A stretch of 64,000 bases of DNA from Candidatus Omnitrophota bacterium (GTDB taxonomy: Bacteria; Omnitrophota; Gorgyraeia; Gygaellales; Profunditerraquicolaceae). The notes beneath the pieces are model-generated. The model was not told the origin of the DNA, ran no database searches, and saw only the letters and a program-made list of their open reading frames with translations. Positions 1-64,000 of this stretch are shown piece after piece (position 1 is the stretch's first letter; the number at the start of each line of letters is the position of its first letter). Made by a program: the position numbers and the translations under genes. Where the stretch lies: positions 12,575-76,574 of the forward strand of contig JAKPTF010000035.1 in the NCBI GenBank assembly GCA_029571225.1, in the 5' to 3' direction.

Positions 1-185
1 CTGCTTCAGCGCGGTCAAAGCGCCCGCATTCTCGAAGATCGTATTGGCGCCGATGACCAGCGCACCCTGGGTTTTTTGTTCGGCGCGCACCGCATTCACG
101 ACATTGCCGAAATACGTCGAAACCGCCTGGTACACGGCCTGATCCATCTCAAACAACGGCGCGGGCATATTCGTTGCAACACCGC
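1..185 (-). other. Shared C-terminal domain, copy 1 (N-terminal part only; the rest is off-window)
   Basis: KDGG | VATNMPAPLFEMDQAVYQAVSTYFGNVVNAVRAEQKTQGALVIGANTIFENAGALTALKQ aligns with copies 2 and 3. Confidence 0.7.
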
Positions 186-3100
186 CGTCCTTAAGCACGC
201 GGCCGACCTGCCCAGCGGGCTTTTGGGTCGTATCGACCACAACCGGAGTTTGAACATTTTCGAACACGACGACTTTTCTGGACGACGACGGATCAGCTTT
301 GTTCGCAGTTTCCAGCTTAGCCTCTGCGATGCTCGCGGCGATCCCGCCGAACCTGAGCAGCTCCTCCTCGGTCGCAAGGCGGCGCCATTCGTCCCAGAAG
401 ATATCAACGCCTGCCCACGCGGCGCCGAGTTTGAGCGTGTCGTAGCTGATAAAGCTCAAGCCTGTGCCCAGGTCCTTGAAATATTCCAGATATTTGTCCA
501 GCTCGAGCGTGTTGGCAGGCGTGGCGATATCGACACCGACCTCAAGGCCGTCCTCGCCGGGTATGATCTTCAAGTCTTTGAGGATGTCACGCCAGGCGAT
601 CATGATCGCGCCTGCTTGCGTTCCCTTGACATGGGTGATCTGCAGACCGAAGTTCTTGCGGTCCGCAGGCGGCAATGAATCGCGCACGTTCTTGAACGCC
701 TTCAATGCCATGCGGTTGATCTGCCACATGTCGCCGATTGCCCGCGCAGCTCCGGCAATGCCGTAATCGGGATTCGGGTTGACCTGCTCCTCGAGGAATC
801 CTGCGCGCAGATCGCTGAACTGGACACAGTTGAGGCTATCTGTCTTGTGGATCACCAGCGCGCCGGGATGAGCCGCCAGGGCGCTGCGCATCGCTTCTTC
901 GAACTTTCCGGTGATGAACTGCTCGGCGGTCCGGCCGTTCAGAATCTTCGAGATGCCCGCGTTCAGGTCATCAAAGTACTGCCTGCGCAGGCCGCTGATC
1001 CAATCGTTGCCCAGCGACACCGCGCCTTTTTGCTTCGCGTCATCAAGGACATCAAGCATGAACTTTTTGATCACCGGCTCGCGCAGCGACTCGACTTTGG
1101 TTTCCAGCCTGGCAAGCAGCCATGCCCGCTTTTCGGCGCTGGTTTCCTGCATCACTTTTTCGACTTCATCAACGAGCTTGGCGACATAATCGTCAAACAT
1201 CTTGGCCTGCTCGGTCCAATCCTTCTTTTCGTATGCCAGGATAGCCCGGGGATGATACACCATGGCTGCGTACACGTCATTGGCGTTTTCGGCTACTGCC
1301 GCTTTGACCGGAACCTGCGGTTTCGTTTGCGGCACGGGAAGCCTGCGCAGCGGGGTTTTGATCTTGACGACATCGAGATTCCCTCTGTATATCTTCTTTG
1401 CGCCATAATCGACCGTCACGAACTTGCCTTCCAGAATGCCGCGCGAGGCGTTGATGCCTTTCGCTATTGCCTTGATACGCGTCGGAATGATTGATTTGTT
1501 CTTGTCGAAAACATCCCACCCGGTAAGGTCTGCGTCGGCGTCAACGATGATCGCCGGGACATACTGCAGATGCTGCCAGTCAATGCCTCTGCGTTTTAAT
1601 CCGGCAACGGAATTGTCCCAAGCCTTTTTCCACAGCTCAAGGATTTTCTTCCTGGCGTTCGGGTCCGTGATGCTGGCGTCAACCTGCTCCTTGAATTTCA
1701 TTTCGGGGACATCCAGGTTGGTCCAGACAAACAGGCCGTTATCCAGTTTCCGCATAAGCGGTTTCTGCCCCGGCGTGAGCGTCAGATATTCGAAAGCGCT
1801 TGCTCCGACTGCCGCGGATATCTCTTCCTTGGAAAAGGCGACCGGATTTCTGGTTATCACCGCGATCTTTTCGAAGAAGCGCGAAGTGGACCGGGCATCT
1901 TTCAGGCTTTGCAACTTGAGCGATTCCTTTTTGGCCAGAAGATCAGGGCCCTGCAGGCCTTTCAATGCGTCAGGAATCAGATCTTCGATGCCGTCCACGA
2001 AAACGATTTCGCCCTTGATAATGCCTTTTTTCTGCCGGACTTCACCCTGGCTCAGGTCGAACAGCGGATGTTTTTTTGCGTCATCAGGCAGGGATTTTAT
2101 TTCTTTCGTCGCAGCCATGACGTCGTACCGTGTCATGGACGCAGGCAGCCGGACTTTCATCATGCTGACGCCGAATGAATCCAGAAGCACCATGATCTTG
2201 CCCGCGGTTTCGTAATCGCCGCGGTTGACCAGGGCGGTGATCGCCTCGCCGCACAGACTTGTCGCAACCTCTTCATCTTCTGCGGATGCGACAACCGCTT
2301 CGATCAGCTGGAGCATAACGTCGGCGCCTTCATCGATGAGCGGAAGCCGCTTGGTCCCCTCGTCGTAAAAGTATCCGGCGCGTTTCATCTCGGGTATGGC
2401 CGCGATGGCTGCCGGATCCATGATCTTGAGTTTCATCTTCGGGTCCTCGCGGTCTCCCATGCCGGCAAGATGCGAATAGTCGTTGGTGCCGAACGAAAAG
2501 AACGTATGCTCAACGCCGTATTTCTTATATTTCCTGCCCATATCGGCCATTTTCTTTGCAAGCTGCGGCACATCCATGGCAGCGCTCGGAACCTCGATCA
2601 TGATGCCGATTTCTTTGGGCAATTTTCCTTTTTGCCTGGCCTTATACTCGATGATCGTATCCAGTGTTTCCAGCTCGCGGATCGAGCGTATGAAAACATA
2701 AAACCAGGCCTGGTTTTTGGTATTCTGATGCGCTTCGATGACCGAATCGAACAGAAAATCGAGCACAAGCTGGTTCCCGCCGAACTGTTCGTCAAACGCC
2801 TCGATCTCAAGCGAAGTTCCGCGCAGGCCGACAAGGGGATTGACCCCCGGCCATGAGAATATCTCGGAGCCGGGCATGCCGCGGATCTTATCCTGGGCAA
2901 AATCATACGCGCGGTTCTTGGCAACCTGGTCAGGCGCGATGGTAAATCCCATGAGGTTATAAAAATAGAGAAACTCCTTGCTCACGTACTCTTTGAAGTT
3001 TGCATACCCTTTTTCATTCAGTTTTTTATTAACCTCATCCAGTATCCAGGGATGATTCTGCAGGTCGGTCAGAATGTTGTAATTATAGTTGAACCTGCGC

Positions 3101-6100
3101 TGGAACTTGCCGTAGGCATATGAGAAAAACTCATAGTCGTCCTTGTTTAATCCTTCCACAAAATTAAGATCGGCTTTTTGCTGCGGAAACACCTGCGCCG
3201 CATCTATCTTGTTCAACCTAATATCAGACATCAGGTCAAAAACAGACAGAACGGACAGCATATCGTTTATCTCCGGCAGCCGGCCGTAGGTTTTTACGAA
3301 CGTAGCTGCGGCTGTCGGGTGTTTGCGCATATACTCAAACATTTCCCGGCTCATAGTATCGAGGAACTTTTCCGCGCCTGGCATGGACGTGCGTGCCCGG
3401 TCATTCGCGTATACCCGCTGCGGCATTGCAATTGTGCCGTCTGCGATCTGCTGAAGCAGGAAATGTCCGTAGCCCGCATACACATTGATGCCGATCTCCT
3501 CGCCCTTGAACTCGGCGCGCGTCAGGGCATTGCCTGCAGAGTCGGTCGCGAGCATGATGGGTGAATTCTGCTGGGCTGCGCTCGTGGCCGCGATAATCTG
3601 GCCAATTTTCGGATAGGGCATGTTATCCGGATCTCCAGGAATCAAAGGCGGCTCAACCGTAAACTCTACGTAATTGACCGGTATGCGCTTTTCCGGATCA
3701 GAATCCATTTCGTAGATATTGCCGTTATTTGCGTCAACAGTAAGCGCATCGCCGGTCTTGACAAGCTGACCTCCAAGCATGACCTTCCCGGCGCCCGTTA
3801 CCGCCGGAATACCCTGCTCGCGGCAGAAAATCGCAGCATGACACGTATCCCCGCCACGGATCGTGACGACGGAATTAACGAGGCGCATAATCGGATCGTG
3901 GTTCGGATCCGCTTCCAGAAGGTATAGGATGACAGGAAGCGGGTTATCAGGGCCGATATCGTTCAAGTCAAACCCGATCTCCTGTATGCGCCGGCGTTCC
4001 TCATCGGTGAAATCCCCTGATTTCAACCTGCGGATCTGGTCGGCATGCCAGGCGATATCCTTGTTCGGATCGAACACAAGCACGTATCCGTGCGTGGCGT
4101 TTTCTCCTTTCGTACCGCTGGCAATCGGTTTGGCATCCGAATGATCTTCGATCCATTTTTCATCGGCCTCTGTCCTGGCACGGACGACGTCCGTTTTAAG
4201 GTATTCCGCGGTATACGGCCGCGCCTGGACATTGTACAGCCGCATGGGCATTGCCTTGATGCGCGCCTTATCCTCCTCGCTTTTAACCTCAGCGCGCTCG
4301 CCCCTGGCATCCACCCCCCATATCCGGCCGTCTACGTCTATTTCGTAGATGCGCAGCGCCTTGTCTTCGGGCGCGGTCCGGTCGACTTCGATGGCGAATT
4401 CGATATCGCGTTTGTCACCGTAATATTCGACGATATTCCACCCCATGCGCGCGACATGCGCTGCCATTTCGTCGGCAAACGTAAAGGTGTTCTGATGGAC
4501 CTTGGTCGTCTTGAAATTCGACGTAAAGCTGTTATCGACGAGCGCCCGCATGAGATAGCTCAGATTTTCCATCTCCACGCCGGAAAGGCCGAGTTTATTG
4601 AGCACGGCAATCCGTTCGGGAAGTTCGAATTCCTTGTTCTCCCATGTCTCTTTGATCATGTAGATGAACGTATCGGCTTTCTTCATATCGCCGAGCTGCG
4701 CTGCCAGTTTATGCATACCGCGGGTTGTCTCTTTTTCCGCTTTGGTGACTTCCTCGAAGACGTTACGCACAACGCCCGATAATTCCGCTTCCTGAAAACC
4801 TTTTTCGCCCTTGCGATGAGCAATGAGAAATCGCTCCTTGATAAAATCCATGACCGCCGCTTCTGGTTCTTTGGCTTTGATCATGGCGGCAATGTCATTG
4901 GCAATACGCTGCACCTGAGCCTTTTTCTGTTTTTCGTCAATACCTTCTGCTCTCAAATATCTGGTACCGTATAATTTGGTAGCCAGGATACCGTTAATGC
5001 GCTTGCCAACCTCGTCATAGGCAATCGCTTCTTTGAGCGTGACGGCCAGCGTATTCAATTCTTTTTCGCTCATCTTGCCCGTGAAAGACTCGATCACATC
5101 CTCGACATTGCGCATCTGAATAAGTTTATTGCCCTTGTTCTTTTCGATCACGAACCAGTGTTCGCCGTCATACGTCGCCATGACATACTTGTCAGGGCTG
5201 ACCTTGCCGCCGACCACGTTTTCCCCGTATCCGAACGCGATCTCGAAGCTGGCTACGATCGCCTTGGTGCCGGTGATCAGTCCGGTCTTTTTATCCCTGA
5301 AAAGCAGAGAATCATCGTTCTTGAACCATGCGTTGTATAAGGACTGAGCTACGCCGGCCATTTTCGTTGCGGGATTGACGGTAAACAGGACGCCTGCAAG
5401 ATAACTCTTGACCATCTGCATGATGACGACGTCGATGCCGATCTGTTCAGGATGCGTCACCTCTTCGGATTTCTTTTTCAGCACCTTGAGTGCCTCAGCC
5501 AGCCACTCTTCCCGCTCGTGACTCAAAATTTCTTCCATCGCATTCATAAGATTTACGGACCCGGGATTCGGGCTCGATATTTGCGACATCTGGTCGGCAT
5601 ACGCGGCATATTCGGGCTTGTTGAGCTTCTTGGCATATTCCCGCAGTTTTGCCACAATGTCCCAATACACATCCTGCGAAAGCTTGCCTTGATAGTCGAT
5701 GGCTCCTGAAAACTGCAGGAATGTGGCGTCATCGCGGTAGCTGACTGCGCGGTCGGTAAAAAGGCTTGCGAAATCAGCGCGGGTCTTATCAAGGACCGCT
5801 TTGTCGCCTTTGACGTTCAAAAATGTATCCGATTGCCCTGCCTGCGAACCGGTGGATACCGGCAGCCAGGTCTTGACATGGATATCCTCTTTCGTGCCCG
5901 AGGAGCGCACGGCGACTGCCGCAGGAACGGCCTTGCCTGTGACCTGATACCTGATCATGCTCAACTGGTGGTACATCGAGATGATCTCATCCTTGATATC
6001 CGTCGGGATGGGAGCGTTCTTTATGGTTTCCCTTATCTCAGACGTAACCACATCCCGCTTCTGGTCGTCCATGGTGTCCAGCGTCTGAAGCTCATTGAAT

Positions 6101-7179
6101 ATCTTTTCCCAGACGTTCCTGTTGTTCCTGACAAACTCGAAATATGCCGTCGTTGTGACGTTCTGTCCGCGCGGCACATCAACGATACGGGACATGACCG
6201 ACAGGCTCAATCCCTTGCCGCCTGCAAGCGCAAGGCCTACCTGCTTGGCCTGTCTGCGGCCGACCTCTTTGGCGTCTTCAGAAACCGACACCTGTGTCGA
6301 AACATCAGTCGCGACACCGGTCACTGCGATAGCCCCTGCCCCTGCGCCGGCGGTTTCCGCCCCGCCGGTCGGGCCAAACATCGGCCCCGCACCCATCCCC
6401 ATATGGACCATGTCGCTGCCGACGAGCAGGGCAGCCATTTCCTTTGCCTTTTCCATCCCGACTTTCCTGGCCAGTTCATACACATAATCGCGCAATTCGC
6501 CGAACTCCACGACCATGCGCTCATTGACCGGGACCAGGCTTCTTTTTTCCAGCACCAGATAATCGTGGACGAGAATATCCACGACCGAAATCCCTTCCCG
6601 TTTCATTGCCGCGACATCCTCTTCGATGTTCTCGGCATCGCGCGCGAACACCGATAGCGGCAGATCCGGAATATCGCTGACGATCGCCTTGACCACGTGT
6701 TCCCCGGCAGCGTCCTCTTTCACCAAAGCAAGGGGAATGTCCGTATAGGTCAGGGTGTAAAATTTATCGCCCGGGTTGACCGCGCCGAAATAGTCCGCAA
6801 GATTCGCCTTTGCCCTGGGAGAACGAGCCAGGTCTATCTGCTGTTTTATAAATGTCCCGTAGGCGAGATTATCGATGGTCGCCGAAATCTTATAGTCGCC
6901 CAGAAATGCCTTGAAGGCATCCGCGCCTTTTGCCTCCTGGGAAGCGCCTGACCCGCCGTCCTTTGGAGCGAGAATCTCGGTTTTGGCAACTGACGCGGGC
7001 GCGACGTCAAGCGCCCGGCGTATCTCGGTAAGCCTGCCGCCGTCACGCGCAGGCGCGGGACGCAGGTTCGAATCACCAGCCAGCGCGCGCAGGGGCGCTG
7101 CACTCACGATAAACTGGACGGAAACAATGACGGCGATTATCTTTCTGGTAAACATAGATTTCGTCAACCTCTGGAACAT
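1..7179 (-). CDS. Partial (3' end beyond left window edge) large secreted multidomain protein with a PEP-utilizing enzyme core (PEP synthase / pyruvate phosphate dikinase family) and the start of the shared C-terminal domain
   Basis: My own reverse-complement translation. Start ATG at 7177-7179 is preceded by a GGGAGGAG Shine-Dalgarno and an in-frame upstream stop at 7195-7197. N-terminus MFQRLTKSMFTRKIIAVIVSVQFIVSAAPLRALAG is signal-peptide-like, followed by two DGG junctions (ARDGG, APKDGG). ATP-grasp region: GLALAGGKGLSLSVM ... AVRSSGTKED ... GSQAGQSDTFLNV. Phosphohistidine swivel: TIRGGDTCHAAIFCREQGIPAVTG (about 3780-3850). PEP/pyruvate-binding C-terminal barrel: NPLVGLRGTSL ... FFSFGTNDYSHLAG ... 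MGDREDPKMKLKIMDPAAIA (about 2400-2880). A KDGG junction at about 185-195 is followed by ...QGALVIGANTIFENAGALTALKQ, which matches the C-terminal domain of the next two genes. Absent from the ORF track only because it has no stop codon in the window. Confidence 0.8.
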   Translation of the reverse strand, partial: MFQRLTKSMFTRKIIAVIVSVQFIVSAAPLRALAGDSNLRPAPARDGGRLTEIRRALDVAPASVAKTEILAPKDGGSGASQEAKGADAFKAFLGDYKISATIDNLAYGTFIKQQIDLARSPRAKANLADYFGAVNPGDKFYTLTYTDIPLALVKEDAAGEHVVKAIVSDIPDLPLSVFARDAENIEEDVAAMKREGISVVDILVHDYLVLEKRSLVPVNERMVVEFGELRDYVYELARKVGMEKAKEMAALLVGSDMVHMGMGAGPMFGPTGGAETAGAGAGAIAVTGVATDVSTQVSVSEDAKEVGRRQAKQVGLALAGGKGLSLSVMSRIVDVPRGQNVTTTAYFEFVRNNRNVWEKIFNELQTLDTMDDQKRDVVTSEIRETIKNAPIPTDIKDEIISMYHQLSMIRYQVTGKAVPAAVAVRSSGTKEDIHVKTWLPVSTGSQAGQSDTFLNVKGDKAVLDKTRADFASLFTDRAVSYRDDATFLQFSGAIDYQGKLSQDVYWDIVAKLREYAKKLNKPEYAAYADQMSQISSPNPGSVNLMNAMEEILSHEREEWLAEALKVLKKKSEEVTHPEQIGIDVVIMQMVKSYLAGVLFTVNPATKMAGVAQSLYNAWFKNDDSLLFRDKKTGLITGTKAIVASFEIAFGYGENVVGGKVSPDKYVMATYDGEHWFVIEKNKGNKLIQMRNVEDVIESFTGKMSEKELNTLAVTLKEAIAYDEVGKRINGILATKLYGTRYLRAEGIDEKQKKAQVQRIANDIAAMIKAKEPEAAVMDFIKERFLIAHRKGEKGFQEAELSGVVRNVFEEVTKAEKETTRGMHKLAAQLGDMKKADTFIYMIKETWENKEFELPERIAVLNKLGLSGVEMENLSYLMRALVDNSFTSNFKTTKVHQNTFTFADEMAAHVARMGWNIVEYYGDKRDIEFAIEVDRTAPEDKALRIYEIDVDGRIWGVDARGERAEVKSEEDKARIKAMPMRLYNVQARPYTAEYLKTDVVRARTEADEKWIEDHSDAKPIASGTKGENATHGYVLVFDPNKDIAWHADQIRRLKSGDFTDEERRRIQEIGFDLNDIGPDNPLPVILYLLEADPNHDPIMRLVNSVVTIRGGDTCHAAIFCREQGIPAVTGAGKVMLGGQLVKTGDALTVDANNGNIYEMDSDPEKRIPVNYVEFTVEPPLIPGDPDNMPYPKIGQIIAATSAAQQNSPIMLATDSAGNALTRAEFKGEEIGINVYAGYGHFLLQQIADGTIAMPQRVYANDRARTSMPGAEKFLDTMSREMFEYMRKHPTAAATFVKTYGRLPEINDMLSVLSVFDLMSDIRLNKIDAAQVFPQQKADLNFVEGLNKDDYEFFSYAYGKFQRRFNYNYNILTDLQNHPWILDEVNKKLNEKGYANFKEYVSKEFLYFYNLMGFTIAPDQVAKNRAYDFAQDKIRGMPGSEIFSWPGVNPLVGLRGTSLEIEAFDEQFGGNQLVLDFLFDSVIEAHQNTKNQAWFYVFIRSIRELETLDTIIEYKARQKGKLPKEIGIMIEVPSAAMDVPQLAKKMADMGRKYKKYGVEHTFFSFGTNDYSHLAGMGDREDPKMKLKIMDPAAIAAIPEMKRAGYFYDEGTKRLPLIDEGADVMLQLIEAVVASAEDEEVATSLCGEAITALVNRGDYETAGKIMVLLDSFGVSMMKVRLPASMTRYDVMAATKEIKSLPDDAKKHPLFDLSQGEVRQKKGIIKGEIVFVDGIEDLIPDALKGLQGPDLLAKKESLKLQSLKDARSTSRFFEKIAVITRNPVAFSKEEISAAVGASAFEYLTLTPGQKPLMRKLDNGLFVWTNLDVPEMKFKEQVDASITDPNARKKILELWKKAWDNSVAGLKRRGIDWQHLQYVPAIIVDADADLTGWDVFDKNKSIIPTRIKAIAKGINASRGILEGKFVTVDYGAKKIYRGNLDVVKIKTPLRRLPVPQTKPQVPVKAAVAENANDVYAAMVYHPRAILAYEKKDWTEQAKMFDDYVAKLVDEVEKVMQETSAEKRAWLLARLETKVESLREPVIKKFMLDVLDDAKQKGAVSLGNDWISGLRRQYFDDLNAGISKILNGRTAEQFITGKFEEAMRSALAAHPGALVIHKTDSLNCVQFSDLRAGFLEEQVNPNPDYGIAGAARAIGDMWQINRMALKAFKNVRDSLPPADRKNFGLQITHVKGTQAGAIMIAWRDILKDLKIIPGEDGLEVGVDIATPANTLELDKYLEYFKDLGTGLSFISYDTLKLGAAWAGVDIFWDEWRRLATEEELLRFGGIAASIAEAKLETANKADPSSSRKVVVFENVQTPVVVDTTQKPAGQVGRVLKDGGVATNMPAPLFEMDQAVYQAVSTYFGNVVNAVRAEQKTQGALVIGANTIFENAGALTALKQ

Positions 7180-7217
7180 TGTACTCCTCCCATGTTAGGA
7201 CGATTTTAAAATATCGG

Positions 7218-7900
7218 TTATATCTTGTTCAATGTATCTTCGAATATCACCTGGAGTCTGGCTATGTCATCGCTGACCGCAACCAGCGGAATATCCGATA
7301 TCTGAGCTGTTAATTCATTAAGGGACTTGGCATCCGCCTCGCTGATCATGCCCCTGTCCTTAAATGCCTGCACCATTTTGGCGAACTGCGCTCTCGTAGT
7401 GCCGACGTCGAATATAATGGCGATCGCCTTGGCGATTGCCAGCGGGACTGCGTTGATCTGTTTGACCGCCCCTGCCGTCCGCGCGGTCGAAACATGGACC
7501 ATCTGCAGCTCGCGATTATTGTTGAAGAATACGCTTGCATCGGGTACCTTGTACTCATCCTTGATATTATCGAGATCGAGATCCGAGTTGATGAGCACGA
7601 CTTTTCTGGGTGATATTTTGAGCTTCTCCATTGCCATGAGGGTTTCGCCCAGGCCCGTGTAGATTGTCGCTATTTTGTCAACGCCCAGCGCCTTTAACGC
7701 TGCGACGTCATCGTTATTCCTGGCCCATACGGCTATGGTGAGGACATTGGCCGCGTCGCGTGCCTGAGTGAGCGCTGCAATGCTGCCCGCGTTCTCGAAT
7801 ATGGTGTTGGCACCGATGACCAGCGCTCCTTCGATCCCTTCTATTTCGCGAACGCCCTTGATGATACCTTCATACATAAATGACGTTGCGCTGTACACGT
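7218..7900 (-). other. Shared C-terminal domain, copy 2 (roughly 230 aa, ends EDTLNKI)
   Basis: GALVIGANTIFENAGSIAALTQARDAANVL ... LINSDLDLDNIKDEYKVPDASVFF ... INAVPLAIAKAIAIIF ... DIPLVAVSDDIARLQVIFEDTLNKI. No family recognised by eye. Confidence 0.7.
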
Positions 7901-10073
7901 TTCGGTCGGCGTCCTCGATGAACGCGGCAGCTTTACCAACAAGAGAATCGGCCGCATCCCGTACCCGTGCGAGGTCCAGATACGCCTTGACCTTGGAGAA
8001 AAAGTCCGCATACGCGCTTTCGACCTCAGGGGTCATCTGCTCGGCAACGAACAATACCGCTTTGCGCGGATCGAGCGAAGTGTACATCGCCTTGACCGTG
8101 CCGATGGTCTGGGCGAAAAGCAGGTTATCGTCGAATGGCACAGCCGGCTGGGGATTATTCAATGACGTAAAATATGTGGAAAAGAACATGTTCCTGCCGT
8201 CCTGGATGTTCTGCTGGTACGAATGGTTCTTATCCGGCCCTTCACCGAGTTTCGAAGGTATCCGGAGGCCGCGGGTAAATATGTCCCGGCGGGCGTCTTC
8301 AAGAATCCTCGTCATGGCAGGGCTCAGCTTGCCGTATGAAGACAACTCAGCGGCATTGAACTCGGTCTCGCCTGCTTTGGCCTTCTGTTCCAGAATCTGG
8401 GTGATTGCCGCATACACTGCAGCCGCGTTCTGCATATCCGCGCCCATTCTGCGCACCTGCGCGTCCAGAGCATCGGCAGTGATAATCCCTGACATGACAA
8501 GCGGCGCATAATACAGCGTGAATGCGTTTAAGTAATCGGCCGAAAACGGCGCCCATGCTGCCAGAACATCCTGTTTGGTTTGCCCGGAATCCTTCATGGC
8601 TTGAGCAATCGCCTTTGATTCTTTTTTGTATGCTTCGACGCCCGGTTGATTCACAAACCTGATATCCCATAAATAACCGATCGTCGCTACCATGCGCTGC
8701 AATCCGAGCATAACCCCGCCGATATCGGTAATATCCTTGATATTGATCTCCAGGGTCGGATACCCGTTTTCCTGCAGATACTTCCAGAATTCCCTGTTTG
8801 TCTCTGTTGCGCCGAGGTTAATCCTTAGGAAAACGCGGTCATTCTCATCAGCCGGCTTCAAAGACGCTTTCCACTGGTCATTGTCCGTTCCCAGGTCTTC
8901 TCCGTAAAAGACCGTGACGCCTTTTCCATCCTTGCCGAGCGATTCCTCGAATAGTTGTTCGGCCCACATAGGCAGAGCATTCAGTTTTTTCGGCACCAGC
9001 ATGGTCAGCTTGTCTTGTTTCAGATTTCTGGCGCGCACGAAGATCTCTGCCCCCATTTTCAGAAAATCGCCCTCACTGAGGCCCGAATTCATCCGCACGG
9101 CGCTCTTTAATATCGGCTCGATATCATCAGCCCCGGGCGTCAATGACCACGGAAGCATGAATATATTCGTGGTCGGCGCGGTAAACCGTCCCCCCACGTC
9201 CTTGAGATTATATACTTTGCCGGGGTTGACATCGTTCATCTGGATATATGCCCCCTGGCCTTTTTTGACATGGTCCCCATCCCACGGGCTGCCGGGATCG
9301 GTCACGTAAAACAAATGTTTTTCCGGGCCGGACACTGCGTATGCTTCGAATAATTTCCTGAAATATTTCTCGTGCTCAGTGGTTTCCTGGGTGGTCGCTG
9401 TCTTTGACATGAAAACCGCAACGGTTTTTTCCAAACCCGCCTTCATGTCATTACCCTCGGCACGCGCGATCTCATCGAGTATGGCTTTTATCGCGGCAGG
9501 ATCGGTGGTCCTCAGGCTATAGAACGGAGTACCTTCAGAATCGGGATCAAATGTTTGTTTGACCAGCTCCACGCTTAAGCCTGACCCGCCCATTCCACAG
9601 AACACCGCGTATTTAAAGCGGTTTACCAGCATTAAATTTTTAAGCCCTGTCGCCTGCCAGGGGACATATTCGTCAGCGCGCGCCAGATCGTCCAGAATAG
9701 CCTGGGCATTCCTCACGGTCCACCCAAGGCGAGAGGTAACGCCGTCTTCCTCATATCCCCACGCCGCGAAATCGCTGTCCGCCGACTCAAGCCGCTCGTT
9801 CATGCGCTCGGCCTTCAATCGTTGCATAAGCGTTTCGACTTCCCGTTTAACATTCACCGGCTTTCCGCCGTCTTTCAAAAGCGATAAGCGGCTGATGCCG
9901 AGATCCTGGCCAAGACTGTGTAAGCGCGAATTGCTCTGCTTTGCCGAAACCGGCCGGAGGTTATTGCCAGCAGCATAACCAGGAACAGCAATGCTATCGA
10001 CAAAAAAAGCCGCGCTCATGGCTACGGCTATTGCTTTACGAACGCGCCTTAAAGTTTCCGTCGAAGCAGGCAT
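7218..10073 (-). CDS. Secreted glucose-6-phosphate isomerase (PGI/SIS family) domain fused to the shared roughly 230-aa C-terminal domain
   Basis: 951-aa ORF. ATG at 10071-10073 with a GGGGGAG Shine-Dalgarno 5 nt upstream. N-terminal hydrophobic signal-like segment AIAVAMSAAFFVDSIAVPGYAAG, then an LLKDGG junction. PGI motifs FCGMGGSGLSVELV and KDVGGRFTAPTTNIF. C-terminal about 230 aa (ALVIGANTIFENAGSIAAL ... DIPLVAVSDDIARLQVIFEDTLNKI) is paralogous to the C-termini of the two flanking genes. Confidence 0.75.
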   Translation of the reverse strand: MPASTETLRRVRKAIAVAMSAAFFVDSIAVPGYAAGNNLRPVSAKQSNSRLHSLGQDLGISRLSLLKDGGKPVNVKREVETLMQRLKAERMNERLESADSDFAAWGYEEDGVTSRLGWTVRNAQAILDDLARADEYVPWQATGLKNLMLVNRFKYAVFCGMGGSGLSVELVKQTFDPDSEGTPFYSLRTTDPAAIKAILDEIARAEGNDMKAGLEKTVAVFMSKTATTQETTEHEKYFRKLFEAYAVSGPEKHLFYVTDPGSPWDGDHVKKGQGAYIQMNDVNPGKVYNLKDVGGRFTAPTTNIFMLPWSLTPGADDIEPILKSAVRMNSGLSEGDFLKMGAEIFVRARNLKQDKLTMLVPKKLNALPMWAEQLFEESLGKDGKGVTVFYGEDLGTDNDQWKASLKPADENDRVFLRINLGATETNREFWKYLQENGYPTLEINIKDITDIGGVMLGLQRMVATIGYLWDIRFVNQPGVEAYKKESKAIAQAMKDSGQTKQDVLAAWAPFSADYLNAFTLYYAPLVMSGIITADALDAQVRRMGADMQNAAAVYAAITQILEQKAKAGETEFNAAELSSYGKLSPAMTRILEDARRDIFTRGLRIPSKLGEGPDKNHSYQQNIQDGRNMFFSTYFTSLNNPQPAVPFDDNLLFAQTIGTVKAMYTSLDPRKAVLFVAEQMTPEVESAYADFFSKVKAYLDLARVRDAADSLVGKAAAFIEDADRNVYSATSFMYEGIIKGVREIEGIEGALVIGANTIFENAGSIAALTQARDAANVLTIAVWARNNDDVAALKALGVDKIATIYTGLGETLMAMEKLKISPRKVVLINSDLDLDNIKDEYKVPDASVFFNNNRELQMVHVSTARTAGAVKQINAVPLAIAKAIAIIFDVGTTRAQFAKMVQAFKDRGMISEADAKSLNELTAQISDIPLVAVSDDIARLQVIFEDTLNKI

Positions 10074-10120
10074 TATCTCCCCCTTTTTATCGGCTTAGAT
10101 GGCATTACGATATATGCATG

Positions 10121-10153
10121 CCTGCGCGGCAGGCATCATGCCTGCCGCGCAGG
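10121..10153. promoter_or_regulatory. GC-rich 13-bp perfect inverted repeat (stem-loop) in the 89-nt gap between the fusion-enzyme gene and the PGI gene
   Basis: CCTGCGCGGCAGG (10121-10133), loop CATCATG, CCTGCCGCGCAGG (10141-10153). No U-run follows on the coding strand, so it is more likely an mRNA processing or stability element, or a protein-binding site, than an intrinsic terminator. Confidence 0.45.
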
Positions 10154-10162
10154 TAATTGATA

Positions 10163-10880
10163 TTAAATCTTGTTGAGCGTATCTTCGTACACGGTCTGCA
10201 TTGCTGCGACTTCGTCGCTGACAGACACCAGCGGCACATCGGCCAGCTGCGCGGCGAGCTGCGTGATGTTAAGCAGGTCTTCCGAGCTGATGAGGCCTTT
10301 GTTCATATACGCAGCGGCCATGTTCTGGAGCTGCTGTCTGACCGTATCCTCGGTATTGAAGATCATGGCGAGTGCCTTTGCCATGACAAGCGGCATCGCA
10401 TTGATGCGTTTCTGCGTGACGGCCGCGCGGGATCCGGTTACGCGCACGTTCTTCACCTTTGCCTTTTCGAAGAACAGCGACGCATCGGATACGGTAAACT
10501 CGGCTTCGATATTGTCCATATCGGCATCCGCGCTGATGAGCGCGATCCTGGCCTGCGGGATCTTTGCCGCGGTCACTGCCTCAAGTGCCGCCTTCAAACC
10601 AACATGGATCGTCGCGATCCGGCCGACCCCTAATGCCTCAAGGGTCAGCTTAGCCGCGTCGTCCTTTGCCCATACGCTGAAGTCCACAACGCCTGCCGCA
10701 TCTTTTGCTTTCTCGAGCGCCGCGATGCTGCCGGCGTTTTCCATGATGGCGTTGGCGCCGAGGATAACCGCGCCCCTGGCGTTCTGGACATCGCTGATTG
10801 ATTTGACGAGATCATCGAAGTTCAACGCGCCTGCATTGTACACGCTTGCATCGCTCTTAAGCACAGTCTCGATGAGATCG
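10163..10880 (-). other. Shared C-terminal domain, copy 3 (roughly 230 aa, ends EDTLNKI)
   Basis: GAVILGANAIMENAGSIAALEKAKDAAGVV ... LISADADMDNIEAEFTVSDASLFF ... INAMPLVMAKALAMIF ... DVPLVSVSDEVAAMQTVYEDTLNKI. Confidence 0.7.
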
Positions 10881-13800
10881 GCGATATCGACCATTTCGGG
10901 AAGCACCGTCTCTGTTTGCGCAAGCGCAACGGAGGCGCCTCCGTCCTTTGCATAGTCGCCATTGACGAGGGCGCGCATTCTCACGCCGTCCACCATCCAC
11001 GGTGACCATTTGGAGATCATCTGGTTGGGAGCGGCTGACTGGTTGTCATACAGGCCTTTGATGATCACGGTCTTCTTGTTTTCCAGCACCTGGATCAGCA
11101 CGCTGTCGATGATTGATATATTGTTCCAGCCGACGACCGCATTGACATCGAGCGGGCCAGGGTTGACCTCTGGATCGCCCTCATAGAATTTCACCACTCC
11201 GTCCGACTTGTTGAGCGCGAAATCCTTCAAAGCGGCACGGACCTCCTCCACGGTAGTTTCTCTTTTCAGGTTCAGGGTCACTTCCCACAGGGACGCAGAA
11301 ACCGTATCCGTGCGCACAGCGGTTATCTCGAACTTGCCTTTGAGCTGCGGTATCATCTTGAACAGGTTCTTCTTGGCCCCGGTGGAGGCGGGAATGATAT
11401 TGTCGCGGATCGAATCTCCGCGGGCAATATCAAGCGGGTCGCGCGCCCTCTTGCTCTTCATGGGGAAAGTCTCGTTCGAATCGGTCTCCGAATGGATGGT
11501 CAGGCCGGTCCCGTTGACGATACCGAACTCGTCCCACATGGCCTTGATGACCGAGATCATGGCGTTGGACGTGCAACTGAGCGTGTCAACGATCTTGACA
11601 TCCGGCCCGATCTGTTTGCGCATGGCAGAATACAGCGCTTCTTTGAACACGGCGCTGACGGATTTATCGACCGTGTCGGCGCTGACGCCTTCCTGAAGGA
11701 ACTTTTCCTTGAGCATATTCTTCACCGCGTCGGTGTTGACCGGGGAGGCGGCGACAACGGGGAATCCGGCTTCCATGAACTCCTTGAAAATGCGCGGCTG
11801 GACCTTTTCGTCAGTCGGGCCGTAATACGATACCACATCCGGCTTGACTCCGAGTGTCCTGACGGTATCGAGCACCTGCTGATTCGTCGTTTCTGGGCCG
11901 AAATACGGAATCTTTATATCGGGCCTTCCTATATTTTTGTCGCCCGGCACGAAGATGAAATTGACCTCGACGCCGTCAACGACCCTGCGCTCGTCCTTGA
12001 GCACGCGCATACCTTTCACCTGGTACGGCCCGAACGGGCCGTTGTACCTGCTGTTCATGCGCACGAATTCCTCTGCGCTGGCTTCTTTGCCGCCCTTCAT
12101 GGACTTGAGAGCCGCCAGATTGACGCCCGGCTCCCAGTTCTTATAGAAAAGCGCAAACGCTCCGGCGCGGAAAATAAGCGCGTTCGCCGCGATGACCACG
12201 ATGTTCTGGTCCTGCAATGCCAGATCAAGCTTCTTGGGCGTATTGCTTTTCGCAAAAACGCCCATTCCGGCAAGGATCTTGACCTGCGCAAGCTGCCGGT
12301 CATCGATACGGTGCAGGATCCTTCTGATCGACTGCATGACTTCCTGGTTATCGCCGCTTTCCTTCTTGATTGTATTCAATTTCCACAGAACAGCCTTCAT
12401 TTCATCAAGGCCAAGGGACAGTATCTCACCCGGCTTGAGCTGATACAAACGCTTGACCGCAGCCTGATACCGCAGTTGATTCATAGCTGCCTTACCAAGC
12501 TTGAGGTTTGTTTTTTCATTGACAAGCGCCATATTCGCCAGCAGGTATTCATCGCGGTGGGCGCCTTTGTAATCCAGCTGCCTGCCGCCGAGTTCCTGAT
12601 CGAACGGTATGGACTTGATCTGGCCCTTATAGGCGTAGAGCAGCTGATTGTTCTGAAGGTCGGCGATTTTCTCAACAGCCGCTTTGCCGAGCATGCCGGT
12701 CATTTCCTCGTCAAGTTTGGAAATATCAGCCGAGCGGAAAAGATAATCGGCCTTGCCTGCGAGGCTGATGTCGATTTTATCTTCCTTGAGCGCCGTCTTT
12801 ACCACGGCCGCGACGATTAAACCGGCGTTCTCGAGTTTGGGATGACCGAAATCGTCAACGCCGGCTTTCATTGATTTAATGAACGCCGCTTTGGCAACCG
12901 GATCGCTGTTGAACGCCGCCAGCAGCAGCTTGACATCGGCATTGCGGGGCTTGACGACTTCAAGGTCTCCGTTGTCGTTCAGCCTGAAGCCGTCGGTCGC
13001 GATGCTGGCTCCTTCAGCTACGACGACGACGCCGTATTTGTTCTGCTTGTAATACGCTCGCAGATCATCCACCAGCTTCTTCAGATCCACCATCTCTTCG
13101 GGGATCAGGGTACGGGTAGCACCGACATTGGCGCCGATGCGCGCCGCAACAAACCCTGCGCTTCTGCCGAACACTTCGCCGATGAGAATCCTTTTTGTCG
13201 ATATGGCGTCGATTTTTCCGGCTTCGAAGGCGTCCGTAGCGGCCCGGGTAAAGCTGTCAAAACCATAGGTCTGCGCATCCGGTTCTGGAAGCGCGATATC
13301 ATTGTCCATGGTCTTGGGCAGGCCGATAAAAAGGAATTCAGGATGCTCTTTCTGCAGCTTTGCCGTAACGCCATTGGTATCGTCGCCGCCCAGGGTAACA
13401 AGGCCGTCCAGATCGAGCTTTTTGATATTCTCCCAGACTTTCTGCGCGTCACCTTCCTTTTTATACGGATTGGTGCGGCTTGTCTTTATGAATGTGCCGC
13501 CTTTTTTCTCCCACTTTTCGGCTTCCGAAAGGCGTATCGCCCTGGCCTGCGCCACAAGATCGTCTTTGATGAGGCCGGCCCATCCTTCGGGGATAGCAAC
13601 GATCTCGATACCGTTCTTCAGACCTTCGCGCACCATCGCTGCAAGGACCTTGTTATGCCCTGACGCGGGTCCGCCGCCGGTTAACACTCCAATCCTCTTG
13701 GGTCCGACCAACTGTGAAAATTTGACCCCCTGGCGGTCGGTAACGACCTGCTCCTTATACCTGATACCGGTGATAAATTCCACGGCATCGGCAACGGTCG

Positions 13801-15313
13801 AGTTCTCTTTGCCGCCGATCTCGCCGACTTCGGCTTCCAACCCGGCGTCCTCGGGAATAAAACCGGCAAGAAATGCGCTCACAAGCACGTTCAAGCGCGT
13901 GGGCATGAACGACGCGTCAAGCGCAAAGACGGCATGATCTTCTGCAACCTGCTTCTTTACCTGAAGCATGGCCTTGTTGACTGCCTTCATCGCTTTGCCC
14001 ACGCCGGGCGCTGCGTTGAATGCTTCGTCCTTTAAGGCCGCATTGAACATGGCTTCTCTTTTCGCGATGTCTTTTTCAGCCAGTATCCTCTCGAACAGCT
14101 CCGCAACCGCATTCTGCGCCCCCGTGTCCTTCAGGAATGCTTCATCGACTTTGACGGTGACGTGGTCCGACTTGTTCATATAATCGCGGAAACCCTCTTT
14201 CATCGCGGCTGCTTTGGTGTTTGCCGCAAACCTGGCGACGTTATCGAGGCTGTATCCGCCCGGCCAGGTGTAATCGAGTTCGCTCATGGCTTGCTGGAAC
14301 ACGACCACACTGCCGGTCTTTTTTGCCGCGCGTATGATGCCGGGCAGGCTGAGCGGATGGCGTATATTGCAGCACATGATCGCCTTATCCGTTCCTTCGA
14401 GCGCCTTGAACACATGATAACCCTTGAGCGACGAAAAATCGGACGGGTATTCCAGGCCGTTGGCCTGATAATAATCCCTGACCATCTGCGCCGTGCCGTC
14501 AGAGCCAAAACCGATCATGTGCTCGGTCGCCGATTTCTCGGTCGCGGCGTCGATCTTTTCGATAAGGCGCGCGGGAAGCCCCAGAAGCTCCTGATGGAAA
14601 TCGCCGATGACCATTTTCAGCTCTTTGCCCAGAAGCTTGTCGAGGTCTTTGTCTTTTCCTGCGACATACACGCTGTTCTTGGCTTCATCGCTGCGGGGAG
14701 AAACCTTGTATTTCTTTTCCACGTCCGCGGTCTTGGCGATCGTCGCGTCGATCATGCGGTTGACGATTGATTTGGCCGTCGCGTCTCCGTTCTGCGCTTC
14801 GGCAACAAGCGTTTCCCAGATGATATTCTGCCAGTTCGTGCCGACGTGAGCGGCGCTGATGCCGACATTGCGCAAGGCCTGGAGGTTCTCAATGGGAGTA
14901 CCGGTAACGCCGTGCTGCACGATCTTGACGCCGTAGGGTTTGATCGCTTCGTAAATGGCGCCGGTCATCTTCAGGTTCATCTGCGTCTTGATGAGATTGC
15001 CTTCGGCATCGTAGTTGTTGCCGTGGGCGGTGCCGTTATTGATCGCAAGACGCTGGATCATGCGCGGCAGGTAATCAGCAAGCCCCTTGCCTTTGCTCAC
15101 CACGATGAATTTCCCGGTCGCCAGCGAACCGCCGTCCTTGCCGAGAAACTCGCTTTTCATGGCCAGAGGCTGATTGGTATGGTTGGCCGATCTGCCCCGG
15201 AGGTGGTCAAATGAGACGACGCCTGCCATCGAGGCGGTGTTGAACGTGAATATGCCGATAATAAGCAATGCCGTTATCCTGAATAACACCCGAGCGAACC
15301 GTGAACCGTTCAT
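10163..15313 (-). CDS. Secreted multi-enzyme fusion: class II fructose-bisphosphate-aldolase-like region, PPi-dependent phosphofructokinase, unknown middle region, GAPDH-like catalytic domain, shared C-terminal domain
   Basis: The ORF-track call 10163-15343 begins at a TTG. The in-frame ATG at 15311-15313 has an AAGGAG Shine-Dalgarno 9 nt upstream and is the more plausible start (MNGSRFARVLFRITALLIIGIFTFNTASMAG, signal/TM-like). A GKDGG junction follows. Aldolase-like: TAHGNNYD ... VKIVQHGVTGTPIENLQALRNVGISAAHVGTNWQ, and later GYHVFKALEGTDKAIMCCNIRHPLSLPGIIRAAKKTGSVVVFQQAMSELDY. PFK: RIGVLTGGGPASGHN, LGGDDTNGV, PKTMDNDI; the GGDD and PKT variants are the PPi-PFK signatures. GAPDH-like: LSCTSNAMISVIKAM, LYDNQSA. 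YAKDGG precedes the C-terminal domain ...GAVILGANAIMENAGSIAAL ... VSDEVAAMQTVYEDTLNKI. Confidence 0.75.
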   Translation of the reverse strand: MNGSRFARVLFRITALLIIGIFTFNTASMAGVVSFDHLRGRSANHTNQPLAMKSEFLGKDGGSLATGKFIVVSKGKGLADYLPRMIQRLAINNGTAHGNNYDAEGNLIKTQMNLKMTGAIYEAIKPYGVKIVQHGVTGTPIENLQALRNVGISAAHVGTNWQNIIWETLVAEAQNGDATAKSIVNRMIDATIAKTADVEKKYKVSPRSDEAKNSVYVAGKDKDLDKLLGKELKMVIGDFHQELLGLPARLIEKIDAATEKSATEHMIGFGSDGTAQMVRDYYQANGLEYPSDFSSLKGYHVFKALEGTDKAIMCCNIRHPLSLPGIIRAAKKTGSVVVFQQAMSELDYTWPGGYSLDNVARFAANTKAAAMKEGFRDYMNKSDHVTVKVDEAFLKDTGAQNAVAELFERILAEKDIAKREAMFNAALKDEAFNAAPGVGKAMKAVNKAMLQVKKQVAEDHAVFALDASFMPTRLNVLVSAFLAGFIPEDAGLEAEVGEIGGKENSTVADAVEFITGIRYKEQVVTDRQGVKFSQLVGPKRIGVLTGGGPASGHNKVLAAMVREGLKNGIEIVAIPEGWAGLIKDDLVAQARAIRLSEAEKWEKKGGTFIKTSRTNPYKKEGDAQKVWENIKKLDLDGLVTLGGDDTNGVTAKLQKEHPEFLFIGLPKTMDNDIALPEPDAQTYGFDSFTRAATDAFEAGKIDAISTKRILIGEVFGRSAGFVAARIGANVGATRTLIPEEMVDLKKLVDDLRAYYKQNKYGVVVVAEGASIATDGFRLNDNGDLEVVKPRNADVKLLLAAFNSDPVAKAAFIKSMKAGVDDFGHPKLENAGLIVAAVVKTALKEDKIDISLAGKADYLFRSADISKLDEEMTGMLGKAAVEKIADLQNNQLLYAYKGQIKSIPFDQELGGRQLDYKGAHRDEYLLANMALVNEKTNLKLGKAAMNQLRYQAAVKRLYQLKPGEILSLGLDEMKAVLWKLNTIKKESGDNQEVMQSIRRILHRIDDRQLAQVKILAGMGVFAKSNTPKKLDLALQDQNIVVIAANALIFRAGAFALFYKNWEPGVNLAALKSMKGGKEASAEEFVRMNSRYNGPFGPYQVKGMRVLKDERRVVDGVEVNFIFVPGDKNIGRPDIKIPYFGPETTNQQVLDTVRTLGVKPDVVSYYGPTDEKVQPRIFKEFMEAGFPVVAASPVNTDAVKNMLKEKFLQEGVSADTVDKSVSAVFKEALYSAMRKQIGPDVKIVDTLSCTSNAMISVIKAMWDEFGIVNGTGLTIHSETDSNETFPMKSKRARDPLDIARGDSIRDNIIPASTGAKKNLFKMIPQLKGKFEITAVRTDTVSASLWEVTLNLKRETTVEEVRAALKDFALNKSDGVVKFYEGDPEVNPGPLDVNAVVGWNNISIIDSVLIQVLENKKTVIIKGLYDNQSAAPNQMISKWSPWMVDGVRMRALVNGDYAKDGGASVALAQTETVLPEMVDIADLIETVLKSDASVYNAGALNFDDLVKSISDVQNARGAVILGANAIMENAGSIAALEKAKDAAGVVDFSVWAKDDAAKLTLEALGVGRIATIHVGLKAALEAVTAAKIPQARIALISADADMDNIEAEFTVSDASLFFEKAKVKNVRVTGSRAAVTQKRINAMPLVMAKALAMIFNTEDTVRQQLQNMAAAYMNKGLISSEDLLNITQLAAQLADVPLVSVSDEVAAMQTVYEDTLNKI

Positions 15314-15329
15314 CGTTTCTTCTCCTTTT

Positions 15330-16859
15330 TTAATCTTCCGCAAGATATGTATCCTCGAGTTCTCCCTGTTCCCCCCGGAGAACGGAATAATAGATTGACG
15401 GGTCAGACCGCTGCGATATCGAAGGGGTAACCACGGCGTAGGAATAACCGTGCTCCTTGAACAACCTGCTCAAACCGGATGTGTGAAAACCGCCGGTAAT
15501 GACAGCGACATAGCTGCTGTCCGATGCGGTATTGATCTTCCGGGCGATATTGCGCATGAACGCCTGTTCGCGGTCGATCCCGACTTTATAAAAACTGTCG
15601 AGCGCATCGAAATTTTCATCGATGACCGTAGACGCGACGGGCCGTGACGGAAGGCCGTACCTTCTGCATGAATCGGATAGAAACACGATCCATCCGGCGG
15701 TCACATAGCGGGAGCGGTCGGCCTGCATGGCGTCGTATTCTGCGGGCGTCAGGTCGAGCCGCAGGAACTGATCGAGGGTATCGAGCGCCTCCGAAATGTC
15801 GCTCAGGCGGCGTTCGTCATTATTAACAAAAAGCTCCTGCCGCACACGCGCCTCCAGTTCGGAGATCTCCCTGATCAATTTCTCCGCATCGATATTCCTG
15901 CCCATAGCGACATACCGCATGTATGCGTCGAACTGCGGATAGGCTGCCGCCAGATCAAGGTGGTCCTGCGCGGCATTGCGCAAAAAGTCATAAAATTCCT
16001 GAGCGGATATCTTTTTGTCCTTGAAATCCGCCGTCTTATCTATCAACTCCTTAATCGAGGCGCCCTGCAATTTCTGGGCAAGGTCCTTGATGAATGCGCT
16101 CCGCTGGGACTCCGCCTGTTTGAAATCGATCGTCTTTTCAAGTTCGAGGCTTTCCCTGAACAAATTGACCTGCTGGCATTCGGACAGAGAGATACTCTTC
16201 TTTTGCGCCGATTCGGCAAGATATGTAACGTATTTGACCAGCGGTAACGCTTTATGCTTGAATGCTCGTTTCTGCGCATCGAGCTCAATCAGCTCGGGAT
16301 TGAACATATGCGGCTTGAGCGCCTCGACAATAGCGGCCAGCCCGTTGATATCGTTCAATCCCTGCTCCTTGTATGCCTCTATATTAAGGAAGGAATCCAG
16401 GTTGCTGTCGTATAATGCGGGGTCTTCAATGCCGAAAAGCTCAAGGTTATGGTCGGAAACGATGTCGAGGTATTCTTCCCCGGATATCTTGCCGTCGCGG
16501 AGGTATTTTTCAGCGACTTCCTCGCGCGCCTTTTTATCCGCAAAGTCCCTTAAGAACGAAAGGCTCACGTCGCCGCTGCCCCCTTCGACCATGATGAGCC
16601 TCAATTTCTTTTCGCGGGCAAGATAATCAAGGATCTGCGCAAGGTTCTTTTGTGCTTCGTAGTTACAATGGGCGTCCTGGATCTGTATTATTGCAGGGCC
16701 GGGCCGTCCTGCCTGTGGCGCTTCGAAGACTTCCTTGATTGTGCCGAACTGGGAAGGTATCTGAAGATTTTTTAAAGGGGTGCTTGGAAAAACGGGATTG
16801 ACATAAATTAAGGAAAGCAATAAGAAGAATGGAATAGTTTTTTTAAGTTTTTTATTCAT
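15330..16859 (-). CDS. Secreted TraB/GumN (Tiki-like) family protein, putative
   Basis: ORF 15330-16991, but the convincing start is the internal ATG at 16857-16859 (MNKKLKKTIPFFLLLSLIYVNPVFPS, a classic signal peptide). The C-terminal motif AVITGGFHTSGLSRLFKEHGY resembles the TraB/GumN GxGHxxGxxGLxxLLxxxGY motif; N-terminal IQIQDAHCNYEAQ is a possible first His motif. The stop at 15330-15332 lies 17 nt from the next gene's ATG, which indicates translational coupling. Confidence 0.45.
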   Translation of the reverse strand: MNKKLKKTIPFFLLLSLIYVNPVFPSTPLKNLQIPSQFGTIKEVFEAPQAGRPGPAIIQIQDAHCNYEAQKNLAQILDYLAREKKLRLIMVEGGSGDVSLSFLRDFADKKAREEVAEKYLRDGKISGEEYLDIVSDHNLELFGIEDPALYDSNLDSFLNIEAYKEQGLNDINGLAAIVEALKPHMFNPELIELDAQKRAFKHKALPLVKYVTYLAESAQKKSISLSECQQVNLFRESLELEKTIDFKQAESQRSAFIKDLAQKLQGASIKELIDKTADFKDKKISAQEFYDFLRNAAQDHLDLAAAYPQFDAYMRYVAMGRNIDAEKLIREISELEARVRQELFVNNDERRLSDISEALDTLDQFLRLDLTPAEYDAMQADRSRYVTAGWIVFLSDSCRRYGLPSRPVASTVIDENFDALDSFYKVGIDREQAFMRNIARKINTASDSSYVAVITGGFHTSGLSRLFKEHGYSYAVVTPSISQRSDPSIYYSVLRGEQGELEDTYLAED

Positions 16860-16861
16860 GG

Positions 16862-16918
16862 GCAAATAAAAAAGCCACGACTCACTGAATCCTCTTTTCC
16901 GGAGGCATTCAGTCATCC
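16862..16918 (-). terminator. Terminator/attenuator-like hairpin followed by a U-run, immediately 5' of the TraB-like gene's ATG
   Basis: Minus-strand RNA: GGAUGACUGAAU-(16-nt loop GCCUCCGGAAAAGAGG)-AUUCAGUGAGUCGUGG, then CUUUUUUAUUU, then GCCC AUG. A 7-bp perfect stem plus imperfect extension. Could terminate giant-gene transcripts or act as a leader attenuator. Confidence 0.35.
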
Positions 16919-16946
16919 GTGGCCATTCCATACTGTATGTGCTTCT

Positions 16947-16964
16947 TTTGAAAGCGCTTTCAAA
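16947..16964. promoter_or_regulatory. Perfect 18-bp palindrome TTTGAAAGCGCTTTCAAA, candidate operator
   Basis: Seen directly. Positioned just downstream of the candidate -10 element and about 90 nt upstream of the MNKKLKK start. Confidence 0.4.
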
Positions 16965-16981
16965 ACGCCTTACTATTAAAA

Positions 16982-17010
16982 AAGATACCATAGAACACCA
17001 TTTCTGTCAA
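16982..17010 (-). promoter_or_regulatory. Candidate sigma70-like promoter for the downstream (lower-coordinate) genes
   Basis: On the minus strand: TTGACA (17010-17005), a 17-nt spacer, then TATCTT (16987-16982). Lies in the AT-rich 217-nt gap between the giant gene's stop and the TraB-like gene's start. By eye only. Confidence 0.3.
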
Positions 17011-17076
17011 GAAATACTTTTATAAAAGATTGATAATCTATTTACCTTGTTTCCCATGCACAAATTAATATAGCGA

Positions 17077-20000
17077 TTAAATATTTGTCGAGAAACAGCC
17101 GTCTATCCATACAACAAACTCGATCGCTGTTTTTTCAAGGACATTGTTGTTAAACGCTCCCGCAAGAAAGGCTTTGATGCCGCCGTCTTTGTTCTCAGGC
17201 GCATTGTCGTTCTTATTGTCTTTCCCACCCTTATCATATTTCACATAAAATCCTGAAGCAGTTCTCTGAGTCTTCTGCGCATCCGTGCACGCAGCCCGCA
17301 TAGTATCAATAGCCGCGTCTATATTGCCTGCTCCCTGAACCAACGACCGCACGTGATCGGTCTCATACCCGCACCGGCACCAAAGATGCGCAAGCTGTGA
17401 TTTTTGTTCGCAGGTCGCTTTAAGGCCCAGAAGATAACAAATATCCTCTTCGCTGAACACGTAGCTGCCGGTATACTCTGATCGCCGACAGCACAGCTCG
17501 ATCAAAAAACTTGTTGTTTCGGCATCGAGGACAATAAGGCTTGCTTTGCTCATGTTCCTGATCTGAGTCTTATTGAACAACGGTTTATTGCCTCTATAGA
17601 TAAGCGAAAGCAGGAATGCGTTTCGCTCCCGCCGAAGCCAGTACGCGATGCTCTTCAGAGGCCCGGCATTCATTCCTTTGCGAGATTCCATGAATTCGCC
17701 AAGCCTCACATACGGGCTTATATTATCGGGCACCAGGCCTGCTTCCACCAGCGCCGTAACAAGCTTGCCCATGCGCGTATTGCAAAGTTCAGCCAGCCGT
17801 CTGCTGTCCATCCGCAGGTCCTTAAGGAAAAGGAACTCGGGGTCCCCATACTCTCCTGCCGGATTGTTTATCCGGCAACACAAATTGAACCCCTGCTTTC
17901 TCCAGAAACCGGTCAAGCCTGCCAGATTATTCTGCGAAACGAGCACGGACGCAAAATCGCTCCCCATGGCCCTGCATACCGGTTCCATGAATTGTTTATA
18001 CAAAAATGTGCCAATGCCTTTCCCACGCAGGGCCGGGTCGAGCATAAGCTCGATCTGTGCGCGCCGCTGGGTATCTATTTTGGTAAAGTGCATCATTGCC
18101 AGCGGCATCTCCGTTGGTTGCGCGGTTCGGTCTCGCAGGAATACGGAATACGCAAAACCATCCCGTGATGTCACGACTGCCCGGAGCGAAGCGATCCCGG
18201 TCAGCTTTCGCAGCTGTCGTATCGGCAGTTCCGATTCGATGAAGGTCTTGACGGGAATTGCGCCTCCGTCCGAACGGCGCACCGCGTATCCAGCCCCGGA
18301 CCGCCGGATATTGACAGCAGGGTCACGCCGCGGATTGAACACGTAATAATATTCGCTCCTGTCCTCGCAGGGCAGGGACAATTCCCGGCTACGATAATCG
18401 TCGCTGTCAAGCGCCTCCTTTGCGTCTGCGGTAAAGCAGGCCCCTCCTGCAGTGAATACGTACGTACGGCTATCCATTCTGACTTTCTTCGACTCGCTCA
18501 AGGCGCTTTTTCTTACCAGATACTTGAGATAAATCCGCCTCTCCAGAAGCTGTTCGTACAGACACTGTTCCCCGTGCAGAGTCGCATCGGGATAACTTCT
18601 GCAAAAAGCCAATGCCTCCGCATAGATACGGCAGCTGGTGCTCAGGGTAAAACCTGCCTCAGGCGAATAATCGAACAGTATCTGTAATGCGCTGCACGGC
18701 CACCTGAAGAGGTATCGGTCAAGCGGGATCTCGTCGCAGGCCCTGCGCCCTGACGGACAGAACGCAAGGGCAATGTCTTTCCTGCCATGCGCATGTGTAG
18801 CTCCGAATTTGCGCTGCAACAATGTATTGATTTCAGGGAATCCGCGCTCTGACCGGGCAAAGCAGCACGCCCCGTCTGCGCATCTGATCCTGCCTGCCGT
18901 TTCCCGGGAAAAACGAAGTTCTATACCGTGATTTCCGCCGTCTCTGCCTCTTTTCCCCCCACCAGGATCGTCCGGAAGAACCTCAGATTCGGCCTTTGAA
19001 CGGGTATAATGCACCACGACGGCTGCACAGAATGCCGCTGTCAATATCGCGCTCAAAATGAAAACCGTATTGGACGGCAGCGCAATCAATCCCATGTCCT
19101 CAATGCCCGAAAGGAACAAATAAACCAGGAGGCCGGCGGTAATCAGTTTGCTTACCCATCTCAGGCATGTTGAGATCATCGGATTGTGCTGCAGCGTAAG
19201 CTGGCAAAGGGATTTTGATACGCATACGTCCAGCACAATGACCAGTAAGACCACATTGATTATGAAAGCCGCAAAGGTAATCCCCGTGCCGAACCGGCTG
19301 AGCAGCAGCGGCGTTATTCCGAGCAATCCGGGGCCCGCGATCAAAGGAAAAGAAACCGGGATTACGCAGAACCATTTATAGGGAACGGCCTCGAAATATC
19401 TGCACACATGGAGGCGGGGCATGAAGAAATCAAGACAGAATATTCCCAGGACGATGACGCAGGCGATCTTCAATATCCCCAATTGGAACAGGGACAGGGA
19501 AAGCCCGAGCGCCATGAAGGCAATCACAAAAACGATTGATATCGGCATCGACAGCAACAACAACCTCCTGATGCTGCCGCGCGTCAAATTAAGATGCTGG
19601 GCAATCGCACGGAAAACGATCGCGGTTCCGATGATATTGATCGCCATGCCGACTACAAATACCGCCATGGCCAACTGGTAAAGCAGGCCCATCATGCCTC
19701 CGTCCTGCTGCGCCTCAAGTCGCCGGAGCATATCGATCGACCGAGCCTGCGCATAAAGGCCTTTGCCTCTGAGTACCTCCCGGTAAAAAACCAGTATTTC
19801 AATCCACGTCCGGCCGGAAAAGTAAAGTTTCTGGTTGCCGAACCTGACCGGATGGCCGTTATCTATCAGGAAAAGCCCTGTTGATTCTTCAACGACCTTA
19901 ATGACTTCTTCCGGCGAGACCGATAGAGAGACCTCCTTGATGAGCCGGCGGTAGAATAACATCCGTTCCTGCTGGGATACGAGCCGCTTCGACCATGGAG

Positions 20001-23000
20001 CGCGCCTCTTGCGCGTCTCGATACGCGCGAGTATGTTATCGTACTGGCGGATCAGTATTCCGAACAGGACCTGATGAAGAAACGCATGGACGCTTTGATC
20101 CGTACAGGCGAGCTCGCTGTAGAGAGCGCCCGGGGAGGACAGTTTTCTTTCGAAACGCAAGCTTGCGCGCTCGAACCTGCGTTGAGCACGCTCGATCGCA
20201 CGGCTGCTGTTCGCCGGATATACGGACACGATATCAAAACCGACGTGGTTATTCTCGAATACGACGAGCGCGCCGATATCCGGGTTGATGGCCACAAAAC
20301 GGCCGTCATTGATGAAGTAATTCGTATCATGGCTCAAGACCACCTCATACGGCATTGCCTCATACATGCGTAGCAGCTCAAGGACCGGTTTATTGCGGTC
20401 GTACAGCGGGCTGCGGCTCGGCCATTCGTATAAATGGCGGGAAAAATGCCAGCACAGATTTTCAACGCCGGACCATGCGATCCTGCGAGCGCCTCCGTCG
20501 AGATGGTTATTGCCGTTCTTGATGAATTCAATATACGTGGGAAGCGCTTCGACCACATCGTTGTCCCCTTTGACGAGGATCGCGTACATGCCGAGGCTGC
20601 GGGCCGGATGGATATCACTGTCAAGATTATCCCCCACCATAATGGCCTGCGAGCTGTCGATATTAAAATCCCGCAACACAATCCTGAACGCTTCCGGGTG
20701 CGGCTTTTCTTTCTGAGACGGGAAATCGTCCTGCGTGATGATACGGGAAAAATATTTCTTGATCTTAAGGTATTCGAGCGTCTTATATGCCATCGCTTCG
20801 CAGTTGTTCGTCAGAAGCACCAGGGGATAATCCTCTGACAGCCTATGAAGCACACCCTGCAGCTCGGGATTCGGCTGAAGGTACCGGGAAAGATCAATAC
20901 TGGCAGTCAAGTATTCATGATAATCGTGGGCGCTCAATCCGAACATGCGGCATATCCTGCTATGGCTCTTTTCGCTGCCGACGCGCTGTTCGATCTCCGC
21001 GGCGGATAAAAACGGCCTTCGGCACCTGATGAACTCGAGCAGCGCCTGGTCATATTTTTGTGCGAGCTCATCGCTGTCGTAGAGCGTGTTATCGAGATCA
21101 AAGATGATAACCGCGACGCTTCCCGAAACCCGCTGCTGGACAGCCGGCAAAAACGTAGAAAAGAAATAGTACACCAGACCCGAGAGCTGCTTGGGCCCCG
21201 GATGCTGCTGCTGGTAGTAGATCTTGCGCAGCCGCGCAAGATATCGTTTTTCAATGGGGATCCCCGCGTTATCGACAACTACGATGAATTCAGCCAGCTC
21301 CAGAGGATGCGCCTTGAAATATTCATAACTGATGCGGCGGCCGCCCCGTTCCCCTTGATGGGCAAGATGCGCCAGCTCGTGACGGAGGATATCTTCCTGG
21401 ACGACCCGGGGCAGGGTCAGAAAATACGGATGGAAGCAGATGGTATTGGTCTCCCGGACGCTGTGGGCGACCTTGGACCAGCGCAAAGACTCTTGCGCCG
21501 AGATAAGGACGTTGAATTCCGGCGGGCCGCGGATGATGCCGCGTGCCGTATGGACCAGATTGGCGAATTCCTGGAAGCTCCAGAAATAATCATACACGAT
21601 GGCTCCCGGCTTGATGGCATATCTGCCTTTGGAGATTGAAAAGGATAGGCTCGTCGGTATCCTTTTTGCGTATTTCTTTTGGCCTTCCTTTCGGGCGTGC
21701 GCCGGTATGACAAGCGGGTAAAAATGACGCCGATGGCCGTTATTATACATTCTAAAAATCTTCCCGATCAGGATCAGAGAATTCACCGCAAGCCAGACTG
21801 AAATACCGATGCTGATGGCCAGGTCGAAGAACGGCATGCCGGTGACGAAGATGGCGATCCCCGCTGCTATTGCGGCGATAGATGCCGCAAGGTCCCCGAG
21901 AACATGGATGTATGCCCCTTCCATGTTGATATCGGTGCCCGAATGGCCGCAGAGGAACCGGTACCCGACCAGATTCACGATCATGCCGAAGAAAGCGATG
22001 ATGAGAACCTCAGCCCCCCCCACCGGTAGCGGCTTGAAAAACCGGACTAATGCGGATATGATGATATACCCCGATGTTATCCCGAGGATCAGCGCGTTAA
22101 TGCCCGCTGCTGCCAGCTGGAGGAAAGAGTTGCCTTCGTATTTCGGTGCAAGCCCGAACCGGTGCGTGGCCCAATGCGCGACCAATGCGCAGCTCAGCCC
22201 TGAAATATCCGTTATCATATGGCCGGCATCGGCGACAAGCGCCAGGGAATGGAACCAGAGGCCGCCGATGACCTCGATAAGCGCATATCCGGCGGTAATC
22301 GCCAGGACGATCATGAGCACACGTGTCCCGGCGTGATGATGTTCGTGGCCGCCATCCCTGAAACCATTACGATGGTTGACGTTGCCGTTGAACGTCTCGA
22401 CCATCTCCGGGTATTCGGCATAGGCAGCATAGCCCTCGCCGATCACCTTTCTTGTCGCCGCGAATATGACCGCGGAAAATACCAGGGTCTGCGTCATGCC
22501 AATAGCAAACATGAAACCGAATACCAGATAAGCGCCGATAGACATCACAAAACTGCGCAGGAAATCGCGGCGCGCCGTGCTGCGGCGGTAGCCCCGCAGG
22601 ATACGCTGGGCATAATTGAGCGGCCCGCCGACCATGCTCACAAGAATGATATCAAGAATTATATTGACCGCCATGTTCCCGCCAAGCATCAATGCAAGCG
22701 GGTCTGAAAGATACATTTTAGCCGCGACAATGGGTATGCATGACAGGCCGCTCGCGAACAAATCATTGGCGAGCTTCTTACGGCGCACATAACCGTACGC
22801 GCTTATAAGCTTTCGCACGCGCGTGGAAATATCAGCGATCCGGGGACATACAAGCTGATCGCCTACATATCCGCACGCTTTCATATCGACAAGGGCATTG
22901 CGCACGATCACAAGGCTGATCCAGACGCAGGAAAGCACAATACTGATCTGCCCGATGCCCTGTCCGAGCGACATGCCGATAACGGTTGCAAGTATCCCCG

Positions 23001-26000
23001 CAATAACCTTGGCATAGGTCAACGACCTGAACCTATTGTCCTCGAACGGCAGCTTGTTCTCCATGATCGCGTCGCTGATGTCCTGGAACCGCCGGCTGCC
23101 CCCGTCTGCGATGCTGTTGTCAAGCACCAGGTCATACTCGTCATCCGGCACAAAAACCAGGCACCGCGATACGGCGCCCCATCCTCTGCACCGGGAATAG
23201 TGGCGGCGGTCCTCTTCCCGGGCAACAATCTTGACCTTGATATCGAACATGCCCCGGTCAAGGCTGCTGAGCGAGTGGATACCCTCGACGACAACCACCC
23301 TGGCCGGACATTTTGTCGCGCATTCAACGATGTCTGCGGTCAAGGAAGCCCAGTTATGGTGCCCGCAGGTATAATCAAACGATTCTATATACGCATCAGC
23401 TGCAAACACCTTCACCCAAAACCTGTTTGCAAACACAAGACCCGTAAAATACGTTTTGCCTACTCCGCTCGACCCGTCGATGAGAACAAACGCCCTGCCT
23501 TTCTTGCGGCACACGCCATCGATCATAGCAGGAAGCAGCGCCTGCCCTTCCTTGAGCGTGGCGCGGAGCGCTCCTCCGTCATTCCGGGGATACCGGGGGG
23601 AAGAGGCGGGATCTTCCGCCACGGTAGATTCATCCGCCTCTTTTGGCCCCCCAATATGATCCCTGGAATCATAACTCACGAAATGTATTGCTTTGCGTAT
23701 TGCTGCGGCGTAGAGCTTCCAGACATTGCCCGAATGGTTCTTATGATACAGGTATGATAACAGCACGATCCACGGCACTGATGCGCATTGCGTGATCATA
23801 TAAGAATACTGCGGGAACACCAGAAATGCGAAGAATACGACCGGAAGCCAGTACGGCAGGTTGGTCATGAATATGAGCCTGGGATATTTCAAATACCGGT
23901 GCACGCCCTGTGCCGTACCGTCATAATACACGTCGCGCAGGCTCTGGCGCAGCGGATGCCTTTCGACCCAGAACCTGCCCAGGAAGTATCCTGCGCCCAG
24001 GCCGAACCAGGTGCCCGGACCTTGATCAAGAAATGCTTTTATGACAGGGATCGGAAGGCCGGATGCCGGGATGCCGAGCGCTCCGGCGGTATATGCCGTC
24101 GCCAGCGGCAGGACTATCCCATACCACCCTATGCCGAACCAGGCAGCGCTGAACGTAAAACCCAGTATCCCTGCCCTGATGACCCTGCCCGTATCGAGAT
24201 GGCAGTGTTCTTCATCTATGCGGATCTCATAACACTGCGCGAAATAATTTGAGATCGCCGCGCTGATGCACCCGACGATCGCACAGCGTACATAATCAGC
24301 CAGAATATAGCTGCTCACATAGGCATCCACGGAAAGGCCTGTCGGAATCGGAAAGATCAGCATGATCGCTGCTGCAAACACGGTGAAAATGACTGACGTA
24401 AGCGCCAGCTGTATGATAAACTGCCTGACCTGGCCGTTTTCAGCGCCGCCGTCTTTGTTCAGATCACCAAACAGATGCCGCGCGACGCCGAACCATTCGC
24501 GCTCATAGGTGAGGCGCGAACGTTCGATGCCCCGGGCAAGCGCCATCGCCTTCTTTTGTTTCACGCCGAGAAATACCAGTTCTTTCCATGCGCCCTCTCG
24601 CACGCTCGCAACGAACAAATCAGCGCCCTTTTCGTCAATAACCCCTTTGCCGATCTTTTCGAACACGCCGGAACCCAATATCTGATGCTGAATAAAATCT
24701 TCGTTCAGGTACGCATACATATACGCGGCCATGGCCGCGCCGGCTTCCCTGCCGATCTTGCGTATCAATTTACGGGCAGCACCATTGCCCCGCACAGCTT
24801 CTTCAGTCAGCGAACGCAGTGTGAATCCCTGTTTCTTGAGTTTCCTGGTCAGGTTTGGCCCGGAAAACAGGTCTTCAAAATCGCCCCGCAGGTCATTCCC
24901 CGACTCGTCCTTCGGGTGATCCCCGCGCGTTTTGGAACCCAGGAAAATGAACCTGCCGCGGTATCCCTCCGGAATATCGGTAAGCGGCACCACGCTGCGC
25001 AAGACCACATTATGGCCGAGTTCCCGTATTTCGCCATGCTCGCCGGCATATACTTTATTGTCACGAGCTGCAGCGGCATTACTGCCCGTTCCGGATATCC
25101 AGACTGTCCCATGTCCCCAGGGGAACAGGGCACCTTTCGGCGTTAGTTCTCCGTCAACAGCCGCATTGCAGTCATTATCGATATACACGGGCATACTGCG
25201 GCCGAATGCCTTTTCCATCCGCTGCCCGAGCGCCTCCCGGAGCGGATAGTGGTCAAACGGCATGTTCTTTGCGGCAAAAGGCGTTCCGACAACCCCCTTT
25301 TCCTGGTCCAGAGGGCCGGCAAAAGCTATCCCCAAACCAGCGATCCTATCAACGGCAATCCGGTTGTCGCGGACCACCCGTTCGATTTCGCTTACCATGG
25401 CATCAACGCACTCCTCAGGGCTCGCCTGCATAAGGCCCTGTCTGAAATAATCGTTCCACAACAATTCGTCCCCGCGGGCAGCGACCTCATACTGTTTGGT
25501 GATCGCGCCGACAGCAAGCTTGCTTCCGCCCACGCTCGCCGCCATCACGAGCGGCCCGGATTCATCGTGCCGGGCTTTTTCGACAATATATCGTACGGGC
25601 TCAAGGGATTCGTTATACTGGATGACGTTACGGGCAATACCAGCGGGATTGCTGAAGCTTATATAGACGTCGAAATCCTGCGCCGTAGGGATACGATTAA
25701 AATCATCGAACGTCCGTTCCAGATAATTCCAGACCCTCCTTTTTGACAGGGACTGTTTGGTTTCCAGAATATAGCTGTCGATCATTTCATCGTCCGTCAG
25801 GAGCAGCCTGAAATCTGTGATCGCAAGCCTGACCGTATAGCCGTCGCCGTTCGAAACAACCCGTGACCTGTTGCCGGGGCGCCCCTCCAGGCGCCTGACG
25901 ACGCGGTCAACTACTGCAGCCACCGCATCGTCGTTTTCCGCGAAATAGACGATGTTCTTGACACGCTCGAGTCGGCGGTCGTCTTCAAGAGAAAATATGC

Positions 26001-29000
26001 GGTCGTCGGCATGGGCGTCAAGGATCATGCTGAAAACCGAAATATGCTTGCCGAAACCGGCAATCTGTTCATACAGGTCCTTGAAATGCGCGTTGAACTT
26101 GAATTCCATGATGCCGTTGACCGTCGTAGCATCGACTTCCTTTGAACCCTTGGCGGAGATGAACACCCTCTCAAAATCATCGATGTCCCCCAGGTTCGCG
26201 AGGAACGCGATGATGTCCTCGAACTCGAAGCTGAACTTATGAATGCCCGAGGTCTCGCCGAGCATGCCTTTCACCCGGCCATAGCATTTTGTATCATGCC
26301 TGCAGCCGACGTCATGGGTCCCCAGACGGCTGAACCTGGCGAGCGTCGAGCGCACAACATTAACGAGCATGCCCTTGTGGGGGAAACGCGAATACATGAC
26401 ATTACGGTTGCCTTCCTGCATCAGGTCGTCGAGTTTGCTGACAAAAACCCCCATGTCCGCCTTGCGCACGAAACGGTTCCAGTCCGGTATGATCTCGATG
26501 CCGCGGAACAGCTCCTGCATCTGGCAGGACAGGCGCGCATCGGCAGCGCCGGCTTTATTGGCGTAAATCAGGCCGAGCAGAAGGCCGGCGATCCTGCCGT
26601 CTTCGATCCTGATCCGCTTATCGGTAAAGGCCGCGCGCATTTTCCTGAACTGATCATCGAGAGCGGACGCAGCGGGACAGAACGAACGTATGTCTTGGCC
26701 ATAGAGCAGCTTGAATATGCGTTCCATGGCGTCCGTGTTTCCCGTGGCAGGAACCGTAAGATCATTAAGCGCCTTATCAGCTGACGCAAGGGCCTCAGAG
26801 GCCGGATACGAGTATCTGACAATATTGGCAAGTATGGCCTGCCGCTCGTGTCCGGGCAGGCGCAGGAAAAAGTTCAGGTCGCCGTTAATTACCTCCTCGT
26901 TGCAGGAATCTTTTATCAAACATCGGTCGCAATGCAGTTTATGGCGGAGGATGAAGGTAAAGGTTGGTATATCGTGCAGGGCTGATGCGGGCAGATCGAT
27001 GACTCCGGTGACGGCGCAGGTCGTGAATATGCCTTTGTCGCTCGGGGAGGAAACAAGCTGGTAATCAGGAGGGCTCCTGATCGAATACACGTATCCCCAT
27101 ACCTTGTATTTCTTGAGCGTGTCAAGGGCGGCATTGAGGATACGCACGATATCGTCCTTGGTAAAACCCTCGCACTGGCAATTCTCAATGATCACCTGTT
27201 TGCCGATGATCCTGCCGTAGATGCCCGGCGCTGTCGCTGACGGCGCAATCGGGGCTTCGCCGCCGTCTTTGCGGCTGTTCATCCTGTCAAGCACCGACAG
27301 GAGCCTCTTTTGCTCCCGGCTTCTGGCGATCTGCAGGTCTTTTTCATGCAACCCTGCCCAGAAGTCATGATGCAGATGCCCCGCATTCTCGATAATGATC
27401 TGATCGATGCGCCCGCCGATTCCGCCGCGGGCCATTACCTCCAGGACGAATTCGAGGCGGAAGGACTTGCGCAGCGGCAGATTGATATTGTCGATCAGGT
27501 ACGGCACGCAGCCGCGCTCGCCGAATGTTTGGATAAATTCTTTGTAGGGCCACCGGCTGTCTTTGGCCATAACCGCCACGCTTGCGAGCACCCGCTGCGC
27601 AAGCAGGCCGGTAAGGATATCGCGGTAACTCCATCCGAACATCTCCGGATTTGCGGCTTTATGGATCGATTCGATGTATTCGATAAACCTGCTGCCGAAA
27701 CCGTCGGTGTCTTTTGCAAGCTCCTCGATGACCCGGGAATTGAATTGCAGGTTGAACACGCCCATCAGGAACTCAAGATAGAGGTCGAATAACGGCATCT
27801 TTTTTTCCGATGTCAGGAATATGATGCAGCCTGCCAGCCGGTCAACGATGATATGGCGGGCGGCATATTTCTGCCGGGCGTCTGATGGCAGGAGGCGGCG
27901 GTCAAGCACCCACACCTGCATTTCTTCCCTTTGAATCTGACCGCTGTTCAAATGCCTCTTCCACCATTTCGGCTTGACCGATTTTCTGTCAGTGAAAACC
28001 GAGGCGAACGCGAGCATCATGCGGAATGGTTCGCGTTTTTTCTCCAGAATACGGTTATAGATACCGGGGTATCTCTCGAACAGCGCAGCGACCTCTTTCG
28101 GTTTGTGCTGTTCGATGAGATCGCGCATGGCCGGCTCGGAGATGGCAAAGACTGTGCGCGGGATGCCTGATTTTTCCATCTGGCCGAGAAAGATGTCGCG
28201 CGCCTTGGAAACGCCGGAGGCAGTCGTCGTATCGAGGTCTGCCTTCAGGAAATTCCTTCTGATCTCGGCGAGCATCTGATTCAGTTCTTCCGGGTTATAG
28301 AGGTCCTTGCGGTACCGGTTCAGATGCATGGCGCGGATATTGCCCATCGCGTATCCCAGGTCGATCTCGAGGTCGCTCGTGATCCTTGTCGCGCTCACCA
28401 CCGAACCCGTACTCCTGAATTTCTTGCGGTTAAATGGTATAAGAAAGTGGATGTTTTCCGCGACCTTGCGGCGCAGGACCAGCTTCGGAAACAGGTAATC
28501 GATAAAACCGCTGACCACCTGGCTGAAAAGTTTCCTGCTGATCTGGTATGCGCCGGTTTGGCCGAGGATATTGCTGCCGCCGAGCAGGGTACAGCCGATC
28601 GTCGCAATGGTAAAACCGACGTCCTTATACGCTTCCGTGTATTGGGCATCGACGCCGAATCCTTCTTTTTTGCGCGTGTACATGGAATACAGGACTCCGG
28701 CGACGATATTGACAGGCAGCTGGATCAGGACGATGGCGAGTATCTCACCGTATCCGAGGATATTAACGGCAGTCCAGAGCGACGCGATGTTGAGGACGGA
28801 AAAGATGATGAGGCCGTAAAGCCCGTACTGGAGGAATTGCGCGAATTTCTGCCAGTCGATATCGGCCCAGTCCCATTTCTTGACCTTTCCGCCGTACCAG
28901 TGTATCTCATCCGTTATCACCGAGCGCAGGAATACGCTGACATGCCACAATATCCAGGAAATAACGGCCCACTCGTATCCGATAGGGATGCCGATGGTGA

Positions 29001-32000
29001 TGAGGAACACCGCAAGGACACCGACAAGCGACAGGGCGATCCAGCCGATATATTCCCAGCGGATCTTCTTCCTTTCATAAATATTCTTGATGACCGGGTC
29101 CGCAGCGACTTCCTTGCCTTCTCCGCCGTCCTGAACGGCCCCGGCTCCCCATCGGGAATAAATCCTGCGGTACGCATTCTGCGTGGCTTGGTCCCTGCTG
29201 AGCCTGAACTGGTCAACGGTGGCATCGAGGATATATCCGGAATCCTTGCCCGGAGGCGTTATAATGACGAAACTATGGCCGTCGAGTGCATGATACCTGT
29301 TCTCTTTAGCATATACCTGATCGACCCGGTACCCGAGCAGGGAGAATGCCTCGGCAAGCAGATACGACGCTAATCCGCAGCAACGCGGATATGCGGGAAG
29401 CGTTTTGATATACAGGTGCAAAATCCTGACCACGGCATCCGCCTGCGCTTCTACCGTGTCCATTTCATTCACCCGCAGCACCCGCATGCCCTTGAGCATC
29501 TTACTGCGCAGGACGCGCGCCTGCAGATACGGCCGCCTGCTTCCGGGGATAATGGAAATAAATCCGATGTGGTTGGCCAGATAATCAGGCGCAGGCTGCG
29601 AGGAAGCAAGATAGAAGTTATAGACAAGCGACCGCTTATCGAGTTTGTCCATTGGGAACAGAACATAATCGCGTCCCTTCTGCCCGGAAATTGAGCGTAA
29701 ACGCGTATATTCGCGCATGCGCCGTACCCTGACTTTTCTTCCTCCGTCCTGCGTGACGCTTCTTGCATTGCGTCTTTTTTCAATGGCCATAATGGCTTCC
29801 CGAACCGCACGGCGCACCTCAAGGTTCCTGTCGTCGCGGAATCTGGCCAATACTTCGATGTCGTTTTCATCCCCTATTTTACCCAATGCCGCAGCGGCAT
29901 TGGAACGGCTGCGGAAATACACGGACGGTTCGAGATATCGCGCCAGCATATGTTTTGCCCGACAATCACCGGTTTTTGCGCTGATTGTTCCGATTGCTTC
30001 AATGAAATCGGGGGTAACGTTTTCATTGTCGCTTTTGCGCTCCAGGGCAAGCATCAAAAACGGTATGGCGCCGGGATTCGCCATTTGCCCCAGATGACCT
30101 GCTCCTGTCCTGTTCCAGCAGTTATGATAATTGAATATCATGTTGATCTGCTGCCAGATGGGGGCCTTGCCCTCTTTTGTCTCGATCCTGCCTCTGACCT
30201 TTCCGGCTGCCTTAAACGCCTCAAAAACAGACGCATCGATATAAAATAAGCGGATAACGCTCTCTGAACGCGCATGCCGGAATGTTTTCTCGCACGCCGC
30301 GAGCCCATCCTGTTCCATATCGTGCTTTATGCGCCTGAATATCTCAACCGGAACTTCATAAACCGTTCCGCGTACCCGGCTACCCGGTTCCCTGACCGCG
30401 ATCGCCGAACTATATACTTTGCCGTTGTATTCGAATGCATATTTATAGATGCCAATACACCCGATATCGAGCTCGGCGTTCGTTTCGCGGAACATCCTCA
30501 ATATATCAAGGTCAAACCCAAGTTTCCACGGCCCATAGACAAACAGGGAAACATTCTCTTCTCCGCCGTCGCGCCTCGTATGATTATTCGTTGTGCGCAC
30601 GCGCTCCAGCAGGGCTGCCAGCTCGCCGCGCCGGTAGCGTTCTAAAAGTATCGCGCGCTCGCGAGCCACAGATGTATTGCTTATTCTCCTGCCAAGTTTC
30701 ACAGACACTTCCCATGCGGTAATTCTTTGCTCTCCGGCAAGAAGGTTATCGATAGCGGCACGGTCATCCAATGTTATGCCATTTCGTTCCATGGTATCAG
30801 ACAGAACTTCAACGACCCCGTCCCGGATCGTCCTGGGATAGCGGCCCATGTTATTGTCAAACTCTTGAATGTCCGGATATATGGCCTTCATGATCTTCCG
30901 GTCCACGCTTTCTATCTGGAATCCCTCTTTATTGACAAACCTGATCGTGATTGCTCCGAGGAATGCAAGAACGCGCAGATCCAGATTCGGGTTTAATGCA
31001 CCCGTAATGCCTTTTGATAAAAGAGCCACAGCCATGGCCCATTTCGTCAACGGACCTGACCCGTAATCATGCGTATAGATGAGGTACAGCCTGCGGCGCT
31101 GCAGGGGGATCGGGTTCAGAAGTATTCGTTCGACGCGCTGAACCGTATTGCGGCTCACGTTCTGGCTTTTTTCCAATGACTTAATCCGGGCAATGCGCGT
31201 ATCTTTGGAGAACAGCGTTTTCATGGTACGCATGAACATTATCACATGCCTAACAGACGTGACCTCCGAAAGGCCGGCCTTTCCTTTGAGATGCTCGAGC
31301 AAAGAATCCAGTTTGACTGCATCGGGATCTTTTCCTCCGTCACGGAAAGGCTCACAAAACATCCTGGTCCGCTGAATGGCGCGTTCCTGTTCTTCCGCGA
31401 TCCGGTAAAACTCTTTATCGGTAAAATAAACGCTGCCACCGTATTCCACTTCCAGAGCATCCACAATAAGCTGGAACAAAAACATCTCAAACTGAACCTT
31501 GTCCAGCGGAAAGCTGATGCCGGAATCGATATAATGGGACAAAGGCGATTCGACCCTCTCGCCGTAATAATACTGCGGCAAAGCTGCCAGGATGTCCTGC
31601 TCCCTGCTCAAGATCCCCCGCTGATGCATGATCCTGATAATGAACAATTGCAAAACCATTGCGAGATCGTGGAACTCGGCGTCCGGGCTATTATCGGGCA
31701 TCGTGATTGTGATCTGCGAAAGTCTGCCCTGTGGATCATAGCCGACATCTAAGGTGCCGTAATCGTCCGTCCTGTTTTCACCAAGGGGATATATTACGGT
31801 CTCGATATTCACCTCCAGGTTTGTTGCCAGGCAGCGGATGAACGCCCTGAAACCGGGGAGCATCATCTTTTTTGCCTGCCGCGAGCACGCGGACGCGTGC
31901 ATCATGCGCATTGCGCTTTGTACCCTGAAGAAATATTCCTTCAGCCTTCGCGCCAGGGAAATATGGCTGTAATAGAACCGTGTTTGCGCATACACCGCTG

Positions 32001-35000
32001 CATCATCCTTGCCGGTAAGCACTGCAGCACAAGGGTCCACGGTATAAGACCTGAAGAAACCGATCGCGATCTTCTTCACATCCTTCCTGTCCATCCCCTC
32101 ATCGATCTCTTGCTTATAGATACGGTACAGGCCGCGCACCTCAGCCGCGCAGGCGCGCTCCGCAGGTGCGCCGAGACCGCCGTCTTTGGCAGCCGGGGAT
32201 CGCAATAATTGCCGGACGCGTTCGTGCAGCGCTTCTATGGAGCCGTTGTTGTCGATGATACGTGTCCTCGGATCACCACGGAGAGCGTCAAGCGCCGGTT
32301 TCTGACGCGCTTCGATATCGCCTATCTGCTCCCTGCTCAAACCGCGCGCAGCGAGACGGCTGTGCCTCACAGATTGGTCGGCGTCAATAAGCCAGATCTC
32401 ATCGCACAGGTCATCCAGCTCCTTCATCTCATTGAGCACTGCGGCTTCGATGACAATCATGGCCTTTCCCGACCGTTTTGCTTGAGCTATCCCGGCAAGC
32501 GCCCGCTCTTTCATGGGCTCGAACATGATCGCGTTCAGGGCGCGGCGCTGCGATTCATCGCCGAATACGATCGCGCCGAGTTTCTTCCGGTCAACCGCTC
32601 CGTCAGGCGCCAGGACGCCTGCGCCGAATCTTTGTACGATCTTTTGAATCATACCCGGATCAGCCCTGACTTCATGGCCTATGGCGTCCATGTGAATGAT
32701 CCTGACGCTCTCCATGACCTCTCTCTCGATCAGTGTGCATACCGTTGTCTTGGCGCTTCCGATATACCCGGCTACGCCGATTATTCTGGGCGTGCGGAAT
32801 GCCCTGTCTGCGGCACCCGGAAGCAGCGATTTGGCCATGACAACAGTTCCGTCATATTCAAGCGGCCCGCGGAATCCGAGAGACCTCAGGAAGCCGACAA
32901 CGTCCCTGCACGGTTTCCCGGTCTTCTTATTGGGCCTGACATGCACGATCAATTCCGTTATGGCCGGATCCCTGCTGAACTCGTTTTCAAGCAATGCGCA
33001 GAATATGCGTCCGCGCCTCAGTTTAAGGTCCTGCGGATACGTGCGCCAGAAGCTGACCACTGCCGCGTTCCCCCGCGTCCGGACCCTGGCAAGCCCGACC
33101 CAAGAAGACCGCTCACCGCCTGTTGCCAGATAGACAGTGTCCGGTTTCCGCTCGCTGAACTCAAGCCGATATTCCGGAATTCCTGTCTTGCCGCCGTCCT
33201 GCTGCGCAGCCGCCTGCAGTGGCGGCACCGGCGCATTGAGATCAACGGCATGATTGAGAATATGCCATTGGCTGTCATTGACGTTATGCGCCCTGGCATA
33301 CTCCTGTAATGCATCTGCCCGCTCGGCAACGGCATATTCTTTCCACTGCTGCGTCCCCTGCATCACGTAGAGATCAGCGACAAGGCCCGAAAGCCGGTCA
33401 TGCACCGGTTTGTGGGTCAGGTCAGGCCGCAGGACCGTGCGCAGGTATGCATGGGTCCAGATGCCTGCAGGGCCTTTGTTTATAAGATCGGCTTCGGCGC
33501 ACAATTCAGCGAGCTTCTGCTCTTTCTCATCAATACTGCCGGCCTTTTTTTCGCTCAACCATTTCCAGTACCTGCTTTCCACAGCTCCAAGCAAGTACAA
33601 CCAATCAACTGCCTGCAGGTTGCATTTGAACTCTTCGAAGCTACGGACATTGCGCGCAGCTTCAGGAACCCCGTCCCTGAAAGCATCACCGGCGTATATA
33701 CCGAGGCTGGCCAGGCGCAGGTTCATCTCTGCCATAAGCCCCAGCGCCTTGCGCAGATCTTCGAGCGAAAGATTGCCCACCATGCCTATGAACTCGTCTC
33801 TGACGATGGTTTCGAAGAACGGCCGCAGCCGTATGAATGAGTGGACTATCGGGCCTGCAAGAAAGCCTGCATTGGGAGCGCGTTTCTCCCTTCTTTCAAC
33901 CAGATAATCCTGCGGGAAAGCCGTGCGCATATCATAAAGCAACGCTATTTTCTCCCTGGCATCCGTATCCGAAACTCCTGCAGAGCGCATTTTCTCGCGC
34001 AGAAACGCATCGGAACGGAGATCTAACCGGAATTCCGCCCTGTGATATTTATTCCACACCGGCACGTCAAGAAGCTTTGCCGCAAGTTCTGCCCTATCGT
34101 CGCGCAGCAGACGGGTAAATGCATATACACGGTGCTTCTTCGCAAGGCGCGATACTGCGCGCGCTGCGCGCTTCAGGTAAAAATCAGGCATTTCTTTGCG
34201 TTCCGGATCCATAAGCATCTTGACGGCGTGGTAATCAAACGGGAACATAACCGCATTGCGGAGAAAGGGCGCCAGCAGGCCTGCAGATCCGAACAACGAG
34301 ACGAGTGCCACGAATAAAGCGTACGGTAATCCGGCAATTGAGGCTCCGGCAAAAGCATATAGGCCTGTAACGACTGTGAACAATGCGCAGGCGCCACAAT
34401 AAAACGAAGAGAACCATTCAGACGATCTTTCTTTTTTATTCAAATAGACAATACGGCGAAACAATGGCGCTGGTGAAAAATCGAACGGTTCCATGGGTTG
34501 ATTCTCGTATTGCGGCACATGGTGCGGCCAGGTGGCAAACGTGGCATGCATCTTGTCAGGGAAATCCTTATACTCTTTGCCGCCTGTATATGTCAGCCAG
34601 GGAATCAATATAACAAAGATGAACACGCCTGCCGCAAACGCAAGGACCGGGATAAGCAGCCCGCCGTCCCTGACCTGCTGGCCGCCTGCTGTCTCCGGAT
34701 CGACTGCATGGTTGAGCAGGATCCAATCATTCTCGGTCAGCTCGTTCTCACGTGCCAGATCCCTGAGATACTGTGTTCGCTCATCTGCAGAGCGGTTCTG
34801 CCAATCGGACGTTGTTTCCTCTATATAAAGCTTGGATACGGCTTTTTTGATGTTCTCTGGCGCAGGGGCAAGCACAGTCCGGAAATAGACGAATGTCCAG
34901 CATCCGGCAGGCGCATCTTTATGCAAACCATGTTTATCGAACATCCGGAGCAAAAGCTCATCCTGTTCGATAATGCTGTAAAGAGCGAGCTCCCATTTGA

Positions 35001-38000
35001 TATGCTGGAAATCCTCGATGATATGGTTCTGGATGATCGAAACTGCAAGAGCATCAAGATACTGTTGGAACGCAGGCAGGCTGGTAACGCTTCGGCATGC
35101 TGCCGGGATCCATGTGGACACGGTCTTATCATCGACCATGTTCATCGAGGTCAGACGGGCCTGGAATTCCTGGGCATACTGCAGCGCCTGACGGAAGTCG
35201 TCGAGGGTGAGATTTCTCGCAAGATCGTACAGGGAAGCGGACCTGCCGTCCTGGAACCAGATCTTCTGGAGGTCAGGCAGGCCTTTCCAGTATATCGTTT
35301 CCTGGAATGCCTGCGCGTAGGCGCGGCCATGGGCCCTTTCGCGGGCGTTTTCCAGGATGCCTTGCTGGACCTCAAGCCGCAATGCAACGCGCCTGGAGGC
35401 ATATTCCCTGAGATCATCCGGTATTGCCGGATGGGCCAGTATTTGCCTCGCCTTATCAGCTTCGAACCGTTCGATCCAGTTATTAAGTATCGACACGAGC
35501 GATCCCCGCTCGATTCGTGCGAAAATCGGCGCTGCATTATCAACATCTCTATCGGTCAGATAATCTACGGAAACACGATCGAAGCGCCGGACAATCGCCT
35601 GATCATTGGCAAGGCGAAGGATATGCAAACAACATGTGCCTGCACGGCGGCCGAATACATCCAGCATCATCAAACACCATACTGCCAAAGCCTTTGAACG
35701 GGGTAATTTACTGATCAAATAGACGGCAAATGAATACCCGACGCATCCCAGAACAATCGACATATATATATTTCGCGTATTCCACCATACGAACATGGGA
35801 TATATGGCCGGAATGACCCATGCGATAATAAATGTAAGGATGATCGGCACGGCATTGCTCTGCATCCTCGGATTCGCTGCTGCGGGATACGCCGGCTGAT
35901 CCGGCCACAGGCGCAGGTTCTTGATGAAACCGAACGGCCGGAGCAGGGACTGTCCGCCAATACCTCCATCGAAATTCTCGAGAATATATCCGTGCTTTTC
36001 CATATGATCCGTGCTGACAAACGCGAACGTCGGGCTAACGCCGGCCTCGCGGTTGGGTACTTTTATTATGCGGTAAAGGCCTAAGAGCCAAATGGAGTGC
36101 ATACCGAGGTACAGAGTCTCATCAGTTGCATTAAAAAAGACATGTTGTATCAGGCGGGAATGAAATATATCGGATTCACCACAGGCATAGTCCCGCAAGC
36201 CGAACTGGAGGCCTAAACGGGATGACGTGCTGATGCGCGTCGTATTTGAACGGCCGTCTTCGATGATCAGCGTATCCCACGTTTCGTGAAAATCGCCGGT
36301 GCGATCGCCATGGCACAAAAGCGATGACAGGTATATGGAAAAAGACAATTCTTTCCGGTCATATACCAGTGTAAACCGCCTGTTATCCGGCTGCCATATG
36401 ACGGTATCCCGTGTTTTTTCCCTTCGCAGGGCGTCTACTTTATCCAGATGTTTCGCAAGAAGATCAAACCTGGCCTGCGCCAGGCGCATGTGATGATACC
36501 GTTCATCATCGATCTCATCGAGCTTATCGAACGGGATGAAGCTGCTTCCGATCGGCAGGCTTGCGAGCAATTCCTGTTCATTCCTGAATGACTCGATTTT
36601 TTTACCGGCTATCGCGGAGACCGCCAAAGAACTGGTTTGTGCGCGCACAACTATCAACGCTTCAGACGGTTTCCCGAAGGCTGAATTTGAAAGTTTGCGG
36701 AATATGATATCACCGGCTTGTATCTTTTCCAATCCGGATATTTGGGGGGCAAAAGACTGTAACTCTGACATGTGGTTGGAAAGCTTGTGTTCTTCAGACA
36801 AAGTGTCCTTGTTAAATTCGCTCAGATACAGACGCATCCAGTCGCGGAGGCTGCGGCAAGGACTTGTCTTTTCCTGGCGCAGAAGATCAAACGCCGGCGG
36901 ACCGCGTAAGTCTTCGACAACATTGCGGTCAAACCACGATAAATCAACCGATGCCGCCTGGCTGATCGACTGCGCAACACCATGAAGGTCATCGTCGCTA
37001 ACGGATCTCATGGATCCGAAGCGGATCGTATTGTTTATCTCCGGGCAAATCCCTGGTACGCGGCTTGCCAGGGCATGCGCGGAGGACTGAAAAAGCAGCG
37101 CTTCATCCCTGGTAAGACTTCGGTACGCTTCAACCCGTGCAAGGAACGCGGATACTTCGGCATTGATACCGGGCTGTTCGCCTTTGCTGCGAATATAGAG
37201 CAAGTGCGCAGGCCTCATAAGCGCCATGAACATGAATATTTTCCTCTGCGGGATAGTCAATTCTTCCATGGCCTGCTTCAGCGCATTATTCATAACCAGA
37301 CAATACGTTGTACTGCCCTGTGCCTCATCCATGATGTTCACATCCCAGGGGCTCTCAGTGCGATCCGCCCAGAAAAACCCCGTTGAGCCTTTTGTAAGAG
37401 CGCAATAATAACACGGGTATACGATCTTCATCATGGCCAGGCCATGCTCATAAACCCTGGTATCCATGGGAAGCGCGACAAAATCCGCAGAGTGCTTTTC
37501 GATGAACGAAGACTCAAGCGCAAGCTCCCCGGCAATAAAACTGATGTTTCCTTTCCTGTCCGCGCCTCCGTCTTTGGGCTTCTGCGCATAAAGATTGACC
37601 TCATACAATTCAGACCGTTCCCAGTACGGGAACGCTGCTTTGGCAAGCAGCGCCCGTTCGTATTCGTTCAATTTCATATCAGAAGCAATCCCGTCAATTA
37701 TTGCCTGTTTATCCTTGGCCGGCAGCGCGTTCCAGTCATGCCTGCCCTGCTCCACAAAAAGCCTGCTGGCTGCGGCAGACGCCTGATTTTTGATTAATCG
37801 AATTTTACCGCCGTGGGGAAGGGTTTCAGAAACAAAAGATTCATCTTCCAGTACCGTGTTTATATATAGTCTCGTCCAGCCGCCCGAAGCCACCTGCTCC
37901 TGAAACGCCAGCTCCCTGCAGATATCGATCAGCTTTTGGTCTCTGCTGAACCACCGATTGTACCTGGTATAAGCTCTGTAACGGGATGTGATCTCAGTAA

Positions 38001-41000
38001 TGATCGCCATGGCCTTGATAGCATCCAGATTTCGCTTGAATTCGGCAAGGTCAACTGCCAGACAGGCGGCGGGGATACCGTCATTAAATAATGGTTTGAT
38101 ATCGACTTTACCGTTCAGATACACATAAAACCCCTTGATATGTTTCAGTGCCTGTTCGAAATCCCGTGCAGGAATAGTTTTCAACAGGCGCAGGAAGTCC
38201 GTGTTTGAGAACAAATCCCTGAAGAGCCGGTCAGCATCTGCGTTTCTTTCATTCTCCAGCAATCTGAAAACGGAACGCTGATCTAACGGATACGCCTTGA
38301 TCTGGTTCAGCATATCGTAAATCAACTTCGCCTTTTCCCTGCCGTCCGGCTCCGATGCCGCAGCCGTGACGATCTTATAGTAAAATTCGGTTTCTTTCTT
38401 TGCCCGCGGCAATAATATCCAATCGCGCCTTTCTTTCAATTCACGCGTCATTTTCCACCACGGATGGTCGACGATTTTGATTGTTTTCATTTCCTGGCCA
38501 TTGATAAGCCACTGGGTCAATACGCGCATCAATACATCATTATCCAGCCGCCCGTACAACGCTACTGCCCGGGCATACTCCTTATCTGCAATAGACGCGG
38601 GATCCTGTTCATCGAAATCCCTCATTTCCTTCAGGTCATTCCCGAATGAGCTCACTCTCTGTATAAACAATTGGACCCGCTGCGCCCGTGCAATAAGCAG
38701 GCACAATCCGGTGGTGAGACCCAGAACGATTAATAGTGCCGTTTGATTATCTACTAAAATAAAACAGGCAACGATGGTGACAACCAGGAAAACGCCGAAA
38801 GCGAGTATATTAAAGAATTCCTCTTTCATGAGAGAAAGATCGCCTTCTTTTACCTGTGCCATCTGCAGGCGGATACCCGGCTCTAACAGAATCTCGCTGA
38901 TTCCGGTGCCGGATCCCTGCTGCCTGCCGCCGTCTTTTAAAGGCGGGAGCGCATCTTCGGAAATGCCAGGATCCAGGGATTTATTCAGATGGTACCATTC
39001 CTTAAGAGAAGATAACTGATTGTCCTGAAACAGGGTTCTCATGAATCCGGCTTTCTGCTCGGGCGTATACGCCTTCCACTCAGGTTTTGATTGCTCGTTG
39101 AAGATCCTGAATACTGCTCTTTTGAGATTATCCGGGCCATGTGCCAGGATAGTTTTCAGGTATACGTGCGTCCAGGAACCAGTCTGGCATCTCGTCCAGA
39201 GTTCCAGATCATCGGCGAGTTCCTTCAAATACGCGACCTGCGCGAGCGTATCATTGGCGCGGTATTGTGCCTGCTGCCATTTGATAAACCTGGCAACGAT
39301 GCCTTCGATGATCACCATGCTCTCGACGCCCTTAAGGTTCTCCCTGAAAGACTCGATGCTTGCCACACCACGGCATGCGGCCAGCAACCCTTCATTGACC
39401 AGCTCACCTGTGCCGAGGCCTGAACGCGCCAGGAATGCATACAGGCCGCTAATCAGTTTCAGGCATTCCCGGAAATCCTCGACAGACAGGTTACGCACCA
39501 GATCCTTGAATTCCTCGCGCGTGCGCATTTCGACAAAATCCTTTTCGATTTGCTGCGCGCGAACATCCCCCAGGGATGCGCTGTTCATATCCCTCAGCAT
39601 ACTGCATAATGACTTAACTTTTGCCTTGGCGTCACCGAAAGACGGCACCGCATCCTGCATTGCGTCAAGGAGAAGTGCCTCATTCTGTATCAGAGATTCA
39701 TATACCTTGCGTCCTCTGCTCATCGGCCGATGCGCCATAATAAGCGCTATCTTGTCGGACTCTCCCCTGAACAGCAGGTCCTTTAAAAGCAGAACGGTCA
39801 TGTAATGCGTGGTCCAATAGATGGCCCTGCTGGCGTTTTTGATCTGCCGTTCTGAAAGGGCCTTTGTTTGAACTGCATAAAATGTATTCAGGGCTTCAAA
39901 TGTCCAGGAAATACGCCACATTTTCCCGAAAAGACCGTACATATAACGGGTAAATTTAAATATACAGGCAAAGAACATCCAGATAAACGGCCAGATTGCT
40001 GCTAAAACTACCGCCGCAAAAATGCCCGTGTTCTGCGATATGATTACGCCGCCTACGAGATGCGGGCCGAAGATACCAAAGGCCACAAGCCCAGAAATCA
40101 AAAGAATACCACTGATAGAGTGCCATGGCAAGAAGCCTTTCGTAATGATCTCAAGAGCACGTTTAGCCTCCTGCCAGAAAATGTTGGTCAAGTACTCTAT
40201 CAGCCGCTGCCTGGCAAGTTCCAACGACAGCCTTCGATATTCCTCGTACGTATAGGGGAATCCTTCTGCCTTATGCCGCGTGCTTCTGCCGCCGTCCTTC
40301 TGGCCATTGCCGTTGACGTCACGGCGGCCTGCGGCGTAGAACCCGCGCTCCTGCAGGATCTCGTCGCGGATGATCGAAGCAATGGCAAGCGGCACGTTCT
40401 CGATGTCGCCCTCAACAACCCAGTGCGAATACACCTGCTGGACATAGGTAATACCTTCACCGATGCCTAAACCGATGACCTTGATGCCTTCAGCTTCGGC
40501 TTTCTCAATTTCCTCCTGCATGACCGCGGTATTATTGAAGTGGCCGTTGCCCTCTCCGTCTGTGATGATGATAATAACACGGCTATCTACTGTTTCTTCG
40601 CGCATCTTTTCTACTGCCAGCCGCAGCGCATCGACGTCGCATGTAGCGCCGCCACCCATGAAGTTTATGATCTCGCTGATCAGCTCTTCTTTTTTGGCCA
40701 GGTCAAGCTTCTCGTCAAATTCTTTGTGCACCCATGCCCCTGAATGAAACCCGATGACGTTGAATTCAATGTTCAGGTACTGGAGCGTCTCCATGAGCAG
40801 GACCAAACCATGGATCTCGTCTTCCACGCGGCCCATCGCGGGAATACTGCCGCTTTCGTCCAGCAGCAGCGAGAACCTGTGGCTGCGCGATTCCGGCCGC
40901 GTCTTGCGCAGCCAAACCTTATCGTCGCTAATGCCCTTGACCTCATATGCGATATCCGCCTGCATTAGCCTGCGAAGGTCTATCTTCTTGCCGGTGCGGT

Positions 41001-44000
41001 AGAAACCCTTGAAGCGCGGCTTTGTATCCTTGTGCAGGATGTTGTCGAGATAACCGATGAGCGTATTGATGATGACGCTGACCGGGGCGTAGTATTTGTC
41101 ATAATCAGTAGAGTGCTTTTTGCGCTGGATCTCGAATTTACGCTTGAGGTCGATCAGATCGCCCAACGACCTGCCTTTGAACTGCGCATCGCGGGCCGCT
41201 TTCTTCTGGTCAAGCCGCTTGTCGCTATCCTTATTGCTTTTCCTGTCCGTTTCGTCTTTCTTTGGTTTTTCGCCGGCTTCCTGCGCTGCCTTTGCTTCTT
41301 CTTTTTCGCGCTCTTCCTGCTCCTGGCGCAGGCTTTCCTCCGCCGCTTCGATCTCATTCTCCTTCTGGGCTTTCTCTTCCGCGTTCTTTTCTGCGTGCGT
41401 ATATACCTTTGCGCCGAATTTATCAGCCATTTCCTTCGATTTCTCATCGACGATCTGGCGCGCACGTTGCACGATCTCTTCTTCGCTTAATTCATGGTCC
41501 CAGTCCTCTTCGTCGTTCTGGTCGCTGCTTCCACCTTTCTGATCCTTATTTTGAGGTTCCTGGCCGCCCCCGCCGCCACCCTGCTGGTCTTTTTGATCCT
41601 TATTGTCCTGCTGGCCTTGCTGCCCCTGCTGGTCGCCCGACCCGCTACCGCTCCGGTTGCATTGCTTGCAGCCTTGTTGATTCCGTTTCCTGACCTGGTC
41701 CTTCACGAGATTTTCCGATTCCTGCACTAACGGCTCGTACACAGGCATGATCTTGTCGCGCAAGACACGCATCACGTTCTTGGACGCCTTGAGCTTCTCG
41801 GTCGCGGTCGGGTTGAGGTCCATAAGGACTTTTGTCTTCTCGTTGATATCCGGGGCTGATATCTTGCGTTCATGTCTGCGGTTATCTTTGATAACAAGAT
41901 CTTTTTCCCCGTCCCTGCGCACGGATAATCCCAGGTCTGGAGCATCGACTGCCTCATCGCCTTCAGGATACATGACTGTCTGGCGCCTGCCGTCCGCCGT
42001 TGTAATAGTCAACTTATCTTTGTCCGTGCGTTCAACGTCTATCGTGCCGGCAAGGGTGTTGAAGATGCCGGTATAATCCTTTCTGGTTTTCTCCAGAGCT
42101 TCCAGGACATTCTTGTTTTTGATGCGCGGATGCGGTTTGCCGTACGCCCAATCGTGTATGGCGCCAAAACCGTACTGCAGATGCGGCAGGACCTGCTGGT
42201 CATTGAATGGCTCGTTCGAGTCAGCGCCGAGCAGCTTGGGATCCTCATAAAGCGCGTCAATATACTTATCAGCTCCTTCGAATTTCTTTTTTGTCCAGTT
42301 ATTGACGCGCGGGTCTTCGAGGGCGTTCCAGACGAATTGCCTCGTCGGTTTCTGCTTGACGTACGGATCAGGGAAGGTGATGTCGCGATGGGCGCCTTCA
42401 TGAAGGCACGCGCCAAGCACGAATTCTTCCTTCTTATCAAGCAGGTCCGATTCCGGGCAGTGCATCACCGGCGGCTTGGCTTCAAGGTCAACGCCCCACA
42501 TGGGGCCCGGGCCGGGCTGGATCTTCATGTCATGGCCGAACGACCGGGCCATGGATTCGACGCGGCGCACCTTATCCTGAATCTTGCGTTCCTTTAATTT
42601 CCGGGCGAGCCAGTTCTCCTGGTCCTGCCTGGCATCGTCCGCAGCCGGCTGCTGCTCATTCTCATCCCCCCCGTCTTTCCTGCGCAAGACCGCGTCAGGA
42701 TGAACAAGCTTTGATGCAGCAATCTTCTCGGCAATGGCTTCTTTTGTTACGATGAGGGGTTTTACGACTGCGGGGCCCATTGCAAGCAGTTCTTCCCGGG
42801 TGATTTCGCGTGTCAGATTATCCAGGCTATCGAAACGTTCGATGATCGTCTTAAGCTGCGCATCGCTGATGGCGGCGACTTCTGATGCGCTTGCGATCGC
42901 GACCGGGCTGAATTCTTTCATGACACAAACCGTTTTATCCAGCGCTTTGTCAATCAGAGGCAATAACGCGCAGCACACGACCCGGTGCGCCAGCGGCAGA
43001 GGCGGGCCCGTGGTCAAGACAGGCGATGCCTTTCTCTGCGCGCGAATGATATCTTTTTCATTCGGGTTTATTCCGCTTAATGCCTCGGCAATGCAGCAGC
43101 GCGGCCACTGCGCATACAGAATATCTTCCAGCTCATCACTGAGTCTTTCCATTGCATCCAGGACAGCATCAGTACGCAGAGCCCGAGGTTCCATTGCTGC
43201 AAATTCCGCATAGTGCTGCTGCACATATGCCTCATCCAGGCTTAAGGCTTCAGCGATAAACCGTATATTCGCATCCTCTTTTTCTCCACCGTCCGCTTCC
43301 TGCTCTTTGGAGTACGCCGGGATATCTTTATTCGGGTCAAGCGCTTTGTTCAGCTTATACCATGCATGGCCGTTAAGCCGAAAATCCCTGGCCAATGCCC
43401 GCAGGAATGCATCTTGTGCGGATGGAGAACGGCCTTTCCAATCAGGCATTGCCTGTTCTGCGAACAATTTTTTTACCGCTTCTTTCAACGGTCCCTCATC
43501 TTTCTCAAGGATCGCAGCATAATAGACCTGTGTCCAGGCGCCAGCTGGGCCTCTTGATTCCAGTTCCATCTCCTTGCTCAATCGGAGAAGCTCTTGTTCC
43601 TGCAGGAAAATGTTCTCCTGGCGGTATTGCTTGGTTTTCCACTCGTTGAATTTAACGATAATACCTTTAACTATCTGCTGGCCCTCAATACCTTGTATGC
43701 TGGACCTGAATTCCTCAAGGTTTGAAACTGCGCGCGCCGCAGCGGGAACTCCCTCGGAAAGCGCCTCATTGGGATCAATATCCTTGCTGCTTAGAAACAT
43801 ATACATATCTTTGATGAAATCGAGGCTTTTACGGAAATCATGTGTCGGCAGGCGGCGGATCAGATCAAGGAAATCAGGATTCCTGCGCATTGTCCCGAAT
43901 GCCGCTTCAAAATCGACCGCCTTGCCCCAGACGTTTTCGAGCATTGCGTCTTTAAGGGCGACCAGTGCATTGACATTATCGCGCGCTTCTTCCGGCGACC

Positions 44001-47000
44001 AGGACATGATCCATACCTGGTCAAAGAAAGAAGCTTCCTCGCGGATATCCTCTTCAATCGATTTCTTCTCTTCGTCGGTCCATACGGACTCAAGCTCAAG
44101 GATCCTCTGTATCCTGTCCTCTTTTCCGTTGAGCAGCATCCGGCGGAGCACCATGGCGCGGTATTTTGCAGACATCTGTTTCAGGAATTTTCCCGCGAGT
44201 GCAATATCTTCCTGTGATATGTCTTTCACAGGCCTATCATAAACCTTTGAAAATCCGCGGAACCTCTTGTCAAAACGGACCGACCGCACGGCGAACCGCA
44301 ACGCATTAACCCCTGTGTAGAGCGCCAGCGTAAAAGCAAAAAAGATAAACAACGGCACGAAACATACGGGCTGCAGTAACAGTCCGTACCAGATCCAGTC
44401 AATGATAGTGTAAAGATATAAGTGAACACCCAGGAACACATCAAGCAGATATGCCGCGATGGCCGGCATCCACACAAAACCAGCCATCAAATAAACAAAA
44501 AGATACTTGCAAAATATGTCCTCCAGGACTGCATTCAGTTTCGCGCGCGTACCTAACCGCTCCGATTCTTTGCCCCTGATAAATTCGTGTTTCATATCAT
44601 CAACAGGGAACACAGGCGCATCGCTGCCGCCATCTTTAACCGGATTGGCGCATTCAGGCGCGCTGATACCTTTGGTCAAACAGGAATTAACGATCTGTTC
44701 CATTTCCTCCGGCCTGAACTCGCCGTCGATCCAGAATTCCTGGAACTTATTCCTCATGGCCAGCGAAAGCCGGTTGCGGCCTGCATACCTGCTCGGGTTC
44801 ATGGCGGCGAAGAGGCGGAAATCAGGATGCGGCCGCACCATTTCGCCCTCATGTTCGGTGATGACCAGGTATCCGTCGTCGTCAAGCAGGGAATTGATGC
44901 GCTCGAGTATCTGCGGTTCTGCGAGATTGATCTCATCGAGCAATATCCAGTATCCCTTTTTCATCGCCTCAACAAGCACGCCGTCGCGCCAGCCATATCT
45001 GCGCTTACCCTCTCCTTCCAGAGGCAGATATTCGCCGATAAGTTCCGACGTATCGGTCTGGCCGTCAAGCGACACGCGCACGAAATTGGCATTGGCCAGG
45101 CGCGCCATATAACGGATAAGCGACGTCTTGCTGGATGCGGTCGGCCCGACAAGAAGGACATACTCGCCCATTTTTATGGACGGCGCGATCCTCACCAGGT
45201 ACGACAGCGTTGTCTGGATGTGAACAAGCGCCGCATCAGGTCCTGGTATGTACGGCCCGCCATGCCGGAGCTTTTCAACCCTGACACCGCTGAAATCGAC
45301 CCCGTCAGGATCATCGGTAATGCCGTACGTGCGTGACGCCTGCGCGGGAACATGGCAATGCTTTGCAACAATCCGGTCGAACACCGCCTTGTCCTTTGCG
45401 GTGCGCAAACAGCTGCCGTACACCTCTTTCATCTGGCAGCACAAAAGGTCATGCAAGTCACCCTGGCCGTTGTTGAGCAGGTTTATCCTGTTCGACACGC
45501 GCAGGAGGTTGCGGAGGGTAAAATAATAGAACTCCCCCTCCTCTGAACCGAACAGTCCTTCGACGCCAGCGGTGCGGATTTCGTAGTGAAGGTCGCGGAT
45601 GATCCGGAGGCTGTTGCCGTCCACCTGCGTGAACTTGCGCTCGAGAAGGTCAAGGAGCTCCGATTCCGGCATCTCGTCGATCCATTTGACCCTGAACCGG
45701 TTCATGAAGGCAGGCGATAGCGCCTTGCGGCCCGCATATTCCACCGGGTTCATGGTCGCAAAAAGCCTGAAGTCCGGGTGGGGCACGATCTTTTCGCCTT
45801 CGTGTTCGCGCAGGATTATGTTGCGGTCGTCATCGAGCAGCGAGTTAATGCGCTCGATGATCTGCGGCTCAGCAAGGTTGATCTCATCCAGGAGCAGCCA
45901 TTGGCCTTTTTTCATCGCGTCGATAAGGATGCCGTCGACCCAGGCGAATGAACCGTTGATCTGCGGCCGCGATCCGCCGATGAACTCCAGCTTGTCGGTC
46001 TGGCCGTTCAAGTTGAACCTGCGGAAATCGTTATTTGTCATGGCAGCCAGGTAGCGGATGAGGGATGTCTTTCCGACGCCGGTCTCGCCGACGAGAAGCA
46101 CCTGCTCGTTCATGGCCACCGCATACGCAAGTGACTGGAGGTTATGCACGGTGCTGGGCGTATGGATCAGCTGCGCCGTTGCCTTATTGGGCACGTATGC
46201 CCCGGCTTTTTGGTTGACCGGAAGGACGGTCAGGCCCACGGTCACCTCGTCATCCGTAACCTTTATGGCATCCTGCGGCGTTGGAACAAATACCGCAGTA
46301 TCGGCGCCGCTCGCCGCTGCTCCGAGGTCCTGCAGAAGAACCGCAAACTGCCGCATGTCTTTCTGTGTTTCCATGCGGTCCTGATATACGTACATGGCGC
46401 CTTCCAATACCGCTTTCTCGGTCCCGATGGACTGATACATGTTCACGAAACGAGCCCACGATTTCAAGTCCCTGATGCTGAACACATACCCCTGCAGGCC
46501 GCTGCCGGAGAGCGCGCCGGTATTGACGAGCGAAAGCAGCCTCATATGCAGCCTGACCATTGCCCCGGCAATCGCGTCCTTATCCGGTACCTGCAAATAC
46601 CTGCCCACGATCGTGATCAGCTCATCCTTTTGGAAATTGCCGTCAATCCAGATCTCATGGAACTTGTTGCGCATTGCTGGCGAAAGCTTGTTCCTGCCGG
46701 AGTACCTGCTCGGGTTCATGGCGGCGAACAGCCTGAAGTTCGCATGCGGCCTGACCTGCTCCGCCTCATGCTCGGTAACGATGATTGAGCCATCGTCGTC
46801 AAGGAGCGGATTGATGCGCTCGAGGATCTGCGGCTCGGCGAGATTCACCTCGTCCAACAGCACCCAGTATCCCTTTTTCATCGCATCAATAAGGACACCG
46901 TCGCGCCATACATATTTCCTGCCAAAACCGTTGCCTTCAGGCGCGTATTCGCCGATGATCTCTGCGGTATCGGTCTGGCCGTCAAGGGACACACGGACAA

Positions 47001-50000
47001 AATTATTTCTGGTCAGATATGCCAAATACCGCACGAGGGACGTCTTGCTTGCTGCGGTCGGGCCGACAAGAAGTACGCGCTCGTTCAGCCGGATCGCCGG
47101 AATTATATGGCGAAGGTAGCGCATGGTTGTCGGGATATGCACAAGGCTTGATTCCTTTCCCGGGACATACGGGCCGTCCACGTTGTTTATCTCCGACGTA
47201 TCCAGCGCCATATTGTTCGGATCATGCGCTCCGTTGGGGCTCAGACCGCTGAACGTCGTATCAAGCAGGTCTGCGAATATCTGCTGGTCCGTCTCGGAAC
47301 GGAGTGCGCTCGCATAGACCTCCTTGGCCTCTTCGTTGAACAGCCGCTTCAGCGCGAATTCATTAACCTGTTCGCCGTCCTCCCTCATCCGCTTTTCGCG
47401 CAGTTTAACGCGCTCGCACAGGCGGATCAGGTGCCTGAGGGTAAAACAAAACGGCTCTCTTTCGTCCCTTCCGAGGATCCTTTCCTTACTGTCGCGCACG
47501 AGCGATTGATGCAACTGGTCAATGCGGCCGAGAAGCAGGGTATCGAACCCGAATTTCTCATTCAGCAGGCTGATCCGTTCGCTCGGCAGCATCTCATCGA
47601 TCCATTTGACCCTGAAGCGGTTCATAAGCGCGGGCGAAAGGACGTTCCTTCCTATATAATCGGTCGGGTTCATGGTGGCGAACAGGCGAAAATCCGGATG
47701 CGGCACGATCTTTTCGCCGTCGTGCTCCCGCAGGACGATGTTATGGTCGTCGTCCAAAAGCGAATTGATGCGCTCGATAATCTGCGGTTCTGCAAGGTTG
47801 ATCTCATCCAGAAGGAGCCACTGGCCCTTTTTCATCGCCTCGATAAGGATGCCGTCAACCCAGGCGAATTTCCCGTTTGCCTGGGGCCTGCGGCCTCCGA
47901 TGAATTCCAGCTTATCGGTCTGGCCGTTCAGATTGAACCTGCGGAAATCATTGTTGGTCATGTATGCGAGATAGCGCACGAGCGACGTCTTGCCCACGCC
48001 GGTTTCACCGACCAGAAGCACCGGATCGTTCAATGTCACTGCCTGCGCGACCGCTTCAAGGTTAGAGACCGTGCTTTGCGTATGGACGAGCTGCGAGGAC
48101 TCTTTCTTCGGAACGAATGCGCCTGCCTGTTTCTTCACGGGAAGGATAACCGAATCAACCCGCACCGTATTGTCTTTTATTTCGATAGTGCCTTCCTTAT
48201 ACGGCAATACGACAGGCCCCTCTTCCTCTTTCTTTTGCTGCTGGTCCGCTGCCGGTTTTTCTTTCGGGCCTTCGACGGCCTTGCGGAACCTGATGAATTT
48301 CTCCGCAACGTCTGCGGACAACGGGCCGACCGCGATATGCGCTGCGTCAACGCTGTCGGATTCGTTCTCCAGCTTCTGCAGGGCAACGGTAACAGCCGCG
48401 CTCAATGCAGGGTTCAACCCCATGAGAAGCTCATTGCGCAGCTTTTCCGAAAATGCGCGCAGGCGCAAGTCGCCGATAACCTCGATGGCCGCCTTTTTGA
48501 TCTGGGTGACCTTGCTGGCAAGCGGAACATCGAGCAGCACCGTCGCAATCTCGCGCGGAAGCAGGACGAATATCCGTATGCCTTCCGCGATCTTCGCGTC
48601 CTCGCGGCTTGCAAGCATCTGGGCGATCTGTTTGAGGTACGGCTGCAGGTCCTGCGGAAAGTTCTCCGTTGCCCTGCGGAACTGGTCCGCGAGGCTAAGC
48701 GACGTAAAATCCTCCTCCTGGACGAAGTCAGCCATGGACATGATGTCGTATGTCTCATAGGTCTGCTCTTCCCACACTACGTCGATGTCGAAATCCCTCG
48801 ACTTGCTGCCCGTTGACGCGAATTTAGATTCCTTGACGATCTCCTTGAGCTGCTCCTTATCCTGCGGGGATTCCAGGCGGTCCTTGAACACGTACATGGC
48901 GCCCTTGAGGAACGTAGTGCGCATGTCGGCGTTGAAATTCTCGTTGAACGTCTTGATGAAATACGCCCATTGTTTCACGTCGCGCAGGGAGAAACTGTAT
49001 CCGTCATTGCCCATCTTGCGCCTGCCGATCTGCCCTTCCTGGATGCGCTTCTGGACATGCTTGTAGATCTTGATCATTTCCGCAATGACGTCGTCTGCGG
49101 CAAAACTGCCGAGGTAATGACGGATGATCGAGGTCAGCTCCTCATCGGTAAACTCACCGTCCATCCATATCTCGTGAAACTTGTTGCGCAAAGCCGGGGA
49201 GATCTTGTTGCGGCCCGAATACCGGGTCGGGTTCATGGCGGCGAAGAGCCTGAAGTTCGCATGCGGCCTGACCATCTCGCCTTCATGCTCGGTGACGACG
49301 ATAAAGCCATCGTCGTCTATGAGCGAGTTGATGCGTTCGAGGATCTGCGGTTCGGCAAGGTTCATTTCGTCAAGGAGGATCCAGTAGCCTTTTTTCATCG
49401 CCTCAATAAGGACGCCGTCGCGCCACAGATAGGAACGCTCCGCCGCATTCTCACCCGGGATATATTCCCCGATCAGCTCGCAGGTATCGGTCTGGCCGTC
49501 GAGGGAGACGCGCACGAAATTGTTCCCGGTCAGATGCGCAAGGTAACGGATGACCGATGTCTTGCTCGAGGCAGTCGGCCCGACGAGCAGGATGCGCTCA
49601 TTCTGGCGGACAGCCTTGATGATCTTGCGGGCATAGCACAAGGTGGACTTGACGTGCACGAGCTTTGCTTCTTCCCCGGGCACATACGGCCCCTGCACGT
49701 GTTCGATGCCGGACGTATCCAGCTCCTCGTCGGATACCGGGCAGGAATAGCAGTCGACGCCCGGAAAGACCTGCTGCATCTGTTCTTTGAAGACCTGCTG
49801 GTCTTCTTTTGACCGCAGCATGCTGCCGTAAATATCGCATGCCTCCTGCGCGAACAGCTTCATCACCAGCGGCCCGAACTCGAAATTATTGTTCGTGCGT
49901 GCTTTGACGCGCTTGGCAATGCGCAGAAGATGCCTGACGGTGAAATAATACGGTTCCGGCTCGTTCTTGCCCAGGGTCGGAGCAATGCTGCGCAGGTTCT

Positions 50001-53000
50001 GGTGAAGCATGATAACGCGGGCGATCACGTCCTCATCGAAGCCGAATTTGCGGCGCACAAGATTCAACAACTCGCGCTCGCTCAGTTCCTCGATCCATTT
50101 CACGCGGAAACGGTTCATCAAAGCGGGAGACAAGGCCTGGCGGCCGGCATACTCAACCGGGTTCATGGTAGCGAACAGGCGGAAGTTGGGATGCGGAACG
50201 ATCTTCTCACCGTCATGCTCGCGCAGGATGATATTGCGGTCGTCGTCGAGCAGCGAGTTGATGCGCTCGATGATCTGCGGTTCTGCCAGGTTGATCTCAT
50301 CCAGGAGCAGCCAGTATCCGTTCTTCATGGATTCTATCAGTATGCCGTCAACCCATTTCAACGTGCCGTCGGCCTGCGGCCTGCGGCCGCCGATGAACTC
50401 CAGCTTATCGGTCTGGCCGTTCAAGTTGAACCTGCGGAAGTTATTATTGCTCAAATAGGCCAGATAGCGCACAAGCGACGTCTTGCCAACGCCCGTTTCG
50501 CCGATGAGCAGGATAGGATCGTTAAGCGTCACTGCCTGGCCGATCGCCTCGAGATTGCTCACGGTCGAGGCTGTATGCACGAGATGAGCGACGTCTGCGG
50601 AAGGGACATACGGCCCGCCCTGTTCATTGATCATTACCTTCGCGCAGCCGACCTGCACATAACCTTCCTTGGGCGGCAGGATGCGATTGTTCGCGTCGCG
50701 TTCGTTGAAGTGCTTGCGCGACCGCACGGACTCAAAACATTGCTTCATTTGCGGATGATATTTGGCAAAAACAGCTGCCACTTCATCTGATTTCTTCTGC
50801 AGGTCTTCCGGCAGGACCGGCGCATTGAGATCGACTTCTGCAGCCACATCTTTTAATAATCTGCCGTCCACTTTCTTATAGCCGAGCGTAATGAGCGCCC
50901 GCGCTGCCGATGCTGCCACAAACCTGTCTTTGCGGTCCAGGAGCGTCATCAAGTATGTTGCGTATTTCTTGAACCGGAATTGATTGACCAGGTCGATGAT
51001 CGCCCGTTTGATCGGCCCATCCTCATAGGTAATGGTATGGTCGATCAGCTGTTGCGCTATTTCAGGCGGCAGGCCTTTCCAGGCATAAATTGCGGCAACG
51101 GTCGTCATATCGACTTTATCGCTGAGCATTCCGGAACTTTCCCTGATCGCTCCGGCCAGATCTTCAGTTTGGCCGCGGACAAAATACCTGAACAGGACAT
51201 CCAGGTTGTTTGAGAACAAAATGTCCCGCTCGTCAAATCCTTTGAATTCCACGATCTGGTCAAACTCATCGCTTGCCGCGACATCGATAAAGCTGCCCAG
51301 ATTCAGCTCCGACATAGTTTTCATGAATTCTTTGCGGTCCTCGGGCTTTTCCATGCGGTCGCGGTATACGTACATCGCGCCCTTGACGAATGACCGGGCA
51401 AGGCCCAGTCGAGGGCTGAACTCGCGCACGTAATTCGACCACGCGCGCAGGTCTCTCAGGCTGAACTCATACGGCTCTTTGCGGCCGGCGCCGATCATGT
51501 TCTTTTTAACCTTTTCCCTCAGCTTGGAATGCAGACAGACCATCTCCTTAACCACCTCATCCTTCTGCGTGAGGTTCTCAAGGGGTTTTATCGCGTCTGC
51601 GACCAGGTCTTGTTTACCGCCGTCCTTCATCGGCGCAAGTGTCGCCTCGGTCACCGCAGGATCGAGCGCCTTGTTGAGCTGATACCATTCTTTCTGGTTT
51701 AACCCGTAGTTCGCAGCCAGGGAATGCAGGAAATCCACCTTTTGCTGCTGCGAATACGCTTGCCATTCGGGCTGGGCCTGCTTGTCATAGAGTTTAAGTG
51801 CGGCGTCATGGAAATCCGGCCGGATATCCTTGAGGATAGTCTTGAGGTAAACATGCGTCCATCCGCCCGGAGGACCGCGCGCAGCAAGCTCCATGTGCTC
51901 ATAGAGCCTGATCAACTGTTGTTCCTGTCCGATAACGTCCTTACGCCTGAATTGCCGTCCAAGCCACGATTCGTATTTGGCGACCACGCCCTGGACCAGC
52001 TGGTAACTTTCGATGCCTTTGAGATTGCTGATAAAGTCGTCTGCGCTCCTCGCTCCCCTCGCTGCTGCAGGCACGCCTTCGGAGATAGCCTCATCAGCCG
52101 CGATCTCCTTGGAACGGAGGAACTCGGCCAGCGCCTCGATACTGCGACAGCACTGCCTGAGCTGTTCCGGAGCCAGGCTAAAGACGAGTTTTTTGAAATC
52201 TTCGTGCCTGCTCATGGTCTTGAACGTTTCAAGGCTGACACCGGCCTTTTTGTCAAGCCGCACCTGTGCCGCACTAAGCACCAGTATTTTTAACCTGGCT
52301 TCTTCAAAAGACTGTGAGTGATCCGCAATCTCATCCTGAAATGCACCTTCTTCCTGCAATTCACGGAGCAAAATTTCCGTGTTGCGCTTGTCAGAGAGTG
52401 TATTAATGATCCTGCGGGCAACATCCGAGCGGGAATTAAGCAGGAATAATTTAAGCAGCCCTGCTATGTCCTTATTCGACCACTGGCCGATGATGCTGTT
52501 CATCTTTAAGATCAGCTCATCAGGGCACGGATCACAATCAGGGATCAGCATTTTTTCGATCACCGCTCTCTCTTTGTTACTTATGGAACAAGATACCCGC
52601 AACTGCCTGAATGCGAACACGGCATATATGCCAAGATGAATAAGCGACGCTACCAGCATCACAGGCACGAAAAGGCAGCAAACGCTTCCGAAGAGCCAAT
52701 AATACCAGGGGATTACAAAAGTTATGCCATAAAACCATTCTATTCCGACTAAGGCTATGGCGAATATTATTCCACCGAGGATTTCGCCGACGGGTACTAT
52801 ATGAAGCGCTATAAAGGCCCCGAGAAACTTCGAGTCCCATAAACCTTGGATCCTCTGATCACATTTGGCCGAGAGCTGTTCCAATGCAGCGTCTTTATTC
52901 GCCAGGGGCAGCGCCGCATACTCGGCAAACAGTTCCTCCTCGTCCGGATTGCCGCCGTCCATCAGCGGCGCCAGGGTCGCCTCGGTCACCGCAGGATCGA

Positions 53001-56000
53001 GCGCATAGACAAATTTCTGCTGTAGTGATAACGTCTCCCAATCAGGCCGCAAGCGCCGGTGATACAGCTGGGTAATAGCCTCTTTCAACCGGCCGGGACC
53101 GCATGCTTCCCTGGCGATAACAAGAAATTCCAGATTCTCCTGGCGGCCGCCGTCGAATGCCCCGGACATGCGATAGTGCTGATCTATTGCGGCATACTCT
53201 TCTTTTACCCTGGCCATCCATTGATCATGAGCTTCCCTGCCGTTTTGCCCGGAGAATTCCGGTATTGTTTTCTGCGCTGTCGTTGATATCAGGTCAAACA
53301 GTTCCGTGTCGGATCCGGTCCCGGTGCCGAATGTATGCTGCAGGTCGCGTATAAGACATATCCCCATGCCGATGCGCTCGAGAACCGTCTGATCGTACAG
53401 ATTCTGATATGACAGAGAAGAAATATTCCTGGCCAGATGAGCCGGCGACAGGAAAAGCCATTCTAACATAAGCGATTTGATAATGGTCGCCGGAACGGAT
53501 AATGAGATCCCACCCAGCACCAGAGACACGGCAACGGCGGAGAGCCAGGTAATAGGCGAGACGATCACCACCCATATCAGGATGTAGCCGATGTTAAGGG
53601 ATGCCTTTGCGCACCATGAAAGCACGGTATCAATGGTGTTTATCGTCTTGCGGTGCCTGCCAAGGGCGAGCGGCCATCCTGCCGCATCTTTACTGCGTGT
53701 TTTCCATCCGATCAGATGAGCTGTCATACGGCAGGAATCAGTTTCCAGGGACGGATATAAACCGTTGAACACCGCCGCTGCCAGATTGACATGCGTGAAT
53801 ATTATCAGCGCAAGCCAGGGAGACGCGATGTTCGGGATCAATACCGAAAAGGGCGCGATCCCCAGGGAATACAGGACGATAAGGCCGATCACTGCCAGGA
53901 TGAGGTTGGATAAAGGCCCTGCCGCTGCTACGTAGAAGCCGGACCGGCTGGAGCTAGTGATCGCCGTTGCGGGATCCTCCTCGACATATGATGAGACAGC
54001 GGACAGCCTGATGCGTCTTATGGGCCTCTTGAATCGGATCATGACGAGCGCATGCGCGGCCTCATGGATGGCTGATATGGAATATACTCCGAGAGTCAAG
54101 GCGCCCAGCACCGGGTTCAAGACCCACAGGACGATTATTGCAGGAACAAGAAGAACCAGATTAAAGTGCAGTTCGATCGGGATCGATGTGGGCAGGTGAT
54201 AGACGCTTGAGAACCCTCTTCCGGTCCAGCCGGATTTTCGCCGCTCCGTTTCAGATTCTCCGCCGTCGCGCAGGATGACGTGCGGCAGGGTCTGATAATC
54301 GGGCACGACGGTGCGGATGTTCACCGCGCGCTTGAGCTTCTCCCAATCGACCTTATTGAGCTGATGCTCTGCGGCGATATTCTTCAACCAACCCAGCTTC
54401 TCCTCCAAGGATAAGCCGTTCCATTCAGGCCCGCTTGTCTTCTCAAACACCTTGACCGCCGCTCTGCGCAAAGGCGCATGGGGTCCGTAGTTTTCCTGTA
54501 TCTGTGTCCTGAAATACAAATAGGTCCAATCTGCGGAATCACGAGGTATCGTCAGCCCGATTTCTGATATAAGATCCTTCAGTTTAGTCTCCTGAACGTC
54601 AAGTTCATAATTATGCCCGAGCGGACCGTTAATAAAATAACCCAATTCCCACTGTTTATATGCCCGCACCACAGCTTCTTTCAGGGCCCAGAACTTAATG
54701 GCATGCAGATTCCGAGCAATCTCCTCTTTGGTGGCGGCGCGGGTCGCCGCGGGCACAGAATCGCATAATATCCCGTCGACTGCGATCCCCCGGCTGCGAA
54801 GGCCGCTGCACATCGAGACGATCATATCAAGGCTTTGCTGAAAATCATCCTGCGCGAGATTGCGGATCATTTCCAGAAATTCAGTCTGCGTGGTAAGATG
54901 AAGAAACACCTCGTGGGCATGCCGCATACCTTCCGACCCCTCTCCCAGGTACGGCACAAGCTGACGCTCAAATCCATACAGGGCGCGCAACCTATCCCTG
55001 GCGGTTTCGGCACTATCTGCCAGGCGGAATACTTCGCTCTGGAACTTTAACTCTGCCTGTAGCGATTCCGTAAGCCTTGCTCTTCTTCTATCGTTCCAGA
55101 CAGACAACGCGCAAAACCGCACGGCCTTGTCGCCCTGCAGCCGGGAGAGCCAATCCTGGATCAGAAACGTCAAATACCTGTCCGGAAGCTGGCTGAAGGC
55201 TTTTGCCGATCTCTCCAGACTATTATCAGATACATCGGAGCTGTCAGATACTATGATCTTCTTCATCCGGGGATGATCAACGCAATGGTGCACGGCCAAC
55301 GCAATATCATACACATGACCCGTGAGGAATAAAGCGCCCATAACAGGCATGATATAAAGAATATTCAGGGAAAGCGTGAAACCCACGCCAGCAGCTATAA
55401 AGTTTAAAATTACAGTCATGAAGAAAACTATCCATCCAAGATCAGCTTCTGGTGACGTATGATATGTCCGCGCCTCCAGTGTTTTCCAGAAAGGGACCTG
55501 CGGCAGAGCCTTGCATAAGCGATTAGAGATTTCTTCATCTGCCACAAGCAGCATATTGACTACGAAGTTTAAAATAGATATCATGAATATTGTCGCGCAC
55601 AAAATGAGGCCCAGAGCGGACAACATAAAAATTCCATCGATAGTCACGGCCTGCGTATAGAACTGCCATGCCAGACCTGTATCGCCTCCTGACAACGCAG
55701 CCCAGGCCTGCGCAAAATATGAAAGAGATATCTGATCCTGGGGGGTTAAGAAACCGGCGGCGAAAACGCTGCATGCAGTCCACAGCGACCCGCCATCCGA
55801 ACGCAGGCTCGCCAGTCCGTCCTGGTCTGTTAATTTCTCCCGAATAAGACCGTTGTTGAACTGCGGGTTGACCCAGACGATCCTTCCATCAGGCGTAATG
55901 TCGCAGAGCGCGGGGCACACAATATCGATGCCGAAGGTCCTGTGCCACTCATCCTGTATATCGCGCGGCAATATCAAACGGTATATGTCGGCCACCGCAC

Positions 56001-59000
56001 GACCCTGCTCGACGTGGGTATATGCGGCCCTGTCCGGCCAATTCGCCGGGTCAAGAACCGTTTGCCAATCCGCCTCTGTAATCTCTCCCTTCTGCAGGCC
56101 CAACACCACCCTTAAACTGCTCAAGAGTTTTTGTCTTTCCTTCGAAAGGTCGCCGCCGTCATGCTCTGCCGCTAAACTAGTCTCCTTGGCACTGATTATT
56201 TCAAGCGCATCCCCGGCCATTTGAAGCGTTGCTTTCATACCCCGTATCTGCTCATCGGAAAAATCGCCGCTGGCGCGCACACTTTCAGCGATCTCATCGC
56301 GCATCTCTGCGGCGCGCGCGCGGCGGTCCGCAGGCTTTTCCTCCGCAACCAGATGGTGAATACCCTCGGCGATCATAACCAGGTTCCGGTCGTTCATGAA
56401 GTCTGCCGGGCGCAACTGGCCGGCAATATCCTTGAGCTGCTGTACCGACGTTATGGCATAATCGTGGTTAACCAGGCCAAAGGCTGAAAACATCAAAACG
56501 AATACACCTATAATTCCCAGGCTGAAGGGCACATAAAACGGAAGAATGCCGATTACGGACAATACCGCCAGGGCAATGCAACTGACCGCGACAATCCGGC
56601 TGTAGACTACGGTCACCCTGTTCGCATAAACGACATTTGTTTTCATCGCAAGCAATGACCTGATCACGCGGCCCGAATCAAGCGGGTACATCGGCATGAA
56701 AAGATTGAATATGCCCAGAATCCAATTGATCAGGCCAAGCGACACCAGCCAGGCGAGCGGGCTTGCCATATCTATGACCGGCCAGGCGAACAGGTTGAAC
56801 GAAGCACCCAGGAGCGCTGCGGGAACGAACAGCGACGCTGCTATGCCGAAACTTGCAAGGGGGCCGGCAATGGAAACCAGAAATTCCTGTTTCGGATCCC
56901 TGAACTTCATGTCCCGGATCGCCGTAGTGCCTCCCAGGATATGAAGCGTAATATGATCCGTTTCAAAGCCGTATCGCCGGGCAGCGCGGATATGCGAAAA
57001 TTCATGCGCCAGCACTGACAGAAGAACGGCAATATAGAACAACAGAAGTTCCCATCCGGTTAACGCAAACAGGGCAATCGGAATAACCAGCGTGATGTGC
57101 AGCCGCAGCGGGATCCTGGTCGGTATCTGTAACGATGGAAATATCCCGTCGCCGACCAATTCCCAGGATTTGCTCTGCGCTGCGCCGCCGTCCCGGCTCG
57201 CATCGATCCGTGTCGACGGACAAACCACCCTGGCTCTGAACCATAGAGGAACATGCCGGATCATATCCTGCCTGATCGAAACAGCTTTTATAAAGCTGTC
57301 CTGCGCCATGTCTTCAAAGCCAAGGGCAAGCGACATTGCCCCCAGGTTTACATGTGATATATGGCACGCCGGATTGAGCTCGATTGCCTTCTGCATCTCT
57401 ATAATGGCTTGCTGAAAATAACCCTGCCGGTAATAGAGTAGCATGCTGCGGTTATAGAGAACCGACGCGTAATCGGGATTCTGCTCAAGCGCCTTCCGAT
57501 ATGCCGAAAGTGCGGCGTCATAGTGGCCGAACTCCGCATATACCGCTCCCAGGTTATTATAAATACAACAGCTCACGCCCGGCTTATCCATTATCTGGAA
57601 CCCGAAGTAAAACAGATTCAATAATTCTTTCTTTGTGATGCGGTCGACATCCAGCACGCCTGCCTGATATTGCTGCTCGAGTTCGATAACACGCTCGCCG
57701 GATATTTTATAGTTTGGCTTGAGTACCCAATATACGCCTGCTTTGCGGTAATATTTCCTAACATTGACGACCCGCAACGTGTTTAATATGAAATCGATCA
57801 CCAGCAATCTTTTCTTGTCAAGCATGAGCCCGACAAAACAATGTCCGATACGGCTGCAACCCCGGACGTTGAATCCCAACATTGCCAGGATGATATACGT
57901 CAATTGCGCGGTTACAATACATCGCGCGAGGCATGCTTTCATAGCAGCGCTTTCGCTGCCGGAACGGGAATCGGCATCAATGACATCGAATATATTTTCG
58001 TGGTTCAGGCTGTTGACTAACAGCATGCTTATCTGCGGCGGATCAACCTCTTCAAAAATCCGGTTCCTGTCGAACAGGTCCCACACCACAAGCATTAATT
58101 GGCCGAGATGCTTTCTGCCTTCGGGGGCATTACGCAGGCACTGATGCCATTGCGCTGATTGTTCTGTAAGGGTTTGCCATGTATCTTCAGGAAGGACCTG
58201 TTTGATCTGAGCGTTCAACGCCGGAACGGCATTTTCAGGATACCCGATGCTCACGAGAATACCGGATAATTTTTCATCATACGCTCCGCCGTCCAGGCTG
58301 AGATACAACTCCAGAGCCTTGTTCCTGACCAGCGCAGTCATTTCCGCTTTCATATCGGCATCGTCAGGGTGCGCCATGCAGCGGCGGAAGGCGCTATCAA
58401 AAACCCGGGCCGTGAATTCAAATCCTGCGTTATAGTAAAATTTTATGTAGCCGAACATCCCTGCCGGATCGCGGTCGATCACCGGCGACGGATCATGCGC
58501 AAATCCCCTGACCGCGCCCTCATGAAGGGAATATATTGCACGGAGCCGTTCGATGAATATCTCGCGCGTCCAACCCTGATGCCGGTATTCCGGGAACAGG
58601 AAGAACCCGGTATTAAAGAACCACTTGGAATGCCAGCCAAATCCGACAATCCCATCCCTGTTGGCCAGGATCTCGAGCCTTTCATGGCGGCCGCCGATCG
58701 TGACGTTGAACCCGCGGGGTCTTTCCGAACAGGACCAGTGTATCCCGCGGCCGAGGATCGTCGTGTAGAACGGATCGTTCTCGAACATCATGATACCTTC
58801 TGTCTCAAGACAGAAATACGTCCTGCCGTAACGGGCGCTGTGCTGACTTATTTTTGCATCAAGCATTGCTACCTGGTCAGAGCTATCGGCCCAATCGGAA
58901 TCGAAAAGCTCGATCGGCTCTTTGATCCTGCTGACGATTTCTTCGCGTCCTGTCCCGCCGTCGCGCAGCGCTCTCTCGATCATCTTGATGTCGCTTGAAA

Positions 59001-62000
59001 GCCTGTCCATGGCAAAATCGGTATACCTGCAGGCGATCATGCGTTTATTGACCGGCAGTTCTCCCCGCGCCACGCGCGTCCGGATGCCCTTCATGGTAGA
59101 GGTAAACCCGCTGATGAAGCTATCCCTTGCCGCAGGCCGGATATCCCGGGCCGCGATATTCGACAGGAGGGATTGCAGCATTCCGGCCTGGGTGCTCAGA
59201 TCGTCTTTGTCCAGAGTGAACGCGCTGACAAAATCTATATTGTACATTTCAATAACCGTATCGAGGTCAAGATCAACCCGGATATTGCTCGGGTTCCTGT
59301 CACCGAGGCCGATCAAATAAGCGGCAAATGCGGTCTTGCCCAGCAAATATGCCAGTTGCGGGACAAAACGACGGTTCGCGAGCAACGCGTCATTGAAAAG
59401 GTAGATATCCTCAAGGCTCGAATTGCCCACGTTGGTATAAACATAGTAATGGCTCCGGTAATCGACGAGCATCTGCGTCGGCAGGGTAAACGCCTCCAGG
59501 ACTATCGAGGCATACGGCTCATAGCTGTACGAAAAGGCCTCTTTCAGGATGAGCGTTATATGCTTCGAACCGAACCGGACTTCCGCGCGGTACGTCCGGA
59601 GGTCATCAAACGAGGTCTGGATTACGCCTTTTATTAATTTCACGGATCCGATGCCGTCGCAGCCGAGGCGGCAGAGAAGCTGCCTGATAAACTGTTCTTC
59701 CTGGCCGCCGTCGCACGATTGTTTTGCGGAAGCCGCATCCTCTTTCCCATCGGCAGCAAGATACTTTTCTATGACGTGGCCGGGGATCAGCCTGTTCAAT
59801 CGTTTGACAGCAGATTCCTTTTCGTCAGGGCCAAGCACATTGATCACGTGCAGATTTCCCGGCGACAGGACAATCGCCTTCATGAAATTTTCCATCGCCT
59901 CCTGTTTATTTTCCGAATACAGATTAACGAGCCCTAAGCCAAGATAACTGCTGTAGTCTGCGGGATTGAGTTCCCGGGCAAAAGAAAACTCTTCCTCGGC
60001 ATTCTGGTAATCCCCTCTCTCAAGGTAATTGAATGCGGCGCCGATGTGCGCAACGACATAGTCCGGTTTAAGTTTAAGGGCCTTAAGATAATGCGCCAGC
60101 GCCGCATCCTTATCGTTCAGCCGGTCATACGTCATCGCCGCTTTCTTGTACATGACCGCCATAAGGCCTGATGCGTCGGTAATATATATATTCGAGTAAT
60201 ATAACGGGAACATCTGGGCATCTTTGAGCGTGTACGCAGGCTGATTTTTCCTGTCGGACCTTTCTTTCAGCCGGAGCAATGCCGCAGGCTCAAGCGGCCA
60301 GTTCCATGACAGATATTTTCCCTCGGCGTGGTAGGTATCCTGCAGCGGCACTGCCTTAATAATGCCGGTGAACAGGTCGACAAAAATGTGCTCGCCTGCC
60401 CAGGGGACAACCGCGAACACGGGGCCGGAGCCGACGGCAATCCTTGTCTCATAACCAAGCATCGATAACAGCAGATACATAAAAGCAGTCTTGTTGGCGC
60501 ACGTAAAAAACGAGTCATAGATCCTGTTTTTCTCTTCTTGCGCGAGGGGCGAGGCAAAAAGGGCGTCGAAAATATGCTGTATCGGCAGCGAGTGCACCAG
60601 ATATTCGTGGATTAACCAGACAGACCTGATATAAACCTTGTCATGCGCAAACCCGACTTCAGGGAGTTCGTCGTGCGTTGTTTCAAATACGATCTCTCGC
60701 GTCTTTCCGTCCCGGACGCTCTCGTCAAATATTTCCCTGAAGGTCTTTTCCATGATGAGAAGCGTGTCCCGGCTGAATTGCGCGCGGAGCTCTTCGATGA
60801 AAGCGGGCATGATCTCCTTTTCGCAGGACAACCGGCGCAGGATTTCAATCAGGTCCCCGTCATCGGCTATATGCCCGCGGTTGGGAAGCAGGAGCGCCTG
60901 CTCCGCCTTGAGCATGGCCTCTTTTTCAGCTCGCGATTTCCTTTCTATCTCAAGGTACATGGAAAGATACGGGATATCAAGGAACGTCGGGCAGACCACG
61001 ACATCGACCGCATCCGTATTTGCAAAGCCTTTCTTGAGGCCGCGGTAATAATTCATGATGCAATCGCCTTTTTCGAACATCTTCAGATTAAAGATGACGA
61101 ACGGTTTCTTGGCCTTCTTTTCCGCAAACGCCGCTGCCTGCAAGACAATACCCGCAGCGCTTTCAACCGGCATGGCGAATCGGGCGACAAATACGCCGTC
61201 GATGTCTGGTTGCCCTAAATAATCCGCGGCATTGTCCGCATTGACGTACCTGCCGTACATAAGATAGATCTTTCGCGCAATGCGCGGCCCGTACCGTTTG
61301 TTCCGGGCGAGCCACGTCCGCAGTGTCCGGCAGACCGCCTGGGCCTCGGCAGGATCTATTGCCTTCTGCTGCGACTCCTGCTGCTGCTTTACCCACAGCG
61401 GCAGATAAATGACAATGACCTTCTGGGCCTGTTTCCTGCCGATGCCCTGCAGGGCGGTGCTTAACTGGTTGATCAAAACCTCATTCGTGACCCCGCGTTT
61501 TCGTTCATCGAGCGTATCAGACACGAAAATGGCCGGTATCAGGCCGTGCGCCAGCGCAGCCTTGACCTTCTTATTGACGAGTTCATACGATTCCACGATC
61601 TCGACAACGCCGTGCGTCCGTTCCGGATGCCCGACCATGACAAAGGCGACCTGCTCGCGTAAAAGCATGGAGGGCGAAACCTCTCCCGTATACGGCCCCG
61701 CGTCCTTGTAGAACATGTTCTGGGCGCCCATGAATATACCGCCGTCGCGGTCGGTATCGGGGGCGCATTTTTCACGGTCGGACAGCTCGGTCATATACCC
61801 CTGCGCCGCCAGGAATTCGGCTTCTTCGAACCATGTCAACTTCGCATTGCGCATTTGTTCCATGACAATGCGGCGGTACAGCGATCCGGGATCGAGTACG
61901 ATGGTCACCAGATAACTCCACGGAAGCCGCTCGATGCGCGTTCCGTTCCTGATGGTCCTGCCGGAAAGCGGCACCGGCAGTTCCTTGCACATGATGCCGG

Positions 62001-63996: not shown

Positions 63997-64000
63997 AGAA

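Follow-up and report, generated by a model that had tools for sequence, protein, structure and literature searches.

The minus strand of the window (the whole stretch of 64,000 nucleotides analysed here, from an Omnitrophota MAG) carries a stop-free frame at 17077-63996 that is still open at the window end and encodes a protein of at least 15,639 aa. Parts of this giant protein, which contains many enzyme domains and a Cation_efflux domain, are 100% identical in two public contigs (P0002 and P0122). The unit described here spans aa 4150-7885 (40342-51549, minus strand). An earlier sequence-only reading had placed it at 40440-50700; this interval does lie inside the unit but is too small, and the membrane cassette and HExxH domain that it contains had gone unmentioned. 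At the E-values obtained, chance is negligible for the domain matches. The features are, from N to C terminus:

51238..51549, minus strand: orphan B-type AAA lid, "lid0" (aa 4150-4253; Pfam AAA_lid_5, sensor-2 motif FSLRDL)
50590..51237, minus strand: HEAT-like helical spacer between lid0 and module 1 (aa 4254-4469; read from sequence)
49705..50589, minus strand: AAA module 1, A type (aa 4470-4764; GETGVGKTS, LLLDEIN, FATMNP, MNRF; lid FTVRHL)
48769..49668, minus strand: AAA module 2, B type (aa 4777-5076; GPTASSKTS, ILLDEMN, FAAMNP, RNKF; lid FSLRDV)
48097..48768, minus strand: HEAT-like insert between modules 2 and 3 (aa 5077-5300; sequence, comparison with relatives P0169 and P0135, motif maps)
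47188..48096, minus strand: AAA module 3, A type (aa 5301-5603; Pfam, motifs, alignment, HMM)
46249..47151, minus strand: AAA module 4, B type (aa 5616-5916; Walker A GPTAASKTS; Pfam, alignment, HMM)
45283..46176, minus strand: AAA module 5, A type (aa 5941-6238; Pfam, motifs, alignment, HMM)
44650..45234, minus strand: AAA module 6, B type, core only (aa 6255-6449; alignment, five AAA_lid_7, HMM order)
43333..44508, minus strand: membrane cassette (hydrophobic aa 6497-6563 plus "X" domain to aa 6888; hydropathy scan, self-BLAST, cassette HMM)
42613..43332, minus strand: predicted helical spacer (aa 6889-7128; no family assignment)
41821..42612, minus strand: zincin-like HExxH domain plus small beta-sandwich (aa 7129-7392; HEGAH at aa 7199)
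41167..41805, minus strand: long helix plus Q/G/E/K-rich mixed-charge linker, partly disordered (aa 7398-7610; composition, AF2 pLDDT)
40342..41166, minus strand: midasin-type MIDAS domain (aa 7611-7885; Pfam VWA, phmmer to 6qt8, Foldseek, residue conservation)

Pfam analysis of aa 4401-7900 returned AAA_5 in six separate stretches (E 2.4e-157), AAA_lid_7 five times and MDN1_4th once. The Walker A motifs are found at aa 4499, 4806, 5330, 5645, 5970 and 6284, with GETGVGKTS (A type) alternating with GPTASSKTS or GPTAASKTS (B type), in which Ser or Ala replaces the second Gly. Both the presence of six AAA_5 modules in one chain and the alternation of their Walker A types, previously read from the sequence, were thus recovered. 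That reading had also raised the prospect that most modules lack Walker B or finger residues. In our alignment, all six modules retain the Walker A Lys, the Walker B hhhhDE, the sensor-1 Asn and, at the finger position, a basic residue (MNRF or RNKF). Modules 1-5 and lid0 also have the sensor-2 Arg. The proposal of a midasin-like architecture held up equally well, as the ATPase block matched Rea1/Mdn1 at E 5e-177 in a phmmer search of the PDB, versus about 1e-12 for NorQ, CbbQ and CobS (2e-12 for the best MoxR-type match), and its modules bear lids of the midasin type. In the pieces between, the spacer at aa 4254-4469 gave nothing above threshold in Pfam, and the membrane cluster that follows the insert between modules 2 and 3 in relatives is absent here, as judged by comparison with P0169 and P0135 and by motif maps.

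The order of cores and lids is unusual. Module 6 keeps the first lid helix but is missing lid helices 2-5 and the sensor-2 Arg, while lid0 lies about 215 aa upstream of module 1. The latter aligns with the lids of modules 2 and 4, is also recovered by a lid HMM, and matched the Rea1 lids AAA5S, AAA4S and AAA2S with phmmer. The HMM order agrees: five lids follow their cores, one orphan lid stands upstream and the final core has none. A lid at the lid0 position was likewise found in nine single-chain relatives from Omnitrophota MAGs, MAGs labelled Planctomycetia and others, large or giant proteins that are only 30-40% identical and have in common the order lid-(core-lid)x5-core, then HExxH, then MIDAS. 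By domain order, the ring is therefore permuted, and this order suggests that it would close by pairing of lid0 with module 6. Yeast Rea1 shows this topology too, with no small domain on AAA6 and an N-terminal domain standing in for it (PMC6286127).

Downstream of the ring, the zincin-like domain has a candidate third ligand, the E in NALEDPRVNN, and the H, E and H of its motif and this downstream E are conserved among homologues. The stretch that follows had been described as an acidic low-complexity linker. Its Q/G/E/K-rich composition and partial disorder were confirmed (AF2 pLDDT below 50 at model residues 317-371 and 440-477), but it is of mixed charge rather than acidic (D+E 23%, K+R 20%, Q 12% and net charge -6 over aa 7430-7640). 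The MIDAS domain consists of an N-terminal helical extension, a loop (FYRTGKKIDLRRLMQ...DKVWLRK) that corresponds to element II of Rea1, and a VWA core detected by PF00092 at aa ~7710-7850 (E 4.6e-8, above the Pfam cut-off). As predicted earlier, its DxSxS...T...D motif is complete (DESGS at aa 7713, T in GGATCD and D in TDGEG), and the five residues are kept in 26, 26, 26, 25 and 26 of 26 homologues. A VWA domain of some family unrelated to MIDAS-type ligand binding had been allowed for; instead, the domain is of the AAA-partnered MIDAS type. It aligned by phmmer with Rea1 (6qt8) across the element II loop, which docks in the ring pore of Rea1 (PMC6624252), and its best folds in Foldseek were the NorD VWA in NorQD complexes (4.5e-12) and the MDN1/Rea1 MIDAS, the fold being as near NorD as midasin. 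There was also a weak Pfam match to VWA_CoxE.

Between the ring and these domains, aa 6497-6563 probably form a hairpin of two transmembrane helices. The 67-residue hydrophobic stretch could hold two or three helices, the shortest copy of the cassette fits two, and the flank that follows carries a net charge of +4 and would thus be cytoplasmic by the positive-inside rule. Self-BLAST and the cassette HMM revealed seven copies of the cassette in the giant protein, including two that flank the unit (aa 3726-4113 and aa 7953-8344). Since copies both flank and split the unit, and the related protein P0140 has terminal hydrophobic anchors, the unit is most likely membrane-tethered. The spacer at aa 6889-7128 had no match in Pfam, NCBIfam or the PDB.

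Comparison with stand-alone homologues identifies the unit as the fused, AB-triplicated version of an unnamed two-gene system that is widespread in bacteria. There, the first gene codes for a double-AAA_5 "AB" ATPase of about 730 aa whose two modules score as A and B, in that order. The second codes for a partner of about 850 aa in which a disordered linker connects a zincin-like HExxH domain to a midasin-type MIDAS/VWA domain. In four genomes, AB genes are followed by partners of 837-922 aa, and aa 7135-7900 of the giant protein run collinear with these partners, the MIDAS part matching at 1e-40 and the HExxH part at 6e-23. Here, three AB pairs, 61-64% identical to each other and nearer each other than any midasin module, make up the six modules, with the partner in cis. 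Neither the two-gene counterpart nor the permuted ring order had been noticed in the sequence-only reading.

We favour, with modest confidence, the view that the unit is a single-chain, cytoplasmic, membrane-tethered AAA+ machine of the midasin/MoxR clade, fused from the two-gene system, that remodels or processes proteins at the expense of ATP; a remodelling or force-generating role is plausible. The six modules would assemble as a closed pseudo-hexameric ring at the cytoplasmic side of the membrane, with lid0 completing the nucleotide site of module 6. The MIDAS domain would swing back on its flexible linker and dock on the ring by its conserved loop, as in Rea1 and NorQD, and its metal ion would grip an acidic residue of a client protein that ATP hydrolysis by the ring would pull or remodel and that the neighbouring zincin-like domain may cleave afterwards. 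The simplest guess is that the client is a membrane protein or a segment of the giant protein.

A machine of this composition could instead be a cofactor-insertion or activase chaperone of the NorQ-NorD, CbbQ-CbbO or CoxD-CoxE type that matures an enzyme or transporter module of the giant protein or a separate metalloenzyme. The NorD-like fold, the VWA_CoxE match, the shared helix-2-insert clade of the ATPase and the enzyme and Cation_efflux domains of the giant protein are all consistent with such a role. We consider it rather unlikely, as the ATPase is about 165 orders of magnitude nearer midasin than NorQ/CbbQ by sequence, the conserved zincin-like domain with its intact HExxH...E has no role in known insertases, and no obvious metalloenzyme client lies beside the stand-alone operons in the four genomes.

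Much less probable is an outward-facing mechanoenzyme or adhesin whose MIDAS domain acts outside the cell on prey or host ligands with force from the ring. Three helices in the 67-residue stretch would put ring and MIDAS domain on opposite sides of the membrane, MIDAS adhesins are known from predators (for example Bdellovibrio Bd0875, PMC12428579), and most domains of Omnitrophota giant proteins are predicted to be extracellular (West-Roberts et al. 2023 preprint), although the same authors call the transmembrane predictions unreliable. However, motif maps of seven related giants show modules 3-6 and the MIDAS domain without a membrane segment in between, and both the +4 flank and the two-helix copy of the cassette count against this reading. 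Because the ring-docking loop is conserved, ring and MIDAS domain should lie on the same side of the membrane. As the ATPase ring must be cytoplasmic and the relatives have no membrane segment between the two, action on a prey or host surface, as once suggested for this DNA, is unlikely.

That the AAA modules and the VWA domain are inactive relics serving only as spacers is highly improbable. The non-canonical B-type Walker A and the lack of a lid in cis on module 6 could be taken as signs of decay, but Ser or Ala at the second Gly position is also found in the active ATPases MCM and RavA, and the catalytic residues persist in every module despite the divergence of the AB units. Giant proteins are reported to evolve fast (West-Roberts et al.), yet the architecture is kept in all nine single-chain relatives and the MIDAS residues in 25-26 of 26 homologues. 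That the bacterium recently gained a piece of a eukaryotic midasin gene by horizontal transfer, as the top PDB match and the label "midasin" given to bacterial homologues by JGI pipelines might suggest, is extremely improbable, since stand-alone bacterial AB proteins from several phyla are 39-41% identical to the unit versus 28-30% for eukaryotic midasins, the three AB units are closer to one another than to any module of midasin, the partner half is collinear with bacterial partners and the zincin domain found no midasin match.

Among known systems, Rea1/Mdn1/MDN1 share with the unit a single chain of six AAA_5-type modules, lids of the midasin type, a last module without small domain and an N-terminal element in its place, and a flexible low-complexity segment followed by a C-terminal-side MIDAS domain with DxSxS/T/D, whose ring-docking loop reads FRTGKR... 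in Rea1 and YRTGKK... here. In contrast, no part of the unit resembles the ~1,700-aa stem/middle/top linker of midasin, the linker is 211 aa long and of mixed charge instead of ~600 aa and D/E-rich, and Walker B motifs occur in all six modules, whereas they are absent from AAA1 and AAA6 of Rea1. The zincin-like domain and membrane cassette are additions relative to midasin, and the PY-NLS is absent. Finally, the unit sits in a far larger protein, in a bacterium without known Ytm1/Rsa4 ligands or pre-60S particles.

NorQ-NorD, CbbQ-CbbO, RavA-ViaA and CoxD-CoxE belong to the same AAA+ clade, with a VWA/MIDAS partner expected on the ring and its finger or loop in the pore, and the NorD VWA is the best structural match of the MIDAS domain. 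These MoxR-VWA pairs differ in that their rings are homohexamers built from single-module subunits of ~270-500 aa and the VWA protein is separate, in having known cofactor-insertion or activase functions and in lacking a zincin domain. In FtsH, too, a membrane-tethered AAA+ ring is combined with a zincin-type HExxH domain that faces the cytoplasm. The analogy is functional only: FtsH is a homohexamer of another AAA+ clade and peptidase family M41 without VWA adaptor, and homology is apparent at superfamily level only. A similar logic appears in the MoxR-vWA-peptidase systems predicted by Zhang and Aravind.

The giant protein itself resembles the "Archaeovorin"-type giants of Omnitrophota MAGs (West-Roberts et al. 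2023 preprint) in its many transmembrane segments, its HEAT, TPR, HAD_2, AAA_5 and triosephosphate isomerase domains and the adjoining glycolytic-enzyme fusion genes. No SecA_DEAD, glycosyltransferase or NUDIX domain turned up in the portion of it that lies in the window. For those giants AAA_5 is merely listed as a frequent domain; no six-module ring, MIDAS or zincin domain is described.

The closest relatives by sequence are the bacterial operons (L001 from Vulcanimicrobiota, L003 from a Bacillota MAG, L004 and L006), with the AB unit ~40% and the MIDAS domain 35% identical. Common features are the A-then-B order, HExxH...EDPRxNN, the low-complexity linker, the xTGKK loop and the MIDAS motif. 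The unit shows that a midasin-like single-chain design occurs in bacteria as well, which is of evolutionary interest for the origin of midasin. In the operons, the two genes code for a protein of canonical core-lid-core-lid order, presumably an AB trimer, and its partner, while here one permuted chain holds them all, with membrane cassettes inserted.

The minus strand codes for nearly the entire window. A single frame extends over 17077-63996 without a stop codon and remains open where the window ends; it codes for a giant protein of at least 15,639 aa whose N-terminus lies beyond that end, and residues are numbered from the codon at 63996. Fragments 100% identical to this protein were found on two public contigs labelled Candidatus Omnitrophota bacterium (P0002 and P0122), which places its origin in Omnitrophota. 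Pfam analyses revealed the following domains.

Pfam matches in the giant ORF, from N- to C-terminus
aa ~360-560, minus strand, DUF1152
aa ~750-950, minus strand, triosephosphate isomerase
aa ~2145-2210, minus strand, TPR
aa ~2320-2476, minus strand, Peptidase_M50
aa 4139-4211, minus strand, lone midasin-type AAA lid (AAA_lid_5)
aa ~4470-6450, minus strand, six AAA_5 modules
aa ~7710-7850, minus strand, VWA
aa ~10405-10590, minus strand, CoaE
downstream of CoaE, minus strand, HEAT, ROK, Cation_efflux, HAD and GNAT

This mix resembles that of the "Archaeovorin" giants of Omnitrophota, with HEAT, TPR, TIM, HAD_2 and AAA_5 all found in the protein by Pfam; no match to the Archaeovorin-type domains glycosyltransferase, NUDIX or SecA_DEAD was found among the 15,639 aa inside the window. 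In the West-Roberts et al. preprint on the Archaeovorins, AAA_5 appears solely in the list of frequent domains. The minus-strand genes that follow the giant ORF downstream (window 1-16991) also code for large fusions of glycolytic enzymes.

Pfam matches in the ORFs downstream of the giant ORF
10163-15343, minus strand, aldolase class II, PFK and GAPDH C-terminal domains, 1,726 aa
7218-10073, minus strand, PGI (weak match), 951 aa
1-7194, minus strand, PPDK_N, PEP-utilizers and PEP-utilizers_C, at least 2,398 aa, running off the left end
15330-16991, minus strand, ORF without Pfam match, 553 aa

The sequence-only reading had described six AAA_5 modules, an acidic low-complexity linker and a MIDAS-containing VWA domain, in the order seen in eukaryotic midasin. 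Pfam indeed resolved the ATPase block into six separate AAA_5 stretches (E 2.4e-157), together with five stretches of AAA_lid_7, one of MDN1_4th, and AAA_3 and bpMoxR matches, and HMM analysis gave six cores. When the block was compared with all PDB sequences by phmmer, midasin ranked first (4.7e-177), whereas the MoxR-type proteins NorQ, CobS and CbbQ, next in rank, reached 2e-12, 5e-12 and 2e-11, respectively, thereby supporting the midasin-like interpretation.

The VWA domain scored above the Pfam cut-off and carries a complete MIDAS motif (DESGS at aa 7713, the T of GGATCD and the D of TDGEG), whose residues D, S, S, T and D are conserved in 26, 26, 26, 25 and 26 of 26 aligned homologues. 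The region also matched the crystal structure of the MIDAS domain of yeast midasin Rea1 (6qt8, phmmer, E 5.6e-5) in an alignment spanning both the loop and DxSxS (GFYRTGKKIDLRRLMQ...DKVWLRKTRPESR...LLLDESGS in the window, GAFRTGKRLNIKKIIPY...DKIWMRRAIPSKR...CVDDSSSM in Rea1). Since the aligned Rea1 segment holds the PY-NLS KKIIPY, it falls within element II, the loop through which the MIDAS domain enters the AAA ring pore when it docks (PMC6624252). For aa 7129-7905, AlphaFold2 gave a model with a mean pLDDT of 77.8, its domains being mostly above 90. A Foldseek search against the PDB returned first the NorD VWA in NorQD complexes (4.5e-12), then the MIDAS of human MDN1 (8ql1, TM 0.72-0.74 over ~280 columns) and that of Rea1, with generic A domains of integrins and VWF ranking below all of these. 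This ranking assigns the VWA to the AAA-partnered MIDAS type and not to a family foreign to MIDAS-type ligand binding. The description of the linker held only in part: its ~211 aa are of low complexity and partly disordered (pLDDT below 50 in the model), but of mixed charge rather than acidic (D+E 23%, K+R 20%, Q 12%, net charge -6).

Upstream of the linker lies a zincin-like domain of modest fold similarity. Over 25 partner proteins, the first His, the Glu and the second His of its HExxH motif are conserved in 20, 25 and 21. A possible third zinc ligand, the Glu within NALEDPRVNN, is conserved in 23. Peptidase activity of the domain is predicted and considered likely.

A hydropathy scan of the giant protein detected 53 segments hydrophobic enough to be transmembrane. 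A cassette of ~390 aa, combining a hydrophobic stretch with an unannotated "X" domain, is present in seven copies (window about 33241-55431) and was not found in the related giant proteins of other MAGs. The copies separate functional modules like beads on a string.

Cassette copies in the giant ORF
aa 2856-3226, minus strand
aa 3726-4113, minus strand, before lid0, an orphan AAA lid upstream of module 1
aa 6495-6888, minus strand, between module 6 and the HExxH domain
aa 7953-8344, minus strand, after the MIDAS
aa 8401-8787, minus strand
aa 9452-9767, minus strand
aa 9860-10252, minus strand

The 67 hydrophobic residues of aa 6497-6563 leave room for two or three helices. We favour a two-helix hairpin, given that the shortest cassette copy fits two helices, that the downstream flank has a net charge of +4 and that the ring-docking MIDAS loop is conserved. 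With such a hairpin, the ring and the MIDAS part would both be cytoplasmic.

We propose that the six modules would assemble as a pseudo-hexameric ring on the inner side of the membrane, on which the MIDAS would dock via its loop, as in Rea1 and in NorQD (PMC13036017). The MIDAS metal would bind an acidic residue of a client protein, ATP-driven movements of the ring would pull on or remodel this client, and the zincin-like domain may then cleave it. This logic is that of FtsH and of the MoxR-vWA-peptidase systems that Zhang and Aravind predicted to lie close to the membrane (PMC3495828). Less probably, the unit could act as a cofactor-insertion chaperone like NorQD; in favour of this, the NorD VWA is the closest fold of the MIDAS part, and against it, NorQ trails midasin in the comparison of the ATPase block.

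An outward-facing adhesin or mechanoenzyme acting on a prey surface would agree with the published view of Omnitrophota giant proteins as mostly extracellular arrays for adhesion and cell-wall degradation, but we consider it unlikely. The giant ORF contains normally cytoplasmic enzyme domains between its membrane segments (triosephosphate isomerase, CoaE, ROK, HAD and GNAT; window 17080-40296 and 50797-63996, minus strand), whose need for ATP and CoA as cofactors argues, against the published extracellular predictions, for a cytoplasmic location of much of the protein. Outside the unit, the giant ORF also includes Peptidase_M50 and Cation_efflux domains. An internal ATP-driven ring and a zincin-like domain likewise argue that large parts are cytoplasmic and that the giant protein is perhaps actively remodelled or processed. 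Our functional reading shifts from prey-surface action to a cytoplasmic, membrane-tethered engine for remodelling or processing.

The six Walker A motifs (aa 4499, 4806, 5330, 5645, 5970 and 6284) alternate as the sequence-only reading had noted, GETGVGKTS in A-type modules and GPTASSKTS or GPTAASKTS in B-type modules.

Motifs of the six AAA modules, from the alignment
Module 1, type A: Walker A GETGVGKTS, Walker B LLLDEIN, sensor 1 FATMNP, finger MNRF, lid sensor 2 FTVRHL
Module 2, type B: Walker A GPTASSKTS, Walker B ILLDEMN, sensor 1 FAAMNP, finger RNKF, lid sensor 2 FSLRDV
Module 3, type A: Walker A GETGVGKTS, Walker B LLLDEIN, sensor 1 FATMNP, finger MNRF, lid sensor 2 FTLRHL
Module 4, type B: Walker A GPTAASKTS, Walker B VLLDEVN, sensor 1 FAAMNP, finger RNKF, lid sensor 2 FSIRDL
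Module 5, type A: Walker A GETGVGKTS, Walker B LLLDEIN, sensor 1 FATMNP, finger MNRF, lid sensor 2 FTLRNL
Module 6, type B: Walker A GPTASSKTS, Walker B ILLDEIN, sensor 1 FAAMNP, finger RNKF, no lid sensor 2 in cis

The finger position reads RSRF in AAA2 of yeast Rea1 (phmmer alignment), indicating that the A type retains the second Arg while the B type retains the first, with Lys replacing the second. Modules 2, 4 and 6 have a Ser at Walker A position 6, the site of the second P-loop Gly (window 49579-49581, 47062-47064 and 45145-45147); this site is Ser, Ala or Gly in other Omnitrophota relatives and Gly in stand-alone AB proteins, in which a single A module is followed by a single B module. 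MCM and RavA, which are active ATPases, likewise have Ser or Ala there. The three AB units of the protein share 61-64% protein identity and about 70% DNA identity with one another, and the retention of every catalytic residue at this level of protein identity indicates selection. In a degenerate scaffold, most modules would lack Walker B or Arg-finger residues; here, Walker B, sensor 1 and a basic finger are present in all six.

The ring is also permuted. Module 6 ends after the first helix of its lid and is followed by a hydrophobic stretch, and the lid helices 2-5 that it lacks are found in lid0 (aa 4150-4253, ~215 aa upstream of module 1), which includes the sensor-2 motif FSLRDL. HMMs built from the cores and lids of the window gave the order lid-core-lid-core-lid-core-lid-core-lid-core-lid-core for the unit and an identical order for nine relatives (L008, L010, L011, L012, L014, L015, L021, P0135 and P0140), in contrast to the core-lid-core-lid of stand-alone two-module proteins. 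Yeast Rea1 similarly lacks the small domain of AAA6, for which its N-terminal domain substitutes beside AAA1 (PMC6286127); in both proteins, the last module has no lid and an N-terminal element stands in its stead. As lid0 matches in sequence the AAA lids of Rea1 and not its N-terminal domain, we claim a common topology without homology of these two elements. The chain may be viewed as six rigid bodies, each made of lid(i) and core(i+1); if so, the ring would close non-covalently where module 6 binds its nucleotide.

Using a single AB unit as query, we retrieved 512 proteins. Omnitrophota fragments were ~40% identical to it, as was (39-41%) a large bacterial family of ~720-740 aa with two AAA_5 modules, from MAGs labelled Bacillota, Eremiobacterota/Vulcanimicrobiota, Armatimonadota and others, some members being named "midasin" or "MoxR-like". 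Eukaryotic midasins shared 28-30% identity with the AB unit; despite the midasin match, recent acquisition from eukaryotes was thus rejected, the bacterial homologues being closer (40% vs 29%).

In four genomes (L001, a Vulcanimicrobiota MAG, L003, a Bacillota-labelled MAG, L004 and L006), the two-module gene is directly followed by a gene coding for an 837-922-aa partner. Window aa 7135-7900 are collinear with the L001 and L003 partners by BLASTP (35% identity over 267 aa, E 1e-40, for the MIDAS part), and the HExxH part is 31% identical to stand-alone partners (E 6e-23). An alignment of 26 partners revealed the order HExxH...E, low-complexity linker, xTGK[KR] loop and MIDAS, which is also that of the unit. 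In stand-alone AB proteins, the profiles favoured type A for the first module and type B for the second by 20-70 bits, and the unit reads ABABAB. Operon pairing, collinearity and A/B register together indicate that the unit arose by fusion of an AB-partner operon with triplication of the AB pair.

With the MIDAS region as query, an exhaustive search of 50%-identity representatives yielded 1,791 relatives at E up to 1e-3, 65 of them at 1e-30 or better; a word-indexed search had returned a single fragment. Complete single chains include P0140 (4,471 aa), with terminal hydrophobic anchors, lid0, three AB pairs, HExxH and MIDAS, as well as P0191 (4,005 aa), P0174 (6,708 aa) and P0135 (7,557 aa). 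Scanning one genome per species with an alignment identified seven loci, from MAGs labelled Omnitrophota or Planctomycetia, where a single giant ORF combines six Walker B motifs with HExxHR and MIDAS; an earlier scan with the partner half had confirmed no relative. These loci have a membrane cluster between modules 2 and 3 and none between module 6 and HExxH, whereas in the window the former position holds just a HEAT-like insert and the cassette follows module 6.

Neither half has an NCBIfam model, matches being far under cut-off (at best GvpN, 97 bits vs 267), and assignment to a named bacterial family was rejected. So was an anti-phage defence system: PADLOC gave generic P-loop matches without an aligned stretch, and nothing for the MIDAS half. 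P0191 (locus L079), in which a MIDAS at the extreme C-terminus accompanies six AAA modules and a zincin-like domain, was deposited as a Thermoproteota archaeon; however, its contig neighbours are of bacterial type (LpxB, RadA/Sms, ClpA-like, UvrD, AddB-like), which makes a wrong bin label probable, and archaeal occurrence was discounted. The stand-alone operon follows translation-related genes as secG-rpmE-tdk-prfA-AB-partner in L001 (5334-12993) and L003 (5507-12857), an intriguing neighbourhood given the role of midasin on ribosomes, but this arrangement is absent in L004 and L006, and a ribosome or translation link was not retained. On a long-read metagenome contig (L007:2882-13342), about six AAA_5 modules are distributed among four ORFs that adjoin or overlap one another; a distinct HExxH-MIDAS gene (771 aa) comes next, and a DDE transposase gene lies shortly upstream. 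Either the unit is truly split on this contig, or a single ~3,500-aa gene has been assembled with frameshifts.

The accepted account, that of Iyer et al. 2004 as PMC3495828 restates it, derives six tandem AAA+ modules from a single-module MoxR in early eukaryotes, with later divergence into midasin and dynein. Here, bacteria have six midasin-type modules per chain, a missing last lid as in Rea1 and a MIDAS with docking loop, and the two-module AB protein with its separate MIDAS partner points to an evolutionary intermediate, making the origin of single-chain AAA+ rings directly testable. We tentatively put forward two readings, which jointly we consider rather doubtful: that the bacterial single-chain rings and the AB-partner operon are the prokaryotic stock of midasin, and that the unit is a built-in engine inside Omnitrophota giants. 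In the former case, the (AB)x3 register, the lidless last module with its N-terminal element and the pore-docking MIDAS loop may predate eukaryotes instead of having been invented by them from a single-module MoxR; in the latter, the unit may extract, remodel or cleave the giant protein itself. Scored against the bacterial profiles, eukaryotic midasin fragments (P0053, P0054, P0070 and P0082) prefer B for AAA2/4/6 and A for AAA3/5, AAA1 being ambiguous and margins small at 2-37 bits, which hints that midasin modules alternate between the bacterial types in the same register. A neighbour-joining tree of module cores resolved too weakly to place midasin or to separate shared from independent triplication. 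Neither Seymour et al. 2023 nor the two preprints on giant genes of Omnitrophota mention midasin, VWA or dynein, and searches for bacterial or prokaryotic midasin and midasin-like proteins returned eukaryotic work alone, although an earlier brief mention of bacterial multi-AAA relatives is possible. The stand-alone operon, for which we found no NCBIfam name and no experimental study, is widespread and offers a compact bacterial model for midasin mechanics. The interest of the unit lies mainly in AAA+ evolution and in the workings of Omnitrophota giant proteins.

In eukaryotes, midasin strips Ytm1 and Rsa4, two assembly factors with a UBL domain, from pre-60S ribosomes. We know of no ligands of this type in bacteria, which is one reason against filing the unit, being bacterial, as a midasin orthologue. 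It shares with midasin six tandem AAA_5-type modules in one polypeptide and a MIDAS with docking loop, as judged from the Pfam VWA, the 6qt8 alignment and the fold match to 8ql1. It differs in that no counterpart was found of the ~1,700-residue helical linker (stem, middle and top) between ring and MIDAS: aa 6450-7128 hold the transmembrane cassette and a spacer to which Pfam assigned no family, relatives have merely ~70-550 aa between module 6 and the HExxH domain, and in a PDB sequence search of aa 7100-7950 the midasin match was confined to the MIDAS part. Before the MIDAS, midasin has a long D/E-rich unstructured region; in the unit, this position is taken by the disordered segment of only ~211 aa, with 23% acidic and 20% basic residues. 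Like the MoxR-VWA pairs NorQD, CbbQO, RavA-ViaA and CoxDE, the unit combines an AAA+ ATPase of the helix-2-insert/MoxR clade with a VWA/MIDAS domain; theirs, however, is a homohexamer of single-module subunits with a separate VWA, while here modules and VWA belong to one ORF. The stand-alone AB protein and its partner are encoded by two adjacent genes in core-lid-core-lid order, whereas the unit is fused, triplicated and permuted. The unit is thus of a known kind, a midasin/MoxR-type AAA+ ATPase with a MIDAS partner, and new in being single-chain and permuted, in its zincin-like domain, in its membrane tethering and in its embedding in a giant protein.

What the first reader, a model, noticed from the sequence alone, without database searches (positions are those of the whole stretch)
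61120..61745. TIM-barrel module that looks like a catalytically dead, N-terminally truncated triosephosphate isomerase
Sequence similarity to TPI is clear (GAQN ... TGEVSP ... GHPER ... LYG ... DIDGVFVA). The module begins at the GAQN strand directly after a DGG junction, so the first strand with the catalytic Lys is absent, and the YEPVWAIGTG loop reads YLPLWVKQQ (catalytic Glu replaced by Leu, lid glycines lost). This suggests a pseudoenzyme or binding module rather than an active TPI. Other enzyme-like modules in the giant protein may likewise be scaffolds, whereas the upstream-gene enzymes (PGI, PPi-PFK, PEP-utilizing) retain their motifs.
Basis: seen in the sequence. Interest (0 to 1): 0.55.

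Follow-up and report, generated by a model that had tools for sequence, protein, structure and literature searches.

The report
Circularly permuted, catalytically dead TPI barrel
A module inside a giant Omnitrophota protein is a complete triosephosphate isomerase barrel whose first two strand-helix units have moved to its end; it has lost the catalytic glutamate yet is strongly conserved, so it is a repurposed enzyme fold and not a truncated relic.

Summary
The TPI similarity is real (Pfam TIM E=5e-43). It lies on the minus strand, in an ORF of at least 15,640 aa from a Candidatus Omnitrophota bacterium.

The module is not N-terminally truncated. The missing beta1-alpha1-beta2-alpha2 segment, with Asn11 and Lys13 kept (FNLKMF), sits 8 residues after alpha8 (aa 963-1017, window 60946-61110), just outside the reported interval. 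Put back in canonical order, the module matches a TPI profile end to end (202 bits). An MSA-based AlphaFold model has eight strands (pLDDT 88, pTM 0.89).

At least eight distinct relatives share the permutation and the same changes (E165L, S96P, G210R, W12L). Every relative that carries an organism name is from Omnitrophota. Against a relative with saturated synonymous sites, pN is 0.14, so selection maintains the module.

It is therefore a conserved, circularly permuted TPI-derived pseudoenzyme, or possibly a neo-enzyme. It forms a cassette bounded by DGG tripeptides. DGG occurs 37 times against 4 expected and marks the borders of modules shuffled between relatives. TPI-like domains in such proteins were already reported. 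I found no report of the permutation, the conserved dead site or the DGG punctuation.

The parts
61738..61746 (-). DGG tripeptide (aa 751-753) that opens the cassette; the barrel begins at its last Gly
   Evidence: Coordinates. DGG occurs 37 times against 4.1 expected. Homology to relative P0122 starts exactly here.
61135..61740 (-). TPI units beta3-alpha3 through beta8-alpha8 (aa 753-954). Includes GAQN, loop 3 TGEVSP, GHPER (His790 = His95, Pro791 = S96P, Glu792 = Glu97), YLPLWV (Leu865 in place of Glu165), YGRY (Arg916 in place of Gly210) and DIDGVFVARFA (Gly232/233 lost).
   Evidence: Matches TPI profile positions 58-250 at 165.6 bits; Pfam TIM; PDB alignments; Foldseek top 50 hits are all TPIs, rmsd about 2 A.
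61402..61404 (-). Codon of Leu865, at the position of the catalytic base Glu165
   Evidence: Leu in all 7 aligned permuted relatives and in L003.
61111..61134 (-). 8-residue linker AAFAEKKA (aa 955-962) joining the old C-terminus (alpha8) to the old N-terminus (beta1)
60946..61110 (-). Relocated TPI units beta1-alpha1-beta2-alpha2 (aa 963-1017): KKPFVIFNLKMF (Asn970 = Asn11, Lys972 = Lys13) ... VDVVVCPTFLDIPYLSMYL
   Evidence: Matches TPI profile positions 2-56. The N-part profile scores 20.5 bits against a maximum of 1.2 in shuffles. 82% identical to P0122. Strands E222-228 and E254-258 in the model.
59704..60945 (-). Rest of the DGG-bounded cassette (aa 1018-1431): a helical region with no Pfam match, then TPR repeats, ending in SCDGG
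   Evidence: Only TPR families are found. Homology to P0122 ends exactly at SCDGG.
17080..63999 (-). Giant ORF of at least 15,640 aa that carries the module. Contains DUF1152, the TPI-like barrel, TPR, peptidase M50, a midasin-like run of AAA_5 domains, CoaE, ROK, cation-efflux, HAD and GNAT modules, plus many hydrophobic segments from aa ~2300 on.
   Evidence: No stop codon before the window end.

Best explanation
The module (aa 753-1017) is a complete (beta-alpha)8 barrel of the triosephosphate isomerase family that has been circularly permuted. The order is beta3..alpha8, an 8-residue linker, then beta1-alpha1-beta2-alpha2, so the new termini lie between alpha2 and beta3. SHOWN: it belongs to a family that, wherever a source organism is named, is from Omnitrophota. 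Every member has the same permutation and the same remodelled pocket. Asn11, Lys13 and His95 are kept. The general base Glu165 is always Leu, Ser96 is always Pro, Gly210 is always Arg, Trp12 is always Leu, and the loop 6 and loop 8 glycines that grip the substrate phosphate are gone. The module evolves under strong purifying selection and is the best conserved part of its cassette. INFERRED: it cannot catalyse the DHAP/GAP isomerisation, because it has no proton-abstracting base and no phosphate gripper. It survives as a TPI-derived pseudoenzyme whose conserved pocket most likely binds a small anionic ligand or a partner segment. The pocket is formed by Lys972, His790, Asn970 and the new Arg916. 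Alternatively or additionally, the barrel serves as a rigid assembly unit. It is built as a self-contained cassette bounded by DGG tripeptides inside a giant, multi-pass membrane, Archaeovorin-like protein. The same cassette appears next to different neighbours in relatives. The most likely origin is tandem duplication of a TPI gene followed by loss of the outer parts.
For: Permutation: two exactly complementary hits to a profile of 120 ordinary TPIs, positions 58-250 then 2-56. The relocated piece scores 20.5 bits against at most 1.2 in 200 shuffled giants. The in-silico re-permuted sequence gives one hit of 202.5 bits over profile positions 3-248 of 253. The AlphaFold2 model built with an MSA has pLDDT 88.2, pTM 0.89 and eight strands. 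The top 50 Foldseek PDB hits are all TPIs. Dead site. Conservation: pN 0.137 against pS 0.70 (saturated), and 77% identity (82% for the relocated piece) against 56-60% for the rest of the cassette, all versus L001. There are 55 invariant columns among 7 members, including N970, K972, H790, P791, L865 and R916. Family and taxonomy. These are independent assemblies from NCBI, JGI and ENA, so this is not an assembly artefact. Cassette borders at DGG. Possible tandem-TPI precursor state in an Omnitrophota genome.
Against: No biochemical data exist. The retention of Asn11, Lys13, His95 and Glu97/Asp together with a new invariant Arg fits a new catalytic activity as well as it fits mere binding. I could not compute a non-sequential superposition, so barrel closure by the relocated piece rests on the confidence and strand assignment of the AlphaFold model. 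That region had only 2 informative MSA rows (pLDDT 75-89). Which side of the membrane the module faces is unknown, and so is whether DGG sites are cleaved.
Confidence: 0.72

Rival explanations
1. Neo-functionalised enzyme. The permuted barrel is catalytically active on another substrate or reaction, using the retained Lys972, His790 and Asn970 plus the new Arg916, with no need for Glu165.
For: The pocket residues and the substitutions E165L, S96P, G210R and W12L are invariant across members only 39-56% identical, including a subfamily with a shortened loop 3. Such precise conservation of a remodelled pocket is typical of a functional site. The neighbouring genes encode glycolysis-type enzymes with intact motifs.
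Against: No new invariant acidic or nucleophilic residue appears at the pocket. The only new invariants are Pro, Leu, Val, Arg, Ala, Cys979 (in alpha1) and Tyr983. Loop 6, the catalytic lid, is replaced by a longer polar segment modelled as a helix. Apart from TPI itself, the only activity named among the PF00121-type hits retrieved here is an L-erythrulose-1-phosphate isomerase (11ef_A).
Confidence: 0.2
2. One reading: an N-terminally truncated TPI fragment that lacks beta1 and the catalytic Lys, so an incomplete barrel that needs a strand supplied in trans.
For: Within the interval 61120-61745 alone, the match begins at TPI profile position 54-58.
Against: The missing 55 residues follow in cis 8 residues after alpha8, with the N-x-K motif intact. 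They are conserved at 82% in a relative, and the model closes into eight strands.
Confidence: 0.02
3. Still an active triosephosphate isomerase that uses another residue as base, as NCBI's automatic name 'triose-phosphate isomerase, partial' for relatives implies.
For: Strong family similarity. Lys13, His95 and Asn11 are kept.
Against: Glu165 is Leu in every member, and the phosphate-binding Gly171, Ser211 and Gly232/233 are all replaced. From established enzymology (my own knowledge, not tested here), even E165D costs about 1000-fold in kcat. Ordinary TPIs exist in Omnitrophota (P0015 and P0060), so the pathway does not depend on this module.
Confidence: 0.03
4. Functionless relic or assembly chimera: a decaying TPI fragment inside a mis-assembled or non-coding giant ORF.
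For: Neither the exact downstream 553-aa protein nor a full-length copy of the giant protein is in the protein collections.
Against: A 99% identical fragment exists in an independent NCBI MAG (P0121). Relatives occur in JGI, ENA and NCBI assemblies. pN is far below pS. The 46.9-kb frame is open throughout.
Confidence: 0.02

Closest known systems
Canonical bacterial triosephosphate isomerase (TpiA, Pfam PF00121; e.g. Geobacillus stearothermophilus 1BTM/2BTM)
   Same: About 40% identity over beta3-alpha8 and the same fold (Foldseek rmsd about 2 A). Asn11, Lys13, His95, Glu97, loop 3 Thr75/Gly76, Tyr164, Pro166 and Trp168 are all conserved.
   Different: The order of units is rotated by two beta-alpha units. 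Glu165 is Leu, Ser96 is Pro, Gly210 is Arg, and Gly232/233 are lost. Loop 6 is 4 residues longer and has no glycines. The module is embedded in a protein of more than 15,000 aa and is not a free protein of about 250 aa.
TPI-homologous domains reported in Omnitrophota 'Archaeovorin' giant proteins (West-Roberts et al. 2023, bioRxiv 10.1101/2023.11.21.568195)
   Same: Same phylum and the same kind of host protein: giant, many transmembrane segments, with TPR, HEAT, AAA_5, HAD_2 and PPDK_N domains plus glycolysis-type domains.
   Different: That paper lists the domain as homologous to TPI and discusses sugar processing. It does not mention permutation, loss of catalytic residues or a DGG motif, and it states that cleavage points are unknown.
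Natural circular permutations of TIM barrels in other families (transaldolase versus class I aldolases; GH70 glucansucrases versus GH13) - from my own knowledge
   Same: Same kind of event: a whole number of beta-alpha units moved from one end of the barrel to the other, usually explained by duplication and truncation.
   Different: Those families remain active enzymes. I found no report of a permuted member of the TPI family itself in the held literature.
TPI fusions and tandem TPIs (PGK-TPI fusion type, P0164 and P0210; tandem TPI-TPI, P0134; Omnitrophota P0159)
   Same: They show that TPI barrels are fused and duplicated in nature. A tandem repeat is the expected intermediate of a permutation.
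   Different: These keep the canonical order in each copy and keep Glu165 with the YGGS/GG loops. P0134 and P0159 contain no DGG tripeptide.

Membership tests
Triosephosphate isomerase family (Pfam PF00121) | Significant sequence match to the family profile | tested here: met
   147.8 bits against a gathering cut-off of 20.1, E=5.1e-43. 202.5 bits over profile positions 3-248 of 253 after re-permutation.
Triosephosphate isomerase family (Pfam PF00121) | All eight beta-alpha units present | tested here: met
   Complementary hits to profile positions 58-250 and 2-56. Eight strands in the AlphaFold model, pTM 0.89.
Triosephosphate isomerase family (Pfam PF00121) | Canonical N-to-C order beta1..alpha8 | tested here: not met
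   The order is beta3..alpha8 then beta1..alpha2.
Active triosephosphate isomerase (EC 5.3.1.1) | Electrophilic and orienting residues Asn11, Lys13 and His95 | tested here: met
   N970, K972 and H790 are invariant in the family.
Active triosephosphate isomerase (EC 5.3.1.1) | General base Glu165 in the YEPxWAIGTG loop | tested here: not met
   Leu865 in the window and Leu in all relatives.
Active triosephosphate isomerase (EC 5.3.1.1) | Phosphate gripper: Gly171 (loop 6), Ser211 (loop 7), Gly232-Gly233 (loop 8) | tested here: not met
   KQQQESQQ replaces IGTG, YGRY replaces YGGS, and ARFA replaces GGAS.
Active triosephosphate isomerase (EC 5.3.1.1) | Measured interconversion of DHAP and GAP | not testable with these tools
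   Needs an enzyme assay or a tpiA complementation test.
Archaeovorin-type giant proteins of Omnitrophota (West-Roberts 2023) | Encoded in an Omnitrophota genome | tested here: met
   P0121 is 99% identical and named Candidatus Omnitrophota bacterium. All four family-specific GTDB loci are Omnitrophota.
Archaeovorin-type giant proteins of Omnitrophota (West-Roberts 2023) | Giant ORF with many transmembrane segments and the typical domain repertoire (HEAT/TPR, AAA_5, HAD_2, PPDK_N, glycolysis-type domains) | tested here: met
   An ORF of at least 15,640 aa. TPR, HEAT_2, AAA_5 and HAD_2 found. Hydrophobic segments. PPDK_N is in the downstream gene, not the giant ORF.
Archaeovorin-type giant proteins of Omnitrophota (West-Roberts 2023) | C39 or S8 peptidase-like domain, and GT5/GT1 glycosyltransferase domains | tested here: inconclusive
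   None among the Pfam hits listed for the part inside the window (only the best 25 of 27 and of 34 families were shown for the first two chunks). The N-terminus lies outside the window.
Double-glycine (C39-type) processing sites | Cleavage after a Gly-Gly by a C39 peptidase | not testable with these tools
   Only the enrichment and border position of DGG are shown. The link to C39 peptidases is my own recollection and is a lead, not a test.

The most novel reading that the evidence does not exclude
The giant Omnitrophota ORFs are polyproteins punctuated by [K/R/A]-D-G-G processing sites, 37 of them in this ORF. Cleavage releases some 38 separate products. One of them is a free protein that contains a circularly permuted TPI barrel with a re-engineered pocket (Lys/His/Asn plus a new Arg, no Glu). 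This protein has a new ligand-binding or catalytic function in an exported or membrane-bound glycolysis-like machine. It would be the first natural circular permutant and the first conserved pseudo- or neo-enzyme of the TPI family, and DGG would supply the missing cleavage map for these proteins.
Probability: 0.3. Interest if true: 0.8.

Novelty: new variant of a known kind. Interest (0 to 1): 0.6.

Why it matters
TPI is the textbook 'perfect enzyme' and gives its name to the TIM barrel, yet I found no report in the held literature of a natural circular permutant or a conserved catalytically dead lineage of this family. This family offers a natural experiment on how a barrel tolerates re-threading and what a TPI pocket can be turned into.

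There is also a practical consequence. NCBI's pipeline names several of these fragments 'triose-phosphate isomerase', so metabolic reconstructions of Omnitrophota could wrongly credit them with TPI activity.

Finally, the DGG tripeptides that bound the cassette give a concrete, testable candidate for the module borders or cleavage points of Omnitrophota giant proteins. The main paper on these proteins says that such information is lacking.

Tried and rejected
1. A single-sequence AlphaFold run gave a poor model (pLDDT 50.5) and was not used.
3. Supplying each TPI as two fragments led MAFFT to scatter the N-terminal fragments across the alignment, so that alignment was discarded. The final model used whole TPIs plus the one relative, which leaves the relocated piece with a shallow MSA.
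5. The first GTDB scan, with exact 8-mers from the region after the module, found nothing.
6. An exact look-up of the downstream 553-aa protein found nothing.
7. A word-based homologue search with the module returned only ordinary TPIs.
8. I considered that conservation of Asn11, Lys13 and Glu97 merely reflects the TPI dimer interface. This is weakened because a subfamily with a shortened loop 3 keeps the same pocket residues.
9. I considered that DGG might be a DNA-level recombination signal. The 37 sites use 13 different codon triplets, so the motif is conserved at protein level.
10. I suspected a transglutaminase-like Cys/His/Asp domain in aa 1018-1270. Pfam and PDB sequence searches found only TPR there, so I make no claim.
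11. Omnitrophota P0159, with tandem TPI units, could be the duplication intermediate, but its N-terminus is lost in a 100-N scaffold gap.
Full report
**1. What is at the coordinates**

The interval 61120-61745 is coding on the minus strand. It lies inside one open frame that runs from 63999 down to the stop at 17077-17079. That is 15,639 residues inside the window, and there is no stop codon before the window end, so the true N-terminus probably lies outside.

The similarity to triosephosphate isomerase is not a chance resemblance:
- Pfam TIM scores 147.8 bits (E=5.1e-43) for aa 753-951 against profile positions 54-242 of 245.
- The best solved structure by sequence is Geobacillus stearothermophilus TPI (2btm_A, E=1.1e-34, about 40% identity).

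The HMMER alignments fix the register of the catalytic loop through Tyr164, Pro166 and Trp168. At the position of Glu165 the window has Leu865. Loop 6 reads WVKQQQESQQKA, with four extra residues and no glycine. YGGS is YGRY, and VGGAS is VARFA.

**2. The module is permuted, not truncated**

The residues that follow alpha8 read KKPFVIFNLKMFEKGDCIMNYYRGLKKGFANTDAVDVVVCPTFLDIPYLSMYL. This is the TPI N-terminus: beta1 with the N-x-K motif, alpha1, beta2 (VVVCP) and alpha2. The evidence:
- A profile built from the 120 nearest ordinary TPIs finds exactly two hits in the 15,639-aa protein. Positions 58-250 match aa 753-954 (165.6 bits) and positions 2-56 match aa 963-1017. The two hits are complementary and only 8 residues apart.
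- A profile of the N-terminal 57 positions alone scores 20.5 bits there and nowhere else. The best score in 200 block-shuffled copies of the giant protein is 1.2 bits.
- Cutting the module and rejoining it in canonical order gives a single 202.5-bit match over profile positions 3-248 of 253.
- An AlphaFold2 model made with 117 aligned sequences has mean pLDDT 88.2 and pTM 0.89. It has eight strands in the order beta3, 4, 5, 6, 7, 8, 1, 2. The relocated piece has pLDDT 75-89, although only one other row of the alignment covers it.
- The top 50 Foldseek hits in the PDB are all TPIs, aligned over 183-211 columns at about 2 A. A sequential aligner is expected to give exactly this on a permuted barrel.

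Lys and His are present, with the Lys on the relocated strand. Glu is not.

**3. Where it comes from, and whether it is a one-off**

A 903-aa NCBI fragment is 99% identical (HOU36575.1, 'MAG TPA: triose-phosphate isomerase, partial [Candidatus Omnitrophota bacterium]'). This identifies the source phylum.

A search with the module itself returned only ordinary 250-aa TPIs at 36-42% identity. Relatives appeared in three other searches:
- a search with the TPI core cut out of the query;
- a full HMMER scan of 1.84 billion cluster representatives;
- a scan of GTDB genomes with the family-specific pattern [IVF][IV][VI]YLP[LM]WV.

Together these give at least eight distinct permuted modules: the window/P0121, P0122 (JGI), L003, P0126 (ENA, 3238 aa), P0127, P0129, P0130 (5225 aa) and P0125/P0274/L006. 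Every one that carries an organism name is from an Omnitrophota MAG. Each matches a permuted-order profile as one full-length hit.

In all of them:
- Asn11, Lys13 and His95 are kept.
- Position 165 is Leu, 96 is Pro, 210 is Arg and 12 is Leu.
- Gly232/233 are replaced.

Three members form a subfamily with a shortened loop 3 and still keep this pocket.

**4. Selection**

The comparison is against the JGI relative (L001). In the module, synonymous sites are saturated (pS 0.70) while pN is 0.137. Identity is 77% over the module and 82% over the relocated piece. The helical and TPR parts of the same cassette are 56-60% identical, and there is no detectable similarity upstream. The 'dead' barrel is thus the most constrained part of its neighbourhood.

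**5. Surroundings**

The giant protein carries these modules:

| Module | Position (aa) |
|---|---|
| DUF1152 | 361-561 |
| TPI-like barrel | 753-1017 |
| TPR | ~1280-1430 and ~2145 |
| Peptidase M50 with HEFSH | ~2320-2476 |
| Midasin-like run of AAA_5 domains | ~4100-6200 |
| CoaE-like | - |
| ROK-like | - |
| Cation-efflux domain | - |
| HAD | - |
| GNAT | - |

There are dozens of hydrophobic segments from aa ~2300 on.

Downstream on the same strand are four genes:
- a 553-aa protein with no Pfam match;
- a 1726-aa protein with class II aldolase-like, PPi-PFK (GGDD, PKTMDND) and GAPDH (SCTSN) parts;
- a 951-aa protein with a weak PGI match;
- a protein of at least 2398 aa with pyruvate phosphate dikinase domains.

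This is the repertoire described for the 'Archaeovorin' giant proteins of Omnitrophota. For those proteins, domains homologous to TPI, PGI, FBPase, PGM and aldolase were listed without further analysis (West-Roberts et al. 2023).

**6. The DGG punctuation**

What I found about this tripeptide:
- DGG occurs 37 times in the giant ORF against 4.1 expected, with a maximum of 10 in 300 shuffles. It is the most over-represented tripeptide in the protein.
- It is 8-15 times enriched in most of the relatives examined.
- The preceding residue is mostly K, A or R.
- It is encoded by 13 different codon triplets, so it is a protein-level motif.
- Homology between the window and P0122 begins exactly at RDGG (aa 751) and ends exactly at SCDGG (aa 1429). 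The neighbours on both sides differ.
- In P0126, P0127, P0129 and P0130 the permuted barrel alone fills one DGG-to-DGG unit of about 285-300 aa. In P0125/P0274 the helical-TPR unit precedes the barrel, with a DGG between them.

DGG therefore marks the borders of cassettes that are shuffled between relatives. Whether it is also a cleavage site is not shown. Neither Omnitrophota paper mentions it, and the 2023 paper states that cleavage points are unknown.

**7. How it most likely works**

Shown: the fold is a complete, permuted TPI barrel, and a specific remodelled pocket is conserved under purifying selection.

From established TPI enzymology (my own knowledge, not tested here):
- Glu165 is the base that abstracts the substrate proton.
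- The backbone amides of Gly171, Ser211 and Gly232/233 hold the phosphate.
- Even E165D costs about three orders of magnitude in kcat.

Inference: the module is not a triosephosphate isomerase. Lys972, His790, Asn970 and a new invariant Arg916 line the former active site. No new invariant acidic or nucleophilic residue appears. So I favour a non-catalytic role, either binding a small anionic ligand or partner, or acting as a rigid assembly unit of the cassette. A new catalytic activity is the main rival (about 0.2).

The permutation puts both termini at the alpha2/beta3 boundary, and alpha2 continues into a long helix. Why that was selected is unknown.

The likely origin is tandem duplication followed by truncation. 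Tandem TPIs exist (P0134). An Omnitrophota genome also encodes tandem TPI units with intact Glu165 fused to a phosphoglucomutase (P0159), although its N-terminus is lost in a scaffold gap.

**8. Novelty and verdict**

The presence of TPI-like domains in these giant proteins is already published. In 7.7 million PMC papers plus bioRxiv I found no report of the permutation, the family-wide loss of the catalytic base with retention of Lys/His/Asn, the purifying selection, or the DGG-bounded cassette structure.

I rate it a new variant of a known kind, with interest 0.6. It is also a practical warning, because NCBI names several of these fragments 'triose-phosphate isomerase'.

Noticed in passing
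window 17080-63999 (-), 37 sites, e.g. 61738-61746 and 59704-59712; also P0126, P0127, P0130, L003: The tripeptide DGG is about 9 times over-represented (37 against 4.1 expected) and usually follows K, R or A. It sits at module borders and is enriched 8-15 times in most relatives examined. Homology blocks between relatives start and end exactly at DGG. It is a candidate module junction or processing site and is not mentioned in the Omnitrophota giant-gene papers.
   Followed up: partly
window 10163-15343 (-), protein aa ~131-189 and ~472-525: The class II fructose-bisphosphate aldolase-like module of the 1726-aa protein also appears rearranged. The part matching aldolase residues ~195-252 comes about 340 residues BEFORE the part matching residues ~103-157. 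The D(G/A)SH motif of the matched aldolases reads DASF here. The E-values are weak (about 1e-3).
   Followed up: partly
window 15343, 10073 and 7194 downwards (- strand N-termini of the 1726-aa, 951-aa and >=2398-aa proteins): All three glycolysis-type multi-domain proteins begin with a hydrophobic, signal-peptide-like segment followed 50-80 residues in by a DGG (aa 70; 68; 51 and 79). This hints that they are exported or anchored and share the same junction motif as the giant protein.
   Followed up: no
L002 8001-11571 (CP070837.1, Candidatus Omnitrophota; protein P0159 = UCB57229.1): This protein has tandem TPI units that keep Glu165, YGGS and the GG loop, followed by phosphoglucomutase domains. 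It has no DGG. It is a possible duplication intermediate on the way to the permuted family, but its start is lost in a 100-N scaffold gap.
   Followed up: partly
P0121, P0125, P0129, P0159, P0274 (NCBI records HOU36575.1, MFA5100603.1, MFA6385041.1, UCB57229.1, MDD4941540.1): NCBI's annotation names these giant-protein fragments 'triose-phosphate isomerase, partial'. Four of the five carry the Glu165-to-Leu permuted module. This could inflate TPI calls in metabolic reconstructions.
   Followed up: yes
window ~44500-51700 (-), giant protein aa ~4100-6500: A midasin/dynein-like run of AAA_5 domains with AAA-lid domains. Three of the Walker A loops are identical (GETGVGKT at aa 4499, 5330 and 5970). 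This is unusual for a bacterial protein.
   Followed up: no
window ~32200-32800 and ~24700-25500 (-), giant protein aa ~10405-10587 and ~12822-13096: The CoaE-like module has GSAKT where the usual P-loop has GSGK[ST], as does the relative P0122. The ROK-like module keeps the NDxN Asp but reads SVGGS where ROK kinases have DxGGT. Other modules may therefore be modified too. The HAD module (DLDNT) and M50 (HEFSH, LDSGR) keep their motifs.
   Followed up: partly
window 60200-60945 (-), giant protein aa ~1018-1270: The conserved region between the barrel and the TPR repeats has no Pfam or PDB sequence match. It contains a conserved FFTCAN...GEHIFVDLFTG pattern (Cys...His...Asp), also present in P0122 and P0125. 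This is reminiscent of transglutaminase-like cysteine-protease folds, but the resemblance is untested.
   Followed up: partly
L001 3906-7753 compared with P0277 and P0282: In contig Ga0192804_1000584 the relative's long frame is broken into overlapping ORFs. Two other JGI assemblies give the same sequence as one continuous 1230-aa product. The breaks in L001 therefore look like frameshift errors or strain variants, not real gene borders.
   Followed up: partly
P0134 (640 aa, source unknown): A natural tandem TPI-TPI protein with an EF-hand-like N-terminus. Both copies keep the catalytic Glu.
   Followed up: no
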